From a virus (taxonomy: Duplodnaviria > Caudoviricetes), in IMG/VR virus record IMGVR_UViG_3300027996_002398, positions 1 to 56,076 of that record: a stretch of DNA of 56,076 nucleotides; one strand, 5' to 3'. Shown here in pieces: positions 1 to 56,076 of the stretch. A model generated the notes under the pieces. It saw only the letters and a list, made by a program, of their open reading frames with translations. It was not told where the DNA came from and did no database searches. How positions within the stretch are numbered: the first letter of the stretch is position 1; every line of letters begins with the position of its first letter. Position numbers and translations under genes: made by a program.

Positions 1-2
1 CT

Positions 3-275
3 GAAGAAGCTTTATCAGAATTACAAAGAGAAGCTTCAGATGATGCTTTTGGTGGTTATGATGATAGTCCTGAACAAGAAGATGAAGGTGAAACTTTAAC
101 ACCACCCGAAGAAGAAAGTCAAGAAGTTACTCCGTCACCAGAAACAGAAGAACCATCTGAACCTGAATACGAAAGAATGTCAAAAAGAGATTTAGAAATA
201 GAGATTGATTCGGCTTTAGATGCTGGAGACATGGACTTAGTTAGATATTTAGGTTCTATATTGAATTCAAAGTAA
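3..275 (+). CDS. Partial CDS (3' end): acidic protein with a C-terminal IDEAL-like motif
   Basis: Open frame from the window edge to TAA at 273-275; my translation ends ...LEIEIDSALDAGDMDLVRYLGSILNSK. Not in the ORF track. Confidence 0.7.
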   Translation, partial: EEALSELQREASDDAFGGYDDSPEQEDEGETLTPPEEESQEVTPSPETEEPSEPEYERMSKRDLEIEIDSALDAGDMDLVRYLGSILNSK

Positions 276-342
276 AACGGATTAGGACCGTTGTAGTCTA
301 CGGACTATTAAAACCCACCCAGTGTCGCTACAGGGTGGGTTT
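276..342. ncRNA. Three-hairpin structured RNA candidate (possibly Flavo-1-like)
   Basis: AACGG/CCGTT stem (276-292); TAGTC-TACG-GACTA stem with a cUACGg tetraloop (294-307); 10-bp AAACCCACCC/GGGTGGGTTT stem (311-342). GC-rich island in an AT-rich intergenic region. The family name is from memory only. Confidence 0.55.
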
Positions 343-355
343 ACTGTGCCTAGTG

Positions 356-364
356 ATATTTATA
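356..364 (+). promoter_or_regulatory. Putative late promoter ATATTTATA
   Basis: Recurrent motif, 3 nt before the ATG at 368. Confidence 0.6.
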
Positions 365-367
365 GGT

Positions 368-862
368 ATGAAATTAATTAGATGTGAAAAATGTGAGGAT
401 GTGGTTAGACTTGTTCACACAAAATGGAGGAAATGTGATTGTGGTAAATCAGGTGGACAATATAATGATGATATGATATCAGCAACAATCGGTGGTAGTT
501 GTGAAGTCATAGGGATAAGGAATGACTTCTTCCAAGAAAAACAATTTTCTAAAGAGAGGGGTGAAGATAGTAAAAACATTATTATACAAGGTGAATACGT
601 AGGTGATAATCAATTACATAGAATTAAATCTGGTAACGGCCCTAAATTAAAAATGGAAATACAAGAAAATGGTGATAATACCCACGATATAACGTTTACT
701 GATAAAAGGAAATACACAATCAATCTGAAGAGTAATAAATCACCTAAGACTTTAAAGAACATCCCATCAAATGATAAACCAAGCTTTAATGGTAAAAAGA
801 CCAAAAAAGAGGGTGTTGACATTAAAGCCATCATTAAAGAACAATTATATACATATTTATAG
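368..862 (+). CDS. Hypothetical protein with N-terminal zinc ribbon (CxxC...CxC)
   Basis: MKLIRCEKC...KCDCGK. ATG 368 is preferred over GTG 335, which lies inside the RNA hairpin and upstream of the promoter motif. Confidence 0.75.
   Translation: MKLIRCEKCEDVVRLVHTKWRKCDCGKSGGQYNDDMISATIGGSCEVIGIRNDFFQEKQFSKERGEDSKNIIIQGEYVGDNQLHRIKSGNGPKLKMEIQENGDNTHDITFTDKRKYTINLKSNKSPKTLKNIPSNDKPSFNGKKTKKEGVDIKAIIKEQLYTYL
853..861 (+). promoter_or_regulatory. Putative late promoter ATATTTATA (terminase)
   Basis: 3 nt before the ATG at 865. Confidence 0.6.
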
Positions 863-864
863 GC

Positions 865-2724
865 ATGAATATTAGTAAAGGGCAGATGATGTATGAAATA
901 GGTAAATGTTTAAAGGACCCTATTTACGCTATTGAATCTTATCTTGAGACAGAAGATAGGACACAAAATGGTTTTGTTCCTTTTAAATTATTTCCTAGAC
1001 AAAAAGAGTTAGTAGAGGCTTATACTGTGTATGACCACAACATAGTAATGAAACCTAGACAGGCAGGCATATCAACTACTACCGCAGCTTTTTTAGCTAT
1101 ATTAACAACTTTAGCTTCAAATAAAAGTACACAAAAAATTCTTATTGCGGCAAATAAACAAGAAACAGCAAAAGAATTCTTAAAAAAGATTAGAGATTTT
1201 ACAACTCAGTTACCGTCTTGGATGGATGTGTATAGACCTTCTGGTTCTGAAACTTGGTTTGACCCTGAAAAAAATTCAAGTTCACACTATAAATTATGGA
1301 ATGGTTCTGAAGTAAAAGCGGTAGCTTCATCAAAAGACGCGTTAAGAGGTTATACACCATCATGTATTGTTGTTGATGAGGCTGCGTTTATTGAGGGTAA
1401 TAAGGGTGAGGAATTTTATACGGCAGCACAACCATCACTTTCAACAGGTGGTAAATCAATACTTATTTCAACACCAAACGGCCATGACCCACTATACCAC
1501 AAAGCTTATGTAACCGCTGAAAAAGGTAGGAATAATTTTAATATTGTTTCGATGAAATGGTATGAAGACCCACGTTATAACGGTAGAAACAAAAGTGAAC
1601 AATTTCCACACGGAATGACTTGGAATTTATTTAACGAAAAAACTGGTGATGTTGATGAATCTATTTTTGACCCGGCTAGTGGTGATGTGAATCATTATAC
1701 AGGTGAAAAGTCTACAGTACCAGAAGAAACATGGCCTGATATGGTTGAAAAGGGTTATGTACCAACATCAGGCTGGTTTGATGGGATGTGTGCACAACTA
1801 AACCATAACGCTAGGTCTATTGCTCAAGAGTTATTATGTTCTTTTGTTGGGTCTGGTGATAATGTGATTGATGACAAATACAAAAACAGACAGGATAGAG
1901 ACAATGTTAAAGACCCAATTAGAAAAGAATGGACTGATGGTAATATGTGGATATGGGAAGACCCTATTAAGGACCACCAATACATTTTGTCTGCTGACCC
2001 ATCTTCAGGTTCTTCTGATGATTTTGCCGGTCTTGTAATTTGGGATTTTACCACAGGTAACCAAGTTGCTGAATACCACGGTAAAGTTGCTCCCGATGTT
2101 TTAGGTGAAATCTGTAAATATTATGGTGACTCATATAACGCGTTTATTGTTGTTGATATTACAGGTGGTTGGGGTGCTTCCGTTGTCCTTAAATTAATTG
2201 AGTTAGGTTATCCTAAAAAAAATCTTTATTACGATGTGACAGTGGGTATTGATTCTGTAGAAAATAATAAAGCTTTACAGAAATATATGGATAGAGGTAA
2301 ATTACCTGGTTTAAATTTCCAAAAAAATAGAAATACAATTGTTTCCAAATTAGAAGAATCAATTAGGATGGATTCTTTTAAAATTCGTTCTAAAAGAGCT
2401 TTAATGGAAATAGAAACTTTTGTTTTTATTGGTGGTAGGGCTGACCATATGAAAGGTTATCATGATGACCTTTTAATGTCAATAGCTATGTGTTGTTTTG
2501 TGGGCTCAACATCATTCAAAGATTTAGAAAAATCTAAAGGACAAGCTAAAGCTATGGTGAGTAGTTGGTCTATTGAGACAACCGACACTAACGATAGTGA
2601 AATATTAAAAGAAGTCGTAGGTACTAATTTTTATACAGACAACAAACAAAATGATAACGTAACTACTGAACAATTCAAAGAAAATATGTGGGTTTTTGGT
2701 GGTATGAGAGGATTTAAAAAATAA
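865..2724 (+). CDS. terL: Terminase large subunit (T4 gp17-like)
   Basis: KPRQAGISTT (Walker A), IVVDEAAF (Walker B), ISTPNG coupling motif, SADPSSG and HDDLLM nuclease motifs. Confidence 0.95.
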   Translation: MNISKGQMMYEIGKCLKDPIYAIESYLETEDRTQNGFVPFKLFPRQKELVEAYTVYDHNIVMKPRQAGISTTTAAFLAILTTLASNKSTQKILIAANKQETAKEFLKKIRDFTTQLPSWMDVYRPSGSETWFDPEKNSSSHYKLWNGSEVKAVASSKDALRGYTPSCIVVDEAAFIEGNKGEEFYTAAQPSLSTGGKSILISTPNGHDPLYHKAYVTAEKGRNNFNIVSMKWYEDPRYNGRNKSEQFPHGMTWNLFNEKTGDVDESIFDPASGDVNHYTGEKSTVPEETWPDMVEKGYVPTSGWFDGMCAQLNHNARSIAQELLCSFVGSGDNVIDDKYKNRQDRDNVKDPIRKEWTDGNMWIWEDPIKDHQYILSADPSSGSSDDFAGLVIWDFTTGNQVAEYHGKVAPDVLGEICKYYGDSYNAFIVVDITGGWGASVVLKLIELGYPKKNLYYDVTVGIDSVENNKALQKYMDRGKLPGLNFQKNRNTIVSKLEESIRMDSFKIRSKRALMEIETFVFIGGRADHMKGYHDDLLMSIAMCCFVGSTSFKDLEKSKGQAKAMVSSWSIETTDTNDSEILKEVVGTNFYTDNKQNDNVTTEQFKENMWVFGGMRGFKK

Positions 2725-2728
2725 AATT

Positions 2729-2965
2729 ATGGCAAATAGAATATCATCAAATAGTCCCTTTAAAGGTAAACCTAATCTTAGAGCTGGAACGGGACCAGTT
2801 TATATCAGTACCATACCACAACCTTATGTCCCTAGTGGTAAATTAAGGAATAATAAAGACAAACCTGATTGTTCTGGCCCTTATGATAATCTTGTTAACT
2901 ATGTATGGGAAGTGGACACTTCTAATGGGTACCATATTGCTTATGTAGACTGTGATTATGTATAA
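2729..2965 (+). CDS. Hypothetical protein
   Basis: 78-aa ORF tightly packed after the terminase, A-rich leader. Confidence 0.65.
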   Translation: MANRISSNSPFKGKPNLRAGTGPVYISTIPQPYVPSGKLRNNKDKPDCSGPYDNLVNYVWEVDTSNGYHIAYVDCDYV

Positions 2966-3009
2966 CATAACCTTCACATTAATTAATGTATTAATTACAT
3001 TTAATGGTG

Positions 3010-3018
3010 ATATTTATA
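3010..3018 (+). promoter_or_regulatory. Putative late promoter ATATTTATA (portal)
   Basis: Same motif, upstream of the ATG at 3037. Confidence 0.6.
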
Positions 3019-3036
3019 AAAGAATACTAAATAAAA

Positions 3037-4905
3037 ATGGCGGAAGAAAATAAAAATTTAACGGTATACCAAAAGTTATTTTACCTTTTTGGTCAAGGAG
3101 GTGGGCCTAAAGCTAATACCACATATAATAAGTATAGTTTAACGGATAAAGATTTAATTGTAACAAAATCTAAACAAGACTTCCAAAAAGAAAAATTACA
3201 ACTACAACAACAAAAATATTTAGAAGGTCAATGGACTAAAGTAGATAATGAACTTTACCAAAAGTCAGTATTCTATGAAACTTCTAGGATAGCTTCTTAT
3301 ATGGATTTTGAAGCCATGGAGTTTACACCAGAAATAGCTGTAGCTCTAGATATTATGTCAGAAGAATCTTGTACTTTAAATGAACAAGGTACAGTAATGT
3401 CTATTTATTCAGATTCTAATAGAATTAAAAAAGTTTTAGATGATTTATTTTTTAATGTACTAGACATCCATTCTAATTTACCAATGTGGACTAGGAACAC
3501 TTGTAAATATGGCGATAACTTTGTCTACCTAAAAATAGATTATAAAGATGGTATAATTGGGGCAAACCAACTAACTAATGTTGATATAGAAAGAAAAGAA
3601 GCTGACTCATTTCCTTTCCAAAAAAACGCTCAAGAAGTAGAGGGTGAAATGAAGAAAAAAAATGTCACTTTTGTATGGAAAAATAAAAGTTTAGACTTTA
3701 ACGCTTGGGAAGTAGCTCATTTTCGATTACTTGGTGACGATAGAAAGTTACCTTATGGTACTTCAGTTTTAGAAAAAGTTAGACGTATTTGGAAACAACT
3801 ACTTTTAGCTGAAGACGCAATGTTGGTGTATCGTGTAACTAGAGCTCCTGAAAGAAGAGTTTTTAAAATATATGTTGGTAACATTGATGACGCTGATGTT
3901 GAGTCTTATGTACAAAAAGTTGCTAATAAATTTAAAAGAACACAAGTAACTGATAGTCAAACAGGTCAGGCTGACGTTAGATACAATACTTTAGCTGTCG
4001 ACCAAGATTATTTTGTCCCTGTTAGAGACCCTAATGCCTCAATGCCAATAGAGACCCTACCTGGGGCTACAAATCTAGACCAAATAGCTGATATCCAATT
4101 TATCCAAAGAAAAATGGTTACGGCTCTTAGAGTACCGAAAACATTCTTAGGGTTTGAAGAACCAACAGGAGAAGGTAAAAATTTAGCTTTAATGGACATT
4201 AGATTTGCTAGAACTATTAATAGAATCCAACAGGCTATGATTCAAGAATTAAATAAAATAGCTATAATTCATTTATATATTTTAGGTTTTCATGATGAAA
4301 TAAATAACTTTAAGTTGTCACTTAATAACCCATCTACTCAAGGTGAAATGTTAAAAGTAGAACAATGGAAAGAAAAAGTATTACTTTATAAAGATTTGGT
4401 TGCTGGTGTTGACGGCGGTATAGCCCCAACTTCACATACTTGGGCTAAAAAGAACATTTTTAATTGGTCTTCGGATGAAATATTAGAAGATTTAGAACAA
4501 CAAAGACTAGAAAAGGCAGCATCTGCTGAATTAGAACAAACACCTAATATCATTAAAAACACAGGATTTTTTAAGAAAGTAGACAAACTTTACGGCGAAT
4601 TACCTATGGACCAAGGTGAAGGTGATGCTGGTGCTGAAGGTGACACTGGTGGGGGTGGTTTCGGTGATACTGGAGGTGATACTGGAGGTGGATTTGGTGA
4701 TGATACTGGAGGTGGATTTGGTGATGATACTGGTGGTGATACTGGAGGTGGCTTTGGTGAAAGTTTTAGAGGTGATGAAGATGTGATAGATAGACTTTTA
4801 TTAGAAGGCAAAAAGAAAAATGAAAACATTTTTATGATGACTAAGGGTATCGATGAACTTTTAAATAAAGAAAATGGGGAAGATAGTGACCTACTTACAA
4901 ATTAA
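3037..4905 (+). CDS. Portal protein (T4 gp20-like)
   Basis: EDAMLVYRVTRAPERRVFKIYVGN, DYFVPVR and IETLPG motifs; follows the terminase. Confidence 0.95.
   Translation: MAEENKNLTVYQKLFYLFGQGGGPKANTTYNKYSLTDKDLIVTKSKQDFQKEKLQLQQQKYLEGQWTKVDNELYQKSVFYETSRIASYMDFEAMEFTPEIAVALDIMSEESCTLNEQGTVMSIYSDSNRIKKVLDDLFFNVLDIHSNLPMWTRNTCKYGDNFVYLKIDYKDGIIGANQLTNVDIERKEADSFPFQKNAQEVEGEMKKKNVTFVWKNKSLDFNAWEVAHFRLLGDDRKLPYGTSVLEKVRRIWKQLLLAEDAMLVYRVTRAPERRVFKIYVGNIDDADVESYVQKVANKFKRTQVTDSQTGQADVRYNTLAVDQDYFVPVRDPNASMPIETLPGATNLDQIADIQFIQRKMVTALRVPKTFLGFEEPTGEGKNLALMDIRFARTINRIQQAMIQELNKIAIIHLYILGFHDEINNFKLSLNNPSTQGEMLKVEQWKEKVLLYKDLVAGVDGGIAPTSHTWAKKNIFNWSSDEILEDLEQQRLEKAASAELEQTPNIIKNTGFFKKVDKLYGELPMDQGEGDAGAEGDTGGGGFGDTGGDTGGGFGDDTGGGFGDDTGGDTGGGFGESFRGDEDVIDRLLLEGKKKNENIFMMTKGIDELLNKENGEDSDLLTN
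4639..4758 (+). repeat. Coding tandem repeat (GDDTGGGF-like units) in the portal C-terminus
   Basis: Repeated GGTGAT(GAT)ACTGGAGGTGGATTT units encoding GDTGGGGFGDTGGDTGGGFGDDTGGGFGDDTGGDTGGGFG. Confidence 0.85.
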
Positions 4906-4931
4906 GGCATATTTATTTTAAAAATAATATT

Positions 4932-5729
4932 ATGAACTTTGGTACATTAAAAAATATTTTTACTGAAAAATTAATAGAATCTTATACTTCTGAAGAAACG
5001 GTAGGTAAAGATTTATATAAAAATTTTTTAAAGATATTAAAAGAAAGTGAGACATTAAAAACAACTTTTATTGTTTTTAAAAATCTTGAGTCCCAGACTT
5101 TAAATAGTGAAACGGCAGCAAATGATTATTTAAAAGAAAACATATCTTTTTTAAATAATTTTAGAGGAAAACAATCTTTGAAAGAGCAGTCAAAAAAATT
5201 ATTAACTTTATTGGAGAGTAATGGTATAGACTATAAAAATATAAAGGCAACAAAATTACATCAAGATATACAAAACTTAATAACCTCACCTAGGAACGTT
5301 GGGACTTTACAAAAATTACAAGAATCAAGAGAAGGTGTAGTTTCTTGGTTAATTTCTGAAAAGGATGTAATTAAAGAAACTGAGGGGGATAAATATATTA
5401 AAAAAAATATTAACCCAAAAAAGTTTTTAAATATCGCTACAGATAAATTTAATGAAAAATATAAAGATTCATTAACAGAAGAAGAAAAAAATATATTAAA
5501 GGTTTTACGTGAAGAGAATTTAGAAAAGATTAATACTTTAGTATCTAGTTTAGTTAAAGAAAATATTTCTTTAATAAATAAACATTTAAAAGATAATTCT
5601 GAAAATTTAACTATAAAATCTAAATTACTTGAAACGAAAGACACCATTTATAATATGATGGGAGATAACGATAGTTTCAGTGAAAAAGTTTTGAAATTGT
5701 ATGAACTTAAGAAAAATTTAAATTCTTAA
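4932..5729 (+). CDS. Hypothetical helical protein, probably head-assembly related
   Basis: 265 aa, directly after the portal; ATATTTATT at 4909-4917; many LxE/IxE sites. Confidence 0.75.
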   Translation: MNFGTLKNIFTEKLIESYTSEETVGKDLYKNFLKILKESETLKTTFIVFKNLESQTLNSETAANDYLKENISFLNNFRGKQSLKEQSKKLLTLLESNGIDYKNIKATKLHQDIQNLITSPRNVGTLQKLQESREGVVSWLISEKDVIKETEGDKYIKKNINPKKFLNIATDKFNEKYKDSLTEEEKNILKVLREENLEKINTLVSSLVKENISLINKHLKDNSENLTIKSKLLETKDTIYNMMGDNDSFSEKVLKLYELKKNLNS

Positions 5730-5742
5730 TAAAACAATATAA

Positions 5743-6351
5743 ATGTTAGAATTAATTACAACAGTTTTTACCGCATTAATAGGTGTTTTAGGGACATTGG
5801 GTGCAATTTGGTTAAAGGATAAGTTAAACAATAAAAAAAAGCCTGATATGGTAATAGAAACACTAGCCTTATCAGAAATAATAACTAACAAGATTGAAGA
5901 TATAAGAGAAGAAGTAGAAGCTGATAGGGTGTGGATTACCCAATTCCATAACGGTGGACATTTTTACCCAACAGGTAAGTCAATGGCTAAGTTTTCAGTT
6001 ATTTATGAATCTGTAGGTACTGGTGTAAGTTCAGTTCAAGCTAACTTCCAAAATATACCAGTAAATTTATTTTCAAAATCTTTAAATAAATTAGCTACAG
6101 AAGAATTAATAGAAATATCAAATTACCAAGATAAAAAAATAGCTACATATGGCCTTAAGTACGCGGCTGAAGTGTATGGAGGTAAATCAGGTTATCTATT
6201 CGCTATTAAAAATATTGAGGGTAGGTTTATCGGTGTTTTAGGTTTGGATTATACTAAAAAACCAGTTTCTTTAAGTGAAGAAACCGTTAATACTGTAATG
6301 TTACACGCTTCCTCTTTAGGTGGTGTTTTAATGAACCATCTAGGTGAATAA
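5743..6351 (+). CDS. Membrane-anchored GAF-like domain protein (possible T4 T-type holin)
   Basis: Hydrophobic N-terminal helix, then ADRVWITQFHNG...FIGVLGLDY, a GAF-like pattern. Confidence 0.55.
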   Translation: MLELITTVFTALIGVLGTLGAIWLKDKLNNKKKPDMVIETLALSEIITNKIEDIREEVEADRVWITQFHNGGHFYPTGKSMAKFSVIYESVGTGVSSVQANFQNIPVNLFSKSLNKLATEELIEISNYQDKKIATYGLKYAAEVYGGKSGYLFAIKNIEGRFIGVLGLDYTKKPVSLSEETVNTVMLHASSLGGVLMNHLGE

Positions 6352-6375
6352 TATAAATTAAAAAAGTTTTTAAAT

Positions 6376-6663
6376 ATGTTAAAAGATATGTTAAAAGAAA
6401 AAGGAAAATGGTCCCAAGGTAGAGTATACCTTTTAGTGTCAGTAATAGCTTATTACATTACATTAGGGTTTTTAATGTTTGCTGGTTTACATAAATCTAA
6501 CAATGATTTAGACTTAGATAAGTTTGAAATTATTATTAACGCGTTAGAGTACGCAATGGTATTATTTGGTGGTTATGTATTTGGTGGTAAATTCTTAGAT
6601 GTAGTTAAGTTTATAGGTGGTAGTAAAAAGGGGGACCCACCAAAAGAACAGGACTTAGGATAA
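6376..6663 (+). CDS. Small two-TM membrane protein (holin-like)
   Basis: Two hydrophobic segments, WSQGR before the first helix, charged C-terminus. Confidence 0.55.
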   Translation: MLKDMLKEKGKWSQGRVYLLVSVIAYYITLGFLMFAGLHKSNNDLDLDKFEIIINALEYAMVLFGGYVFGGKFLDVVKFIGGSKKGDPPKEQDLG

Positions 6664-6672
6664 TAAATGGAT

Positions 6673-6704
6673 AAAAGCCTCCTTATTTAAGGGGGCTTTT
6701 TTTT
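6673..6704 (+). terminator. Intrinsic terminator
   Basis: AAAAGCCTCCTTA/TAAGGGGGCTTTT hairpin followed by a T run. Confidence 0.85.
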
Positions 6705-6758
6705 GTTATTAACATTTAGTATATTTAATAACAAATAACAATATATAAAAAATAATAT

Positions 6759-7868
6759 ATGAAAAAAGTTTTTTTAGAATACGTTTGGTTGGACGGGAAT
6801 CAACCACAACAATTAAGAAGTAAAACTAAAGTTGTAAAACCTGAAGATATTAGAAAGTATAGTAATGAGGGTTTTAATTGGGACTTACCTAAATGGTCTT
6901 TTGACGGTAGTTCTACAAAACAAGCTAAAGCTGGAAAAGGAGAAAATACAGATTGTATTTTAACACCAGTGTTTTCTTGTAATGACCCATTTAGGGGAGA
7001 TTATCACTATATAGTTTTTTGTGAAGTTTTAAATCCAGACGGAAGTCTACACCCAACAAATAAAAGAGGTGAATTAAGGAATTTTATGAAAGAGAATAAG
7101 ATGGTTGATTCTAAAATTGATTTAGAAAACGCTAATTGGTTTGGTTGGGAGCAGGAGTATACCCTAACCACGAAACCAAATTTCAAGGAAGGTGAAGGGT
7201 TACCACTTGGTTTTAGGCCAAAAGAAGACCCTAGACCACAAGGAGATTATTATTGTGGTGTTGGAGCCGATAATATTACAGGTAGAAGAATCGTAGAAGA
7301 GCATTTAGAAAAATGTGTTGAAGCAGGTTTAGATATTTCAGGTATTAATGCAGAAGTTATGTTAGGTCAGTGGGAATATCAAATTGGTCCTGTAACATCT
7401 TTAGATGGTTCAGACCAATTATGGGTTTCTAGGTATATTCTACAACGAGTAGCAGAAGAAAATGGTGTAAAGATATCATTTCACCCAAAGCCAAAAACTG
7501 GTGATTGGAATGGTTCTGGATGTCATGTCAATTTTTCAACCCCCGAAATGAGGAAAGAGGGTGGACTTAGTTTAATTAAAGAGTCTGTAGAAAAATTATC
7601 TTTAACTCATGACAAACATATGGGGGTTTATGGTTTATTTAATGATAAACGAATGACAGGTGAACACGAAACTTCTAACATTAAAGATTTTAGTTATGGG
7701 TATAGTACAAGGGATACTAGTATTAGAATTCCGGCTCAATCTTCTATAGATGGTAAAGGTTATTTTGAAGACCGTAGACCAGCCTCTAATTGTGACCCAT
7801 ACAGTGTCGCGTTACGTATGTTACAAACTGTATATAACGAAGTTGAAGAACTTATGGATATTAATTAA
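6759..7868 (+). CDS. glnII: Glutamine synthetase type II
   Basis: EYVWLDG..LRSKT, WSFDGSST, GINAEVMLGQWEYQIGP, DWNGSGCH, GEHET, YFEDRRPASNCDPY; 369 aa fits GSII. Confidence 0.93.
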   Translation: MKKVFLEYVWLDGNQPQQLRSKTKVVKPEDIRKYSNEGFNWDLPKWSFDGSSTKQAKAGKGENTDCILTPVFSCNDPFRGDYHYIVFCEVLNPDGSLHPTNKRGELRNFMKENKMVDSKIDLENANWFGWEQEYTLTTKPNFKEGEGLPLGFRPKEDPRPQGDYYCGVGADNITGRRIVEEHLEKCVEAGLDISGINAEVMLGQWEYQIGPVTSLDGSDQLWVSRYILQRVAEENGVKISFHPKPKTGDWNGSGCHVNFSTPEMRKEGGLSLIKESVEKLSLTHDKHMGVYGLFNDKRMTGEHETSNIKDFSYGYSTRDTSIRIPAQSSIDGKGYFEDRRPASNCDPYSVALRMLQTVYNEVEELMDIN

Positions 7869-7876
7869 ATTAATAC

Positions 7877-8314
7877 ATGAAAAGAGGAAAAGAAATGAAT
7901 ATAGAAACGTCATACCAATATAATATAAAATCAGGGACAGTAGATAACAAAAATCCAAGGTCAGTTTATATTCAAATATCGGCTTGGGGTAAGCCTAAAG
8001 ATTCTGAAATTGAAGACTATGATTCTATTCTTAGGAGAAAATCTAAAAGAGTTAAAAAGAAATTATTTGAAGTTTTAGATAATAATAATTTTTACAAAGA
8101 TAAGTCTATTGTTGATTTTAATATGGCTTCTTCAGGAGTTAATTACGGAAAAAGAAGTTTTATGTCAGTTGAGGTTACTTTATTTAAGAAGGAACCATTA
8201 TTACCAATAAATTCAGATAAAATGATGCCAATGGTAAAAAATATATCAGAAAAACTAATAACCGATGTGTTTGAAAAAGATGAAAATTTTAAATTTTTTA
8301 AAAGAAAAAGTTAA
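7877..8314 (+). CDS. Hypothetical protein
   Basis: 145-aa ORF in the same operon as the glutamine synthetase. Confidence 0.75.
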   Translation: MKRGKEMNIETSYQYNIKSGTVDNKNPRSVYIQISAWGKPKDSEIEDYDSILRRKSKRVKKKLFEVLDNNNFYKDKSIVDFNMASSGVNYGKRSFMSVEVTLFKKEPLLPINSDKMMPMVKNISEKLITDVFEKDENFKFFKRKS

Positions 8315-8402
8315 AATAGAAAAAACAAAACCAAAAACCAAAACTCCCGAATTAATCGCTAAGGAAAATTGGTTGAATGGTGAAGGTCCACAGACTGATT
8401 AA
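8280..8402 (+). CDS. Small hypothetical protein (40 aa), not in the ORF track
   Basis: ATG 8280 to TAA 8402, MKILNFLKEKVKIEKTKPKTKTPELIAKENWLNGEGPQTD; fills the gap up to the terminator. Confidence 0.5.
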   Translation: MKILNFLKEKVKIEKTKPKTKTPELIAKENWLNGEGPQTD

Positions 8403-8407
8403 TAATT

Positions 8408-8432
8408 AAAGGGGCTTTTGCCCCTTTTTTTT
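8408..8432 (+). terminator. Intrinsic terminator
   Basis: AAAGGGGC-TTTT-GCCCCTTT followed by a T run. Confidence 0.85.
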
Positions 8433-8487
8433 ATTAGTAAACTTAAAACATAAGGTTTTTTAGCATATTTATAGAAAAAGTATAGAT

Positions 8488-9219
8488 ATGAAAATATTAA
8501 AACCAGGTGAAGAGGGTCACGGATTCTTAGTAGAGTACGATTCTGGATTTGTATCATCTGAACTAACCTGTCAAGATGGGGTATGTTCAAACCATAATTT
8601 AATTAACGAATTTAAATCAGGATTAGTTTTAGGTCAAGACGGTTCTTTACCAGACAAAATAGAAATATACGCTGTACTCCAAAAATGGGGTGTAGAAAAT
8701 AAAAACGGGAGAGTCTATCCCGAAGAAATCCTTAAAAGAGAGGCAAAAAGATACCAAGAATTTATTGACATGGGAACTTCACTAGGTGAGTTAAATCACC
8801 CTGAGTCTTCTATTATTGATGCTGACCGTGTATCACATATGATTTCAGAAATTTGGTGGAATGGTAGAACACTTATGGGTAAAATGGAATTGGATACAAC
8901 TCCGGGTTATCTTAAGACAGGGATTATTTCATCTGTGGGTGACAAAGTTCTAAATATGATTAGAAAGGGTTGGACTGTAGGTATATCGTCAAGGGGTGTT
9001 GGCTCACTTAAAAATGAGGGTGGTAAGAATATAGTACAAGACGACTTTGAGTTAATTTGTTGGGATATTGTTACATCACCATCAACACCAGGTTCTTGGA
9101 TTTCTACAAGTGAAAAAGATTTAACCCCATACATGGAATCAACAAAAGATAATAAAACAAAATTAGTTATTGAGAATGGTTCTAATTTACTAGATAATTT
9201 AAATAAATTCTTATTGTAA
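8488..9219 (+). CDS. Prohead protease (T4 gp21-like)
   Basis: NKNGRVYP, GELNHP, VSH, GISSRGVGS and DIVTSPS motifs; ATATTTATA at 8465-8473. Confidence 0.93.
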   Translation: MKILKPGEEGHGFLVEYDSGFVSSELTCQDGVCSNHNLINEFKSGLVLGQDGSLPDKIEIYAVLQKWGVENKNGRVYPEEILKREAKRYQEFIDMGTSLGELNHPESSIIDADRVSHMISEIWWNGRTLMGKMELDTTPGYLKTGIISSVGDKVLNMIRKGWTVGISSRGVGSLKNEGGKNIVQDDFELICWDIVTSPSTPGSWISTSEKDLTPYMESTKDNKTKLVIENGSNLLDNLNKFLL

Positions 9220-9530
9220 TGAAAAAGAAAGTGATTAAATTAACAGAACAAGACTTAGAAAAGTTAGTTAAGAAAATTATCAAAGAAGATAGTGAAGAGT
9301 GGATGAAAAATACTTATAACCAAAATTTTCATACAGAAGAAGAAATGAATCGTGTATGGGAAGATTTAAATGAGTTGGATAATGATAAAATTTTTGATTT
9401 AATGGAATTAACTTTTAATGAATCTAAGATGAGTGTTGAGGATTTTGTTAATAACCTACCAACACGATTTGTTTACGATTACAACTACATTGTTTCTGTT
9501 TTAAAACAAATACAAGAAGAAGGTATATGA
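9219..9530 (+). CDS. Hypothetical protein with KLTExDL..LVKKIIKE leader
   Basis: Start overlaps the protease stop; carries the shared leader peptide. Confidence 0.75.
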   Translation: MKKKVIKLTEQDLEKLVKKIIKEDSEEWMKNTYNQNFHTEEEMNRVWEDLNELDNDKIFDLMELTFNESKMSVEDFVNNLPTRFVYDYNYIVSVLKQIQEEGI

Positions 9531-9573
9531 AATAATCGGTGGTCAAAAATTTAATGATTAAAACAAAAATATT

Positions 9574-10137
9574 ATGAAAAACATTATATCAGAAAGTGAA
9601 TTAAAAAGAATGGTTAAAAAAGTTGTTAGAGAAGAAAAACTAAATAACATTAACGAAGATAGAACTGACTTTGAAATGAGTGGTGCTAGAAGTCGTAAAG
9701 ATTATACATCAAACCCAAGAGAAAGAGATATCTCTTCTATGTTTGGTAAATACGCTGATGATGTTCCACCAATAGTAATTAGATACTTAAGAAAAAATCC
9801 TGAAGCTATCGTAAAAAGATTGTTTAAAATCTATGGTGAAAAAATATTTGATTATCTGCCACAACAAGAAATGGAAGAAGAGTATGATTCTTATATGGCT
9901 GATGTTCACGAAAAAAAAGATTGGATTAAAAACGCAATTGAGGAACCTGGTTCACTTAGAAAAAAAATGGGACTTAAAAAAGACGAAGAATTAACATCTT
10001 CTGATATTAGAAAAAAGATATCTCAATTAAAAAAGAAAGACAAAGACCCTAGTAAGAAAGGTGTTCAAGGTTTAGGTAAAAGAGACTTAAAAACTTATAG
10101 ACAATTAAATTTAGCTAAAACTTTACGTGGATTGTAA
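9574..10137 (+). CDS. Hypothetical protein with ISESELKRMVKKVVREE leader and a basic C-terminal domain
   Basis: Leader motif; C-terminal WIKNAIEEPGSLRKKMG...LNLAKTL. Confidence 0.75.
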   Translation: MKNIISESELKRMVKKVVREEKLNNINEDRTDFEMSGARSRKDYTSNPRERDISSMFGKYADDVPPIVIRYLRKNPEAIVKRLFKIYGEKIFDYLPQQEMEEEYDSYMADVHEKKDWIKNAIEEPGSLRKKMGLKKDEELTSSDIRKKISQLKKKDKDPSKKGVQGLGKRDLKTYRQLNLAKTLRGL

Positions 10138-10219
10138 GTATTTATATATAGGTTGTGCGGCTTGTAACAACTTAATTAAAAAGTAACAAGTAAATAAATA
10201 AAATATAAAAATTAAGAAA

Positions 10220-10540
10220 ATGAAAAAAAGAATTGTTAGATTAACTGAATCAGATTTAGAGAATTTGGTTAAACGTATTATTAAAGAAGAAGACGAAGGC
10301 CAAGGTGATGACCAAAGTGGTGGTGAAGAAACAATAGATATTAAGGATGTCCAAAATTTTATGGCTATGTTAGACCAATACTTTTTAAATAAAGCGGCGG
10401 GAAGAACAGCTTCAAAAAAAATCAATACAAGCCTTGAAAGAGCAGGTTTAATTGCTGCTATGATTGAGAAATTTGGTGTTGACTTGGCTTTGGTGAATAA
10501 AGCCAGAACAATGTTAAAACAAGGTGGGTACGGCAAATGA
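10220..10540 (+). CDS. Hypothetical protein with RLTESDL..LVKRIIKEE leader
   Basis: Leader nearly identical to that of ORF 9219; GTATTTATA at 10138-10146. Confidence 0.75.
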   Translation: MKKRIVRLTESDLENLVKRIIKEEDEGQGDDQSGGEETIDIKDVQNFMAMLDQYFLNKAAGRTASKKINTSLERAGLIAAMIEKFGVDLALVNKARTMLKQGGYGK

Positions 10541-11046
10541 ACATCCGTAAAATCATAAAGGAAGAACTTATTAAAGAGGTGGGTGGTTACGATGACCAAA
10601 GAGTTATGGCTAAACATGCTGGAACAACAATGGGTGCACTATCTACTAGTCATAATGATTTAACTAATTTATTATCAGGGTTAGCTAATTCTATTATGGA
10701 TGGAGCTAATAAAAACGATATTAGTGATTCTTTAATGGAAACCTCAAAAGAGATTAATTTTTTTATCGATATTATTAATGGTGTTATAAGTGAAGTTATG
10801 GAAGACGATGTTATTGTTAAAGCTAAAGAAACTATTTCTTCACTTAAAGTTTTTAAAAGAAAAATAGATATTCTTTCTAACTTTTCAGACGCTATGGGTA
10901 ATGATGAAGAATTTATTGAAAGAGTTAAACTTTTATTAATGGACTTAATACCTGCTTTAGAAGAGTATGGTAAACAACTTAGAATTACCAATAAAATGTT
11001 TGGTGACAGGTTTCAGTCGTTTGGTGCTGGATTTAGTCCTAATTAA
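10537..11046 (+). CDS. Hypothetical helical protein with IRKIIKEELIKE leader
   Basis: ATGA overlap with the previous gene. Confidence 0.75.
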   Translation: MNIRKIIKEELIKEVGGYDDQRVMAKHAGTTMGALSTSHNDLTNLLSGLANSIMDGANKNDISDSLMETSKEINFFIDIINGVISEVMEDDVIVKAKETISSLKVFKRKIDILSNFSDAMGNDEEFIERVKLLLMDLIPALEEYGKQLRITNKMFGDRFQSFGAGFSPN

Positions 11047-11121
11047 TACTTCACATATTAATTAATTATATCTACTATTATATCTCACAAATAATTATTA
11101 ATTAAAAAAAGTTTTAAAACC

Positions 11122-11355
11122 ATGGGAGACCAAATCACAAAATTTTTTCTTGTTAAAGTAGAGTTCGAAACAATTAACGAAGATACAGGAAAAGTAAAAA
11201 AAATCAAAACACAATACCTTGTCGATTCAATGACTTGTACTGAAGCTGAGGCTAGAACTCATAAATACCTTGATGGTACAGTACTAGATTATGAAATTGT
11301 ATCAGCAGTTAAATCACCAATCGAAGACGTTATTAAAGTTGCTGTTCCAGCATAA
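11122..11355 (+). CDS. DUF4494-like protein (Bacteroidota family)
   Basis: FLVKVEFETINE.TGKVKK...YLVDSMTCTEAEAR pattern. Confidence 0.7.
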   Translation: MGDQITKFFLVKVEFETINEDTGKVKKIKTQYLVDSMTCTEAEARTHKYLDGTVLDYEIVSAVKSPIEDVIKVAVPA

Positions 11356-11374
11356 TAATAATAAAATTCGTAAG

Positions 11375-11407
11375 AAAGACTCACAGAAATGTGGGTCTTT
11401 TTTTTTT
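11375..11407 (+). terminator. Intrinsic terminator between convergent genes
   Basis: AAAGACTCACA-GAAA-TGTGGGTCTTT followed by a T run. Confidence 0.85.
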
Positions 11408-11834
11408 AATCCCTATATTCTTCAGGTAATTCCATACCATCAGCTATTTCTTTAAATAACCCACCATGTTCTTTATGGGTTGGTAAATCTTCCCCGACAC
11501 AAGCGTGTATTAATTCATGTGTAATAACCCATTTAAGATATTCTTTATCTTCTAAAGCTTTTGGTTTTATACCCATTAAACCATTTTTATCATCTTTGGG
11601 GTGATTAAATCCAGCAATTTTACCATCTTTTATCTCACTATCTAACTTAATATCTATTTTAGGTAGGTCTAATTCTTTGTTTGTAATTTTTTTATACACT
11701 TTTTTTAATTTGTTTTCTATAGAGTTTTTTAATGACTTAACTATCACTAAATCCTCGTTTTCTTTCATTAAACTAGGTTTTTTAGTCTCATTAATGATAA
11801 TCTTTTCTATTATAGTTTTAACAATATCTTTCAT
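11406..11834 (-). CDS. SprT-like zinc metalloprotease
   Basis: VITHELIH...HGGLFK. Start moved to ATG 11834, 5 nt after ATATTTATT (11848-11840). Confidence 0.7.
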   Translation of the reverse strand: MKDIVKTIIEKIIINETKKPSLMKENEDLVIVKSLKNSIENKLKKVYKKITNKELDLPKIDIKLDSEIKDGKIAGFNHPKDDKNGLMGIKPKALEDKEYLKWVITHELIHACVGEDLPTHKEHGGLFKEIADGMELPEEYRD

Positions 11835-11978
11835 ATAAAAATAAATATCCCGTTTTTTTAAACAGTAACACCAAAAAATAAATCTTTTCCACATTTATTG
11901 AATATTTATTTTAAAAACAACGCAATTTTATGCGCTGTTCTTTAATAATAATAATTTTTTAAAATAAAAAAAGAAAAA

Positions 11979-13193
11979 ATGGCTGAAACAAGAAAGTCTA
12001 TCATCGATGAAGCTTTTATGGAAGCGGAAAGTATAGAACAAGCTTTCAAAGCTAACTCAAAAGAAATACTGGCTCACACAATGGGTTCAGAAATTGAAGA
12101 AATGGTAAAGGAATCTTTAGAAGGTTCGGTAGCTTTAAACGAAGACGAAGATGATGAGAATGTTGATTTAGAGTTAGACTTAGGTTTAGACTCTGACGAG
12201 CCCGGCGAGGATGCTGGTGATGACCTTGACCTAGAATTAGGTGATGAGGATGATGAAGATATGGAAGACATGGAAGACATGGAAGATATGGATTCTGATG
12301 AACTTGAAATTGTAGACCTTACAGATGAAGACGATGACACTGTAGTTAACGTATTCAAAAAAATGGCTGACGAAGATGAAATCGAAGTTGTCCAAACTGG
12401 TGATGGGGTTGAAATCAAGGATAACGAAACTGGTGCCGAGTACAAAATAGAATTTGGTGGTGATTCTGAAATAGAAATGGACGATGAGGATATGGAAGAT
12501 ATGGAAGATATGGAAGACATGGAAGACATGGAAGACATGGAAGATATGGAAGATATGGATTCTAATGAAATAGAAATGGACGATGAAGACGGTGAGGAAA
12601 TAGAATATCAAATTGAATTGGGTGATGATGAAGAACCTGAAGAAATGGAAGACGATATGTCTGAAGATTCTAGACACACACCATCTAATAGAAGAAAACG
12701 CAATTTAAAACCTGCTAATCTTAAAAATGAGTCTAAAAAACCAAAATTCTTAAAGTTAGTAAACGAAAATAAAGTTCTAAAAAGTAAAGTAAGTTCAATT
12801 GCGTCTGAAAATGAAACTTTAAAAGAAGACTACAACAAAATGGTAGGTGCTCTTAAAGAGTTTAGACAAAAACTGAATGAGGTAGCTATTTTTAATAGTA
12901 ACCTAACATATACAGTTAGATTGTTTACTGAACACACAACAACTAAAGGTGAAAAAGTTGACATCATTAAAAGATTTGACGATTCAAAGTCACTTAAAGA
13001 ATCTAAAGCTACATATAAAATTTTAGTTAAAGAAATCTCTAAGACAAAGACACCGATTAAAGAATCAATTGATGAAAGACTTAATATAACTAAAAGTAGT
13101 GGTTCAGCATCTGAAATAACTGAATCAAAAGTTTACGTAGACCCACAAATTGAAAAAATGAAACAATTATGGGAATATGAGTATAAAAATTAA
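11979..13193 (+). CDS. Prohead core/scaffolding protein
   Basis: Very acidic middle, coiled-coil C-terminus, directly upstream of the MCP; ATATTTATT at 11902-11910. Confidence 0.8.
   Translation: MAETRKSIIDEAFMEAESIEQAFKANSKEILAHTMGSEIEEMVKESLEGSVALNEDEDDENVDLELDLGLDSDEPGEDAGDDLDLELGDEDDEDMEDMEDMEDMDSDELEIVDLTDEDDDTVVNVFKKMADEDEIEVVQTGDGVEIKDNETGAEYKIEFGGDSEIEMDDEDMEDMEDMEDMEDMEDMEDMEDMDSNEIEMDDEDGEEIEYQIELGDDEEPEEMEDDMSEDSRHTPSNRRKRNLKPANLKNESKKPKFLKLVNENKVLKSKVSSIASENETLKEDYNKMVGALKEFRQKLNEVAIFNSNLTYTVRLFTEHTTTKGEKVDIIKRFDDSKSLKESKATYKILVKEISKTKTPIKESIDERLNITKSSGSASEITESKVYVDPQIEKMKQLWEYEYKN
12261..12287 (+). repeat. ATGGAAGAY x3 (Met-Glu-Asp)
   Basis: Read directly; followed by ATGGATTCT, as is the longer array. 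Confidence 0.85.
12492..12554 (+). repeat. ATGGAAGAY x7 (Met-Glu-Asp)
   Basis: Seven 9-bp units, flanked on both sides by GAAATAGAAATGGACGATGA. Confidence 0.9.
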
Positions 13194-13231
13194 AAATAAT
13201 AATAAAAATTAAAATTAAAAACCAAAAAAAA

Positions 13232-15007
13232 ATGGGATATTTATTAAAATCTGGAGAAGTTGGTAACATCGGACTTAAGCACCAAAAAGCTGTTCGTGAA
13301 GCAACTGTCTCTAAATGGAACGACCTAGGATTCTTAGAAGGATTAGAAGGTCACGTAAGAGAGAACATCGCTTTGTTGTATGAAAACCAAGCATCAGTTC
13401 TTATCAATGAAACTACAGACGCTGGTTCGTCTGGTTCTTTTGAAACTGTAGTTTTTCCTATCGTTAGAAGAGTTTTCTCTAAATTATTAGCTAACGATAT
13501 AGTATCAGTACAAGCTATGAACTTACCGATAGGTAAATTGTTCTACTTTGTACCTAAAGCGTCTGAAAGAATAGGTGACGGTAGTTCAGCTTTATCAACA
13601 CATGGTGAGCCTGTTGTAACAAATTGTGTTGACGCAGGTTGTGTAACAACAACTTACTCTGATTGTGCTAAGAATCTTTATGACAGATTCTACAATGATG
13701 AGTTTTTTGACCAATCAAAAGGTGCTTTTACAGCACAAACATCTTCACCAACTCCTGTAATCTGGACATCTTGTACTACAGGTGATGAATTTACTGATGG
13801 TGTTTCTCCATTCGCGGGTGACGGTTCTGTTAGAACTCAAATCGTTAAATTATGTGGATTCAATTCATCTGGAGCTGGTAGATTAACAGGTCCTAACGGA
13901 AACGAAATGGATACTGAAGAATTTTTAGCTTCTTTAGACCTTACAGTTGATGGGGCAATAGTAGATAAAGACAATAAAACAATTTTAGCGTCAGGTGATA
14001 AAGTTCCTTTCAGAGTTGTTACTCAGAGATATGGAAAAGGTATTGTAAACTACGGTGACATTTGTTCACCTGAAGGTTGTATTTATCTTGAAGCTGATTT
14101 AACTCACCCTGTGTGTGTTGAGTGTGGTGATGGTACTTTCGATGGTTACATTGGAGCATCATCAGGAACAACTGCTATCGTTCCTGGAGTTGGTGTAGCT
14201 GACTTAGGTGGTGTTGATATTGTAGCTGTTTGGAGACAATATAGTTCATTAGAACTTGAATCTCAAATGGGTGAAGTTTCTTTCGAATTAGATTCTGTAA
14301 CGGTATCTGTAACTGAAAGAAAATTAAGAGCTACTTGGACTCCTGAATTAGCACAAGATGTATCGGCTTTCCATAACATCGATGCTGAAGCTGAATTAAC
14401 AGCATTATTATCTGAGCAAGTTGCTGCTGAAATTGATAGAGAAATCTTAAGAGACCTTAGAAAAGGTGCAGCATGGCAATTACGTTGGGATTATAACGGT
14501 TATAAAAGATTACCACAATCTAACGCTTACACTCAAAAAGAGTGGAACCAAACGTTAGTAACGGCAATCAACCAAATCTCAGCTCAAATTCACAAGTCTA
14601 CATTAAGAGGTGGAGCTAACTTTATCGTGGTATCTTCTGAAGTATCAGCTATTTTTGATGATTTAGAGTACTTCCACGTATCAAACGCTTCTCCTGAGCA
14701 AGACAACTATAACATGGGTATTGAGAGAGTAGGTTCTTTATCAGGTAGATATACTGTATACAGAGACCCTTACGCTCCAGCTAACTCAGTATTAGTAGGT
14801 CATAAAGGTAAATCATTGTTAGATACTGGGTACATTTACGCACCTTACGTACCATTACAATTGACACCTACAATGTATAACCCGTTCAACTTCGTACCTG
14901 TTAAAGGTATTATGACACGTTACGCTAAGAAATTTGTTAATAACAGATTCTACGGACAAGTTAATGTTGATGGATTACGTACATTTGACGTGAGAGAATT
15001 AAGATAA
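13232..15007 (+). CDS. Major capsid protein (T4 gp23-like)
   Basis: WTPELAQD...DAEAELTALLSEQVAAEIDREI, YAPYVPL and GIMTRY motifs; likely maturation site LINE/TT. Confidence 0.96.
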   Translation: MGYLLKSGEVGNIGLKHQKAVREATVSKWNDLGFLEGLEGHVRENIALLYENQASVLINETTDAGSSGSFETVVFPIVRRVFSKLLANDIVSVQAMNLPIGKLFYFVPKASERIGDGSSALSTHGEPVVTNCVDAGCVTTTYSDCAKNLYDRFYNDEFFDQSKGAFTAQTSSPTPVIWTSCTTGDEFTDGVSPFAGDGSVRTQIVKLCGFNSSGAGRLTGPNGNEMDTEEFLASLDLTVDGAIVDKDNKTILASGDKVPFRVVTQRYGKGIVNYGDICSPEGCIYLEADLTHPVCVECGDGTFDGYIGASSGTTAIVPGVGVADLGGVDIVAVWRQYSSLELESQMGEVSFELDSVTVSVTERKLRATWTPELAQDVSAFHNIDAEAELTALLSEQVAAEIDREILRDLRKGAAWQLRWDYNGYKRLPQSNAYTQKEWNQTLVTAINQISAQIHKSTLRGGANFIVVSSEVSAIFDDLEYFHVSNASPEQDNYNMGIERVGSLSGRYTVYRDPYAPANSVLVGHKGKSLLDTGYIYAPYVPLQLTPTMYNPFNFVPVKGIMTRYAKKFVNNRFYGQVNVDGLRTFDVRELR

Positions 15008-15030
15008 GATAAATCTTAAACAATAATGGG

Positions 15031-15057
15031 AGGGGAACTAAATGTTCCCCTTTTTTT
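15031..15057 (+). terminator. Intrinsic terminator after the MCP
   Basis: AGGGGAAC-TAAAT-GTTCCCCT followed by a T run. Confidence 0.88.
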
Positions 15058-15081
15058 ATGCTTTGTGTGATATTTATTAAT

Positions 15082-15369
15082 ATGAATCTGAAAAGAATTA
15101 TAAAGGAAGAATTAAATAAATCTGAAGACGAATGGGAATGGGCTAAAACAACCCAACCAATAGAACTTGAAAACCCTAAAGATTGGGTTGGTCGGACTTT
15201 TAAAAAAGCTAATAATTCAACCCAACAATCTTTTACTGTGGTTGGTTTAGATGATAATGGTAATATTTCTTTGGTTCATAACCATATGGGTGGTGAGTAT
15301 TACGGTGTATCTACAAATCCTCAGGCTATAATAAAGTTTATTAGTGATGGTACATGGGAATGGATTTAA
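15082..15369 (+). CDS. Hypothetical protein with LKRIIKEE leader
   Basis: ATG 15082 lies 3 nt after ATATTTATT (15070-15078). Confidence 0.75.
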   Translation: MNLKRIIKEELNKSEDEWEWAKTTQPIELENPKDWVGRTFKKANNSTQQSFTVVGLDDNGNISLVHNHMGGEYYGVSTNPQAIIKFISDGTWEWI

Positions 15370-16043
15370 AAAAAATAATAATAGAAGAGATTGATGACTT
15401 TGTTTGGGCTAAGGGTAAAATAGAATATCCAATAGATTTCCTTATCGGTAAAAAAATATATTGGAGGCGAAACAATTTGGGTGACCTTGAAGATGCTGGG
15501 TATACTATGCAAGAATTAAATAAAGAAGATTTAAAATTGGGTACTATTAGACGAAGAAATGGTTGGGTACTAGTCAAACCGATTGGTGAAAATGTTAGAA
15601 TAAAAATGGAAAACAACCTCCTTGACGACACATACCCAATATCTGACGTTGAGGATTATGTTAGATTAGGTATTTGGGTTGTTGAAGATGATAACGGTAG
15701 ACTTTTAAACGAATCTGATGATTTACAATGGATAAAAGATATTGAACCTGAAATAACACAAAAATCAATCCCAACGTATTATAATAAACCTTTTTATTGG
15801 TATGACAATGGCAAACCCGTGATTGAATGGGGGATGCCTAGAATTTATTGGTTAGAAGGTTGGAAGCCGTATTCTAGGGTGGGTGAAGAACAAATGTCTC
15901 TATTTTGTTACAAGGATTTATCTGTATCTAGTGAGATATACAACAGTGAATGTACCGAATTTTTGAATAAAACAATAGTTAACTATATTAAAAGGGGTAT
16001 AATAGTATTCCAACCACAGTTAAGTGATATTAAAAATGATTAA
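15360..16043 (+). CDS. Hypothetical two-module protein with LKKIIIEE leader
   Basis: Both modules start with E.DD[FL].W[AI]K; the start could also be 15354. Confidence 0.75.
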   Translation: MDLKKIIIEEIDDFVWAKGKIEYPIDFLIGKKIYWRRNNLGDLEDAGYTMQELNKEDLKLGTIRRRNGWVLVKPIGENVRIKMENNLLDDTYPISDVEDYVRLGIWVVEDDNGRLLNESDDLQWIKDIEPEITQKSIPTYYNKPFYWYDNGKPVIEWGMPRIYWLEGWKPYSRVGEEQMSLFCYKDLSVSSEIYNSECTEFLNKTIVNYIKRGIIVFQPQLSDIKND

Positions 16044-16390
16044 ACTCCGTTTTCAATGTCTTCTCTTAATATGTTATAGTATTCTTCCCTAAAAATTTCT
16101 CTTACCCTTTCTTCCGTTGTTAAAGATTCGTCTCCATGAAAAACACCACCTTCATTAGCTTCAAAAATAATATCACCTTCGGGTGAATTAACAGTTATGC
16201 CAGCATTAAAATCACCTACCGTAGTAATTGTGGATGTCCATTGAGTATTTTCATCGGTATAAACATAATCAAAAGGAATGTTAATCTGACCTGTTTCTTC
16301 ATCAACATAACCATATTCTCTTTGTGATACATACCAAAAAGGAGAACCGTCTAAAAAATGATGTTTTGGAATTGTTTTAAACTTAAACAT
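16040..16390 (-). CDS. Hypothetical protein
   Basis: ATG 16390; upstream variant motif GTGTTTATA. Confidence 0.65.
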   Translation of the reverse strand: MFKFKTIPKHHFLDGSPFWYVSQREYGYVDEETGQINIPFDYVYTDENTQWTSTITTVGDFNAGITVNSPEGDIIFEANEGGVFHGDESLTTEERVREIFREEYYNILREDIENGV

Positions 16391-16412
16391 ATGAAAATAT
16401 ATAAACACAAAT

Positions 16413-16446
16413 AAAAAAAGGAAGTCTTTTGACTTCCTTTCTTTTT
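16413..16446 (-). terminator. Intrinsic terminator (possibly bidirectional)
   Basis: AAAGGAAGTC-TTTT-GACTTCCTTT with A and T runs on both sides. Confidence 0.85.
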
Positions 16447-16463
16447 GATAAAAACAACTAAGG

Positions 16464-17204
16464 TTAATCTCTTACACCTTTTTTAGTTGCTTCCTCTTTG
16501 TTTGTAGGACCATTTTCTAGTCTTTCGTTAATGATTTCCATTATGCCTCCCCCCAACATACTGTAAACTTTCATGGCGTTCCCTACATTCATTTCTTTGT
16601 CTTTAATGTCCCACAAAGTGATACCATCTTTTTTCTTTTTATCGTTATGGAAAGCCACTTTAGCTAATTCATTAGTACGATATTCAGATTCTTTTGCTTT
16701 CTTGTCGATTACAAAAACTAGTGAACCTTTTTCGGTGTACTGTTTATAGTACTTACCGTAATTATTGTCTTCACTAGAGACACACCATTTTGTCCCTTTA
16801 CCGTAAAGGTTAGAACTACGAACACTTAGAGGGTATACAACCAACCAACGGTCATCTTCGTAAAGTACTTCGGTTTCTTTTTTCTTAACCTCAGAGCGTG
16901 TAATTTTTTCTTTTGCTGTTTTAACAGATTCAATGATATCTTGATTAGACTCGTATGAGTAGATATCTTTGTTTTCTAATAGATTTCTTTTAGATAGGTC
17001 TTCAAAGTCGTGAATAACTTCAAACATTTCTTTAAATGTTTCATTTTTTAATTCATTATTAATCCATTGAACCCAATCAGCGGTACACTTAATCATAAAA
17101 GGTAGGTACTTATTTGTTTTAGTTGGGTCCATCTTTGACAATACAGTGATAACATCTATTGAGTAGGTTGGGTTTTGTGCTTTCAGTTCTTTAATTTTTG
17201 CCAT
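16464..17204 (-). CDS. Phage protein with YGxGTKWC motif (PcfJ-like, function unknown)
   Basis: WLVVYPLS..SSNLYGKGTKWCVS...YYKQY; has its own host-type promoter and terminator. Confidence 0.65.
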   Translation of the reverse strand: MAKIKELKAQNPTYSIDVITVLSKMDPTKTNKYLPFMIKCTADWVQWINNELKNETFKEMFEVIHDFEDLSKRNLLENKDIYSYESNQDIIESVKTAKEKITRSEVKKKETEVLYEDDRWLVVYPLSVRSSNLYGKGTKWCVSSEDNNYGKYYKQYTEKGSLVFVIDKKAKESEYRTNELAKVAFHNDKKKKDGITLWDIKDKEMNVGNAMKVYSMLGGGIMEIINERLENGPTNKEEATKKGVRD

Positions 17205-17247
17205 ATCTATTTAAAAGTTTTTTTTTATTATTTAATCATTAACAATA

Positions 17248-17278
17248 CAAATATAATGATTTTTTTTAAACTAACAAA
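17248..17278 (-). promoter_or_regulatory. Bacteroidota primary-sigma promoter (-33 TTTG / -7 TATATTTG)
   Basis: Minus strand: TTTG (17278-17275), 19-nt spacer, TATATTTG (17255-17248). Confidence 0.8.
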
Positions 17279-17364
17279 CTATTTTTAATATTTTTTATTT
17301 TAACTATTCTTCTAATATAATACGATTTTTTAGTTTAATAAGATATTTATATAAAAACTATAAT

Positions 17365-17796
17365 ATGAGAATACGTGATAGAAAAAATAATATGCTTAAA
17401 GCGAATAAACAAGTTTTAGGTATTTTAAAAGAAGAAGATAGTGGTAGTGAGTCTAAAAAAGAAAAAAAGACAACATTAACTAGACATCCAGCATATTCCG
17501 CAATAGATATGTTAGAAACAGAATTAGAAAAATTAAAAATGAATTTTAAAGAAAGTATTGCTAATGCGGTATCTGGTTCTGATGGTTATCATAGTGAAAT
17601 TGATAAGTTTTCTGAAGATTTCGGTAAGTTTATTACTAAGGTGTCTAATCTTAAAAGTAAAATAAACGACTATCAAATAGCTAATAAAGATAAGGAGATT
17701 GCTGAAGCTAAAAAAAGAGAAGAACAAAAACGACAATATCAAAACCATATGAAGGAAGTTGCTAGAAACGAAGGTTCAAATTATTCTTATCAATAA
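17365..17796 (+). CDS. Hypothetical coiled-coil protein
   Basis: ATATTTATA at 17343-17351; ILKEE near the N-terminus. Confidence 0.75.
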   Translation: MRIRDRKNNMLKANKQVLGILKEEDSGSESKKEKKTTLTRHPAYSAIDMLETELEKLKMNFKESIANAVSGSDGYHSEIDKFSEDFGKFITKVSNLKSKINDYQIANKDKEIAEAKKREEQKRQYQNHMKEVARNEGSNYSYQ

Positions 17797-17805
17797 AGTT
17801 AAATT

Positions 17806-18357
17806 ATGAAAAATTTAAAAGAAATAAAATTAATGATGGAGAGATTAGAATCTCCAAGGTTAACCCAAACTGAGTTAAATCATAAAAAAAACCTTTTAAA
17901 AGAAGATATTTTAGAATTAAAACAAATGTCTAAACAAATCTATTCTTTTCTTAAAAAGAAGGGTTATGAAGTTAAAATGAAAACCGAACAAGGTGATAAA
18001 GGTAGGGAATCTTTTAATACTAACTTGGATTTAAATGATACCGTTCAATTAGTGATACAAGAAGGTTCTGAACTTGTAATGATAGCTTTACCGGTTCGTG
18101 CTGTTGTTAAGAAATTAACTGGTGAAAAAGACCTTAACTCTAGTAAAGTAACGGAAAAATATGGTAATGGGTTAAATGACTGGTATACTAATAAAGAAGT
18201 GACTAATTACGTTGATAAATTAGGTACTGAAATTGTTTCTCAACTAACATCTAAATACCCAAACATGAAACACTCTTTTGATAAAGATAATCAAGCAATG
18301 TTTTACTTTATGAAGTTTGGTTATGGTCGAAACAAAAAAGGTGGGGATATAAAATGA
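17806..18357 (+). CDS. Hypothetical protein
   Basis: 183 aa; N-terminal segment ends in LLKE. Confidence 0.75.
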   Translation: MKNLKEIKLMMERLESPRLTQTELNHKKNLLKEDILELKQMSKQIYSFLKKKGYEVKMKTEQGDKGRESFNTNLDLNDTVQLVIQEGSELVMIALPVRAVVKKLTGEKDLNSSKVTEKYGNGLNDWYTNKEVTNYVDKLGTEIVSQLTSKYPNMKHSFDKDNQAMFYFMKFGYGRNKKGGDIK

Positions 18358-18632
18358 AAAATATAATACGTAAGGTATTAAAAGAAGAATCAGACAAACA
18401 AACTGATTTAGCTAACTCTAATACTGAAGAACGTAATATATGTGATGATTTTAGTGCTGAAAGTTATGAGGATTTGGTTGATTTGATTAATAAATCACAC
18501 GTATCCAAAGAAGATGACCCTATAATAGAAAAATTATTAGATGAATTAAAATCTGATATGAAAAAGTTGGATACGGAAAAAGACTTAATAAACACATACC
18601 AACATAAAATAGCTACACAACTTTGTAAATGA
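18354..18632 (+). CDS. Hypothetical protein with MKNIIRKVLKEE leader
   Basis: ATGA overlap; shared leader. Confidence 0.72.
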   Translation: MKNIIRKVLKEESDKQTDLANSNTEERNICDDFSAESYEDLVDLINKSHVSKEDDPIIEKLLDELKSDMKKLDTEKDLINTYQHKIATQLCK

Positions 18633-18641
18633 AAAAGTTTT

Positions 18642-20171
18642 TTAACACCAGTCCTTTTCAGAAACTATAATAAATTGTATAATATCATGGTAAGTTCTTA
18701 CCTCGTTCCCTGATTCTATCTTAAACTCCGTATAATAATCATTAGGAATAAACCAAGAAGTATCAACTAAGAAATAATTACTATCTTCTGTTCTATTAAC
18801 TTCTTTCCAAGGCACATATTCTATTTGTGTCTCACCTTCTTTAATATATATTCTATAAGATATCTTATCTAACGGTTTGTAATTATCCGTATAAGGTACC
18901 ATAGCCTCAATATCAACCCTTCTAGTGTCTCCCCGTTTAATTTTTTCTTTACGTTTAATACCACTAAAAGAAAAATGGTAATCATAAATTGAAATATTAC
19001 GAGAATTACCAACACCTTTACCACTTTTATCACCTGAACCTATATTATAATAAGATTCTTCGTCTTTGATTACAAAATCTAATTCTACGTCACCTAAATT
19101 TTTACCATTAACAGTTACGTTTTGCCAAACATCTTTAAATTGAATATTTCCACAATAACCACTGACAGGGTTATTGTTAACAGACAAATCAACATAATAA
19201 ACCCCTGTTGTTGTTTGTTTTATATCACTACTTGTTAGAGTTTGGTAAATATTGTCGTTTTGGTCGTATACTATGACCCCTGAAATACTTGCATTAACAC
19301 GTTCTCCACCCGCATTAACATAAAGATATAATCTATTACTCTTATCTAAATGAAATTCACACCTATCGTCTTTAATTAAATCATCGTAAATAGTTTCCAT
19401 AAAAGGTTCATACACTGTTTGGGTATCTTTAGTAAAAAATCCTGTATAACAAAGTGATTCTTGTGGGGCTGACTCTAAACCTGGACTAAAAGCTATACCT
19501 AAATTAGCTTCAGTAATACCACTACTAATTAAACCATTAATATAGTTAGTCACATCTATACATACATTTTCATTACCTTTTTCAAAATATTGTTCACCTT
19601 TAACTAAATCTATTGTTGTTCCAGTATACCCAGAAGTATTACCTGAATACCACATTGTAGGGTTATTATAAACACCAGGTTGTGACCACGATGTCGCGGA
19701 TACTCTATCTTCCCAATTGGCCGGACCTTCACAATAAGCTTGGTCTCTTATGTCAGCAAAAACTCTATTTTGTTTATTAGGTTGTATTATTAAATCACTC
19801 TCTATATAATCATAACCATTTCCTTCAGCCCATTTTTCAGGGATTTCAAAAAGTGTCATATCAAAAGCTGTCGCTCTAGCAGACTCACCACAAGAAGATG
19901 AAAAAGTTTTACAAAACAATTCTGAATCAAAACAAGAAGTGTTAGTGACATTGATTTTGTGTGTCATTCCAGATAAAGAATATTCTTTTGTGTTAACCCT
20001 ATCGACTAACTCAGTCAAATCAAACCCAAACAAGTATCTTGAATATAAAATATCTTCTGAATTTAATGAACCACCGTGAAATAATTCCGCTATTGGGTTT
20101 CTTCCTGTGTTAGCACAAGAATTTCTTACTATCACAGTGTCTTTATCGAAATAAGTTCTATATATACTCAT
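18642..20171 (-). CDS. Putative virion structural protein (beta-rich)
   Basis: 509 aa; late motif at 20186-20194; next to the baseplate spike gene; SGxT/TGxT motifs. Confidence 0.6.
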   Translation of the reverse strand: MSIYRTYFDKDTVIVRNSCANTGRNPIAELFHGGSLNSEDILYSRYLFGFDLTELVDRVNTKEYSLSGMTHKINVTNTSCFDSELFCKTFSSSCGESARATAFDMTLFEIPEKWAEGNGYDYIESDLIIQPNKQNRVFADIRDQAYCEGPANWEDRVSATSWSQPGVYNNPTMWYSGNTSGYTGTTIDLVKGEQYFEKGNENVCIDVTNYINGLISSGITEANLGIAFSPGLESAPQESLCYTGFFTKDTQTVYEPFMETIYDDLIKDDRCEFHLDKSNRLYLYVNAGGERVNASISGVIVYDQNDNIYQTLTSSDIKQTTTGVYYVDLSVNNNPVSGYCGNIQFKDVWQNVTVNGKNLGDVELDFVIKDEESYYNIGSGDKSGKGVGNSRNISIYDYHFSFSGIKRKEKIKRGDTRRVDIEAMVPYTDNYKPLDKISYRIYIKEGETQIEYVPWKEVNRTEDSNYFLVDTSWFIPNDYYTEFKIESGNEVRTYHDIIQFIIVSEKDWC

Positions 20172-20211
20172 TAGTTTCTTTTACTAATAAATATCTAAAA
20201 AAACCATATTG

Positions 20212-21576
20212 TTAAAAATTTTCTAAGTCGTCTATTTCTGGTAGTTTTATATTATCAATACTTATACCTTCTGATATTAAAAACTGAATAACATCTAATA
20301 TTGTACTAGCATAAACGGAATTTAAGTTACTACCTTCATTTTCTATTTTGAGTATTAATTCACCATTAATATTATTAATAATGTCTAACTCTACTTTAGT
20401 TACACCATCTATTTCTAGTTTTGTACCTTTAACATCGATTAAAGGTATCTCATTACTATCTTCTCTTTGGATAAGGTCGTTATTTCTTTCCACAACCCCA
20501 TTTTCATCAAAATCGTTTGTAATAGAGTTAGTGGATGCCCCATCTAGGGGATTAATATTAACAGGTGTGTCACCTCCAGCAAAAATATTTTTACTATTCA
20601 ATTTAGGTAATTCCGAAACCATCCATCTTTGTAACCCTATAAACCCATCTGATGCTGGGTTTTGTGGTACGTTATGGTACGCATGTGTGTGGGTTTGAGC
20701 CCATTTAAATAGTTTTTTAATAAAATCTTTTAGAATATCACCATATACAACCGGGTGTAGCTTGGTTTCAATACTAGACTGTTCTTTTTCTGTCATAAAA
20801 GGTTTTATAATACTAGAAGAACTATCTCTACCTATTAAATAAATTTTATTACTAACCATTTTTATGTCAGTTCTAGTTTCGTTATACTTTTCTTTAGCTA
20901 AAATAGATTTTTGTTGTTGATTTTCTGTCGAATTGACTGTAGTGTTAGATTCATATTTACCTGGTGTTAAAGATTTAATTTGGATATAAGCCGGGTTTTT
21001 TATATTTCTTTCTTGTGGTTTGTTAGGTAAAAATTTAGCCGCTCTAATTAAAACTTCTGAATTTTTAAAAATAACATCAGAGTTTTCCCTACCTTGTATA
21101 GCAATTTCATCCTGTTTTGGGTATAATGCGGGTATACCTTGTCTAGGTAATTCTTTTGTTAATTCTTGGGTAAATATAGATTGATAAAAAGGGACCCCCA
21201 CACCTTCTCTACCTGCCATAGCTTGGTCAAATGTTTCAGTCCCTTCTAAAAATTCACCTAACTGTGGTAATATGGGCCCAATATATTCCCTATAACTATC
21301 GTTATTCCTTTGTTCGTAAAGAATTATTTTTACTATCTCACCTTTTTTAGGTCTTACATTTAAATATAGTGGTAAGAATGGCCAACAATAAGGTAGTTCA
21401 CTATCTAATTTTTTATCGTCTAAACCAACTATCCTAACTTTTATTAAACCAGCACCATTAGGGTCCACATCATCTATAACCTTACACACATAGATAACTC
21501 TACCTCTATTGAATTGACTTAATTCGTCTGTATTATCTCTAGAAGCACTACCTAATGAATAATTTTTACCATACAT
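20212..21576 (-). CDS. Baseplate hub/central spike protein (gp5/VgrG-like OB fold)
   Basis: VIDDVDP..AGLIKVRI...PYCWP...PKKGEIV OB-fold signature; HTH metal-binding spike motif. Confidence 0.75.
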   Translation of the reverse strand: MYGKNYSLGSASRDNTDELSQFNRGRVIYVCKVIDDVDPNGAGLIKVRIVGLDDKKLDSELPYCWPFLPLYLNVRPKKGEIVKIILYEQRNNDSYREYIGPILPQLGEFLEGTETFDQAMAGREGVGVPFYQSIFTQELTKELPRQGIPALYPKQDEIAIQGRENSDVIFKNSEVLIRAAKFLPNKPQERNIKNPAYIQIKSLTPGKYESNTTVNSTENQQQKSILAKEKYNETRTDIKMVSNKIYLIGRDSSSSIIKPFMTEKEQSSIETKLHPVVYGDILKDFIKKLFKWAQTHTHAYHNVPQNPASDGFIGLQRWMVSELPKLNSKNIFAGGDTPVNINPLDGASTNSITNDFDENGVVERNNDLIQREDSNEIPLIDVKGTKLEIDGVTKVELDIINNINGELILKIENEGSNLNSVYASTILDVIQFLISEGISIDNIKLPEIDDLENF

Positions 21577-21579
21577 CTT

Positions 21580-21750
21580 TTATAAGTTTCTATTTTTTAA
21601 TTCTTGTAATACTATACCATAAACTTCTTTTATTTTTTGTAAATGGTCGTACTTTAATAAAGTTTCTTTTTTAGCTAGATAAAAATCTTGAGCTAGTTTA
21701 AATTTAAGTTCACTTAACTGGGTATTACTTTTTTTATCTAAATCTTTCAT
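21580..21750 (-). CDS. Small hypothetical protein (56 aa), not in the ORF track
   Basis: MKDLDKKSNTQLSELKFKLAQDFYLAKKETLLKYDHLQKIKEVYGIVLQELKNRNL; fills the gap between its neighbours. Confidence 0.7.
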   Translation of the reverse strand: MKDLDKKSNTQLSELKFKLAQDFYLAKKETLLKYDHLQKIKEVYGIVLQELKNRNL

Positions 21751-21756
21751 TTTTTT

Positions 21757-22203
21757 TTAAGATATTTGACCATGACCACAACCAACCGAAACTATAGTAC
21801 CAAGAACTTGTATAGGCCCCCCAGCATTACCACCAGTCGCCTGTACTTGTGCACCTGGCCTATTACAATTGTCAATTCTAGCTTCTTCAGTAAAAGCTTT
21901 AAATATTTCAGTTACTCTTATAACCTCCATCATTTCGTCTGGAGCGTTAGCTCCACCATCTATTGTACCAGTTGGTAGACCTGCTTCAGATTTTCTACTT
22001 ATTATTTTAGCCGCTGTTTTAATAGGGTTAAGCCCTGGTTTATTACCACCTAAAAAAGCTAAACTTACTGGGTCCACCACATTACCACCAGGGAGGTTAG
22101 GTATTTTAAATAAATTTTTTAAAGCGTCTAATATAGATTGTGGGCTTTTAAAATTTATTTTACCTAATTTTTCAGTTTCTTTACACTTATTTTTATTACT
22201 CAT
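21757..22203 (-). CDS. Hypothetical protein, probably baseplate-associated
   Basis: Gly/Pro-rich; co-oriented with the spike gene. Confidence 0.65.
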   Translation of the reverse strand: MSNKNKCKETEKLGKINFKSPQSILDALKNLFKIPNLPGGNVVDPVSLAFLGGNKPGLNPIKTAAKIISRKSEAGLPTGTIDGGANAPDEMMEVIRVTEIFKAFTEEARIDNCNRPGAQVQATGGNAGGPIQVLGTIVSVGCGHGQIS

Positions 22204-22206
22204 AAT

Positions 22207-23736
22207 TTATTTATATTTAGAACCCTCTATTTCTGGGGTTGGTATTTTATTTATAAGACCAGATATAGCTCCGGATACTGGACCGACTAAGAAACTAGCT
22301 ATAATAGCTAATTTTTTATCAACAATTGATTTTATTATTTTTTTAACTACTTTAGCTATTAACCTAAGTAGTTCTTTTTTTAATTTATTAAAGACAATCT
22401 TAACTAAAACAGCTAAAGACTCCCTAAGAACATAATCAGCAAAAACACGATTACTCCTCCACCAATTATAACTATTTCTTTCTGTAATAGTAACATTATT
22501 AACTATAAAATTAGAAAAATTATATATACCCAATATTTTAGGGGTTAGTATAGATATTTTGGCAACAACTTTAGGTATCGATAGACACATATCTGTGGTC
22601 ATCTTATCTTCTATAGTTTTTTTATTTTCAACAGAAACTAAACTAACGGTTTCACCTAAACCTTGTATAGTTCTTGTTATTGAAATACTTTTTTCATTAA
22701 AACTACTATTATTATTATCTAATAAATCTAGTGTTTTAGATATGTTACCTTGGTTTGGGGAATTTCTTAAATCATATTCAAACACACCACAACCCAAATC
22801 TAAAGAAACTATACCAGTTTTTCTTTCTCTAGCTCTACGTTCAAATTCTTCAATTTCATCGTTAGTAAATGAAAAAAAAGAGTCATCATAAACAATTTCA
22901 TCCCTACAAGGGTCTATATTCAATGTTTTTTCAATTAATTTATTAGTTTTTTCTTCATTCACCAATAACTCAGAACTAACATCTAAACTAGCTGTTACAT
23001 TACTAAAAAAATTATCAATAACATTCCCTAATAACATTTTTTGGTTAAAAATTTCAATACTTTCTATATAATCAGCGATAAAATCATTAAAACTTTTATT
23101 TTCATAATTAGGGTTAACAGCCATAGATATTTGTCCAGGAGTAATAAAAGTTACATCTAGTATTGGTCCATTAGGTCCTTCCCATGTTTCAGTTACGAAA
23201 GGTGTTTGTATTAAATTATATAAAAATCTATTAAAGTCTCTTTCAGGGTCACCATAAAAAATTCCACCAAAAAGGTTTTCTTCTGGAGAATATTGTAATA
23301 TATTATTATAATCGATTAATTTTAAATCCATTATTTGTATTGTATTCGGTGGTATTTTAAAATCAGAGCCACATGATAAAGCTTCTCTTATCGCTATAGC
23401 GACAGCTTCTTTAACTATTCTTATTAACTCAGGTATAAATTCTATTAATATTTCTAATAGAATTCTTGTCGCATTACATTTTACAGGCCCTTGTTCCCTC
23501 ATAACCCCAATTGGTGGTGGTCCACTAAAGGTTGGGTCAAATTCGGTTTCTTGCTCTTCACCTGGGTCATCACAGGATACAGCTAACATGTTTATTAAGT
23601 AAGGTACTATATTTTTTTTAGCCGTATTAACGGATTGTATAGCAGAGGTTTGTCTTACAGCGTCAGGGAAATCTCGCATTGTTTTAAAAATACTAATCTC
23701 TTTTTCAATATTAACTTTATCTTCAATAAAACCCAT
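22207..23736 (-). CDS. Hypothetical protein, probably structural
   Basis: 509 aa, in the late operon with the spike gene. Confidence 0.7.
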   Translation of the reverse strand: MGFIEDKVNIEKEISIFKTMRDFPDAVRQTSAIQSVNTAKKNIVPYLINMLAVSCDDPGEEQETEFDPTFSGPPPIGVMREQGPVKCNATRILLEILIEFIPELIRIVKEAVAIAIREALSCGSDFKIPPNTIQIMDLKLIDYNNILQYSPEENLFGGIFYGDPERDFNRFLYNLIQTPFVTETWEGPNGPILDVTFITPGQISMAVNPNYENKSFNDFIADYIESIEIFNQKMLLGNVIDNFFSNVTASLDVSSELLVNEEKTNKLIEKTLNIDPCRDEIVYDDSFFSFTNDEIEEFERRARERKTGIVSLDLGCGVFEYDLRNSPNQGNISKTLDLLDNNNSSFNEKSISITRTIQGLGETVSLVSVENKKTIEDKMTTDMCLSIPKVVAKISILTPKILGIYNFSNFIVNNVTITERNSYNWWRSNRVFADYVLRESLAVLVKIVFNKLKKELLRLIAKVVKKIIKSIVDKKLAIIASFLVGPVSGAISGLINKIPTPEIEGSKYK

Positions 23737-23738
23737 TA

Positions 23739-24089
23739 CTAATTTTCTTTTTTATCAAACATTCCTCTTAATAATTCCATATCTTCAGGAGTTAACGAAC
23801 CATCAACCTTTTCACCACCATTATCCCCTTTAAAAACTAAAGTGCTCATTAATTTTACTAAAGATAATTTTTTATCTATCGTGTTATCAATAAGTTTAAG
23901 TAAATCAGTGTTAGCTTTATTTAGATTAACTAAATCATGCATATCATCTATTTCTACTTTTTTTTTATTCTCGTTAATTTGTCTAATAGCTGTTGTTCGT
24001 TGCTCAACAAGTTCATTATAGGCTTCTTGAGCCATACCTAAAAAACTATCTGTGGATATCTTAACTTCTTTTTTCTTTGGCCTGCCCAT
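23739..24089 (-). CDS. Hypothetical helical protein (possible small terminase)
   Basis: Late motif at 24101-24109; size and helical pattern loosely resemble T4 gp16. The function is weakly supported. Confidence 0.5.
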   Translation of the reverse strand: MGRPKKKEVKISTDSFLGMAQEAYNELVEQRTTAIRQINENKKKVEIDDMHDLVNLNKANTDLLKLIDNTIDKKLSLVKLMSTLVFKGDNGGEKVDGSLTPEDMELLRGMFDKKEN

Positions 24090-24123
24090 AACTTTTTTAT
24101 TATAAATATCTTTTTATTTAATT

Positions 24124-24906
24124 TTAAAAAGATTCTTCTTTTAATATGTTATAAATAGTTTTATATCTTTTCATAGCATTTCTAATATCTTTAGTATTTA
24201 AAGAAGTCATTTCTCTCATATAATAAAGAATTAAATTTTTATTAAATTTATTTCCACCGGGTACATTGTCATCATCAAATAAAACTTCCCACCCATCTAA
24301 TATTGAGGTTAAAGCTCTACCAACCTTAACTTCGTTTTCGTTTAAAACTCTATCTTCCATTTCTTTTTTAATAGATTCAGAAATACCATCTATTAATTTA
24401 GATAAATCAATCCCATCATCATCTATTGTGTAAATTAATTCATCCTTCTCTTCAAGAGCAGAAGAAACGTCATCAAAATTTAGATTTTGTTTCATCTTTT
24501 TATCTTCTTTAATTAACTTACCTAAAAGATAATGTTTTACCACTGTTCCATAGTAAGAATATGATTTTTTGTTTTTTGCTGGTTTAAATTTGTGGAATTT
24601 AACATGTAAAAACCCTAAAGTATCAGCATGAAGGTCTTCAAACTCCATTGTTTTAGAATAGAGTTTGTACCTTCTAATAATGCTCTCAACCATTTTATCT
24701 AGTGGAGCTTTTAATTGCTTAAGATATATTTTATTTCTTTGTATATCCTCATGTGTCGTACCTGTCCATCTGTACCCGTCTTGTGTATTAGGGTCTTTAA
24801 TAATTGTTCCAAGTTCAAGATATTTCTTTACTGCTTCTTCTTCTTCTGGACCAAAGTAAGGCTTCTTTTTTGGTTTTCTACCCCTTTTCTTTGGTTCTAC
24901 TGACAT
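24124..24906 (-). CDS. Late-transcription sigma factor (T4 gp55-like)
   Basis: Sigma region 2-like ...KMVESIIRRY...FEDL..D...KFHKFKPAKNKKSYSYYGTVVKHYL. Confidence 0.7.
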   Translation of the reverse strand: MSVEPKKRGRKPKKKPYFGPEEEEAVKKYLELGTIIKDPNTQDGYRWTGTTHEDIQRNKIYLKQLKAPLDKMVESIIRRYKLYSKTMEFEDLHADTLGFLHVKFHKFKPAKNKKSYSYYGTVVKHYLLGKLIKEDKKMKQNLNFDDVSSALEEKDELIYTIDDDGIDLSKLIDGISESIKKEMEDRVLNENEVKVGRALTSILDGWEVLFDDDNVPGGNKFNKNLILYYMREMTSLNTKDIRNAMKRYKTIYNILKEESF

Positions 24907-25716
24907 TTACTGAGTTATTTCTTCACTATATGTTATACCTCTATCTTGTTTAAAATAACATTCTTTTTTAGCTTGGTTAAACCACCATCTAGCCTCATCA
25001 GGTCTAAGTTTGTTTTCACCCATATAATGTTCATAGAACAAAGCTGAAGGTCTCATGTTTGTTTTTTTATAACCCACTTTAGGTATGGTCATAATTTTTT
25101 TATCGTAGTAAGTCATTCTTAATAAAAATTCATACCCGAACTGTAATTCAATACTTGGTTTAAACCCACCTACAGTAGTAAAAGCTTCTTTCTTATAGAA
25201 CCCACCAGAGATTTGAAATTGTGGGTAATTTAATAACGCGTCATTATCTAGAAAACCTAATTTGTCAGAAAAATCTTTTGCCCAAACTGGTTCATTACTA
25301 AAATGTAAAAATTTACCCTCAACGTTAGCGTCTAATACGATTGGTAAAAATACTTCTACATCATCATAATATTTAGAGTATTTATAAAAATTGTTAAAAA
25401 TAATTTTTGAATACTCGTCATCAAATTCTAAAATTGAAAACCATTCGGTATCAATTTTAGAAACACCGAAATTAATTTGAGAACAAAAGTCTGTCTTGCC
25501 ATCATTCTCAACAATAGAGATTATTTCTTTAATTTTATCATCATAATCGTAAGACTCTAAAGTTTTTTTAATCTCACTATCTTTTGGTACTACTAACATA
25601 ACTTTAGTAGGTAATTCTTTTTGTTCTCTAATACTAGCGATAGCTTTAGCGAAATAATCTTTTTCATTTTCATTAAGTCTATGGACTGGTATGATAGTTG
25701 TTACTGTATTACTCAT
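24907..25716 (-). CDS. Glycosyltransferase, GT-A/GT2-like
   Basis: TTIIPVH, AIASI..Q, INFG, EFDDEY, VGGF motifs. Confidence 0.8.
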   Translation of the reverse strand: MSNTVTTIIPVHRLNENEKDYFAKAIASIREQKELPTKVMLVVPKDSEIKKTLESYDYDDKIKEIISIVENDGKTDFCSQINFGVSKIDTEWFSILEFDDEYSKIIFNNFYKYSKYYDDVEVFLPIVLDANVEGKFLHFSNEPVWAKDFSDKLGFLDNDALLNYPQFQISGGFYKKEAFTTVGGFKPSIELQFGYEFLLRMTYYDKKIMTIPKVGYKKTNMRPSALFYEHYMGENKLRPDEARWWFNQAKKECYFKQDRGITYSEEITQ

Positions 25717-26827
25717 TTTCTAATTTATTTTCAGATTCTATTATTTCTTTAGATGCTCCTAAAAGAACATCTTTTTCTACTTTTTCTAAATCAACATTAA
25801 ATAATTTAATAGTTTTATCCACCAAACCTTCAAAATAAGTTTTAATAGACTCTTTTTGGTTATCTGTATTATATTTTTTATATGTAGTCTCCATTTCTTC
25901 ATAAATTTCTTGTGGTTCTAAATCTTCTAACCAAGCTTGTATATAGTTACCTAAAATATCTACAATATTACTAGTATTATTTGTCCACATTCCGTTTTTA
26001 TCAGTAATCCATTCAGGTACCATATTAGGTACTTTACCTATAACAGGTACACCACACTTCATAGATTCTAGAGGAAAAGTACCAAACCCAGACACATCGT
26101 CAACCCAAACAGAAACACAAGATTCTGATAGTTCTTCAGCGAATTTTTCTCTTGGGACCCCTCTTAAGTCTCTGAAAGAAACCCATTTTAAGTGTGGGTA
26201 TTTAACATAAAAAGTTTTAAATATTTTTAAGGTATCTCTTTGGTCTCTTGTGTGTATTGTGACTATTGGTTTTTTAGGTGCTTCACTTTTTTTAAAATAA
26301 TCAGGAATACTGACCATAGTTGTACCTACCTCTAGGTTTGGGTTGTTGAAAACACTATTTATATATTCTTTTTGGTTTTCTGTAGTGGTAAAAGCGTCAA
26401 ACACTTTATAGTCTAACCAAGTTTTACCAGGTTCTAACATTTCAAAAATGTAATCATAAGCTTGTGACATCACTATTCTTCTACAAGGTAACCCTTTTAT
26501 TTGTTCTAAAACATTGGCAAATATTTCAGGGACAATAACAAAGTCTGTATTTTTAACTTTTAAACTTTCCTTTTCAATAGATAGGTGAGGTAATTCAGCG
26601 TACTCATCACCCAACCAAGATTTTACACTAGTATAATCATTTTTTTCATGTAAAACATAGGCCTTATAACCCAGTTCTATTAGAACTTTCACATGTTCAT
26701 AAGTGTTGGCTACTCCCGCTGAAGGTGAGCCTTTAGTATCCATAGTAAAAAAATAAAAACCAAAATCTTTAGTTTTTAATTTTTCAATACTAGATTTAAT
26801 TTCTTTTAAAATTTCAGTACTTTCCAT
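25709..26827 (-). CDS. Glycosyltransferase, GT-B/GT4-like
   Basis: DFVIVPE and SGFGTFPLESMKCGVPVIG motifs. Confidence 0.8.
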   Translation of the reverse strand: MESTEILKEIKSSIEKLKTKDFGFYFFTMDTKGSPSAGVANTYEHVKVLIELGYKAYVLHEKNDYTSVKSWLGDEYAELPHLSIEKESLKVKNTDFVIVPEIFANVLEQIKGLPCRRIVMSQAYDYIFEMLEPGKTWLDYKVFDAFTTTENQKEYINSVFNNPNLEVGTTMVSIPDYFKKSEAPKKPIVTIHTRDQRDTLKIFKTFYVKYPHLKWVSFRDLRGVPREKFAEELSESCVSVWVDDVSGFGTFPLESMKCGVPVIGKVPNMVPEWITDKNGMWTNNTSNIVDILGNYIQAWLEDLEPQEIYEEMETTYKKYNTDNQKESIKTYFEGLVDKTIKLFNVDLEKVEKDVLLGASKEIIESENKLENE

Positions 26828-26833
26828 TTTTTT

Positions 26834-27169
26834 TTAATTTCTTTTTATTAATTTATGTTTTATTAGTGTGTTAAATGATAAACGACATGGTATCGATAGT
26901 TGACTCCCTAACATTGTGGAACCCATACCCTCATCTACAATACCGTTTTCACTTAATATTGTTTCTATCATAACTTTTACCAAATCCCATCTGGTCATAT
27001 CAATTAATGGACCTTGGAATTCGGTAAGTTCTTCATTTTCTTTATCTTCTTCTGAGGTATTTAATAATTCCTCTAGATTTTTTGGTTCTTTCTCATTAAT
27101 TCTAACAAAATCAGATATATTATCCAAGTCAAAATAAAATTCGTTACCAGCTATATCAAAAAATTCCAT
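26834..27169 (-). CDS. Hypothetical protein
   Basis: 111-aa ORF in the operon. Confidence 0.7.
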   Translation of the reverse strand: MEFFDIAGNEFYFDLDNISDFVRINEKEPKNLEELLNTSEEDKENEELTEFQGPLIDMTRWDLVKVMIETILSENGIVDEGMGSTMLGSQLSIPCRLSFNTLIKHKLIKRN

Positions 27170-27211
27170 GATTAATTATTAAGTATTATTTATTATTTGT
27201 AAACACTTTTA

Positions 27212-27901
27212 TCATACAATTAAACTACCTTTATATACTTGTTCAAGATTGTCTAATAATCTTTCATCTATTTCTTTAATTGTTTTCACTCTATGACCTA
27301 ATTGAGTCAATTTTTTATTATAATCTTTGTCTATAACAATACTTAATTTATTTAAAGGTTTTGTGTTTAATATGTTTGGATGGTCTGTAATCATTACATC
27401 AATATAATCCCATACTTTACTATACTCAGTAACAAATTTTATATTAGGGCAAGTAGATTTTGTTTTCGCTAAAAAAAATAATGTAGATGGTATTGCCATA
27501 CCCCCTTCTCTACTGATTAAGATAAATTCGTGCCTTGGGTTGTCTAGTATTAATTGGTTTAAAGTTTCTACCGCAGAACTAATAGACTCTTCTGCGTACC
27601 CAAAAATTTCTACTGTACAATTTTCATATAAAAATTCCTCTAAAGTAACTTTATCTTTAACATCAACCAAATTGGTTTCATTTTCAGATTCCAAAAAAGA
27701 CTCTTCATTAAAATCAGGGTTAAACTCTACTTCCCCTTGTTTAACTTTTTCTTCAGGAAAAGTGACCCATTTTTCAAGGTCATAATCAGTAATTTCAATT
27801 TCGTTTTCACCTTCTTCGGTTGGGAAATATTTTTTATGTGTTTCTTCTATTTGGCCTAGTAAATCCCTTAAAACGCCATCAATTGATACTCCTACTTTCA
27901 T
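27212..27901 (-). CDS. HAD-fold 5'(3')-nucleotidase-like protein with degenerate motif I
   Basis: VGVSIDGVLRD, LISRE, DVMITDHP, DYNK. Confidence 0.6.
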   Translation of the reverse strand: MKVGVSIDGVLRDLLGQIEETHKKYFPTEEGENEIEITDYDLEKWVTFPEEKVKQGEVEFNPDFNEESFLESENETNLVDVKDKVTLEEFLYENCTVEIFGYAEESISSAVETLNQLILDNPRHEFILISREGGMAIPSTLFFLAKTKSTCPNIKFVTEYSKVWDYIDVMITDHPNILNTKPLNKLSIVIDKDYNKKLTQLGHRVKTIKEIDERLLDNLEQVYKGSLIV

Positions 27902-28047
27902 ACCTTTTCTATTTTATAAATTTTAAATATTTCTTTCTTAGGTAATTGTTTAACTTTAGAAAAATATTCTATAGCCAAGTCCAATGAATTTTGTTTAGTG
28001 GTGTTTATTACTTCACCAGATATATTTTTTAATACATACTTATTCAT
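27898..28047 (-). CDS. Small hypothetical protein
   Basis: ATG 28047 (MNKYVLKN...) avoids overlap with the upstream gene. Confidence 0.6.
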   Translation of the reverse strand: MNKYVLKNISGEVINTTKQNSLDLAIEYFSKVKQLPKKEIFKIYKIEKV

Positions 28048-28051
28048 GAAT

Positions 28052-28264
28052 TTATTTTTTAATACCAAACTTAGATTTATACCACATTCTTTCATGAAAA
28101 TAATAAAGTATAAATTTAACGACAACATCAACTACCCCAACCGTAATACCAATACTTACGTCACCAGTAACGGACCAACCAATTAAAAATGATACTACTG
28201 AAGCTATTATTCTCCAAGTAACAGACTTTAATAAATGTCTTTTTCTATCTATTTTAATTTTCAT
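28052..28264 (-). CDS. DUF2061 family membrane protein
   Basis: RHLLKSVTWRII...KFILYYFHERMW. Confidence 0.85.
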   Translation of the reverse strand: MKIKIDRKRHLLKSVTWRIIASVVSFLIGWSVTGDVSIGITVGVVDVVVKFILYYFHERMWYKSKFGIKK

Positions 28265-29049
28265 CCTTTTAATAAAACTTTATTTTTTGTTACAGATTCA
28301 TCAACCCCATCAAAAACTTCTTCTATAATTTTAATTATAGGGTTTCTAACAACATCATTAGGGTCTCTAAGTTCAACACAACCAAAGTTATCTATACCAT
28401 CAAATTTTTCGATAATAACCTCTAAAGAACTATCTTTTTTGTTTCTAATATCTTTTTGTTTTACATCACCTAAAATAATCATTTTAGAGTTATCACCAAT
28501 ACGGGTCATAAGAGTTCTCATGTTATCTAATGATATGTTTTGAGCTTCGTCAACAATAATAATAGTGTTATCAATACTCCTACCTCTAACAAAGGCTAAG
28601 GGCTGGATATTAATTAACCCTAATTCCCTAAGTTTACGTGTTAAAGATTCACCTATAATTTTTTCAAAGTTATCAACAAAAGAACCCATATATGGGTCAA
28701 ATTTTTCTTGTATATCACCAGGTAGATGACCCAATTCTTCACCTTTTAGTTGTACTACCGACTTAACCAAAAGTATTTTTTTATATTTAGGTTTAGATTT
28801 TATCATCTTAAGTGCTTCAGCACAAGCAATAAAAGTTTTGCCTGTACCAGGTAAACCTGAAACAATAGTCATTACTTTATTTCTAATAGCTTCCCTTAAT
28901 TTTCCTTGATTTTCAGTCTTACATTTATAATTAACAGTCATTGATTTTAGAAATTTATCTTCTTCTATGTTTTTACTATAAACAAACTCTTCAATCTCTC
29001 TCAACTCGTCTTCTGACAGTCTTTTATTACTTCTTCTTTTTTGACTCAT
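28261..29049 (-). CDS. phoH: PhoH family ATPase
   Basis: GLPGTGKT, LGHLPG, FVRGRS, VDEAQN, TRIG..SK, GD..Q.D, VVRN. Confidence 0.92.
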   Translation of the reverse strand: MSQKRRSNKRLSEDELREIEEFVYSKNIEEDKFLKSMTVNYKCKTENQGKLREAIRNKVMTIVSGLPGTGKTFIACAEALKMIKSKPKYKKILLVKSVVQLKGEELGHLPGDIQEKFDPYMGSFVDNFEKIIGESLTRKLRELGLINIQPLAFVRGRSIDNTIIIVDEAQNISLDNMRTLMTRIGDNSKMIILGDVKQKDIRNKKDSSLEVIIEKFDGIDNFGCVELRDPNDVVRNPIIKIIEEVFDGVDESVTKNKVLLKG

Positions 29050-29085
29050 AAATAAAATATATTATGTTTAATTATAATGTGTATA

Positions 29086-30123
29086 CTAAACTCTAGGTTT
29101 AAGAATAGTGTTCATAACCTCGTTTGGGATTCCCATAGTAATTTCAGATTCTTTGTAGTAATCCAACCAATAAGAAACCATCTCATCTAACATCGTTTCA
29201 AACGTATATTTAGGTTCCCAACCCAACTTACTTCTTAATTTGGTTGAGTCCCCCTTTAAATCCGTTAATTCTTCTGGTCTCATATGTTTACCTGAAATAA
29301 CAACATAGTTCTGATAGTTTAAATCTAACTTATTAAAAACATAATCACAAAGTTCTTTAACTGAGTGGGAAACACCAGTAGAACACACATAATCATCTGG
29401 GGTGTCAGTTTGTAACATTAACCACATAGCTTCAACATAATCTTTAGCGTGTCCCCAATCTCTAGTTGCGTCTAAGTTACCTAAGTGTAATTTTTCTTGT
29501 ATCCCCAATTTAATCCTAACTGCTGCCTTAACCACTTTATTGGTAACAAAATTTGTCCCTCTTCTTGGTGATTCATGGTTAAAAAGAATTCCATTCCATA
29601 TTTTCATCCCATAAGAGTTTCTATAATTTCTTGTTATGTTATACGAAAATACTTTAGCACAACCATAAGGAGATACAGGGTTCATTGGTGTTGTTTCTCT
29701 TTGATATCCATCCTCATCAATATTATTTCCAAACATTTCAGAAGAAGATGCTTGATATATTTTTGAGTTGGGTGACACCATTCTAACAGCCTCTAATAAG
29801 TTAAGTGTCCCTAAACCTGTTGCGTTTGCGGTATAAATTGGTTGGTCAAAACTAACTCTTACATGTGATTGTGCAGCTAAATTATATATTTCATCAGGTT
29901 GTATTTTTTGGAGTACTCTAACTAGAGATGCCATATCCGTAAGGTCAGCGTATTCTAAATTAATTTTATTAGAGGAACGTAAGTGTTCTATTCTGTTTGA
30001 TTGTGTTTCTGAAACTGAATTACGTTTTACTGTACCATAAACTTCATACCCTTTTTTTAGTAATAATTCAGCGAGATATGAACCATCTTGTCCATTTATT
30101 CCTGTTATTAAAGCTTTTTTCAT
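29086..30123 (-). CDS. gmd: GDP-mannose 4,6-dehydratase
   Basis: ALITGINGQDGSYLAE, YNLAAQSHV, QASSSEMFG, SPYGCAK, FNHESPRRG, RDWGHA. Confidence 0.95.
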   Translation of the reverse strand: MKKALITGINGQDGSYLAELLLKKGYEVYGTVKRNSVSETQSNRIEHLRSSNKINLEYADLTDMASLVRVLQKIQPDEIYNLAAQSHVRVSFDQPIYTANATGLGTLNLLEAVRMVSPNSKIYQASSSEMFGNNIDEDGYQRETTPMNPVSPYGCAKVFSYNITRNYRNSYGMKIWNGILFNHESPRRGTNFVTNKVVKAAVRIKLGIQEKLHLGNLDATRDWGHAKDYVEAMWLMLQTDTPDDYVCSTGVSHSVKELCDYVFNKLDLNYQNYVVISGKHMRPEELTDLKGDSTKLRSKLGWEPKYTFETMLDEMVSYWLDYYKESEITMGIPNEVMNTILKPRV

Positions 30124-30129
30124 ATTATA

Positions 30130-30966
30130 TTATTTACGTTTAGAGATTGCACATTTTTCTGATAAAAAAGAAACAACATCCCCCCCCACATTATTATCAT
30201 AAAGTTTTTTATTTTCATTGTTTATAGCTAAAATTAAACCGTCAACAGAAAATGACTCTCTTGGTGTGTGTTGTGTTATTATATTAAAACCATTACTACT
30301 TAACATATCACAACATTGTTTATGACCTTTTTCACTGTGGGTAGATATCATAAAATAACCAATTGAATTAAATATATGTTTGCTACTAGATAATAAAATA
30401 TTTTCTGCTCCTTGTATATCAGAATGTACTATATCAAAGTAATCTTTACCACTAAGTTCAAATAGTTTTTCTAGGGTATACATGGGCATTTTTATTTTTT
30501 TACCATCCCAATCATTAAAAACAGATTCTTTTTTATAAGTGTTACCAATAAAACCCTGTTTAAACTCAATATTTTCACAACTATTTAATTCACTATTTAA
30601 TTTACCACCATTTAAATTACTCATAACTGGTTCCATACATAAATTATAAGACCTCTCTATTTCAGTATTAAACCATATAGAATAGTAAGACCAATGAGAA
30701 CCCAATTCTATCATATTAGCCTCTTTATTTAAAGTTTTTAATAAATAATGGAAACAAAGTTCTTCCTGTGGTTCGTGATGACCATTAAGCTTAGTTATTA
30801 TATCATTCATCCAAGGAGAATGATATGTCCCCCAAGCAATTTTTACACCATTAAACATGTACTGATATTTGTTATTATTTTCAGTTTCTATAATACCAGC
30901 CTTTGGGTGTTTTTCTATTACATCACAATCTCTACAACTAGTTGTTACACTTACTCTATTATTCAT
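30130..30966 (-). CDS. FkbM-like methyltransferase
   Basis: HEPQE, MIELGSHWSYYS, HSDIQGAE. Confidence 0.75.
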   Translation of the reverse strand: MNNRVSVTTSCRDCDVIEKHPKAGIIETENNNKYQYMFNGVKIAWGTYHSPWMNDIITKLNGHHEPQEELCFHYLLKTLNKEANMIELGSHWSYYSIWFNTEIERSYNLCMEPVMSNLNGGKLNSELNSCENIEFKQGFIGNTYKKESVFNDWDGKKIKMPMYTLEKLFELSGKDYFDIVHSDIQGAENILLSSSKHIFNSIGYFMISTHSEKGHKQCCDMLSSNGFNIITQHTPRESFSVDGLILAINNENKKLYDNNVGGDVVSFLSEKCAISKRK

Positions 30967-30968
30967 CT

Positions 30969-31598
30969 TTAATTATTTTTTAAATAAACATCATCTATAG
31001 TTAGTTTATGGATTTTTTTATATCCGTTTGATGTCAGTAGCTCACCAACCTTTGGGTCATTGTAGTTATTTTCTACTATAATAATATTAATATTATATTT
31101 TTTAAAGTCTATTGTTTTTAATATATCATATTCACCACCTTCAATATCTATTGTACAAAAATCTATTTCATTTATACCATGTTTATCTAATAGATTAGAT
31201 AATAATTCAGTATTAAGTGTGATAATTTCTCTGCCATTATTTAGTGGGTGTTTAATTTCATTTTCTATACGATTTCTATGTTTGTCATCATAGGCATCAA
31301 TTATACCACTCAAACCCTTACCCCAACCAGAAATATCCATGAATTTAACTTCACCAACAGTATCAGATACAGCATAATTTTCACATATACAAGTTCTATT
31401 GTTTTTAAGTAATTTAAACCTTTTAGGGCTAGCTTCAATACACATACCAGCCCACCCTAATTCTTCAAAAAACTTAGTATTACTTTTATCAACACCATCA
31501 TCTGCCCCTATCTCTAAAAAAAAACCATTATTTTTATTTTTAAAATGATTATTATATAACCATTCATCTTGTTTATATTGTGAGTAAAATTTTTTCAT
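30969..31598 (-). CDS. FkbM family methyltransferase
   Basis: YSQYKQD, FLEIGADDG..SNT, IDIEGGE. Confidence 0.88.
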   Translation of the reverse strand: MKKFYSQYKQDEWLYNNHFKNKNNGFFLEIGADDGVDKSNTKFFEELGWAGMCIEASPKRFKLLKNNRTCICENYAVSDTVGEVKFMDISGWGKGLSGIIDAYDDKHRNRIENEIKHPLNNGREIITLNTELLSNLLDKHGINEIDFCTIDIEGGEYDILKTIDFKKYNINIIIVENNYNDPKVGELLTSNGYKKIHKLTIDDVYLKNN

Positions 31599-32546
31599 TT
31601 ATTTTTCATTTTTTAAAATTTTTATATCGTTTAAAACCATTTTTTTTATCATATCACTAAAACTAGTTTTGGGTGACCAGCCTATTTTTTTAAGTTCAGA
31701 GTTGTCCCCAACTAATGGATGTTTTTCTTCTACTCTAATATATTTTTTGTCTACATCAACGTAAGGGGACCAATCACATATATCTATAGTTTTAAATGCA
31801 ATATCTAAAAAATCTTTAATTGTCCTTGGTACGTTACTAGATATTACATAGTCTTTTGGTCTTTCTTGTTGTAATATCATCCACATCGCCTCAACATAAT
31901 CTAAAACATAACCCCAATCCCTAATAAATTCAAGATTACCTAAAACTATTTTATTGGATAAACCCAAATGTATTTTAGCGACCCCATTAGTTATTTTTCT
32001 ACTAACCATTTTCAAATCCCTTAATTCTGATTCATGATTATATAAAATACCCGTACAACCAAAAACACCATATTTTTCTCTATAATGTCTTATCATATCA
32101 TAAGCATAAACTTTTATAGAACCATATGGGTTTCGTGGTGAAAATTTAGTATTTTCGTTTTGTGGTGATTCTTGTGGGTAACCAAACATTTCCGAAGAAC
32201 CGGCGTTAAATAACTTGGTTGTGGGTGATTCATTTTTAATGTATTCTAAAAAATGTAATACTGATACCCCATTAATCATTAGATGTTTTTTAGGGTTTTT
32301 CCAGCTGGGGTCAATTTTTGATTCTCCCCCTAAATTATATATTTCATCAGGTTTAACATTATTTAAACATTTTTGTAAAGAATTTATGTCAGATAAGTCA
32401 CCATTAATATAAGTAACATTTTTTATTTTATTTTTATTTTTTTTGTGTGACATCCCAAAAACATCGTACCCTTTTTTTAATAAAAAATCGGCCATAAAAC
32501 TACCATCCATACCACAAATACCTGTTATTAAAACTTTTTTAGACAT
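31599..32546 (-). CDS. Second Gmd-like NDP-sugar dehydratase/reductase
   Basis: VLITGICGMDGS, SSEMFG, PYGSIK, YNHES, RDWG; start MSKK at 32546. Confidence 0.85.
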   Translation of the reverse strand: MSKKVLITGICGMDGSFMADFLLKKGYDVFGMSHKKNKNKIKNVTYINGDLSDINSLQKCLNNVKPDEIYNLGGESKIDPSWKNPKKHLMINGVSVLHFLEYIKNESPTTKLFNAGSSEMFGYPQESPQNENTKFSPRNPYGSIKVYAYDMIRHYREKYGVFGCTGILYNHESELRDLKMVSRKITNGVAKIHLGLSNKIVLGNLEFIRDWGYVLDYVEAMWMILQQERPKDYVISSNVPRTIKDFLDIAFKTIDICDWSPYVDVDKKYIRVEEKHPLVGDNSELKKIGWSPKTSFSDMIKKMVLNDIKILKNEK

Positions 32547-33162
32547 ATATTTCTTTACATAATTCATATAATTTATAATCCATTTCATTATTTTTTTTAA
32601 ATAAACTAATAATAGATGGGTTTATTTGGTTATTTTTTCTTTTTGGGTTTTTGTTTGAATGGTAATTATTGAGTTGGGTTTCCATTAATTCACTTAATTT
32701 GTTCATTGAGTTACCCCATTCGTCTAATATTGTTACGTAATCAAACCTATTTTTAATATTTTCTTTAGTTATAGACTCTAAATTTTTAAAACCTAAGTAA
32801 TAACACATTTGATTATCCATTATCTTATTCCAACCCTTATTCTTGAATCCTTTATAATTATTAACATTAAGGCCAAGATAACCACAATGTGAAATATATT
32901 TATCTAACGGTTCCCTAACACTAGAAATTATTAGTGTTTTATTGTTATGAATTAATTTAGGTTTAACTTCTTTTATTAATAAATCATAGGTAATATGACC
33001 TAAACTGGCTCCAACGTTAGAATTAATTTTATTTATCCCAGTAACAGAATTAGTAGAATACTTTATACCCTTAATAACACAATAATCAATTAAAGTATCT
33101 CTTACGGAACTAGACCCTGTTTTTGGTGTTTTTGCATATAATATGTTATATTTATTTTCCAA
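32539..33162 (-). CDS. Sulfotransferase-like protein
   Basis: KTPKTGSSS (5'-PSB loop) and VREPLDKYIS (3'-PB). The start is uncertain; TTG 33162 is proposed. Confidence 0.7.
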   Translation of the reverse strand: MENKYNILYAKTPKTGSSSVRDTLIDYCVIKGIKYSTNSVTGINKINSNVGASLGHITYDLLIKEVKPKLIHNNKTLIISSVREPLDKYISHCGYLGLNVNNYKGFKNKGWNKIMDNQMCYYLGFKNLESITKENIKNRFDYVTILDEWGNSMNKLSELMETQLNNYHSNKNPKRKNNQINPSIISLFKKNNEMDYKLYELCKEIYV

Positions 33163-34378
33163 TAATCTCAAATTTTGGGCACGGTACAATAAATTTACCA
33201 CCACTATTTAAATAATCACTTTCCCTTTTAATAAACTCGTCAATAAAATGCCAAGGTAACACTAACATATAGTCAGGGTTAATCTTTCTCATCTCATCTT
33301 CGGAATAAATAGGGATATTAGTACCAACGGTTTTTAATCCAAACTTATATGGACTACGTTCCGCAATACCATCAATAAGTGTTTCGTCAAGACCAAACCA
33401 TTGAAGAAGAGTATTACCTTTAGTTGAGGCTCCATAACCCCAAACAGTTTTACCTTCTGATTTCGCTTTCTTAATGAATGCTACAGTCTCATCTTTAAGA
33501 TTATTAATATTCTTCCAAAATTCTATATATGGTTCCACTGAATCCATTTTATCATTTTTTTCTTTTTCTAAAAATGACTCAATTCTATAATTAGCCACAT
33601 CCCTATATGGCGAAGTTTTAAAATTAGAAGGATTAGCGTTTTCTTTTCTAATATAAACCCTAAAACTACCACCATTAACATCATTTAATTTACAATCTAC
33701 TATCTTAAAGTTAACTTTTTCTAAAAGGTTTTTAATGTTTGTTAAGTTATAATAATAAACATGTTCATGACATATATTATCGAAAGCCAATTGTTTAATC
33801 ATTAATGGTGTGTAACTCATTTGTAAAACAAATAAACCCTCATCATCCATAACATCATAAATGTCTTTTAAAAATTTTAGAGGATTATCTAAGTCATAAA
33901 ACATGGCTATACAAGTAACTATTTTAGCCTTTTTATCACCAAATTTAGATTTAATATAAGATTCTTTGTTAAAATAGTCTTGTATGATTAAATCAGCTAC
34001 TTGCCTAGACTCATATGTATAAGAATCGTCTGCTGGGTCAACGCCTATTTTTATCATGTTTTTAGGTATTTGTTTTAACAATGTCCCATCATTACAAGCT
34101 ATATCTAACCACACATCATCATCTTTTATTTTAATACTTTCTGAACATGATAGTGCAATATCACCCAACTCTTTAGTCATTGTTACATTTATACCAGACC
34201 TATACCAGTACTGTCCATACATAGTATCACTATCAGGTGTTTCAGTTAATCTAACCGCTCCAGTTTCTTCTTCCATAACCAAAGTTAGTGGTGACTTTGG
34301 TCCCCTAGGTTTATTATCTTCTTTAATAAAATCAGAAACATATAAACTGCCTAGAGAAAATAATTCTTTTCTTTTCAT
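33152..34378 (-). CDS. NDP-sugar C-methyltransferase
   Basis: LDIACNDGTLL, FDNICHEHVYYY, GYGASTKGNTLL, LPWHF. Confidence 0.88.
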   Translation of the reverse strand: MKRKELFSLGSLYVSDFIKEDNKPRGPKSPLTLVMEEETGAVRLTETPDSDTMYGQYWYRSGINVTMTKELGDIALSCSESIKIKDDDVWLDIACNDGTLLKQIPKNMIKIGVDPADDSYTYESRQVADLIIQDYFNKESYIKSKFGDKKAKIVTCIAMFYDLDNPLKFLKDIYDVMDDEGLFVLQMSYTPLMIKQLAFDNICHEHVYYYNLTNIKNLLEKVNFKIVDCKLNDVNGGSFRVYIRKENANPSNFKTSPYRDVANYRIESFLEKEKNDKMDSVEPYIEFWKNINNLKDETVAFIKKAKSEGKTVWGYGASTKGNTLLQWFGLDETLIDGIAERSPYKFGLKTVGTNIPIYSEDEMRKINPDYMLVLPWHFIDEFIKRESDYLNSGGKFIVPCPKFEIIGK

Positions 34379-34379
34379 T

Positions 34380-34967
34380 TTAATTTATTTTTTTAACTAC
34401 AGTATCATAATGTTCATAACCTGGAAATGCTTTAACATATTTTAAATAATTGTCTTTTGTTTTCTCATAACCACATTTTTTTAAATGTTGTAAAACTTTA
34501 TTTAGTCTACCCCCCCTTAAATGAACACTTTCAAACCTTATTTCTTTAGGTTTAACGTTTTTAAAATCACAATTTAATAATATTAAATCATCAGCACCTT
34601 CAGCATCTATTTGTAATAAATCAAATTCTTTATTTAACATGTTATATTTAGCGACTAAAGATTCTAATTTCAAACAATTGACTTCATCGTATTTATCGTT
34701 ACCCCAGTGGTTTTTATTTATTGAAGCTTGTTGGCTTTTGTTTTTATAATCTTTTCTGCTATATATTTTAATTTCACCATCATAATCAGCAATAGCAGAA
34801 TTTTCAAAAAAACAACCCTCTATTGATTTATAATTCTCAACGAGGCGTTTGAAACTTTCGGGTACCGGCTCCACTAATACACCAACCCATTTTTTTTCTT
34901 TCATTAAGTTCCATATAACATCATTTTCACTGGCCCCTATATTAGACCCTATTTGTATAAAATTCAT
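34380..34967 (-). CDS. FkbM family methyltransferase
   Basis: FIQIGSN.G, LVEP, LLQIDAEGAD. Confidence 0.85.
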   Translation of the reverse strand: MNFIQIGSNIGASENDVIWNLMKEKKWVGVLVEPVPESFKRLVENYKSIEGCFFENSAIADYDGEIKIYSRKDYKNKSQQASINKNHWGNDKYDEVNCLKLESLVAKYNMLNKEFDLLQIDAEGADDLILLNCDFKNVKPKEIRFESVHLRGGRLNKVLQHLKKCGYEKTKDNYLKYVKAFPGYEHYDTVVKKIN

Positions 34968-34978
34968 AATATTTTTTT

Positions 34979-35659
34979 TTATTTTTTAATATAAAAGTCG
35001 TTTATTTTATATCTTTTATCTCTAATAAACCCCCTTTTTTCCATAAAAGATTTAATTTCAATGTCATCATAATTATTTTCAACAACAAATAATTTTACAT
35101 CATATTTATTAAAATCGAAACCTTTTAACACATCTAATTCAGTTCCTTCTGTATCAATTGATATAAAATCTATTTTAGTTATACCATGGAACGGTGTCCC
35201 ACCAACAGTGTTTTCTAAAATCCAAGGTAATGTCTCTACTTTAACCTCTATAGTAAATTTTTCATTTATAATATTTTTATGAGCTTCAACTAATCTATTA
35301 TCAGGTTTTAGTGAAGTTAATGATGACATTATGTTTTTCTCACCAACTTTATAAACCGTTAATGGTAATATGTCTTTTTTATTAGAACAGGCATAATATC
35401 TAATTAATTTTCTATGTTTTTCTAATGATTCTTTATATCCTATATTTGGTTCTATGCATAATACATTCCACCCCATTTCCTCAAAATATAATGTATTAGA
35501 ACCCTTGACCCCGTTAGCAGCACCAACCTCAATACACAAACCTTTATAACCACTATTAAAATAAGATTCTATTATTTTATCTGTTTCCCATTGGCCATAA
35601 TAGTTACCACCATCCCAACCCTTTAGTTCTTGATTTATTTTATCTACATTATACCCCAT
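34979..35659 (-). CDS. FkbM family methyltransferase
   Basis: IEVGAANG..SNT, CIEPN, ISIDTEGTE. Confidence 0.88.
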   Translation of the reverse strand: MGYNVDKINQELKGWDGGNYYGQWETDKIIESYFNSGYKGLCIEVGAANGVKGSNTLYFEEMGWNVLCIEPNIGYKESLEKHRKLIRYYACSNKKDILPLTVYKVGEKNIMSSLTSLKPDNRLVEAHKNIINEKFTIEVKVETLPWILENTVGGTPFHGITKIDFISIDTEGTELDVLKGFDFNKYDVKLFVVENNYDDIEIKSFMEKRGFIRDKRYKINDFYIKK

Positions 35660-36383
35660 TATTCCATATTTTTTTCACATTATTAAAAACATTTAAATCT
35701 TCTTTTTTTAGATTTAAAGAATAAAAATCGTATTTTAAAATTTTACTTATGTCAGCTTGTTTATTTGGTCTCCCCTGTCTCATAGCATCTAAATCGGGAA
35801 AAATAGGGTAATTACCTTTAGGTAAAAGTATCCTTTCATTAAAAACACCATTAATATTCGCAGTTTCGAATTGGTGTGGGGTTTTTATTGATTGGTTTTT
35901 TAATAATTTATTAAATAAACTTTTTCTCCATATTGAAGGTCTGAGGGACGTTGTTGTGTAACTAGCTTTTTTTTGTATAGATTCATAAAAATTTTCATTA
36001 TAATCGATTATTTTAGAATCAATTTTATTATATTTTGGTAATAGTCTTATTTTTCCTATTGTTTTATCTTTTTTTATTATATCAGCACCCTCATTAAATA
36101 AATTAACATTAACAAAATCAATTAAAAAATGGTCTTCAAAGGCCAAAAAAAAGTGTTCTTCATTAATTTTTTCAAAATATGGGGTTATGGCTTTATACCA
36201 AGGTGTGTTATCACTTAAATTAGAACCTAATAACTCAAAATTAAAATTTTTATTTAGCTTAACTTTGGGTTTTTTAAAACCTAAAATAGTAAACTCATTG
36301 GAAGGCCAATATTTATCCATTTGTTTTTGTAAACCATCTAAACAAAAGGAATACTTATTTGAAGTTATTATGTATTTTTTCAT
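35649..36383 (-). CDS. Putative glycosyltransferase (GT-A-like)
   Basis: FFLAFEDHF, PSIWRK and TPHQFE patterns; cluster context. Confidence 0.55.
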   Translation of the reverse strand: MKKYIITSNKYSFCLDGLQKQMDKYWPSNEFTILGFKKPKVKLNKNFNFELLGSNLSDNTPWYKAITPYFEKINEEHFFLAFEDHFLIDFVNVNLFNEGADIIKKDKTIGKIRLLPKYNKIDSKIIDYNENFYESIQKKASYTTTSLRPSIWRKSLFNKLLKNQSIKTPHQFETANINGVFNERILLPKGNYPIFPDLDAMRQGRPNKQADISKILKYDFYSLNLKKEDLNVFNNVKKIWNNGV

Positions 36384-36685
36384 TTATCCTCTGTTTTGTA
36401 AAACTTATTTTTACCAGTCCCTAATAATTCATCGGCTGTTAATTGTATTGTTGAATCACGATTAACGGACTTGTCAACTAATACTCTTAAAGAAGCGTTT
36501 ATTTGGTCTATTAAATTATTTCTTTCTTTATTTGTTGCACTAATTTTATTTAAAAAAATTTTTATATCATTTTCAGATTTACTAGTTTCTGTGTTACAAT
36601 AAATTCGTCTATCATCTTCTAACATCCATAATCTTATGTTTGATATTGTTAGTTTGTCTATTAAATCACCTATAGTATCTGCCAT
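36380..36685 (-). CDS. DUF4254-like helical protein
   Basis: TIGDLIDKLTI.NIRLW.LED..R...N.ERN.LIDQI. Confidence 0.6.
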   Translation of the reverse strand: MADTIGDLIDKLTISNIRLWMLEDDRRIYCNTETSKSENDIKIFLNKISATNKERNNLIDQINASLRVLVDKSVNRDSTIQLTADELLGTGKNKFYKTEDK

Positions 36686-36687
36686 AA

Positions 36688-37551
36688 TTATATATTTATT
36701 ATAAGGTTATCTAAAAATAAAGATTTCTCAATAGTAGGCCATAAATTATATTTATTTAAAATTATTTCTCTAGCCTCACTAATTTTATCTAAATTTTGTT
36801 CTCTAATATCACTCTCACTTATTTCTATTATCTTATCAATCACATTTGGGTCATCTATATCTATTTTAACGTATGAACCTTTCGGTAAAAACTTATCTAT
36901 TTTACTACAGCCCCAATATATTGGCATTGACCAACACAATAATGGGTCTATTATTTTTTCTGAAAAATAAAACGGTTTACTCCCATTTTCAATAGATAAA
37001 TGGTATTTATACGGTAATAACCCATTTTTTTTGTCTTTAGGTGGTAATATATCTTTATATGGGCCTTTATTTTTTTTACCTCTAGTCATGCTACCCCAAA
37101 CATCTATATCGTTGTAGTTCTTAACAAGTGATTCAATAATATTATATCTAATTCTTTGGCCCTTTGTTGACTTTTTATTAGAATTTATAGCACTTAATTT
37201 TTTTGTTTTATTTATTTTTTGTTCTTTTTTTAACTCATCATACGGTATATCCACCCACCAAGTTTGTGGAAACCAACTATTACCCTTTTCAAAATGAAAT
37301 TCTTTTAAACAATTATTACAACTATTTTTAGCGATATAATATGGTTCCTTACCAAAAAAAATTGTTTTTGTTTTATCTATATTTTTTAATGTTGTAGTTT
37401 CTTGCATAATAATATAGTCAGAATTTTTTATATCGTAGGTGCTCTCTATATTACCCCAAACACCGCTATTTTTTGGTGTTTGTCTTTTATACCAATTAGT
37501 CATTTCTTCATTTGATAACCCCCAAGCTGGAGCAAAATATATTTTTTTCAT
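36688..37551 (-). CDS. GT10 (alpha-1,3-fucosyltransferase-like) glycosyltransferase
   Basis: YKYHLSIEN...YFSEKIID......PIYWG. Confidence 0.85.
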   Translation of the reverse strand: MKKIYFAPAWGLSNEEMTNWYKRQTPKNSGVWGNIESTYDIKNSDYIIMQETTTLKNIDKTKTIFFGKEPYYIAKNSCNNCLKEFHFEKGNSWFPQTWWVDIPYDELKKEQKINKTKKLSAINSNKKSTKGQRIRYNIIESLVKNYNDIDVWGSMTRGKKNKGPYKDILPPKDKKNGLLPYKYHLSIENGSKPFYFSEKIIDPLLCWSMPIYWGCSKIDKFLPKGSYVKIDIDDPNVIDKIIEISESDIREQNLDKISEAREIILNKYNLWPTIEKSLFLDNLIINI

Positions 37552-37554
37552 TTA

Positions 37555-38145
37555 TTAAAAATTAAAATTAAAAGATTTTACATCCATTAAGTAATAATCT
37601 TTAACTATTTTAATCATATCATCATTTTTATAATAATCTCTATAATTATTGTTATTACTTTTATTAATAAGTGGTATTTCTATTTTTTCGTTTAAAATTT
37701 TTGACAGTTCTTCATTTATATTTTTAATGTCTATTAAATAGTCTACCATTATTTTTGTGCCATTAGAAATATAGTTTAACTGATTAGCCCACCCCTGATG
37801 TCTTAATTTTTTAGGTGAGTTTTCTAACAATTTTAAACATTCTAAAAAAGACATATCTTTTAGTAAATCATAATCTAAGTGTTTACCGGCTCTAGCTTTA
37901 TTTTTAGATGAATGCCAATAACTATCATCCATTTTTGCGTATTCATAACAAGAAACCACCCTATCCCATGGGTTTCTAATTATAGATATTTTTTTATATT
38001 TTTGCCATTTATGTGGGTATTTTCTGGCATAGTAAGACCAACTATGGTGACCAGCATCAACCATATTTAAATGGTTAGTTATAGATGTACCAGCATTTTT
38101 AGGTATATGTACAAAAATTAATTTATGTTTATCTGATATAGGCAT
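37555..38145 (-). CDS. Sulfotransferase family 2 protein
   Basis: FVHIPKNAGTSI and IRNPWDRVVSCY. Confidence 0.88.
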   Translation of the reverse strand: MPISDKHKLIFVHIPKNAGTSITNHLNMVDAGHHSWSYYARKYPHKWQKYKKISIIRNPWDRVVSCYEYAKMDDSYWHSSKNKARAGKHLDYDLLKDMSFLECLKLLENSPKKLRHQGWANQLNYISNGTKIMVDYLIDIKNINEELSKILNEKIEIPLINKSNNNNYRDYYKNDDMIKIVKDYYLMDVKSFNFNF

Positions 38146-38151
38146 AATAAA

Positions 38152-38913
38152 TTATTTTAACCATTTCCATTTTTTTATCTCATTTAAGAGTTGTTCTTTA
38201 TTTAATCTTTTTATTCTTTGTATTTCTTGTCCATTAAACACATAAAAAGGATTTCTTTCGTTACTATTTGAGGTTCTACTGTGTGTTAGGTGATATAAAG
38301 TGCCATTTGCCCTACATAACTCATACCCTAAAAATTTGACTCTGTGAATTCTTTCCCAATCTTCATGCCCCCATGAAATAAAATTTTCGTTTTCCCAACC
38401 AATTTCACGATATCTTTCTTTATGGAAGAAAAGAGCTCCACCAACCGAGTTGGGATTAAATAAAGTGCATTGGCCCAAGGGTATTTCCAATAATTTATCA
38501 TCATTAACTAAATCAAAGAATTTTCTAGGTATATCATAAAATTTTCCAGCATAAGGAAAACACATTGTACACCCTTCTTCTATTTTTTTCTTAGCGTCTA
38601 TGTATTGGGCTATCGGAAAAATGACATCAACATCATAATTAACAACTATTTCTGTTTCTGCTAATTTAGTCATATCATTTAATAGTCTAGTTCTATGAAA
38701 CAATTTTTCATCATTTTTTTCAAAAACATATTTAATTTTTTCTGAAACTGATTTAACAAATTCTTCATTAGATTCTTTATCACTATCTAAAACTATTATG
38801 TTTGTGTCAAAGTTTCTTAAAAGGTAATTCATTGATATCTTGAAATTGTTTCTTCTATCTTCCGAATCAAACCTTATTGGTACTATAAATGTTACATCTT
38901 TAAAGTCTATCAT
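38152..38913 (-). CDS. Glycosyltransferase (GT2/GT7 C-terminal-like)
   Basis: YDVD (DxD), NENFISWGHED, LYHLTH. Confidence 0.85.
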   Translation of the reverse strand: MIDFKDVTFIVPIRFDSEDRRNNFKISMNYLLRNFDTNIIVLDSDKESNEEFVKSVSEKIKYVFEKNDEKLFHRTRLLNDMTKLAETEIVVNYDVDVIFPIAQYIDAKKKIEEGCTMCFPYAGKFYDIPRKFFDLVNDDKLLEIPLGQCTLFNPNSVGGALFFHKERYREIGWENENFISWGHEDWERIHRVKFLGYELCRANGTLYHLTHSRTSNSNERNPFYVFNGQEIQRIKRLNKEQLLNEIKKWKWLK

Positions 38914-40457
38914 TATCCTCTATTTTGGTAAATCATTTGTAATTGTTGTTGTACCTGTTCTGGTGTTGCCACTGGTGTCTCAGTAGGTGTCATTCCATGT
39001 TTCTTTTTATACCAAGCCGTACCCTTTCTAAAATTTTCATTCCATGTATCTGTATGCCCTATAGTACTTTCTTCTATTGAGTTAGGTATATCTGTTAGAT
39101 AATCCCAACTCCTATCTATATCAGCGAAATACCAAAAAGCTGGGTGATACATTTTTTTAATTGCTTGGTATGTGTGTTCTACATGTTCCCACGCATTTTT
39201 AAACACTGGGTCAAACCCACCTAAGTCTTCTAATACTGGTCTATAATAATAAGAAAACGCACCAACACAGTTGGGGTATAAAGCTACCCTAACATCTTCA
39301 TTATCTTTATCACCATTACTATATGGGACCACCATCCTAGGATTAGGCTTACCGTCAATATCTTTTCTCTCATCTAATGTTTTAAACCCCTGACTCCCCT
39401 TTTTATTTGCTGGCCCATGTAACGCAAAATTTAAATGTTTAATTCCCGAAATTAGTGAATGTTTAATATATTCTTCAAAAACATTCTCATCTTTAATAAG
39501 AATATCATCCTCCATTATGAATATGTGTTCACAATCAGTGTTTTCCATTAAATAATTAATTGCTGTTGTCTTAGCCGCACCAACAGATTTATTTTTTTCG
39601 TGTTGGATAATATGTGCTTGTTCGGGATAAGATTCTTTAGGGTATGGTGTCCCATCATTAACTATAACAAAGTTTTTAACCCATTTAGGTACTGTAAAAG
39701 CACTTTGTTTAATCCTATGTTCAGCATTATATGTTACCATACCGAAAGCAACTGAATCGGGGTTAAATTTTAATTTTTCATCAAAAGTTTTATTACTGGT
39801 TAACCTAACGGGTAATTTGTCTTTATATTTTTCTTCAAATCTAAGTTTATGTCCCTCCCATTGTTGGTTTGTTTGACCAATAGATAAGTGTGTAATCCTT
39901 ATGAATGTGGTTAAACCAATTTTAACACCATCTAAATAATTAGGAAAACAAAATGAAATATCGTAAAAATGGAACCCGTGAAAATCTTCGTCAAATGTGT
40001 GTTTTATTTTTGTTTTATCTATCGCAAAAAATAACCCATCTAATGCCACCATTTCGGTTATTGTTTTACCTTGGTCTTTTGAATAATAATTAGTCCATTT
40101 TTTACCTTCGTGTTGGTGTGAAACTATACCATTCATAGACTCTTTTAGTGTCCACCACCTACCGTCTATTAAATCGGTAGTCCCAGCGATACCAATAATA
40201 CCATATTCAGGGTTTTTTTCAAATAAAGATTTTAATTTACGGCCCCAATTTTTGGTATTGAAAATAATGTCGTCATGACAAAAAACCACAATATCATTAT
40301 TTGTTTCTTTTAAACCTTTATTGTACGCTTGTGTTAATGACATTTCACCATCATTAACAATTTCTATAATTTCTATTTTATGTATACCACTAGTTTTTTT
40401 TATTTCTTCAATAAATTCTGGTTTAGTGGTTCTAGTTGAGTATATTACGCTAATCAT
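38913..40457 (-). CDS. Two-domain GT-A glycosyltransferase
   Basis: Domain 1: AYNKG..FCHDD..FHFYD. Domain 2: IVNDG..IMEDD..GGFD..EH. Confidence 0.82.
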   Translation of the reverse strand: MISVIYSTRTTKPEFIEEIKKTSGIHKIEIIEIVNDGEMSLTQAYNKGLKETNNDIVVFCHDDIIFNTKNWGRKLKSLFEKNPEYGIIGIAGTTDLIDGRWWTLKESMNGIVSHQHEGKKWTNYYSKDQGKTITEMVALDGLFFAIDKTKIKHTFDEDFHGFHFYDISFCFPNYLDGVKIGLTTFIRITHLSIGQTNQQWEGHKLRFEEKYKDKLPVRLTSNKTFDEKLKFNPDSVAFGMVTYNAEHRIKQSAFTVPKWVKNFVIVNDGTPYPKESYPEQAHIIQHEKNKSVGAAKTTAINYLMENTDCEHIFIMEDDILIKDENVFEEYIKHSLISGIKHLNFALHGPANKKGSQGFKTLDERKDIDGKPNPRMVVPYSNGDKDNEDVRVALYPNCVGAFSYYYRPVLEDLGGFDPVFKNAWEHVEHTYQAIKKMYHPAFWYFADIDRSWDYLTDIPNSIEESTIGHTDTWNENFRKGTAWYKKKHGMTPTETPVATPEQVQQQLQMIYQNRG

Positions 40458-40657
40458 TTTTTAAATTTTTTAAACTCTTCTTCTGTTAATTCATAATCTA
40501 GTTTAAATTCAGTAACTACGTATTCACTAGCGTTATTAATATATACATTATAGTGTTTATCACCAACCCTAATATTACACCCAGATTTAGAATTAATAGA
40601 CATATCAAAAAATAAATCTTCAACACTTTTAGATGGTAATTTTCTTAACAATTTCAT
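40454..40657 (-). CDS. Small hypothetical protein
   Basis: 67 aa, packed in the operon. Confidence 0.6.
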   Translation of the reverse strand: MKLLRKLPSKSVEDLFFDMSINSKSGCNIRVGDKHYNVYINNASEYVVTEFKLDYELTEEEFKKFKK

Positions 40658-40660
40658 ATA

Positions 40661-41152
40661 TTATTTTTTAACTTCAATAATGTTAATAGGTTCTTCACAA
40701 TAAATGGATAGATGACACGCCGCCTTTATAGATTCTTTCACACTATTCCCTAAATAAAGAGCTGATAACGCGTAATCCATACCAGCTCCAATCGCGGTAT
40801 AATCAGTTACTTCTTTAATAAAAAAACCTTCCATCATAAAAGCTTTCCCATTTAAAATAATAACGTACTGATTTTCTAATTTAGATATCTCTACTTTTTT
40901 AGACATCCAATCCTGAAACTCTGACATAAACTCAACCAAATCTTCAACTGAAGCCGCTCTAGGTTTACGTGTTTTACAATACATAAGAAATAGGGCACCT
41001 TCTTGAGCATCACCTACATCCCCAATAACCATCCCATTTATTTCGTTTAATTTGGCTAACTTATCTTTTTCTTGCGTCCAGCCTGAAACCAAGATACTAT
41101 CAGCCCCAATGGTTATTTTATCTTTTTCTACTTTTACTGCTACTACACTCAT
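40661..41152 (-). CDS. Ntn-hydrolase, HslV/proteasome-beta-like peptidase
   Basis: M-SVVAV...IGADS...K, and AIGAG..YAL.AL. Confidence 0.7.
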   Translation of the reverse strand: MSVVAVKVEKDKITIGADSILVSGWTQEKDKLAKLNEINGMVIGDVGDAQEGALFLMYCKTRKPRAASVEDLVEFMSEFQDWMSKKVEISKLENQYVIILNGKAFMMEGFFIKEVTDYTAIGAGMDYALSALYLGNSVKESIKAACHLSIYCEEPINIIEVKK

Positions 41153-41745
41153 TACTTCGTACCTGTTGAACCGAACCCTCCGTCACCACGTTCAGATTCA
41201 TTTATTTCTAAAACTTCAATTAAATCCCCAAAATCAGAACTAATTCTATGTGATACCACACCTTGAGCAATTCTCTCACCCTTATCCCAAGTAAACTTTT
41301 CGTTACTTATGTTAACTAAAAGAACTTTAATTTCACCTCTATATCCAGTATCAACAGTTCCTGGTGAATTAAGTACTGTAACACCATTTTTATATGCCAA
41401 ACCACTACGAGGTCTAATTTGTAATTCATAACCATCAGGAAGTTCAAAATATAAACCTGTACCAACAAGTTTTCTTTCTAATGGTTTTAATGAACCCCTT
41501 TCATTAGCTCTTAAATCAAAACCAGAATCACCGATTTTAGCGTATACAGGGTTTTTGTTATTTGACTCGTTTATATATTTAATTTTAACCTTTTTAATTT
41601 TAGATTCGGGTTTTTCTTTATCGTAATCTTGGACAGATTCAGCTAGTTTTATAGCCATCATAATTTCTTCTTTAGTTTCTGATGGTAACATATCCATTTT
41701 AGCCAAAGATTTTAATTCCTTAATTTGGTTTTTAATTTCGCTCAT
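41152..41745 (-). CDS. dut: Trimeric dUTPase
   Basis: SGFDL, RPRSGL, GTVDTGYRGE, RIAQ, RGDGGFGSTG. Confidence 0.95.
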   Translation of the reverse strand: MSEIKNQIKELKSLAKMDMLPSETKEEIMMAIKLAESVQDYDKEKPESKIKKVKIKYINESNNKNPVYAKIGDSGFDLRANERGSLKPLERKLVGTGLYFELPDGYELQIRPRSGLAYKNGVTVLNSPGTVDTGYRGEIKVLLVNISNEKFTWDKGERIAQGVVSHRISSDFGDLIEVLEINESERGDGGFGSTGTK

Positions 41746-42455
41746 TATTTTAAATTATTTAATTTTGTTATTATATCTACAAGAGCTTTTACGTCTTTTT
41801 CACAATACTCTTTAATTTCTTCATGATTACCTTCCCAATAGTTTGTAGTTACGTTACCACCTTTAACATCACCATTTTTAGGTGAGTCAATATTTAAAAC
41901 TGTACACATTAAATCTAAAGAACCAATAGACCAATTATTACCAAATTGCCAGACATTTTTTGTATCTAAAACTCTAAGGTCCCAAGGTTTTGTGTCGTGT
42001 AATGGGAATAGTTTTGGTGGTTTCATTCCATTAATAAAATATCTTTTTCCTAGAAATGGGATATCAAACATTTTAATATTTTGACCACAAAGGTCGAAAC
42101 CAAGCGGTTCAATTTTATCAAATATTTTTCTAGTCTCAGTTAAAACATGTAATTCATCTTCACCATAAAAAGATTCAAACCTAACCTCACCACCTTTTGT
42201 AACAAAAGCCATAGAAACACAAGCAACTTTCCCAAACTCAGGAAAAAATGCCGCAGTTTGCCGATAAACCTCTCTTTTAATATCTTTTTCATCCATAACT
42301 GGGTCTATTTTATTTTCGTCAGTTACTTTTTTTCTAAATGAATCATAATAAGATTCCCACATGTTTAATTGCCTATCAGGCATATCATACAAGTCTTTAT
42401 ACTGACTTACCGACTCAATATCAAAAAATAATAATTTATCTACTTTAAACTGCAT
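41745..42455 (-). CDS. PolB-type 3'-5' exonuclease (DEDDy)
   Basis: FFDIES, GQNIKMFDIPFL, YCEKDV. Confidence 0.85.
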   Translation of the reverse strand: MQFKVDKLLFFDIESVSQYKDLYDMPDRQLNMWESYYDSFRKKVTDENKIDPVMDEKDIKREVYRQTAAFFPEFGKVACVSMAFVTKGGEVRFESFYGEDELHVLTETRKIFDKIEPLGFDLCGQNIKMFDIPFLGKRYFINGMKPPKLFPLHDTKPWDLRVLDTKNVWQFGNNWSIGSLDLMCTVLNIDSPKNGDVKGGNVTTNYWEGNHEEIKEYCEKDVKALVDIITKLNNLK

Positions 42456-42481
42456 TTGTTAATCTTTTTTTATTAAATTAA

Positions 42482-43801
42482 TTAGACATTATTAGTATGT
42501 TCGATAAACTCTTTAATTTGATTTTTATTATCAGAAACTATCTGTTTATACCATGTTGCCCTAGTATTAGTGACAGTATTTATATGGTATTTATCTTTTA
42601 CTGTTTCGTATAAATTGTTTGATAAAAGTTCTACTAAACCAGGATTATCATTTAATTTCTTAAGAGCTTTATACCAATCCTTATGGTTTTTTCTAGTTTC
42701 AACTAAAATAGCGTTACCTTTTTCATTTATTTTACCGCCATACTCTATTAAAGGTACACAATCTATTTGATAAGGTCCATAGTCTTGTGCGATTAAAGCT
42801 TTTTTATGAAAACCAGCTTCAATAACTTTTAATTGTGATTTATTTTTATTAAAACTATGTTCTTTAATTGGGGCCATAGAGATATCGAATAAATTGTAGT
42901 TAGAAGCGTAAGAAGTAATAGGTTTGGTCCAAACCCTTCTATAAACCTCATCTAAATTATTAAATTGCTTATCACTAGGTTCATCAAATTTTTTCAGTTG
43001 CTTTAAATAACCTTCGTTAATTATACCGTATTTTTTAGTAAACATTTCTTCATACCTAGACCAAACACTTTCCTCTGGTTTAATTTTCCTAGTTTTTTGT
43101 TGTTTAGTGTTTTTATCTATTTCAGTAATATTACCTCTAGTATCAAAACCACATAATACCATTTGTGAATTTTCTTTATTTTCATCTAAAAACCTACTAA
43201 CACTACTACCAATTAGAATTAAATCATGATAGTGAGAAGAACCACCTAACCACCCAATTCTAGTTTTTTTATTAGTTTTTTCTGGTTTTGGTGTAAATTG
43301 TTTTTCATTAGGGTCAATTGAGTTAGGTAACACTATTACGTTTTCATTTAATTTACTAATTTCTTTTGCAAAAATTGGGGTAGTTGTTGTAACGTAATTA
43401 ACTTTTTTAATATTTTCTTTAATTTTTTGAGGTAACTTATCGTTAATAATCATTTGGTATGCCGGATGTTCTTTAGAAGGTTCCCAATAATCATCTAAAT
43501 CCATAATTGTTATAATACCTAAAGCATGAATTTTATTCAATACATCATACATTTCATCTAAATAAACATGCCTTAGTTGTCCGTTAATGACTTTAGGTAG
43601 GGTTCTGTGAAAGTGTATTATATCATATTTTTTTAAATAGGAAGAATCGTCCCAACTAAAATCCATAGTTCCGGCTGTAACTATGTCTACATGGAATTCC
43701 TCATTATATAATTCTTGTAATTTCATATGGGGTTCTACTGAACGAAACTTCGATACCCCTGTTCTATCCGATGGAAGAACTAAAACTTTTATCTTACTCA
43801 T
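42482..43801 (-). CDS. Glycosyltransferase, GT-B/GT4-like
   Basis: DLDDYW, IGWLGGSSH..D, DISMAP..FN..KSQLKVIEAG. Confidence 0.82.
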   Translation of the reverse strand: MSKIKVLVLPSDRTGVSKFRSVEPHMKLQELYNEEFHVDIVTAGTMDFSWDDSSYLKKYDIIHFHRTLPKVINGQLRHVYLDEMYDVLNKIHALGIITIMDLDDYWEPSKEHPAYQMIINDKLPQKIKENIKKVNYVTTTTPIFAKEISKLNENVIVLPNSIDPNEKQFTPKPEKTNKKTRIGWLGGSSHYHDLILIGSSVSRFLDENKENSQMVLCGFDTRGNITEIDKNTKQQKTRKIKPEESVWSRYEEMFTKKYGIINEGYLKQLKKFDEPSDKQFNNLDEVYRRVWTKPITSYASNYNLFDISMAPIKEHSFNKNKSQLKVIEAGFHKKALIAQDYGPYQIDCVPLIEYGGKINEKGNAILVETRKNHKDWYKALKKLNDNPGLVELLSNNLYETVKDKYHINTVTNTRATWYKQIVSDNKNQIKEFIEHTNNV

Positions 43802-43851
43802 ATCTTATATTACTTTTTATGAAATATAATAAAATATGGTTAGTTGTAAAT

Positions 43852-43877
43852 AAAAAACCCCTCGTTTGAGGGGTTTT
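43852..43877 (-). terminator. Intrinsic terminator
   Basis: AAAACCCCTC-GTTT-GAGGGGTTTT; the A run gives a minus-strand U tail. Confidence 0.85.
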
Positions 43878-43879
43878 AT

Positions 43880-43951
43880 TTATTTTGTGGATTTTGGTCT
43901 ATCTCCACATTTTCCTTTGTTGCCTTTACAACCACATCCTTTTTGTGTCAT
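43880..43951 (-). CDS. 23-aa Cys/Lys-rich peptide, not in the ORF track
   Basis: MTQKGCGCKGNKGKCGDRPKSTK; A-rich leader, stop directly before the terminator. Confidence 0.6.
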   Translation of the reverse strand: MTQKGCGCKGNKGKCGDRPKSTK

Positions 43952-43961
43952 ATTAATTTTT

Positions 43962-44519
43962 TTATGTTCTATTGTTATTTGTTTTTCTTTTAATTTTTAA
44001 ACTTTTTAACACATTGATGTTCTCTTGAATCATTTTTTTATCAAAATACTTCTCAACTATTGAAGGTAAAGCTTTAGCTATTTCTTCGGCTATCATTTTT
44101 CTAATAGTATTATTATCAGTGGTGACACTAGATTTATTACTTATTGAAGGTATTGGAGTTTCAGTTATTGTTTGTTTACCATAATTAGGGTTAACCTCTC
44201 TTATAGCCTCTTCATCCATTGAGAATGTTCCAGGTGCGTCAGGTTGTTGGATTGGGTTGTCTAACATGGCTTTCATTATTTCTGGTGGTAACCCAGATTC
44301 CTTAACCCTATCCCTATAAACATCACTATTAATATCTATTTTAGGTTGTGGTCTATTAGTTGGTTGTTCTGTCACCATACCACTACTAGTTTGGGGTGTT
44401 TTTTGTATTCTTGATTGTACATTAGCCTCCAATGTTGAAACATCAGTAGAATCAAATTGTTTTGCTCTTTGCTCAACGTCTTTAGCTTTTTTTAATATAT
44501 CTAGTAATTTTGGGTTCAT
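43962..44519 (-). CDS. Hypothetical protein
   Basis: 185 aa, late operon. Confidence 0.72.
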   Translation of the reverse strand: MNPKLLDILKKAKDVEQRAKQFDSTDVSTLEANVQSRIQKTPQTSSGMVTEQPTNRPQPKIDINSDVYRDRVKESGLPPEIMKAMLDNPIQQPDAPGTFSMDEEAIREVNPNYGKQTITETPIPSISNKSSVTTDNNTIRKMIAEEIAKALPSIVEKYFDKKMIQENINVLKSLKIKRKTNNNRT

Positions 44520-44887
44520 AATTCAAATTCTGTTATTTTATATATTCTTTTCATACTTCTATCACCAGTAGGGTTAAATAAAGGTCTAGGTTCGTTAAAT
44601 GTACCACTTAATACCCTAAAATCTTCCATCCTATCAGTTCTAAAAGTTTTCCAACCAGGTTGTATTGTTTTTGTATCACCACCCACTTGGTATACTCTTA
44701 CCATGTCATTATCAGCTAAAGAAGAACCATAACAATAAACTTCTACCCATCTTTGGCCTTTACCTCCTGGGTCTTCATCATCGTCATAACGTAAAGAAAC
44801 TATTCTACGTTTATTCATAGCATCTTCTATTTCAGCCCTATTAGTGGCTTCTAATATAAGGTTTTCAAATAAAGAGTAAAGTTTCAT
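44516..44887 (-). CDS. Stand-alone WYL-like domain protein
   Basis: IEDAMNKRRIVSLRY...RWVEVYCYG...GWKTFRTDRM; start MKLYSL at 44887. Confidence 0.7.
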   Translation of the reverse strand: MKLYSLFENLILEATNRAEIEDAMNKRRIVSLRYDDDEDPGGKGQRWVEVYCYGSSLADNDMVRVYQVGGDTKTIQPGWKTFRTDRMEDFRVLSGTFNEPRPLFNPTGDRSMKRIYKITEFEL

Positions 44888-44888
44888 T

Positions 44889-45260
44889 TTACCAATATTG
44901 TTCTCCGTAACTAAAGTTATAATAGTTGTTACCTGAACCAGGTTGGTATTTGTTACCAGAAGAGTATAATAACACATCTTTTCTTTGTTCGTCTATAATT
45001 GTACCCACACCAGAATTTGGTCCTGTTTCACCCCTACCATGGTCATCACCATCAGATTGAGCTGCGGGGTTTTGTGCACCATACCCTTGGTTTGGTACAT
45101 CTTTAAATTCATTAAAAGATGTTATGTTAGCTCTTTGTATATCACCTTCAGCCTTAAGTGATGGTAATTGATTTGTTATAGCTCCACCGTTAGGGTTTAA
45201 ATCTTGTACTGAAGCTGCGTCCGTTAGTATCGGAGCTATTGGTCCTAAGAAATGTGACAT
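44889..45260 (-). CDS. Hypothetical protein
   Basis: Gly/Asn-rich, 123 aa. Confidence 0.68.
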   Translation of the reverse strand: MSHFLGPIAPILTDAASVQDLNPNGGAITNQLPSLKAEGDIQRANITSFNEFKDVPNQGYGAQNPAAQSDGDDHGRGETGPNSGVGTIIDEQRKDVLLYSSGNKYQPGSGNNYYNFSYGEQYW

Positions 45261-45736
45261 AATTTTTTGTTTTTATTAATTTCTGTTATTAGGTCATCTA
45301 AGACCTTTATTCTATAAATACCTTCCTGTCTTAAAATTTTATTCATATCAGAGTCGTGAGTATCTATTTTTACACTACTAATGCCTATTTTATCTTTTTG
45401 ATATTGGTTAGACATACCAATATTTTTCATATTTTTCTTTTTACTATTAACGTTATCTCTCATATCGTCTAGTTTGGATTGTACCCACTCTTTCATTTTA
45501 GTACCACCGTTTAGTAGGTACATTGTTTCATTATTTTTACCTTCAAAGGCATCAAAAAAATTTTTAATTCTTTTTAATTGTTCATAAGAGATATCGTTAT
45601 TATCACACAGACCCCTTAACCTTTCGTAACCTTCAACGTCTTTTGGGCCTTTATATGAATTATAAATTTTTTTTAAATGATAATCGATATCATCATCTAT
45701 TAATATTTTATCACCTTTAAGTTTACTATTTGCCAT
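45245..45736 (-). CDS. Hypothetical protein
   Basis: 163 aa, overlaps its neighbours. Confidence 0.72.
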   Translation of the reverse strand: MANSKLKGDKILIDDDIDYHLKKIYNSYKGPKDVEGYERLRGLCDNNDISYEQLKRIKNFFDAFEGKNNETMYLLNGGTKMKEWVQSKLDDMRDNVNSKKKNMKNIGMSNQYQKDKIGISSVKIDTHDSDMNKILRQEGIYRIKVLDDLITEINKNKKLCHIS

Positions 45737-46362
45737 TAACTTAATTTTTTTTTAAGTTCTTGTTTATATTCTTGTGGTATATCAGTAATGTCCATACTCA
45801 ATAAATAATTTAAAATTACAGCCTTTTCTTCACCACTTGTACTATTTTTTTCAATAATATCTTTTAGAGCTCCCACTTTTCTAATTAAAATTGGGTTGGT
45901 GTCTCTAATTGTCTCTAAATCACCTATACCATTTAGTGTGAAATCCTTAGTTTTCTTATCTACAAATTCTTTATCAAAATCTTTTTTTGTAAATATATCC
46001 TCTATTAAAGAGTTCATTTTATTTTTACCATTTTCCTTAATTTTTATTGGTTTAGGTGTCCCTATATTTGGTTTTTGAATATTTGACTTTCTTTTTGGTC
46101 TAGTCCCTCTTGTTTTTTTTGGTTCTGGTATTTCTTCTTTATCTTCCGGTGGTAATTCAACACCATCATTAGTATCATCACTCTCACCATAATATATACG
46201 ACCAAAATTGTTATACATACTTAATCCTTGTCTTGTCATATGTACAAAATCGTCAGTTGTAATTTTAGAAGTGGTCATGTTGTTGTCTTGGTCTATCTTA
46301 GCTCCACCCTTTATACGACTACCATCTTTGTTAACCAACTCCGATATTAAAATTACGTTCAT
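45736..46362 (-). CDS. Hypothetical protein
   Basis: First gene after the late motif at 46376-46384. Confidence 0.72.
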   Translation of the reverse strand: MNVILISELVNKDGSRIKGGAKIDQDNNMTTSKITTDDFVHMTRQGLSMYNNFGRIYYGESDDTNDGVELPPEDKEEIPEPKKTRGTRPKRKSNIQKPNIGTPKPIKIKENGKNKMNSLIEDIFTKKDFDKEFVDKKTKDFTLNGIGDLETIRDTNPILIRKVGALKDIIEKNSTSGEEKAVILNYLLSMDITDIPQEYKQELKKKLS

Positions 46363-46431
46363 AATTACTTTTTTAAATAAATATCTAGTAATTATGTTAG
46401 TTTAATTTTATTTTTTTTAAAATCTGAAGTT

Positions 46432-49308
46432 TTATGCACTAATTGTCTCACCTTTAGAATCTAAAGACTTTTTAGAATCACTAAACCTATCTTTAATCAT
46501 ATAATCAGGTGATACCTTTTGTGATTCCCAAAACACCAACTCTTCATCACTAGGTGTCATTAACTCTTCTAGGTTATCTTGGTCACCTTCTTTAGACGCA
46601 ATACCAGAAACTAACTCTAATTCACTTCTAGTAAAAAATTGTTTTTCTGTTGGGTCAGTGATTAATAAAGACTCTCTAATATGTGTCCTAAAAACAACCA
46701 ATAAAGGTTCTACTTTTTTATTAAAAGCCGATAAATATTTTGGTACATTATACTCACCCTTTAGATTTGGGTTCTTTTCCATCTGTTCGGAACTAATTAA
46801 ATAAGAGTTAAAAACTAAAATTCCTTCAGGTGGGTCCGTTTTTCTTTTTCTAACCTGTATATCACCGTGTGATTTTCTAGAACCATTATTAATATAAAAT
46901 ATATTATCACCTAATTGTGGCTCAACACCTTCTTTTATCAATAACTCCATGTGAGCTTGTCTTGGCAGTGGTAGTTTGTTTTTATTTAACCCTCTATTTT
47001 TATATTGCTTAATAGTTTTTTTAACTTTTGAGTTGTTGGCTATTTCGGATAAAGGTATATCCATATTATAAATTCTTTCAAGGTAAGAATTATAGTAATC
47101 TACAAACCCTTTACCATCACCGTTTAACAACATTTTTATACCATTATTTAAAAAAGTTTTAATATATTTTTGGATTGTTTTACCTTTTATAGTATTACCA
47201 GTTAATTTAATCTTACCATTTGGCTTTAGTGTTGCGTAGTTTTTACGAGATAAATTAATTGTTGCTGGCCAAATCTCATCAATATCTAGACCCATAGCTC
47301 CATACATAAATCTATCGTTATATTCAGAAACATCAGCTTCAATTCCCTTATATTCCTTCCCTTCTTCAACAAATTTATGGAAACCACGACCAATGTAAGT
47401 GTGGTCACTAACGTTTTTACCATAAGAAAAGTTTACACCATCCGTATCTAAAACTAATGGTTTATAGTCTTTATCCATAAAAAACTGAATCATATGTCTT
47501 AGATATTGTCTGCCTGTACAGGTAATCATCTCACCAATATTAATATCACCCCAAGGAAATATATAGGGAGCTGAAATAGAACCAAAAGCTGAGTTGTTGA
47601 AAATTTTAATCGGTAATTGTTTTTTATCAAACTTACTACCCAAAAAGTTGTTACCTTCTTTATAATATTTACCGGCAAGATGTTTGTATTCATTACGTGT
47701 ATCCAAAAGGTACTGTAACATAGCTTCCAAAGCCCCTGAAACATCTACTTCAGGGAATACGTTATGGGTTAGTTGTATTGAAGGGTAAAGTGATGCGTAA
47801 TCAAATTTAGCAATATTAACACTATAACCTAAATTTAACAATCTAGACAAACCACCAACAAAATCTCTTTTTGGTTGTGTATCGGGTAATGCTAAATTAT
47901 TCTCATACGACCAAGCCATCATTAATAACTTCCACATTGTGGCCGTACCCATTGTTATAGACCTACCAAAGTTGGTTGGTACTAGAGCCGCTGTTAAAAA
48001 TCCAGCTTGAGCATAGGTATCATCAACTTGTTCTGTTTCTAAAAGGTCATCATTAAGATATTCCCTTAATAAAAATCTACCATCAACAATTTCCCACTTA
48101 TCTTCATAACCATCAATAATCTTACTATCAACTTCTTTAGGTTCTGGTTTAACACCATCCAAACCATACCATTGACCTGAAGTTGGGTTATAATTAAAAT
48201 CTTTGTTCTCATTCCAAATTTTACCTAATTTAGCACCATCAATATAAACTCTATTGGGCCTTTCTAATCCTGCTTCTTGAGCTATATACTTCAGTCTACC
48301 ATTTTGTAAACTAGAATTTAAAGCCATAGCTTGTCTAACTCTATGGTATGTATCCATGATATTATACCCCCACATTGTTGTTTGATAATAATCTTCTATC
48401 TCAGCACCCATTTTTAATGTTGCTGGTTTTCTAGCTAAACCTACCATTGGGTGTTTAGTTTTTATTACATCGGATAATATGTTTATCGAAGTTATTCTAT
48501 TATCTTTTTTATTCCTTCTAATATTTGTCTCCGACATACCCAATATGTCCATTCTACCAAAAATATAATTCCAATCAAAGTTTTCCGAGTTATACCCAAC
48601 AATAATGGAAGGTTCTAATTCGTGTATAATTTTAAATAAATCTTCATACATCTTCTTTTCACCTTCCTTACTATAATTACCGTCTTTACCATAAGCTGTT
48701 AACAACTTTTTAAAACCACGATTATCTTTAACCCCAACCATAAACGAATGTCCTGTTTCAGGTGTTAAACTAGTTGTCTCAATATCAAATGTTAGTTTAT
48801 GTACGTCAGTATAATCTTCATAACCTTTAAATAACCTTTTACCTGTTTGAACCATGAACTGTTCTACGGGTGGTAAAATCTGTACTAATTTTCTATCCCT
48901 ATCCCAAGGGTTTATACCCCCTCTTTTTAAAAAGTTAACCAAATCACGATAAGTACCTGTTGTTTTAACAATATACTTATAACCATCTTCTAACCTTTCA
49001 TTATCACCTGTTTTTAGTTTCTCCGTATAAATACCAAATTCTTTAGCCTTTCTTTTTATTTTTTCAACATCATCATCATAAAAGCCACTCCCTTTTAATG
49101 ATTTTGTCCAACAAAAAGGTGTAAACTTTTGGACTTTAATTCTTTTACCCTTCTTAGGGTCATCAATAACAATATATACTTTGTTTGTTTCGTCTATTGA
49201 CCAATCTCCTGTTTGGTCTAACTCTATAGATACGATATATTTTTCATCGTCATGCCCTTCTAAAAACTTTTTAATATCCTCTGGGGTAGCTTTTTCTATC
49301 TTACTCAT
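46432..49308 (-). CDS. polB: DNA polymerase family B
   Basis: Exo motifs FDIET, GYNSENFDW, YLNDD; Pol motifs DYASLYPS, KIFNNSAFG, DTDG. ATG 49308 chosen; GTG 49344 is an alternative. Confidence 0.95.
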   Translation of the reverse strand: MSKIEKATPEDIKKFLEGHDDEKYIVSIELDQTGDWSIDETNKVYIVIDDPKKGKRIKVQKFTPFCWTKSLKGSGFYDDDVEKIKRKAKEFGIYTEKLKTGDNERLEDGYKYIVKTTGTYRDLVNFLKRGGINPWDRDRKLVQILPPVEQFMVQTGKRLFKGYEDYTDVHKLTFDIETTSLTPETGHSFMVGVKDNRGFKKLLTAYGKDGNYSKEGEKKMYEDLFKIIHELEPSIIVGYNSENFDWNYIFGRMDILGMSETNIRRNKKDNRITSINILSDVIKTKHPMVGLARKPATLKMGAEIEDYYQTTMWGYNIMDTYHRVRQAMALNSSLQNGRLKYIAQEAGLERPNRVYIDGAKLGKIWNENKDFNYNPTSGQWYGLDGVKPEPKEVDSKIIDGYEDKWEIVDGRFLLREYLNDDLLETEQVDDTYAQAGFLTAALVPTNFGRSITMGTATMWKLLMMAWSYENNLALPDTQPKRDFVGGLSRLLNLGYSVNIAKFDYASLYPSIQLTHNVFPEVDVSGALEAMLQYLLDTRNEYKHLAGKYYKEGNNFLGSKFDKKQLPIKIFNNSAFGSISAPYIFPWGDINIGEMITCTGRQYLRHMIQFFMDKDYKPLVLDTDGVNFSYGKNVSDHTYIGRGFHKFVEEGKEYKGIEADVSEYNDRFMYGAMGLDIDEIWPATINLSRKNYATLKPNGKIKLTGNTIKGKTIQKYIKTFLNNGIKMLLNGDGKGFVDYYNSYLERIYNMDIPLSEIANNSKVKKTIKQYKNRGLNKNKLPLPRQAHMELLIKEGVEPQLGDNIFYINNGSRKSHGDIQVRKRKTDPPEGILVFNSYLISSEQMEKNPNLKGEYNVPKYLSAFNKKVEPLLVVFRTHIRESLLITDPTEKQFFTRSELELVSGIASKEGDQDNLEELMTPSDEELVFWESQKVSPDYMIKDRFSDSKKSLDSKGETISA

Positions 49309-49370
49309 AAATTTAGATTTTTGGTACGGGTTAATCTTACCCACTAGTTAATAATATTTTAATTATAGGC

Positions 49371-49410
49371 ATAAAAAAACACATCGTAAATAATCAGATG
49401 TGTTTTTTAT
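49371..49410 (-). terminator. Inverted repeat: terminator of the DHH-sigma gene, overlapping the putative polymerase promoter
   Basis: AAAAAACACATC-N11-GATGTGTTTTTT. Confidence 0.65.
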
Positions 49411-49412
49411 TT

Positions 49413-51362
49413 TTATCTACCTAAAAGCCCTTTTATTTTATTTTTCGCTTTCATTAAATTTGTTTTTGATGTACTTGTGGATACACCTAATTCTTTAGCT
49501 ATTTCGTTATGGGTTAAACCATCTAAATAGTAAAGTTCAAATGTTTTTTTGTATGCTGGTGATAGTTGTGGTAAAACTTTTGTGATATCACTTATAGAAA
49601 GATTTTCTTCTTCTTCTTCGTAGTCTTCATCACTATTATCATACCTAGAAAAGTCAAATCCATCTTCATTATCAACAAAAGATAATTTATTTTTTCTTAA
49701 TTCATCCAAGATACTATTATTAATAACCCTTCTTACCCAACCAGCTAATGAACCAGTTTCTTCGTATTTATGTAAATTTTTATGAACTTTTATAAATCCA
49801 TTTTGACAAAAATCTTCTGCTTTACTTACATCGTTTGTGTATTTCATGCAAACTTGTTTCAACATTTTGTCCCACATAGTAGAGTATATTTCTTGAAACT
49901 CCTTAACTTCTTTTAAAATAGTTTTTTTTGTTACTATATTTTCTTGTACTTTATCTTTATCTATTTTTTCTTTTAATTTATTAATAAGACTATCTTTTAA
50001 CTTTTTTAAGAAATCATTACCACCTTTACCAAAATACATCATACCAGATATGTTAGTAATACATTTGTGTCCACCACTATTCGCTTGAACCATATCCCAA
50101 CCTGTTACGGATAATAATTTAAGTGCCTTCCTTTCTCTAACACTTAAGTCACTATAAGGTTTGTCCATAACTTTTTTAATTGCACTTTGCCATCTCTCAA
50201 CCGTATAGTCCTCTGGTGAACCTTTAGGTGTTTTTTCTACACCACTAACACCACCACTAGACTCTTCAAACATGGCCATCATATCTTTAAACGTAAAACC
50301 AACAGATTCGGAGTTAAATGATTTATGTTTTTCAGCAAAATATTTAATAGTATCTACAGTTATTTTTTTAGATTTTAATTCTGACTCATATTCCTTTAAA
50401 ACTTCTTGAGCTATTTCACCTAAATTAACACCTTTTAATTCTCTACTAGCCTTAAAAGGGTTACAAGATGCCTGTAATAAACCTAGAGGCCAAGCTATAA
50501 CTAAAAAATTAGCTTCAGGGTAATTTTTAAAAGGTACGTATCTATCATAAGCACCAGGTTTAAATAAAGCTCCACCGCCATATTGTGATATAATACCGTA
50601 ATCTTCTATATATTCTACATTTTCACTAGATTTTTGTTTTAGAATATAGACATCTAGATTTGTTTTCATAACATCAGGTGAAACATAACCATCTTCTTTA
50701 GCTTGTTTAACTATATTTAAATAAATATTTAAAAGAGATGGTGTTGAGTTCATTACTAGATTTTCTAAAAATTTAGGTTTATTTTTATAGGCCAACAATA
50801 ACTTATTGGTCACTAAAGCCATAATTTTTTTATTTCTAGAAAGTTCTTTTTCTCTATCTAACTGAAAAACGTAAGTCATAACATCTTCAGGTTTAATTCC
50901 CATGTTAACAAAATCAGCCGAATCAACAGTAGAAATCATTTTAATGTCGTTATTTGGGAATATGTCGGAAGGTGAGACTATCTGTGAAATTGTCTCAACG
51001 TTTGAACGAGAAGACCTAAAAGAAGTTGAAGCGTTTTTTTCAGCACCAACCTGTTTATCGTGATGGTCAGTGTGTATAACAAACATTGGTTTACCATGAG
51101 CGAAATCAACTAAAACTGGCATGATATCACCTTTAGCTGATGGTTTTTTAATAGCGAACTCTTTATCACCATACTGTACTATTTCAGAATCAACAACCTT
51201 TATTCCGTTATTCTCCAAATAATTTTTCATTGCCAAAGCCGTGGTAACCCCGTCTAAATCTTGATGGAAATATATTTTTGCTTTAGAATATCTTTTAGAT
51301 AGTTCACGTATATTACGTAAACCACCTTCATTTAATAACCCCTCATTTAAAATAATGTTCAT
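49413..51362 (-). CDS. DHH/DHHA1 phosphoesterase fused to an ECF sigma factor
   Basis: HQDLDG, VDF, DHH (aa 99-101), SGGH; then from about aa 486 AEDFCQNGFIKV..GWVRRVINNSILDELRK (region 2) and LSPAYK..DGLTHNEIAKELGVSTSTSKTNL.KAK (region 4); late motif at 51378-51386. Confidence 0.85.
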   Translation of the reverse strand: MNIILNEGLLNEGGLRNIRELSKRYSKAKIYFHQDLDGVTTALAMKNYLENNGIKVVDSEIVQYGDKEFAIKKPSAKGDIMPVLVDFAHGKPMFVIHTDHHDKQVGAEKNASTSFRSSRSNVETISQIVSPSDIFPNNDIKMISTVDSADFVNMGIKPEDVMTYVFQLDREKELSRNKKIMALVTNKLLLAYKNKPKFLENLVMNSTPSLLNIYLNIVKQAKEDGYVSPDVMKTNLDVYILKQKSSENVEYIEDYGIISQYGGGALFKPGAYDRYVPFKNYPEANFLVIAWPLGLLQASCNPFKASRELKGVNLGEIAQEVLKEYESELKSKKITVDTIKYFAEKHKSFNSESVGFTFKDMMAMFEESSGGVSGVEKTPKGSPEDYTVERWQSAIKKVMDKPYSDLSVRERKALKLLSVTGWDMVQANSGGHKCITNISGMMYFGKGGNDFLKKLKDSLINKLKEKIDKDKVQENIVTKKTILKEVKEFQEIYSTMWDKMLKQVCMKYTNDVSKAEDFCQNGFIKVHKNLHKYEETGSLAGWVRRVINNSILDELRKNKLSFVDNEDGFDFSRYDNSDEDYEEEEENLSISDITKVLPQLSPAYKKTFELYYLDGLTHNEIAKELGVSTSTSKTNLMKAKNKIKGLLGR

Positions 51363-51427
51363 TTTTTATCTTTTTTAAATAAATATCACTACTTTACATT
51401 CAGTTCAATTAATTTATCTAAATATTG

Positions 51428-51637
51428 TTAAGCTTTATTCTCCTCTAACTCTATAAGTTTGTCTAGATAAGTTTTTGCTTTTTTTAAATCCTCTATACCG
51501 TTCTTATCTTTCCATCTGGTTACATATTTAACAATATTACCTTCAAAGAAATCTAATTTATGCGAATAAGCATAATCCCACATCTCAACCCCTTTATTAT
51601 AATGTTTGGGGTGTACAACCCTTTCTTTACTCTTCAT
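51428..51637 (-). CDS. DUF3310 family protein
   Basis: VVHPKHY, EGNIVKYVTRW..KNGIEDLKKA..YL. Confidence 0.85.
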   Translation of the reverse strand: MKSKERVVHPKHYNKGVEMWDYAYSHKLDFFEGNIVKYVTRWKDKNGIEDLKKAKTYLDKLIELEENKA

Positions 51638-51655
51638 ACGTTTTTTCAAATTTAT

Positions 51656-51686
51656 TTTGATTGTTTAGTTAAAAGTATTATATTTG
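51656..51686 (+). promoter_or_regulatory. Bacteroidota primary-sigma promoter (-33 TTTG / -7 TATATTTG)
   Basis: TTTG 51656-51659, 19-nt spacer, TATATTTG 51679-51686. Confidence 0.78.
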
Positions 51687-51699
51687 TATAAAAAAATCA

Positions 51700-51864
51700 A
51701 TGACAATAAAATTAAAATCAACACACACACCAAAAGAAAGAACTAACGAACCTCATTCTAGACCAAATATGGTTTATATTTTTGACTATTGGAAAAAAGC
51801 GGGTAATAATTTTAATTATAGTTTGTACCTTAAAATTTTAGAAGCCAAATCCAAATCATTGTAA
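51700..51864 (+). CDS. Small early protein (54 aa), not in the ORF track
   Basis: MTIKLKSTHTPKERTNEPHSRPNMVYIFDYWKKAGNNFNYSLYLKILEAKSKSL; directly behind the host-type promoter. Confidence 0.7.
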   Translation: MTIKLKSTHTPKERTNEPHSRPNMVYIFDYWKKAGNNFNYSLYLKILEAKSKSL

Positions 51865-53688
51865 TTAAAAATGGCCTTTTAACATTTGTTTAAATAAATC
51901 GTTCCCAATATCCATAGAAACATGTTCATCACCAATAACAGTATCAATAATCTTCCTTTTCTTTTCCAATATCTTATAAATCATTTCATCAATAGTACCT
52001 ACAGCTATAGGGTAATAAACGTTGGTTGTTGAAGTACTTCCTATCCTATGAGCTCTGTCTTCTGCTTGAGCATGATTTGATGGTACAAAGTCTAAATCAT
52101 TCATAATAACGGTCTCAGCTTTGGTTAGGGTTATTGCGGTACCGGCTGAAATAAGGTTACCCACAAACACTTTTACATTATCATCTTCTTGAAATCTGTC
52201 TATAGAGTTTTGTTTATTGTTAGCGTTCATTTTACCGTTATGACCAACAGCTAATCTACCAAAGTGGTCCATTAAAGCGTCAAAAGAATGGGTAAAGTTT
52301 GTGAAAATAATAACTTTTTGACCGTTTTCAATAGCTTGTTCAGCTAATTCAATTGTTTGTTTAGTTTTCTCCAAAGCTAAATACTTTCTTAAAACAATTA
52401 ACTCTACCATATGTCTACCTGTGCCTAACCTTTTACCTTCAGATTTAGCCCATTCTAAATACTCTTCAAAAACTCTGTGGTATTGACCCATGTCATCTAT
52501 TTCAACGTAATAAGGAGCAACTATCTTTGGTGGTAAATCTAAATGGTCTTCTTTTTTTCTCCTAAGAATTAAATTTTTAGTTCTATTATGTAACTCCTCT
52601 AGGTTAGAAGCTCCATCCGTAATCCATATGTCCCTATAACCACCTGATTTTAACTTCTTTTTAAATTTTTTACCATCACAATACCTAAAAGCAAATTGTT
52701 TCCAACTAGAGGTAACTGGTGAGTCACAAATATTTAATAGATTAAAGAAGTCCATAGGCCTATTAGCTATGGGTGTTCCCGTTAATAACCAACGCCTTTT
52801 TATTTTTTCAGTAATTTTATTCATTATCTTGGTTCTATTGGCTTTTGGATTTTTAACCATGTGTGCCTCATCCATAATAACTAAGTCAAATTCTTCATCC
52901 ATTAAATGTCTATGTATTTCATAGTCTTTATAATTTTTTCTACCATCAGTAATTGTGTGAAAATTTTTTAAAATATCATAATTAATTATTGTATATTTTT
53001 TAGGGTTCCAATGACCAGATTTAACTATAGAAATGTCTTCTTCTGGTATGTAAGCGTTAAGTTCCCTAAACCAATTTATTTTAGCGTTAGCAGGGCAAAC
53101 AACCAATATTTTCTTCGCTCCAGATTCAATGGAAGCTATGGTTGACATTAAGGTTTTGCCTAAACCCATGTCATCACCTAGTATTCTATTATTTTTACTT
53201 AATAAAAACTTAACACCTGTTTCTTGGTGAGGAAATACTCTCCACCCTCTTTTATCCCTTTTTTGATACTCATCAAAATCAACCTCAACCTCAACTTCAA
53301 CATCTAATAAATTTTCAGATATTTGTGACTTAGAAACATAAAAAAGTGGTGAATACTTTTGATTTTTAAATACCTTACCTTTTACGTGGTAACTTTTTTC
53401 TGTTTCACCTAAAACCCATTCTACCATTACTTTTTCTGGTATATGATTGAGTTCAAATTTATTTTGTAATTGTTTACCTAAAAACTCGTTTATTTCTATT
53501 ATTTTATTTATTTCTAAAGGTTCTCTATCAGAATTTAATTCAATGTATTCTGCAACACTAGGTGTGATAGGGAAAGAACCCTCCTTTTCTAATCTATTTT
53601 TTAATGAAATTAAATATTCATTATTACCACCATACTCTTCAAGTTTGACTAGAGCCTTTCTGTTTTTCAACTTATTAATATCTAACAT
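51865..53688 (-). CDS. SNF2-family helicase/translocase
   Basis: DDMGLGKT, DEAH, LTGTPIANRP, QAEDRAHRIG. Confidence 0.92.
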   Translation of the reverse strand: MLDINKLKNRKALVKLEEYGGNNEYLISLKNRLEKEGSFPITPSVAEYIELNSDREPLEINKIIEINEFLGKQLQNKFELNHIPEKVMVEWVLGETEKSYHVKGKVFKNQKYSPLFYVSKSQISENLLDVEVEVEVDFDEYQKRDKRGWRVFPHQETGVKFLLSKNNRILGDDMGLGKTLMSTIASIESGAKKILVVCPANAKINWFRELNAYIPEEDISIVKSGHWNPKKYTIINYDILKNFHTITDGRKNYKDYEIHRHLMDEEFDLVIMDEAHMVKNPKANRTKIMNKITEKIKRRWLLTGTPIANRPMDFFNLLNICDSPVTSSWKQFAFRYCDGKKFKKKLKSGGYRDIWITDGASNLEELHNRTKNLILRRKKEDHLDLPPKIVAPYYVEIDDMGQYHRVFEEYLEWAKSEGKRLGTGRHMVELIVLRKYLALEKTKQTIELAEQAIENGQKVIIFTNFTHSFDALMDHFGRLAVGHNGKMNANNKQNSIDRFQEDDNVKVFVGNLISAGTAITLTKAETVIMNDLDFVPSNHAQAEDRAHRIGSTSTTNVYYPIAVGTIDEMIYKILEKKRKIIDTVIGDEHVSMDIGNDLFKQMLKGHF

Positions 53689-53765
53689 AACTTATTAAAT
53701 ATAAAAACAATTTTTAAAAAATAAACCAAATAGAGGATTACTAAATATTTATAATAAAAGATTTT

Positions 53766-54281
53766 ATGTCAAGTAAGAAAAGATTACCAATAAATCGTAT
53801 GGGCAAATTTTATGATTATATAGATTTTGGTCTAGAAAACGAAATGGCACGTGAATATTTAGAGGGTGATATAAACTTTACTGTGATACTTTTTAGGGTC
53901 GATAGAATTAAAAGTCAAACGGATGATGTTTATGGTGAATCTGATTCTGAAGAAATAAGGTTTCATCCACCAATTGAATTAAAAGTTAGACCTTCTTTAG
54001 AAGAGTCTCAATCAAAAGCTTATTCTGAAGGGTATGGTAGATATGAAGATTACGGTAACTTAGTTTTTACTGTTTTTGAAGACCAATTAAAAGAATTAAA
54101 TGTAGACATTAGTTATGGTGATTACATTGGTTATCCTGATAAAGAGGATAATATAAAATATTTTACAGTATCTAATGACGGTAAAATAAATAGTGATAAC
54201 CAAAAGACAAGGGTGGGGTACAAACCTTATTATAGAAAAATAACTTGTGTTACAGCTGATGAAGATGAATTTAACGGATAA
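53766..54281 (+). CDS. Putative neck/head-closure protein
   Basis: DDVYGE pattern resembles T4-like neck proteins; late motif at 53745-53753. Confidence 0.55.
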   Translation: MSSKKRLPINRMGKFYDYIDFGLENEMAREYLEGDINFTVILFRVDRIKSQTDDVYGESDSEEIRFHPPIELKVRPSLEESQSKAYSEGYGRYEDYGNLVFTVFEDQLKELNVDISYGDYIGYPDKEDNIKYFTVSNDGKINSDNQKTRVGYKPYYRKITCVTADEDEFNG

Positions 54282-54289
54282 AATTAGAT

Positions 54290-55330
54290 ATGGCATTACC
54301 TAAGAAAATAAAAAAAGATATAGACATAAAAGTTGTTAACCCAGAATCTGGACCACAGAGATGGGTTGACCAGTTTTTAGAACAAAATAAACAATTTTTA
54401 CCTAGGTCAGTAGATTTTGCTGATTTAGATGCGGGACTGGTTGGTTTTGTTAATGACGATTTAGGTTTTGAGTTAAAGGGTGAAAAGGTTCCTGTCCATT
54501 TTTTAACTTTACAAAGATGGAATGAATTCACTAAACTTTGGCCTAATACAGATAAATATAAAAATATAAAAATTCCTTTTGTTTCTGTTGTAAGAAGACC
54601 TAACCCCGAAACAGGAACTAATCCGGCCGATTTTAAAATACCAGTTAGAAAAAACTTTCCTTATATGCAAATACCTATTTGGAATGGTAGTCGTAATGGG
54701 GCTGATATTTATGGTATACCTAACCCTGTTGGTGTTGATTTAACGTATACTGTTAGGTTTTTCTCTTTTAGAATGAGGGAACTTAATAAGTTACACCAAA
54801 AAGTGTTACAAACTTTTGCTTCAGCTCAAGCTTATGTCAATATAAAAGGCCATTATTTTCCTATATTATTAGAAAGTATTGGTGATGAAAGTCAGGTAGA
54901 TGATTTAGAAGGGAAAAGATTTTATGTACAAACCTATGAAATGAAATTACAAGGATATTTAGTAGATGAAGAAGAGTTTGATGTTAAACCAGCTATAAGT
55001 AGGATGTTTGTAACCACAGAAATAGAAACCAAAAGAACTAAACCTGTCGCTAGGTTTATTAAAGATGATACTGAAAATGATAAGTCTTTGAAGGTTGTGG
55101 TACAATTTTTACCTGGAGCACCAACCACATTAAGATTTTCTACAGATAATAAGACAAACTTTTCTTCTGTTGGTACGGATAATATTACAACCTATACAAT
55201 ACACTTAAATGGTAGTCCTGTATCGGTACCATTTGTGGCTGAACCAACTGACCAGATAATTATTAACATAGTTAAAACAGATTCTAATAAAATATCTGAA
55301 ATAAATTTAAGAGGATTAATTATAATATAA
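54290..55330 (+). CDS. Putative tail completion/terminator protein
   Basis: KIPFVSVVR...PNPVGVDLTYTVRF pattern; lies after the neck gene. Confidence 0.5.
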   Translation: MALPKKIKKDIDIKVVNPESGPQRWVDQFLEQNKQFLPRSVDFADLDAGLVGFVNDDLGFELKGEKVPVHFLTLQRWNEFTKLWPNTDKYKNIKIPFVSVVRRPNPETGTNPADFKIPVRKNFPYMQIPIWNGSRNGADIYGIPNPVGVDLTYTVRFFSFRMRELNKLHQKVLQTFASAQAYVNIKGHYFPILLESIGDESQVDDLEGKRFYVQTYEMKLQGYLVDEEEFDVKPAISRMFVTTEIETKRTKPVARFIKDDTENDKSLKVVVQFLPGAPTTLRFSTDNKTNFSSVGTDNITTYTIHLNGSPVSVPFVAEPTDQIIINIVKTDSNKISEINLRGLIII

Positions 55331-55331
55331 G

Positions 55332-56076
55332 ATGAGTAATAAAAATTGTGGTCCAGATATAGTAAAATATTTTGTTGTTGAGCCATCTGGTGCTGGTGGA
55401 GCTACTACAGGTGCAACGGGTAATTTCTTTGTATGTTCAGGTACAACCTTTTTAAGTACAATATCTGGTTGTACTAATGGTGTAGATTTTAATGGTAATA
55501 CATTTTATAACAATAGTGATGTATTTTTTAATGGTGTTATAACAGCTTGTACAGGGATACATACATCTAACATTTACGGATGTTCACCAATCACAGTACA
55601 CGATGAGTTAATATTATTAAATAAATTAACATTAAGTGCTGTAACACAAGACGACACTTTAACCCAAATACTAGGTAGAGATAGTAGTACAGGTGAAGTT
55701 AAATATAGGTCCGTTGAATCTATTATAACAGGCGCGACATCACAAGATACATTTGTTAGTGGTGGTACATATAACGAAGGTACGACATCAATAGATTTTA
55801 GTGGTAATAGTGTTGAGACTACGTTTAGTGTGTCATTAAGTGGTATCAGTTCTAATATTGATATCTATAATACTTATTTTGTCTCACCAACAGGTGATGA
55901 CTCAACTGCGGTTAGGGGTGATTTACATAACCCATTTAAAACAATAACTGCAGCTAGAAATAAAGTGGTTGCTGAATTATCTGCATCAACAGTAACTGGT
56001 GATACGCTTATTTATGTATATCCTGGTAACTACACCGACCAAGAAGTTCAATATGAGAATGGTAATTTCTATTTTA
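55332..56076 (+). CDS. Partial tail fibre/spike protein with the start of a beta-helix domain
   Basis: Open from ATG 55332 to the window end; Ser/Thr/Gly-rich; YFVSPTGDD...NPFKTITAA...IYVYPGNY. Confidence 0.75.
   Translation, partial: MSNKNCGPDIVKYFVVEPSGAGGATTGATGNFFVCSGTTFLSTISGCTNGVDFNGNTFYNNSDVFFNGVITACTGIHTSNIYGCSPITVHDELILLNKLTLSAVTQDDTLTQILGRDSSTGEVKYRSVESIITGATSQDTFVSGGTYNEGTTSIDFSGNSVETTFSVSLSGISSNIDIYNTYFVSPTGDDSTAVRGDLHNPFKTITAARNKVVAELSASTVTGDTLIYVYPGNYTDQEVQYENGNFYF

Follow-up and report, generated by a model that had tools for sequence, protein, structure and literature searches.

Why do ten otherwise unrelated genes, lying near the protease, scaffold, and capsid genes of one phage, have a few short N-terminal peptides in common? 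The window studied here (the whole stretch analysed, 56,076 nt of viral DNA) is a piece of an uncultured, distant T4-like jumbo phage, for which Pfam recognizes the T4-type head machinery, that is, an S77 prohead protease (Peptidase_S77), a Gp23 capsid protein (Gp23), and a T4-type portal (Portal_T4). Among cultured phages, the top matches of its major capsid protein (MCP) are 42-43% identical. A sequence-only reading had proposed that the shared peptide is a modular tag that loads swappable effectors into the head for injection. At a probability of roughly 0.6, we read the leaders as capsid-targeting propeptides of the T4 kind that carry cut sites for the prohead protease.

Leader genes of the head module

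8465..8472, +: promoter-like ATATTTAT, upstream of the protease and the leader-gene run
8488..9219, +: prohead protease of T4 gp21 type, Peptidase_S77 (Pfam PF03420, 2e-27; phrog_207, 1.7e-41)
9219..9530, +: 103-aa protein; class A leader MKKKVIKLTEQDLEKLVKKIIKE (aa 1-23, nt 9219-9287), acidic 80-aa remainder
9574..10137, +: 187-aa protein; class A-like leader MKNIISESELKRMVKKVVRE (aa 1-20, nt 9574-9633)
10220..10540, +: 106-aa protein; class A leader MKKRIVRLTESDLENLVKRIIKE (aa 1-23, nt 10220-10288)
10537..11046, +: 169-aa conserved head-module protein; class B leader MNIRKIIKEELIKE (aa 1-14, nt 10537-10578)
11406..11834, -: 142-aa SprT-like (HExxH) metallopeptidase-like protein; class B-like leader MKDIVKTIIEKIIINE (aa 1-16, nt 11787-11834)
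11979..13193, +: putative acidic scaffold protein
13232..15007, +: MCP, Gp23 family (Pfam PF07068, 5.8e-72)
15070-15077 (+), 17343-17350 (+), 11841-11848 (-): ATATTTAT copies heading leader units
15082..15369, +: 95-aa protein; class B leader MNLKRIIKE (nt 15082-15108), EDEWEW (nt 15124-15141)
15360..16043, +: 227-aa two-module protein; class B leader MDLKKIIIE (nt 15360-15386), DDFVW (nt 15393-15407)
17365..17796, +: 143-aa protein; atypical leader with terminal ILKE (aa 1-23, nt 17365-17433)
17806..18357, +: 183-aa protein; long N-terminal extension with terminal LLKE (aa 1-33, nt 17806-17904)
18354..18632, +: 92-aa acidic protein; class B leader MKNIIRKVLKE (aa 1-11, nt 18354-18386)

The protease, which shares 44% identity with the protein annotated as prohead protease in Flavobacterium phage immuto, has a possible LVIE site near its C-terminus (nt 9163-9174). 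The product of 11979..13193, which matched no family in a Pfam search, is the probable scaffold, judging from its location between protease and MCP, its Asp/Glu-rich repeats, and an N-terminus conserved in relatives. Leader genes are most dense between the protease, scaffold, and MCP genes.

Among the 67 called proteins of the window (17,313 residues, each ORF starting at its first ATG), the pattern [ILV][ILV][KRI]E[ED] occurs nine times within residues 1-35 and four times at other places. The N-terminal matches belong to 9 of the 15 proteins encoded in 9219-18632 and to none of the 52 outside (Fisher p 1.2e-7), confirming the earlier claim of a shared motif around the head genes, and 200 composition-preserving shuffles gave a mean of 0.32 proteins with such a leader (maximum, 3) against the nine observed. 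The bare [IL]xE is by itself a weak signal (38 of 67 proteins; shuffle mean, 24.9; maximum, 37). These patterns were drawn up post hoc, from data already seen; the relatives described below are independent data.

All eight leaders quoted in the sequence-only reading were found at their starts. Two of its weaker versions, at 17365 and 17806, are real members with class A or class C leaders in their orthologues, whereas neither 44887 nor 51362 fits the stricter pattern; ORF 368 does have IIKE near its C-terminus (residue 155 of 164), a lone match without other support. That the proteins are otherwise unrelated also held: BLAST comparison detected no similarity past the leader, the sole match (9219 versus 10220) covering residues 1-26 only. 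The leaders are 9-33 residues long, and most cargo proteins of the window are small and acidic and fall into no enzyme family, 6 of the 10 mature proteins being acidic.

The 10537 protein, whose family is present in 15 loci, runs from its class B leader through a GGYDD hinge into a four-helix bundle, and its AF2 model has a helix at residues 3-14, pLDDT below 50 at residues 8-18, and the bundle at residues 21-163 with pLDDT 86-95. The 15360 protein—the only two-module protein of the window—consists of leader, DDFVW, a beta-rich module, the internal junction LLNESDDLQWIKDIEPE (aa 115-131, nt 15702-15752), and a second module; in its AF2 model, residues 1-21 have pLDDT below 50 and the module at residues 22-119 has 70-90. 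Both models place the leader outside the folded domains, as a low-pLDDT start in 15360 and as a separate helix plus hinge in 10537. A single small module follows EDEWEW in the 15082 protein. The 11834(-) protein matches Pfam PF10263 at 1.1e-5, borderline at the cutoff, and its orthologues begin with M..I[KR]KILRE. The 9219 protein matches no Pfam or PHROG family, and its homologue in one relative (L010) was called without a leader. Members of the 9574 family (cluster 32, 10 members) have class A leaders in relatives, and the 18354 orthologue in locus L004 begins with MRSLIRKILKEE.

Portability of the leaders and selection on the peptide

Leaders occur on no fewer than 36 of the 202 protein families in 80 related loci and fall into at least three classes: class A, MKKRIVKLTESDLEKLVKKIIKE; class B, MKNLIRKILKE or MNIRKIIKEE; and class C, MRRQDKRMVIKEANQRLE. 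Cargo of one family occurs behind different leaders, with three families changing class: (i) orthologues of the 10537 protein have class B leaders in 11 distinct cases and a class A leader in one (L009), fused exactly at E|VGGYDD (here and below, | marks the proposed cut); (ii) orthologues of the 17365 protein, which itself has ILKEE at residues 20-24, carry the same cargo (KKTTLT[KR]HPAY...) behind class A leaders; and (iii) two orthologues of the 17806 protein, which has LLKED at residues 30-34, begin with class C leaders (MRRFDK...EANQ[KR]LE...) and keep the same terminal L[LI]KED. Gene content after the protease turns over fast, the number of leader genes there varying from 1 to 4 between relatives, and the leader motif is kept across loci with MCP identity of 63% to 91%. 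Class A and B HMM matches are confined to residues 1-25. Where two leader copies have the same residue, the codon is also the same in 160 of 291 and 158 of 261 comparisons; genome codon usage predicts 0.37-0.69 per residue. Synonymous codons are thus free to differ between leader copies, which argues for selection on the peptide. These comparisons support the leader as a portable peptide module selected at the amino acid level. The proposed modular cargo tag survives in its portability, its selection as a peptide, its place beside an S77 protease, and its shared hydrophobic-x-Glu, but not as a single class.

In a complete 380-kb relative (G002), 47 of 458 ORFs, about one gene in ten, are tagged; these proteins reach 1577 aa and are scattered across the genome. 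The leader followed by DFDW, a motif discussed below, occurs in 11 ORFs versus 0 of 1432 internal-Met controls, and the class B pattern alone occurs at 19 of the 1432. The sequence-only reading saw no such leader on the glycan or replication enzymes, but relatives carry it on CCA-adding/PolyA_pol, NUDIX, AAA_33 kinase, PAP2, and lysozyme proteins. A tagged fraction of about one-tenth of the G002 genes, including NUDIX, AAA_33, PAP2, and the CCA-adding enzyme, would be a large load for one capsid. In the more distant huge phage LR756508 (46% MCP identity), 16 of 55 ORFs near protease and MCP begin with a related leader, versus 0 of 110 internal-Met controls; the LR756508-type pattern occurs in 0 of 45 ORFs in a 41-kb flanking region of Flavobacterium phage immuto.

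Leader genes are also tied to late/structural units. The promoter-like ATATTTAT lies 11-26 nt 5' of the terminase, portal, protease, 11834(-), 15082, 17365, and 18642(-) genes, among others. The claim that leader genes lie in units carrying a TATTTAT motif is confirmed in part, at the level of same-strand runs, all leader genes lying in runs headed by ATATTTAT, with the motif directly upstream of several of them. In G002 the promoter-like motif is enriched ahead of leader genes, standing no more than 60 nt upstream in 21 of 49 of them versus 63 of 409 other genes (p 2e-5).

Hydrophobic-x-Glu sites and the DFDW junction

The leaders end in hydrophobic-x-Glu, as do the predicted MCP maturation site and the scaffold N-terminus. 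In the MCP, the predicted site is LINE|T (aa 57-60, nt 13400-13411), and all 36 distinct relatives keep L-[LI]-x-E without exception, followed by a linker of variable length (P4, L in 36; P3, L in 23 and I in 13; P2, N in 27; P1, E; P1', S in 19, T in 12, and A in 5). T4 gp23 has FLTE|A in the matching N-terminal region, given as its cleavage site in PMC9026906. The scaffold begins with the class B-like MAxx[KR]KSII[DE]E|A (IIDE at nt 12000-12011), of which K6 and A12 are invariant and S7, I8, I9, and E11 at least 90% conserved in 40 relatives.

Many leaders run on past the proposed cut into a conserved DFDW motif (DFDW[VI]x[DE]), and within long polyprotein-like proteins (946 database clusters) an [LI]-N-E-S-x-DFDW junction repeats about every 110 residues. 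This run from leader to DFDW and its recurrence in polyproteins is a new result, and it amends the idea of a removable tag that stops at Glu: the Glu is there, and the conservation continues beyond it. At internal junctions of the best 150 database matches, [ILVMF]xE lies at most 8 residues upstream in 282 of 309 cases versus 104 of 725 random positions, with N at P2 in 139 of 282 and S at P1' in 229 of 282, neither being imposed by the anchor. Pfam gave no family in 9 of 10 polyprotein-like proteins. The strong conservation of DFDW beyond the proposed cut makes the conserved module longer than a propeptide that is removed, and DFDW could itself be the true signal. It could act as a P'-side recognition element or as a retention or ejection signal.

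A proposed route into the head and competing readings

In the route that we favour, a short basic amphipathic helix would bring each protein into the scaffold core as it assembles in the prohead, and the gp21-type (S77) prohead protease would then cleave behind the Glu of the hydrophobic-x-Glu that closes the leader. This protease would likewise cut the MCP at L-[LI]-N-E|S, the scaffold close to its start, and, in polyprotein-like relatives, the [LI]-N-E|S junctions between modules of ~110 residues; the freed modules would remain in the head alongside the DNA, some of them probably being ejected into the host. Core binding, cleavage, packaging, and injection of leader proteins are steps that we infer from sequence. 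Of the swappable effectors proposed earlier, the swapping is real, leaders being exchanged between unrelated families; 6 of 10 mature window proteins are acidic, unlike the basic internal proteins of T4, which makes "effector" a guess. Going by its modelled four-helix bundle, 10537 is one of the tagged proteins that may be structural core proteins.

Leader and DFDW junction might instead serve together as a tag for sorting or interaction that has nothing to do with the capsid and is left uncut by the prohead protease, recruiting proteins for example to another phage-built structure, a host factor, or a chaperone, with the polyprotein-like proteins as multivalent scaffolds. We regard this as unlikely, although it would accommodate the position of the best-conserved stretch, DFDW[VI]x[DE][VI]xP, past the proposed cut, the DFDW proteins of G002 that lack the basic helix, and the tagging of ordinary cytoplasmic enzyme families dispersed over a 380-kb genome. 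It fits poorly with the agreement between the junction [LI]-N-E-S and the predicted MCP site L-[LI]-N-E-[ST], the crowding of leader genes among protease, scaffold, and MCP genes, the promoter-like motif common to leader and structural genes, and a T4 precedent that agrees in length and position. Alternatively, the tags could indeed bring about head incorporation and cleavage while the cargo consists mainly of structural parts of the prohead core or inner body, comparable to gp67 and gp68 of T4 or to the inner body of phiKZ, and not of swappable injected effectors. In favour of this, four leader genes occupy the interval between protease and scaffold in which genes for core proteins would be expected, the plain helical bundle of 10537 is conserved in 15 loci, and most window cargo is small and acidic and belongs to no enzyme family. 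Against it stand the fast-changing number of leader genes behind the protease (1 to 4 among relatives) and the tagged lysozyme, SprT-like peptidase, NUDIX, kinase, and CCA-adding enzymes, which resemble post-entry functions. We consider it improbable.

Already disfavoured, and highly improbable in our view, is a reading with no functional peptide at all, in which the shared N-termini reflect recent gene duplication or some signal in the nucleotides themselves, for instance an element for recombination or translation initiation. The 26 residues over which 9219 and 10220 are similar, and the A-rich codons that often follow ATG in AT-rich genomes, would suit it. Yet synonymous differences between copies are as large as codon usage predicts, the cargoes have no detectable similarity, the motif also occurs internally, far from start codons, nine proteins were observed against a shuffle mean of 0.32, and the motif is conserved at MCP identities of 63% to 91%.

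Comparison with known systems

The closest precedent for capsid-targeting propeptides is the T4 capsid-targeting sequence (CTS), described as 10-19 residues removed by gp21 and as the sole conserved part of the diverse T-even internal proteins (PMC9026906, PMC3012670). Like the CTS of IPI, IPII, IPIII, and Alt, the leaders are short N-terminal peptides on unrelated, fast-changing proteins, with a terminal hydrophobic-x-Glu and a gp21-family (S77) protease, Gp23 capsid protein, and T4-type portal encoded alongside. In both phages the leader resembles the scaffold N-terminus: the T4 record has MKTYQEFIAE|A at the start of ipII and ipIII and MLKEQLIAE|A in gp22, and here M.IRKIIKEE compares with MAE.RKSIIDE. 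CTS function is experimentally proven in T4, and that of the leaders is predicted. The leaders differ from the CTS in being strongly basic, in falling into three classes, and in having no sequence in common with it beyond the hydrophobic-x-Glu cut motif; moreover, tagging extends to ~10% of the genes in a complete relative compared with a handful in T4, DFDW follows the cut site, the junction is reused inside polyprotein-like proteins, and many cargoes are acidic. As an analogy only, encapsulin cargo-loading peptides are short and portable and bring unrelated cargoes into a shell of the HK97 fold; most sit at the C-terminus, they are not known to be cut off by a protease, and the compartment that they serve is non-viral.

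The polyvalent proteins described by Iyer et al. (2017, PMC5512222) are long multi-module proteins of portal-terminase phages, proposed there to be head-packaged, peptidase-processed, and delivered with the DNA. Long multi-module polypeptides and a leader-bearing gene for a zincin-type (SprT-like) peptidase in the head module recall that description; the ~110-residue modules, mostly without a known family, and the fixed [LI]NES-DFDW junction, which fits a prohead-protease site and not a zincin site, depart from it, and the hallmark domains ArdC-N, ART, and MuF were not found here. In the phiKZ-like giant phages phiKZ, 201phi2-1, and SPN3US, as described in PMC5694885, a gp21-related protease cuts many head proteins after Glu, prohead targeting by the propeptides of inner-body and ejection proteins is inferred, and paralogues have conserved N-termini. 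The same source gives no confirmed gp22-type scaffold for phiKZ-like phages, in contrast to the T4-type head genes here, and describes propeptides mostly longer than 100 residues with an A/S-x-E motif (AXE, SXE, SLE, ALE), whereas the leaders of the present phage are short and end in [LIV]-x-E.

The head genes and their relatives

The window, which is the entire record for this genome (G+C about 30%), carries a head module of T4 type.

Head genes of the window
865-2724: large terminase
3037-4905: T4-type portal (PF07230, 2.5e-73)
8488-9219: prohead protease, Peptidase_S77, gp21 family (PF03420, 2e-27)
11979-13193: acidic scaffold-like protein, assigned by position and composition
13232-15007: Gp23-family major capsid protein, MCP (PF07068, 5.8e-72)

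We collected 510 MCP relatives in IMG/VR and kept 80 loci, at 63-91% identity; the closest cultured phages, Microcystis phage Mel-JY01 and Flavobacterium phage immuto, reach only 42-43% MCP identity. The relative G002 (380,343 bp, CheckV 100% complete) has a protease 92% identical to that of the window. On the strength of this complete genome and of the T4-type head genes, we assign the window, as a partial genome, to the T4-like jumbo phages. Signal peptides of Bacteroidota style in two relatives hint that the host may belong to the Bacteroidota.

A shared N-terminal leader

Genes around the protease, scaffold and MCP (9219-18632) encode proteins that begin with a common leader of 9-33 residues. 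Within their first 35 residues, 9 of the 15 proteins in this region carry the pattern [ILV][ILV][KRI]E[ED], compared with none of the other 52 (Fisher p 1.2e-7; 67 called proteins), and 200 composition-preserving shuffles gave a mean of 0.32 proteins with the pattern and a maximum of 3, compared with the 9 observed, which rules out a composition artefact as its source. The leaders quoted in the sequence-only reading were all found at the starts of the genes it named, and its shared motif holds up as this longer leader but not as a bare [IL]xE, which is hardly enriched (38/67 proteins; the shuffles averaged 24.9 and reached at most 37); the signal lies in the longer amphipathic leader. That the tagged proteins are otherwise unrelated was borne out by all-against-all BLASTP, which returned a single pair of leader proteins, 9219 and 10220 (named by start coordinate), aligned over residues 1-26 only.

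The leaders fall into three classes.

Leader classes
Class A: MKKRIVKLTESDLEKLVKKIIKEE
Class B: MKNLIRKILKEE or MNIRKIIKEE
Class C: MRRQDKRMVIKEANQRLE... (counted by a looser pattern, without an HMM)

To keep the leader from driving the clusters, we grouped the 1654 ORFs of the 80 loci and the window on residues 31 to the end; 36 of the resulting 202 families carry a leader on at least one member. One and the same cargo can bear differing leaders among relatives, as seen in the families of 10537, 17365 and 17806. In the 10537 family, 11 distinct sequences bear class B (…ELLKE/VGGYDD, the slash marking the proposed cut) and one bears class A (…RKIINE/VGGYDD), with the join exactly after Glu; the 17365 family has class A in relatives and, in the window copy, a different first half with the same ILKEE; the 17806 family has class C in two relatives. 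A class B-like M[KR]xhI[KR]xhL[KR]E is still present where MCP identity is only 63-70%, and in LR756508, an uncultured 484-kb phage with a 46% identical MCP, a related leader, MK[LI]xExKLRxhh[KR]EE, begins 16/55 ORFs near the protease and MCP but 0/110 internal-Met controls. In Flavobacterium phage immuto, none of the 45 ORFs in the 41 kb that correspond to this region matches the LR756508-type pattern.

In G002, 47/458 ORFs, roughly one gene in ten, are tagged; the class B pattern taken by itself is loose and also occurs in 19/1432 controls begun at an internal Met, which corresponds to about six false calls. Identical residues in G002 leader copies share their codon in 160/291 and 158/261 comparisons, where the codon usage of this genome predicts a sharing of 0.37-0.69 per residue, and this free synonymous variation excludes recent duplication or a nucleotide-level signal. 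As judged from its sequences, the leader is a portable peptide under selection.

Pfam and PHROGs returned no match for 8/10 window leader proteins; beyond weak sub-threshold matches, the exception is 11406-11834, the sole one with a family, which is SprT-like, right at the cutoff. In relatives, leader-tagged PolyA_pol/CCA-adding enzymes are encoded directly upstream of the protease in three loci (L017, L022, L024), and leaders were also found on a NUDIX hydrolase, an AAA_33 kinase (class C), a PAP2 phosphatase and a 404-aa protein with a phage lysozyme domain at its end; the remaining cargo mostly belongs to no known family. In one further locus (L018:1966-4585, -), the leader-tagged CCA-adding-enzyme gene is apparently split into 139-aa and 426-aa ORFs, between which lie an 81-aa ORF and a 224-aa ORF (MEKGYIYKLID...) that is, by eye, a candidate GIY-YIG homing endonuclease. 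The window leaders are basic (pI about 10 in 7/10), and the predicted mature parts are acidic in 6/10 (pI 4.1-5.0); because the scaffold is very acidic, an electrostatic contact between leader and scaffold is a plausible conjecture and no more.

A promoter-like motif

The motif ATATTTAT precedes the genes of terminase, portal and protease, those at 11834(-), 15082, 17365 and 18642(-), and further ones by 11-26 nt; with a G or A before it, its copies stand at the same distance from structural genes and some others.

Copies of [GA]ATATTTAT in the window
Plus strand: 356-363, 853-860, 3010-3017, 4909-4916, 8465-8472, 15070-15077, 17343-17350, 53745-53752
Minus strand: 11841-11848, 20187-20194, 24102-24109, 46377-46384, 51379-51386

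The genes that it heads suggest a late promoter. The T4 late promoter is TATAAATA; the reverse complement of [GA]ATATTTAT is ATAAATAT, which makes the motif look like the T4 element read backwards. The proposed association of leaders with this motif was recovered in G002, where it occurs at most 60 nt upstream of 21/49 leader genes and 63/409 others (odds ratio 4.1, p 2e-5) or, counted per transcription unit, with 32/49 and 173/409, respectively. The copy at 51379-51386 precedes the gene of a 649-aa protein (49413-51362, -) that has sigma-70 regions 2 and 4 in its C-terminal part and a weakly DHH-like region in its N-terminal part; this protein, which begins MNIILNEGLLNEGG, had been listed in the sequence-only reading as a weaker version of the leader.

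Candidate protease sites

The N-terminal region of the MCP reads …ENQAS-x-L-[LI]-[NTS]-E-[STA], followed by a variable-length linker and a conserved SGSFETVVFPIVRR. Across 36 distinct relatives, the candidate site has L at P4 in 36/36, L or I at P3 in 36/36 (not imposed), N at P2 in 27, and S in 19 or T in 12 at P1'. The scaffold N-terminus, MAxx[KR]KSII[DE]E/A, is nearly invariant among 40 relatives and resembles a class B leader, and the leaders end in [ILV][ILV][KRN]E. These matching sequences in MCP, scaffold and leaders point to one common candidate cut motif, hydrophobic-x-Glu. The equivalent region of T4 gp23 is …FLTE/AEIGG, and the account in PMC9026906 has gp21 removing a 65-residue propeptide from this protein.

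DFDW junctions and polyprotein-like proteins

In many cases, a class B leader continues into [DE]-[FW]-[DE]-W-[VIA]-x-[DE], here called DFDW, with examples of this type in window ORFs 15082 (EDEWEW) and 15360 (DDFVW). A leader followed by DFDW begins 11 ORFs of G002 and 0/1432 of the sequences begun at an internal Met. A profile of 29 such N-termini (alignment A1), run against 1.84 billion cluster representatives, matched 946 proteins at E ≤ 0.001, of which 26 reached E ≤ 1e-10; in the clusters of the ten top matches, all examined members were metagenomic and either "hypothetical protein" or nameless. Among the best 150 matches, the motif falls in the first 30 residues of 144 and a basic h-x-E helix in the first 26 residues of 124, and 123 contain 2-16 motif copies, set a median of 109 residues apart (interquartile range, 86-122).

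In these best 150 matches, [ILMVF]xE stands at most 8 residues upstream of 282/309 internal copies, compared with 104/725 random positions. P2 is N in 139/282 and P1' is S in 229/282, neither being set by the anchor, which gives [LI]-N-E-S-x-DFDW as the internal junction, its first four residues identical to the predicted MCP site. G002 has 35 internal junctions, with L, I, V or M at P3 in 35/35 (a position imposed by the anchor), and in the window, ORF 15360-16043 contains a single one, LLNESDDLQWIKDIEPE, at residues 115-131. Modules are shuffled between junctions in relatives: two loci (L007 and L012) insert one, and in a third (L010) one is replaced by a longer, unrelated C-terminal region. 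Three G002 proteins (L086:9811-13575, L099:4188-5231, L085:13239-13472) start with a DFDW-type motif without the basic helix, two of them encoded shortly downstream of a leader-bearing gene; read-through or piggy-back loading may account for them, or DFDW may be a signal in itself.

A topic search of article texts found no description of these leaders or of the DFDW junction for uncultured T4-like or huge phages. The DFDW junctions and polyprotein-like proteins are a new finding.

Structure models

The models of two leader proteins fit a leader positioned apart from the folded domains. In ORF 15360, residues 1-21 have a pLDDT below 50 and are followed by a beta-rich module (22-119, pLDDT 70-90), the junction and second module being modelled poorly from five sequences in the alignment. 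In ORF 10537, the leader is predicted as a separate helix (3-14), with residues 8-18 at a pLDDT below 50, ahead of a confident four-helix bundle (21-163). A fold search with the 15360 module (residues about 20-117) gave weak small-beta-barrel matches only, the best a Tudor-type domain (Z 5.5, rmsd 2.7 over 63 residues), and the 10537 model matched generic helical bundles only, none at E 0.001 or better. When the scaffold (404 aa) and the 10537 leader protein were co-folded from alignments of 40 and 12 rows, respectively, the uncontrolled score was 0.00 against a mark of 0.32, a value that speaks neither for binding nor against it.

Discussion

The best-supported reading of these data is a capsid-targeting and processing system of the T4 style, in which the leaders would be propeptides cut by the prohead protease; we give it a probability of about 0.6. 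According to PMC9026906, the capsid targeting sequence (CTS) of T4 is an N-terminal propeptide of 10-19 residues that confers affinity for the core and is cut off by gp21, and PMC3012670 describes the internal proteins of T-even phages as a diverse set in which the CTS alone is conserved. Several features match: a gp21-family protease and T4-type MCP and portal are all encoded in the window, a short N-terminal peptide stands on proteins without other similarity, and the leader ends in (L/I)-x-E, a sequence match to the predicted MCP maturation site. The likeness between scaffold and leaders has its parallel in T4 as well, where the gp22 start MLKEQLIAE resembles the ipII and ipIII start MKTYQEFIAE. 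However, the leaders share only the h-x-E ending with these ipII and ipIII N-termini, and they differ from the CTS in being basic, in forming three classes, in marking about a tenth of the genes and in the fixed DFDW junction.

Two other known systems invite comparison. In phiKZ-like giant phages, propeptides are cut after Glu and head targeting has been inferred for them, in the account of PMC5694885, but these propeptides are long and have a small P3 residue (A/S-x-E), whereas here P3 is L/I at the MCP sites and the leaders span 9-33 residues. The polyprotein-like relatives are reminiscent of polyvalent proteins, which PMC5512222 proposes to be packaged and processed. Polyvalent proteins combine 2-15 distinct domains in a single polypeptide of a phage or conjugative element; the relatives have 2-16 DFDW-delimited modules, which may or may not be distinct domains, and the window has one two-module ORF. 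Conflict domains (zincin MPTase, ArdC-N, ART, methylases and others) are the polyvalent hallmark; in the polyprotein-like matches Pfam returns only NUDIX, in 1/10. An HExxH motif is visible in one polyprotein-like database match (P0009), and the SprT-like gene of the window stands separate.

A bolder extension of the T4-style reading, which we consider possible but rather doubtful, is that T4-like jumbo phages of a widespread, uncultured clade spend roughly one gene in ten on an arsenal that is loaded into the capsid by a two-part code. The basic N-terminal helix would address a polypeptide to the acidic scaffold core, and the prohead protease would then chop "beads-on-a-string" polyproteins at [LI]-N-E/S-x-DFDW into modules of roughly 110 residues, whose DFDW N-termini, kept after the cut, might serve as a second signal for head retention or ejection. 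Enzymes delivered with the DNA would include the CCA-adding/tRNA-repair enzyme, NUDIX hydrolase, kinase, lysozyme and SprT-like peptidase, and could, ahead of all phage gene expression, repair or disarm host defences.

If the T4-style reading is correct, capsid targeting would not be peculiar to T-even phages but an old, general route by which T4-like and huge phages load a large, fast-changing protein set into the head. With three leader classes, fixed-junction polyproteins and 946 database clusters, the system is far larger than that of T4. It would supply a sequence rule by which the virion-internal and ejected proteins of uncultured jumbo phages could be predicted, a pointer to new candidate counter-defence proteins, and new portable tags to package foreign proteins in phage heads. 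The exact match of the junction motif to the predicted MCP maturation site also provides a testable specificity for an uncharacterised S77 protease.

Neighbouring genes

A glutamine-synthetase-like gene (6759-7868, +; Gln-synt_C 1.9e-18, Gln-synt_N 1.1e-8) lies inside the head module between portal and protease, a position kept in relatives. In all close relatives, the stretch between leader genes and scaffold encodes a conserved 77-aa DUF4494 protein without leader (window 11122-11355, +; 1.3e-12). Elsewhere in the window, a long run of sugar-nucleotide and glycosyl/methyl-transferase-like genes (29086-40457, -) contains 0 leaders and includes paralogues, with 29086 and 31599 sharing 40% identity and 30969 related to both 34979 and 34380.

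Follow-up and report, generated by a model that had tools for sequence, protein, structure and literature searches.

The two halves of the gene

The window, by which we mean the whole stretch of 56,076 nucleotides analyzed here, carries on its minus strand a gene whose single reading frame joins a DHH/DHHA1 phosphoesterase to an ECF sigma factor (Table 1). Its neighbors are the genes of DNA polymerase B and of a small DUF3310-like protein, with an SNF2 helicase gene nearby. The translation begins with MNIILNEGLLNE and reads VQENIVTKKTILKE at aa 472 to 485, between the two domains; the original prediction had placed both strings and both domains in one frame, and all are indeed present, together with the motif residues H33-Q-D35-L-D37-G38, D99-H100-H101, and S429-G430-G431-H432. 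In the 649-aa protein, Pfam scans and the fold model gave no indication of a signal peptide or of a membrane segment.

Table 1. Features of the fusion gene and its flanks, in window coordinates
Feature	Position	Strand	Remarks
Whole ORF: leader, DHH/DHHA1 phosphoesterase, linker, ECF sigma	49413..51362	-	ATG start, 649 aa plus stop
N-terminal leader, aa 1-13 (MNIILNEGLLNEG), LNE at 5-7 and 10-12	51324..51362	-	putative capsid-targeting propeptide; disordered
DHH catalytic domain, aa 14-200: D35/D37, D86, D99-H100-H101, D147	50763..51323	-	invariant columns, fold matches
Helical insert and DHHA1, aa 201-470: R274, N301, K340, E344, G430-G431-H432; terminal helix ends LKEKID	49953..50762	-	
Linker, aa 471-487 (KVQENIVTKKTILKEVK), candidate cleavage sites after E474 and E485	49902..49952	-	aligns to standalone-sigma N-termini
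Sigma region 2, aa 488-559	49686..49901	-	Pfam Sigma70_r2 (PF04542) 52.8 bits, cut-off 24, aa 499-559; best PDB sequence matches SigW, SigE, SigH
Sigma inter-domain linker, acidic, disordered, aa 560-589	49596..49685	-	pLDDT <50 at 560-586
Sigma region 4 (helix-turn-helix), aa 590-649	49416..49595	-	Pfam Sigma70_r4_2 (PF08281) 49.4 bits, cut-off 25.7, aa 593-643
Promoter-like motif GATATTTAT	51379..51387	-	16 nt 5' of ATG; -10-only type
Terminator-like hairpin and U-run	49370..49408	-	directly after stop codon

HMM and structure searches of each half, which had been proposed as a check, recognized the sigma half strongly by profile, whereas the DHH half was recognized by conservation and fold. 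In addition to the two Pfam matches, the NCBIfam model TIGR02937 (sigma70-ECF) covers aa 488 to 645 with 111.3 bits (cut-off 42.9). With regions 2 and 4 present and regions 1.1 and 3 absent, this half fits an ECF (group 4) sigma-70 factor; it matches phrog_1740 (E = 3.5e-26) and is 23 to 30% identical to sigma genes of crAss-like phages. It has regions 2 and 4 only, as do the ECF-type sigmas of phages (PHROG 1740, crAss-like, and T4-like jumbo phages), but differs from these in being the C-terminal domain of a 649-aa enzyme and, when free, in having a leader of 12 to 45 residues that is common to head proteins. No anti-sigma gene is adjacent to the ORF.

For the DHH half, Pfam DHH scores 20.0 bits (E = 9e-4), below its curated threshold of 28.1, Pfam DHHA1 has no match in the 649-aa protein, and a sequence search of the PDB returned sigma factors alone, with no entry matching this half. 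In an alignment of 61 family sequences, reaching down to 28% identity, D37, G38, D86, D99, H100, H101, and D147 are invariant, as are R274, N301, K340, E344, G430, G431, and H432, while D35 is conserved in at least 90%; this invariance of the catalytic residues is what an enzyme would show. The AlphaFold model of aa 1 to 472 (pLDDT 92.8, pTM 0.90) matches PAP phosphatase 8a8k_A (Z 17.1, rmsd 3.9, 284 aligned) and PggH 7d62_B (Z 16.8, rmsd 5.3, 268 aligned); RecJ, NrnA, DhhP, and GdpP also match by fold (Z 10.8 to 14.2; Foldseek E = 8e-7 to DhhP), and proteins of the RecJ and Cdc45 type resemble this half at Z 12 to 14.

All of DHH motifs I to IV (DxD, D, DHH, D), a GGGH-type DHHA1 motif, and the two-domain fold are present. 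The invariant DHH motifs, the invariant DHHA1 GGH, and the fold are common to NrnA, PggH, PAP phosphatase, DhhP, and GdpP; compared to the NrnA/PggH/PAP phosphatase type, however, the viral module is longer (∼470 versus ∼320 aa), 10 to 15% identical in sequence, and extended by a helical insert at about aa 150 to 245 and a DHHA1 insert at about aa 336 to 428. We take the DHH half to be a divergent branch that profile annotation misses; PF01368 is carried by 3 of the 120 protein clusters listed. The family is virus-only (362 clusters at 50% identity, all unnamed), and PADLOC reported 0 families.

When the full-length protein was modeled, pTM was 0.70, compared to 0.90 for the N-terminal domain alone, and the linker had low confidence. 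Residues 1 to 13 (full-length model) or 1 to 12 (model of aa 1 to 472) and 473 to 480 have a pLDDT below 50. AlphaFold drew the linker as a helix, at low confidence.

Fusion, fission, and exchange of cargo

Among 80 related viral loci, the in-frame DHH-sigma fusion occurs in 13, while the DHH gene is unfused in 30 and joined to other cargo in 28; at the protein level, the fusion is full-length in at least 30 of the 120 clusters listed, at 69 to 98% identity. Could the single frame be an artefact of assembly or sequencing, that is, a missed stop codon or a frameshift between adjacent genes? Such an adjacent, unfused arrangement does exist in one relative (locus L008), but a 961-base contig identical to window positions 49321 to 50281, spanning the junction, is present in four runs from four studies (one of which may be the source sample), and contigs from public runs list no insertion or deletion across 49300 to 51500. 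A coverage check of this region had been called for at the outset; in the contigs of these four runs, the junction is intact. Moreover, the 13 loci and 30 clusters, which come from different samples, keep the frame despite changes in linker length. Given the contigs from four runs and this conservation across samples, we rejected the artefact reading, whose probability we regard as negligible. The protein is a genuine, selected fusion, and its architecture is real and conserved.

The relatives also show the two halves apart. In one 210-kb contig (G001), the DHH gene is unfused and a 181-aa sigma, 48% identical to aa 477 to 647 (E = 5e-51), is encoded elsewhere, whereas in L008 the DHH gene is followed after 46 nt by a separate, leader-bearing sigma gene. 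The order SNF2, DUF3310-like, DHH(-sigma), PolB is alike in fused and unfused loci, and unfused DHH relatives end 3 to 5 residues past the terminal LKEKID helix. Fusion state switches at least six times on the DHH tree and at least four times on the sigma tree, with near-identical pairs of fused and free sigmas (P0003/P0272, P0014/P0277, and P0015/P0274). A PF08281 sigma was found in one of five records of unfused contigs; its absence from the others means little because all five are fragments with an estimated completeness of 52 to 88%.

It had been argued that the lack of a Met between the halves made a simple lost stop codon unlikely. The observation holds, in that aa 444 to 495 of the ORF contain no ATG, GTG, or TTG codon, but the conclusion fails in view of L008. 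Most likely, to judge from these gene arrangements, two neighboring genes became fused when the stop codon of one and the start codon of the other were lost; the missing Met at the junction would result from that event and is no argument against it.

The architecture was said to be unfamiliar from characterized proteins, and the databases indeed hold only unnamed or generically named metagenome proteins of this kind. When the full 649-aa sequence was searched by tblastn in 50,697 phage records, 12 records matched, none at 80% coverage; the DHH part matched only two of the same records, both uncultured, with no cultured phage carrying the gene. No description of a DHH-sigma architecture in a phage was found in the openly accessible literature, nor did we find a cultured test system.

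Cargo other than sigma (28/80 loci; 23 complete ORFs and 5 running off the contig) comprises M23 peptidase, PG_binding_1, GH19, SET, GNAT, and DUF3293/SAM-lyase-like domains, from which we infer that the DHH module serves across the family as a carrier with a swappable C-terminal cargo. Wall-degrading cargo makes sense on a virion-delivered protein. In a distant clade (L075), a DHH-lysin fusion gene overlaps the end of an endolysin-like gene, and in G001 an endolysin-like gene adjoins the free sigma gene. Polyvalent proteins of phages and conjugative elements are reportedly thought to be co-delivered with the DNA. The DHH family resembles these proteins (Iyer et al. 2017) in combining one conserved module with varied conflict-related effectors (peptidase, GNAT, SAM-lyase-like), but the protein described here is far smaller (649 aa) and has a single cargo domain, and Pfam gives it no packaging anchor domain of the polyvalent-protein type. 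Neither "DHH" nor "sigma" occurs in the text of Iyer et al. 2017.

Leaders, candidate cleavage sites, and promoter

The head module encodes a Gp23 capsid protein (243.6 bits), a gp20-like portal, and, as anticipated by the original prediction, a T4 gp21-type protease, found as Peptidase_S77 at 96.4 bits (8488 to 9219). Over its 591 aa, the capsid protein has only three [IL]xE sites; two of these fall at positions 49 to 60, where the propeptide is lost from T4 gp23. Across the window, [IL]xE has a background of 1.62 per 100 aa and falls within the first 20 residues of 25 of the 64 ORFs; being this common by chance, the bare motif proves little. An apparent depletion of [IL]xE in the mature fusion protein (4 sites in ∼614 aa versus ∼10 expected) was dropped, as it is not unusual among window ORFs.

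Further patterns, all defined after seeing the sequences, come from the leaders. The pattern [KRQ][IVL][IVL][KR]E[EDS] has nine matches in the 64 window ORFs, six of them within the first 30 residues, and these six all lie in head-region ORFs, between the protease and 18.6 kb. Standalone sigmas start with MRNIIKKILKEE..., a leader common to small ORFs of the T4-like head module; this leader pattern or an ITESQY pattern precedes the sigma fold in 46 of 86 full-length standalone sigmas, while 40 lack a strict leader match and 13 of those are essentially leaderless. It had been asked whether relatives encode the halves separately with their own leaders, and they do, the free sigma having a leader of the type found on small head-module ORFs. 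The linker of the fusion aligns with the N-termini of standalone sigmas (ILKEELLKENLRF in G001, MRNIIKKILKEE... in others) and is, by this alignment, best read as a remnant of the sigma's own leader.

At the other end of the protein, [ILVFM]xE stands directly before the anchor SG[IL]RNI in 56 of 68 DHH representatives, and eight more start at M-SG; the leader of this family is variable, the anchor invariant. The leader of the fusion resembles that of head-module ORF 10537 (MNIRKIIKEELIKEVGG). The claim that N-terminus and linker look like head-gene leaders is thus borne out as a resemblance, but neither matches the strict leader pattern. At the junction, 31 of 36 fused proteins have an [ILV]xE site 4 to 6 residues past the helix; among those with non-sigma cargo, the count is 10 of 15. 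The background rate is 0.195 per 15-residue window.

Leader-bearing ORFs number 29 of 403 in G001. None of the 28 that were scanned contains a Pfam family, and they therefore offer no functional cross-check. As 29 are many for capsid cargo, another targeting system or a recombination cassette would fit as well. The head-module leader protein 10537 matched none of the phage records, and the gene in scaffold position, 11979, gave weak matches only, to four Flavobacterium phage immuto records; no KIIKEE leader was seen in the immuto head module.

The promoter-like motif GATATTTAT occurs 11 times in the window versus 2.48 expected, a count reached in 0 of 100 shuffles, and there precedes the genes of terminase, portal, and prohead protease. 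Of the loci examined, all 22 close ones have it 5' of the DHH gene, compared to 0 of 9 distant ones. In G001, the motif precedes 43 of 245 genes, 41 of which were scanned for function; the six with a named function encode terminase, portal, prohead protease, tail sheath, tail tube, and a weak adaptor match. Apart from the gene under study, the named functions behind the motif are thus only structural or packaging ones, in agreement with the earlier placement of the gene behind a late motif and in support of the view that the motif behaves as a late (structural-gene) promoter. The ORF lies behind ATATTTAT, a class without a conserved -35: over 93 sites, the information content does not exceed 0.2 bits at any position upstream. 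In G001, the free sigma is the last gene of a ATATTTAT motif-led operon. When we looked for a second promoter class, of bipartite type, as a possible target of the ECF sigma, only the host-like TATATTTG class emerged. The likely early promoters of the phage resemble host sigma-A sites, so that an injected sigma would not be needed to start transcription.

The hairpin 3' of the gene folds at -12.8 kcal/mol (z -5.54), with none of 200 shuffles as good. Because the gene ends at this terminator-like structure, it appears to form its own transcription unit. A simple terminator scan missed the hairpin, which was detected by folding. Four metatranscriptome runs contained next to none of the stretch's words, and no RNA run is listed as carrying the stretch.

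A possible capsid-packaged precursor

The leader tags shared with head proteins suggest that both halves may enter the capsid, be cleaved from each other, and be injected. We put the probability that the protein is a late-made, capsid-packaged, protease-cut polyprotein at roughly 45%. The phage, an uncultured jumbo phage of marine origin, has a head of the T4 type. In its lineage, a leader-bearing sigma gene would have landed directly downstream of the DHH gene, the intervening stop and start being lost. Both modules would belong to a set of late proteins directed to the capsid by a short leader at the N-terminus, and the joint gene would be transcribed alone from a structural-gene (late) promoter. 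Once loaded into the prohead core, the polyprotein would be cut by the gp21-type (S77) prohead protease after the Glu of [ILV]xE, both where the N-terminal leader ends and within the linker, and two free proteins would enter the next host with the DNA. There, the sigma might redirect the host RNA polymerase, while the phosphoesterase, with its NrnA/PggH/PAP-phosphatase-like fold, might hydrolyze pAp, dinucleotides, or cyclic-oligonucleotide immune signals.

As described for T4 (PMC9026906, PMC3012670), gp21 cleaves short capsid-targeting propeptides from the internal proteins and from Alt; Alt, once injected, modifies the host RNA polymerase, and the targeting sequence has been proposed as the route by which T4-like phages load varied proteins. 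Our phage is alike in its Gp23 capsid, gp20-like portal, and S77 protease, in having short leaders that end in hydrophobic-x-Glu on otherwise unrelated proteins, and, with respect to Alt (PMC9026906), in a putative cargo acting on host transcription. It differs from the T4 IPI-III/Alt system in that the leader sequence is unrelated, sigma and phosphoesterase are joined as one precursor, and leader-bearing ORFs are far more numerous, with 29 in the G001 contig. In the cases of the N4 virion RNA polymerase and the ΦKZ-type virion RNA polymerase, transcription specificity likewise enters the cell with the DNA; there, however, a whole polymerase is packed, whereas here it would be only a putative specificity factor for the host core enzyme. 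In the openly accessible literature, we found no report of a packaged or ejected sigma. With regard to packaging, the position of the gene between those of the SNF2 helicase and DNA polymerase B, outside the head module, speaks against it, as does the helix that AlphaFold drew, at low confidence, for the linker, and the distant-clade DHH-lysin fusion directly after an endolysin-like gene could point to lysis instead of ejection.

The main alternative, which we consider unlikely but by no means far-fetched, is a bifunctional late or middle protein that stays in the cytoplasm, where the sigma would serve phage promoters, possibly the ATATTTAT class and then under autoregulation, and the DHH domain would clear nanoRNA, pAp, or immune signals; fusion would couple their dosage, and the leaders would not serve capsid targeting. 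The sigma gene stands behind ATATTTAT both when fused and when free (G001), and ECF sigma genes typically follow a promoter that their own product reads. The frequent fusion and fission imply that the halves do equally well apart, with no need for a polyprotein logic, and the surroundings are those of a replication module. On the other hand, region 4 of a sigma normally reads a -35, and this sigma keeps a full region 4 although ATATTTAT lacks that element. A cytoplasmic role has precedent in jumbo T4-like phages, for which PMC7824862 describes own sigmas working with the host polymerase and DHH phosphodiesterases as likely counter-defence. It leaves unexplained, however, the leader common to sigma and head-module ORFs, the conserved [ILV]xE boundaries, and the cell-wall hydrolases on sister DHH genes.

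Two further readings assign the DHH half a different task. That it regulates the sigma, as an in-cis anti-sigma or nucleotide sensor, appears improbable to us; substrate binding or loss of the N-terminal domain would then control sigma activity. Some ECF sigmas do have regulatory extensions fused to them, and no anti-sigma gene flanks the ORF, but most DHH members are without sigma, being unfused or joined to other cargo, the sigma is commonly free-standing, the catalytic residues are invariant, and the drop in pTM in the full-length model, together with its low-confidence linker, gives no sign of a fixed interface. More improbable still is a family acting at the envelope or in lysis, for instance by depleting a nucleotide signal of wall homeostasis while lysins attack the wall, with the sigma form as a side branch that has no packaging role. 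The M23, PG_binding_1, and GH19 fusions within the 28 cargo-bearing loci and the endolysin-like genes at L075 and beside the free sigma of G001 are in its favor; however, it leaves no role for a sigma factor, the 649-aa protein shows no flagged signal peptide or membrane segment, and wall hydrolases with a leader fit virion-associated lysins equally well.

Returning to the packaged precursor, we tentatively extend it to the clade as a whole, though with less assurance than for the protein itself. Marine jumbo T4-like phages may tag ∼30 late proteins, an ECF sigma among them, for the capsid and inject a promoter-specificity subunit, which would be an undescribed mode of takeover; the virus-only DHH protein may then be a carrier of cleavable effectors (sigma, wall hydrolases, GNAT, SET, and SAM-lyase-like). 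If this is true, no earlier phage is known to bring a sigma factor into the cell along with its DNA, and this one would be an intermediate between T4, which injects a polymerase-modifying enzyme, and N4 or ΦKZ, which bring a whole polymerase. It would also provide a simple tag, readable from sequence, by which capsid cargo could be predicted across a large group of uncultured marine phages, and would name the DHH module as a carrier for effector exchange. On the plain reading, too, a virus-only DHH/DHHA1 family with an invariant active site is defined, making it a candidate counter-defence nuclease or phosphodiesterase, and its repeated fusion with, and fission from, a phage sigma factor is documented.

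A phosphoesterase and a sigma factor in one frame

The fusion of a DHH/DHHA1 phosphoesterase to an ECF sigma factor is real. Four runs, each from a different study, all contain a 961-base contig that is identical to window 49321-50281 and spans the junction; one of the runs is possibly the source sample, and no indels across the junction are listed in them. The architecture also recurs among relatives, as 30 of the 120 best protein clusters are full-length fusions (640 to 653 aa, 69 to 98% identity), with linkers that differ in length and keep the frame; the single frame of the original prediction is thereby upheld. One more of these clusters (P0031, 933 aa) carries an insert of ~290 residues between the two halves. 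Among 80 related viral loci, the sigma is fused in frame in 13 and a gene of its own directly downstream of DHH in one; the DHH protein is unfused (453 to 487 aa) in 30 and a complete ORF fused to other domains in 23, while five ORFs of >590 aa run off the contig end and eight are truncated or too short to classify. Since aa 444-495 hold no ATG, GTG or TTG codon and M496 is not conserved in fused relatives, there is no conserved internal start. The missing Met had been raised against a simple loss of a stop codon; the observation stands, but the argument does not, given a relative (L008) in which the two genes are adjacent.

The C-terminal half is a complete ECF sigma (Pfam region 2, 52.8 bits; region 4, 49.4 bits; TIGR02937, 111.3 bits over aa 488-645), with SigW, SigE and SigH as top solved-structure matches. 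The N-terminal half scores under the Pfam DHH cut-off (20.0 versus 28.1 bits) and has no match to the DHHA1 profile, which is why databases name the protein as a sigma factor only and leave the unfused form unnamed. Its motifs and modeled fold place it among the DHH/DHHA1 enzymes, with a predicted activity to match. DHH motifs I-IV, GGH, R274, N301, K340 and E344 are invariant down to 28% identity, and the model (pLDDT 92.8, pTM 0.90) resembles PAP phosphatase at Z 17.1 (rmsd 3.9 over 284 residues) and PggH, a pGpG phosphodiesterase, at Z 16.8 (rmsd 5.3 over 268 residues), with weaker matches to RecJ, NrnA, DhhP, GdpP and Cdc45-type proteins. Two helical inserts add ~150 residues relative to NrnA-type enzymes. 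This is a small, viral family: a search of 1.84 billion representatives gives 362 clusters at 50% identity, and the nearby Atlas clusters are all 100% viral and all named 'hypothetical protein'.

Coordinates and leaders of the ORFs and loci discussed (G001 is a 210-kb relative with unfused DHH and sigma genes; other L numbers are related viral loci)
Feature	Position	Strand	Remarks
DHH-sigma ORF	49413-51362	-	649 aa
Leader ORF 9219			MKKKVIKLTEQDLEKLVKKIIKED
Leader ORF 9574			head region
Leader ORF 10220			head region
Leader ORF 10537			MNIRKIIKEELIKEVGG
Leader ORF 15058			from second Met
Leader ORF 15354			looser form
Leader ORF 18354			MKNIIRKVLKEE
Leader-only ORF family	9219-11046, 15058-16043, 18354-18632	+	large family; also 29 places in G001 (L088-L099)
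Prohead protease		+	Peptidase_S77, 96.4 bits
Capsid protein		+	Gp23 family, 243.6 bits
Glutamine-synthetase-like gene	6759-7868	+	in head module between portal and protease; Gln-synt_C 67 bits, Gln-synt_N 35 bits
SprT-like metalloprotease-domain ORF	11406-11894	-	opposite strand within head module; 25.2 bits, Pfam cut-off 25.6
Promoter region	17205-17260		upstream of ORF 16464-17204 (-)
Sugar-nucleotide and glycosyltransferase block	29086-43801	-	
DHH, then separate sigma	L008:4001-6188		intermediate layout
DHH ORF with linker remnant	L018:4093-5454		PolB directly after
Second ECF-like sigma of G001	L083:1081-1683		200 aa, leaderless
ClpB/ClpA-like ATPase	G001:85729-88056 (L088:9730-12207)	-	beside free sigma; 825 aa; phrog_4871, E 1e-259
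DHH-lysin genes	L075:3426-6370, L049:3426-6247		distant clade

Fusion, fission and other cargo

Upstream of the ORF lie an SNF2 helicase and a DUF3310-like gene, downstream lies DNA polymerase B, and this order is identical in fused and unfused phages. The check that the original prediction had asked for came out positive: relatives encode the halves separately, the sigma with its own leader. In G001 the DHH gene is 80% identical to that of the window, and the free sigma (181 aa, 48% identical to aa 477-647, E 5e-51) lies ~65 kb away, last in an operon whose large proteins are probably structural; an endolysin-like gene also adjoins it. In L008, a separate sigma gene whose complete leader of 45 residues starts MRNIIKKILREEL begins 46 nt past the end of a DHH gene with a different 60-residue tail. 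At L018 the DHH ORF closes with what is left of the fusion linker (…KLSENAFTKKQLLKQYGL, stop), and the sigma was likely lost secondarily by deletion from a fused ancestor.

The fused state requires at least six changes on a DHH-domain tree of 107 rows (fourteen incomplete rows, or rows whose motifs the search pattern missed, were left out, and P0008, labeled unfused, is actually fused) and at least four on a quick sigma-domain tree of 115 rows, where near-identical pairs of one fused and one free sigma were seen. These many changes and pairs indicate frequent fusion and fission, or recombinational exchange; plainly, DHH and sigma function joined or separate alike.

Elsewhere in the family the C-terminal cargo consists of M23 peptidase, SET, GNAT or DUF3293/SAM-lyase-like domains, PG_binding_1 with or without GH19, or stretches without known family, and such alternatives were confirmed at the DNA level in viral contigs. 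The DHH-lysin genes of a distant clade, fused to PG_binding_1/GH19 or M23, overlap the stop codon of a gene resembling an endolysin (phrog_7, E 1.6e-30), with a DNA methyltransferase and a NUDIX hydrolase on their flanks.

Leaders, Glu boundaries and promoter class

With an estimated completeness of 17%, the 56,076-base record covers part of a genome of ~300 kb. Its plus strand carries a T4-type head module of large terminase, portal, prohead protease and capsid protein, the last with its closest cultured kin (38 to 43% identity) in Flavobacterium phage immuto, Microcystis phage Mel-JY01 and Rhodothermus phage RM378. A long minus-strand block of sugar-nucleotide epimerases, methyltransferases, a sulfotransferase-like gene and glycosyltransferases, which may serve DNA or surface glycan modification, also holds PhoH, dUTPase, an HslV-like peptidase and a 3'-5' exonuclease.

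The main new point is that the sigma leader is common to head-region ORFs. In 46 of 86 full-length standalone orthologues, the sigma fold is preceded by one or the other of two strict patterns, exemplified by MRNIIKKILKEE and MKIKITESQY...LLKES; about a dozen others come close, and 13 are leaderless. Small head-region ORFs of the window open with the same leaders: the strict pattern has nine matches in 64 ORFs, six within the first 30 residues, and all six (6/6) lie in the head region (binomial p ~1e-4, for a pattern picked after the fact). The fusion linker ENIVTKKTILKEVKEF aligns with the free-sigma leader IIKKILKEEVTKQTEF and is that leader minus its Met. In G001, 29 of 403 ORFs bear the leader, and the sigma is the only one with a recognizable fold, since none of 28 scanned has a Pfam family. 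The leader-only family shares M-x-[IL]-[KR]-[KR]-I-I-[KR]-E-E..., often with DDFDW after it or an I-T-E-S-Q-Y block before it. These ORFs are candidates for capsid cargo or for another targeting system.

The cleavage consensus of gp21, the T4 prohead protease, is L/I-x-E. The DHH family has a related leader of its own: a stretch varying in both length (1 to 74 residues, median 11) and sequence ends, in 56 of 68 representatives, in [ILVFM]xE directly before the invariant SG[IL]RNI, eight begin at M-SG, and three of the remaining four keep Glu at the boundary. In the window protein this stretch is MNIILNEGLLNE, followed by GGLRNI, and the model shows residues 1-13 as disordered. At the other end, [ILV]xE stands 4 to 6 residues past the last DHH helix in 31 of 36 fused proteins, 21 of them sigma fusions that are not mutually independent, and in 10 of the 15 with non-sigma cargo, against a background of 0.195 for any 15-residue window; unfused DHH proteins end just short of this site. 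Only three [IL]xE sites occur in the capsid protein, two of them within residues 49-60, where by analogy a gp23-like propeptide would end.

The motif GATATTTAT lies 16 nt upstream of the DHH-sigma ATG and is enriched in the window (11 observed, 2.48 expected). Among the 31 of 80 loci checked, it is kept before the DHH gene in 22/22 close loci despite diverging flanks and in 0/9 distant ones. Terminase, portal, protease and seven more ORFs of the window have ATATTTAT in promoter position upstream; in G001 it is by far the top enriched upstream word (40 of 93 regions, 4.4 expected). This phage-specific class, (G)ATATTTAT ahead of structural genes, is -10-only, with no -35 element at these promoters of G001. 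Six of 41 scanned motif-led G001 genes have a named function (terminase, portal, prohead protease, tail sheath, tail tube and a weak adaptor match), none of them in replication, and G001's unfused DHH gene is also motif-led. Association with structural genes in both genomes, and association only, supports the late class originally predicted for DHH-sigma. A second class, TATATTTG(T), is 12-fold enriched and present in 8 of 52 upstream regions. The Bacteroidota sigma-A -7 element is TAnnTTTG; the second class, akin to it, would belong to early genes transcribed by the host polymerase, and together with the Flavobacterium-phage capsid relatives it is a hint of a Bacteroidota host. A hairpin with a U-run (-12.8 kcal/mol, z -5.54) follows the DHH-sigma stop codon.

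Possible readings: a packaged precursor or a cytoplasmic protein

Neither a DHH-sigma fusion, a packaged sigma factor nor this DHH family turned up in the open literature searched. Passages of a jumbo-phage survey mention DHH phosphodiesterases and phage sigmas separately (PMC7824862), and neither 'DHH' nor 'sigma' occurs in the text of the polyvalent-protein paper (Iyer et al. 2017).

Several features speak against packaging. The gene sits in a replication module, [IL]xE often arises by chance, many standalone sigmas have an imperfect leader or none, early promoters resemble host sites, and in the distant clade an endolysin-like gene adjoins the DHH-lysin gene. The chief alternative, a bifunctional late protein that stays in the cytoplasm while its sigma serves phage promoters, is in our view less probable than packaging, and one fact weakens it: the sole phage-specific promoter class found lacks a -35 element, yet the sigma keeps region 4. 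That the DHH domain regulates the sigma in cis is more doubtful still.

We favor, at a probability of roughly 45%, a precursor that would be packed and cut, as suggested by the shared leaders, the conserved Glu boundaries, the S77 protease and the late-type promoter, and also by the wall-hydrolase cargo of sister genes and the free exchange between fused and separate forms. T4 offers the precedent: according to passages in PMC9026906 and PMC3012670, propeptides of 7 to 10 residues direct the internal proteins and Alt to the prohead core and are stripped by gp21, which cuts after Glu; Alt, trimmed at both ends, is injected and modifies the RNA polymerase of the host. By this sequence-based reading, the DHH-sigma precursor would be made late, packed and split into a phosphoesterase and a sigma factor, which may both reach the next cell.
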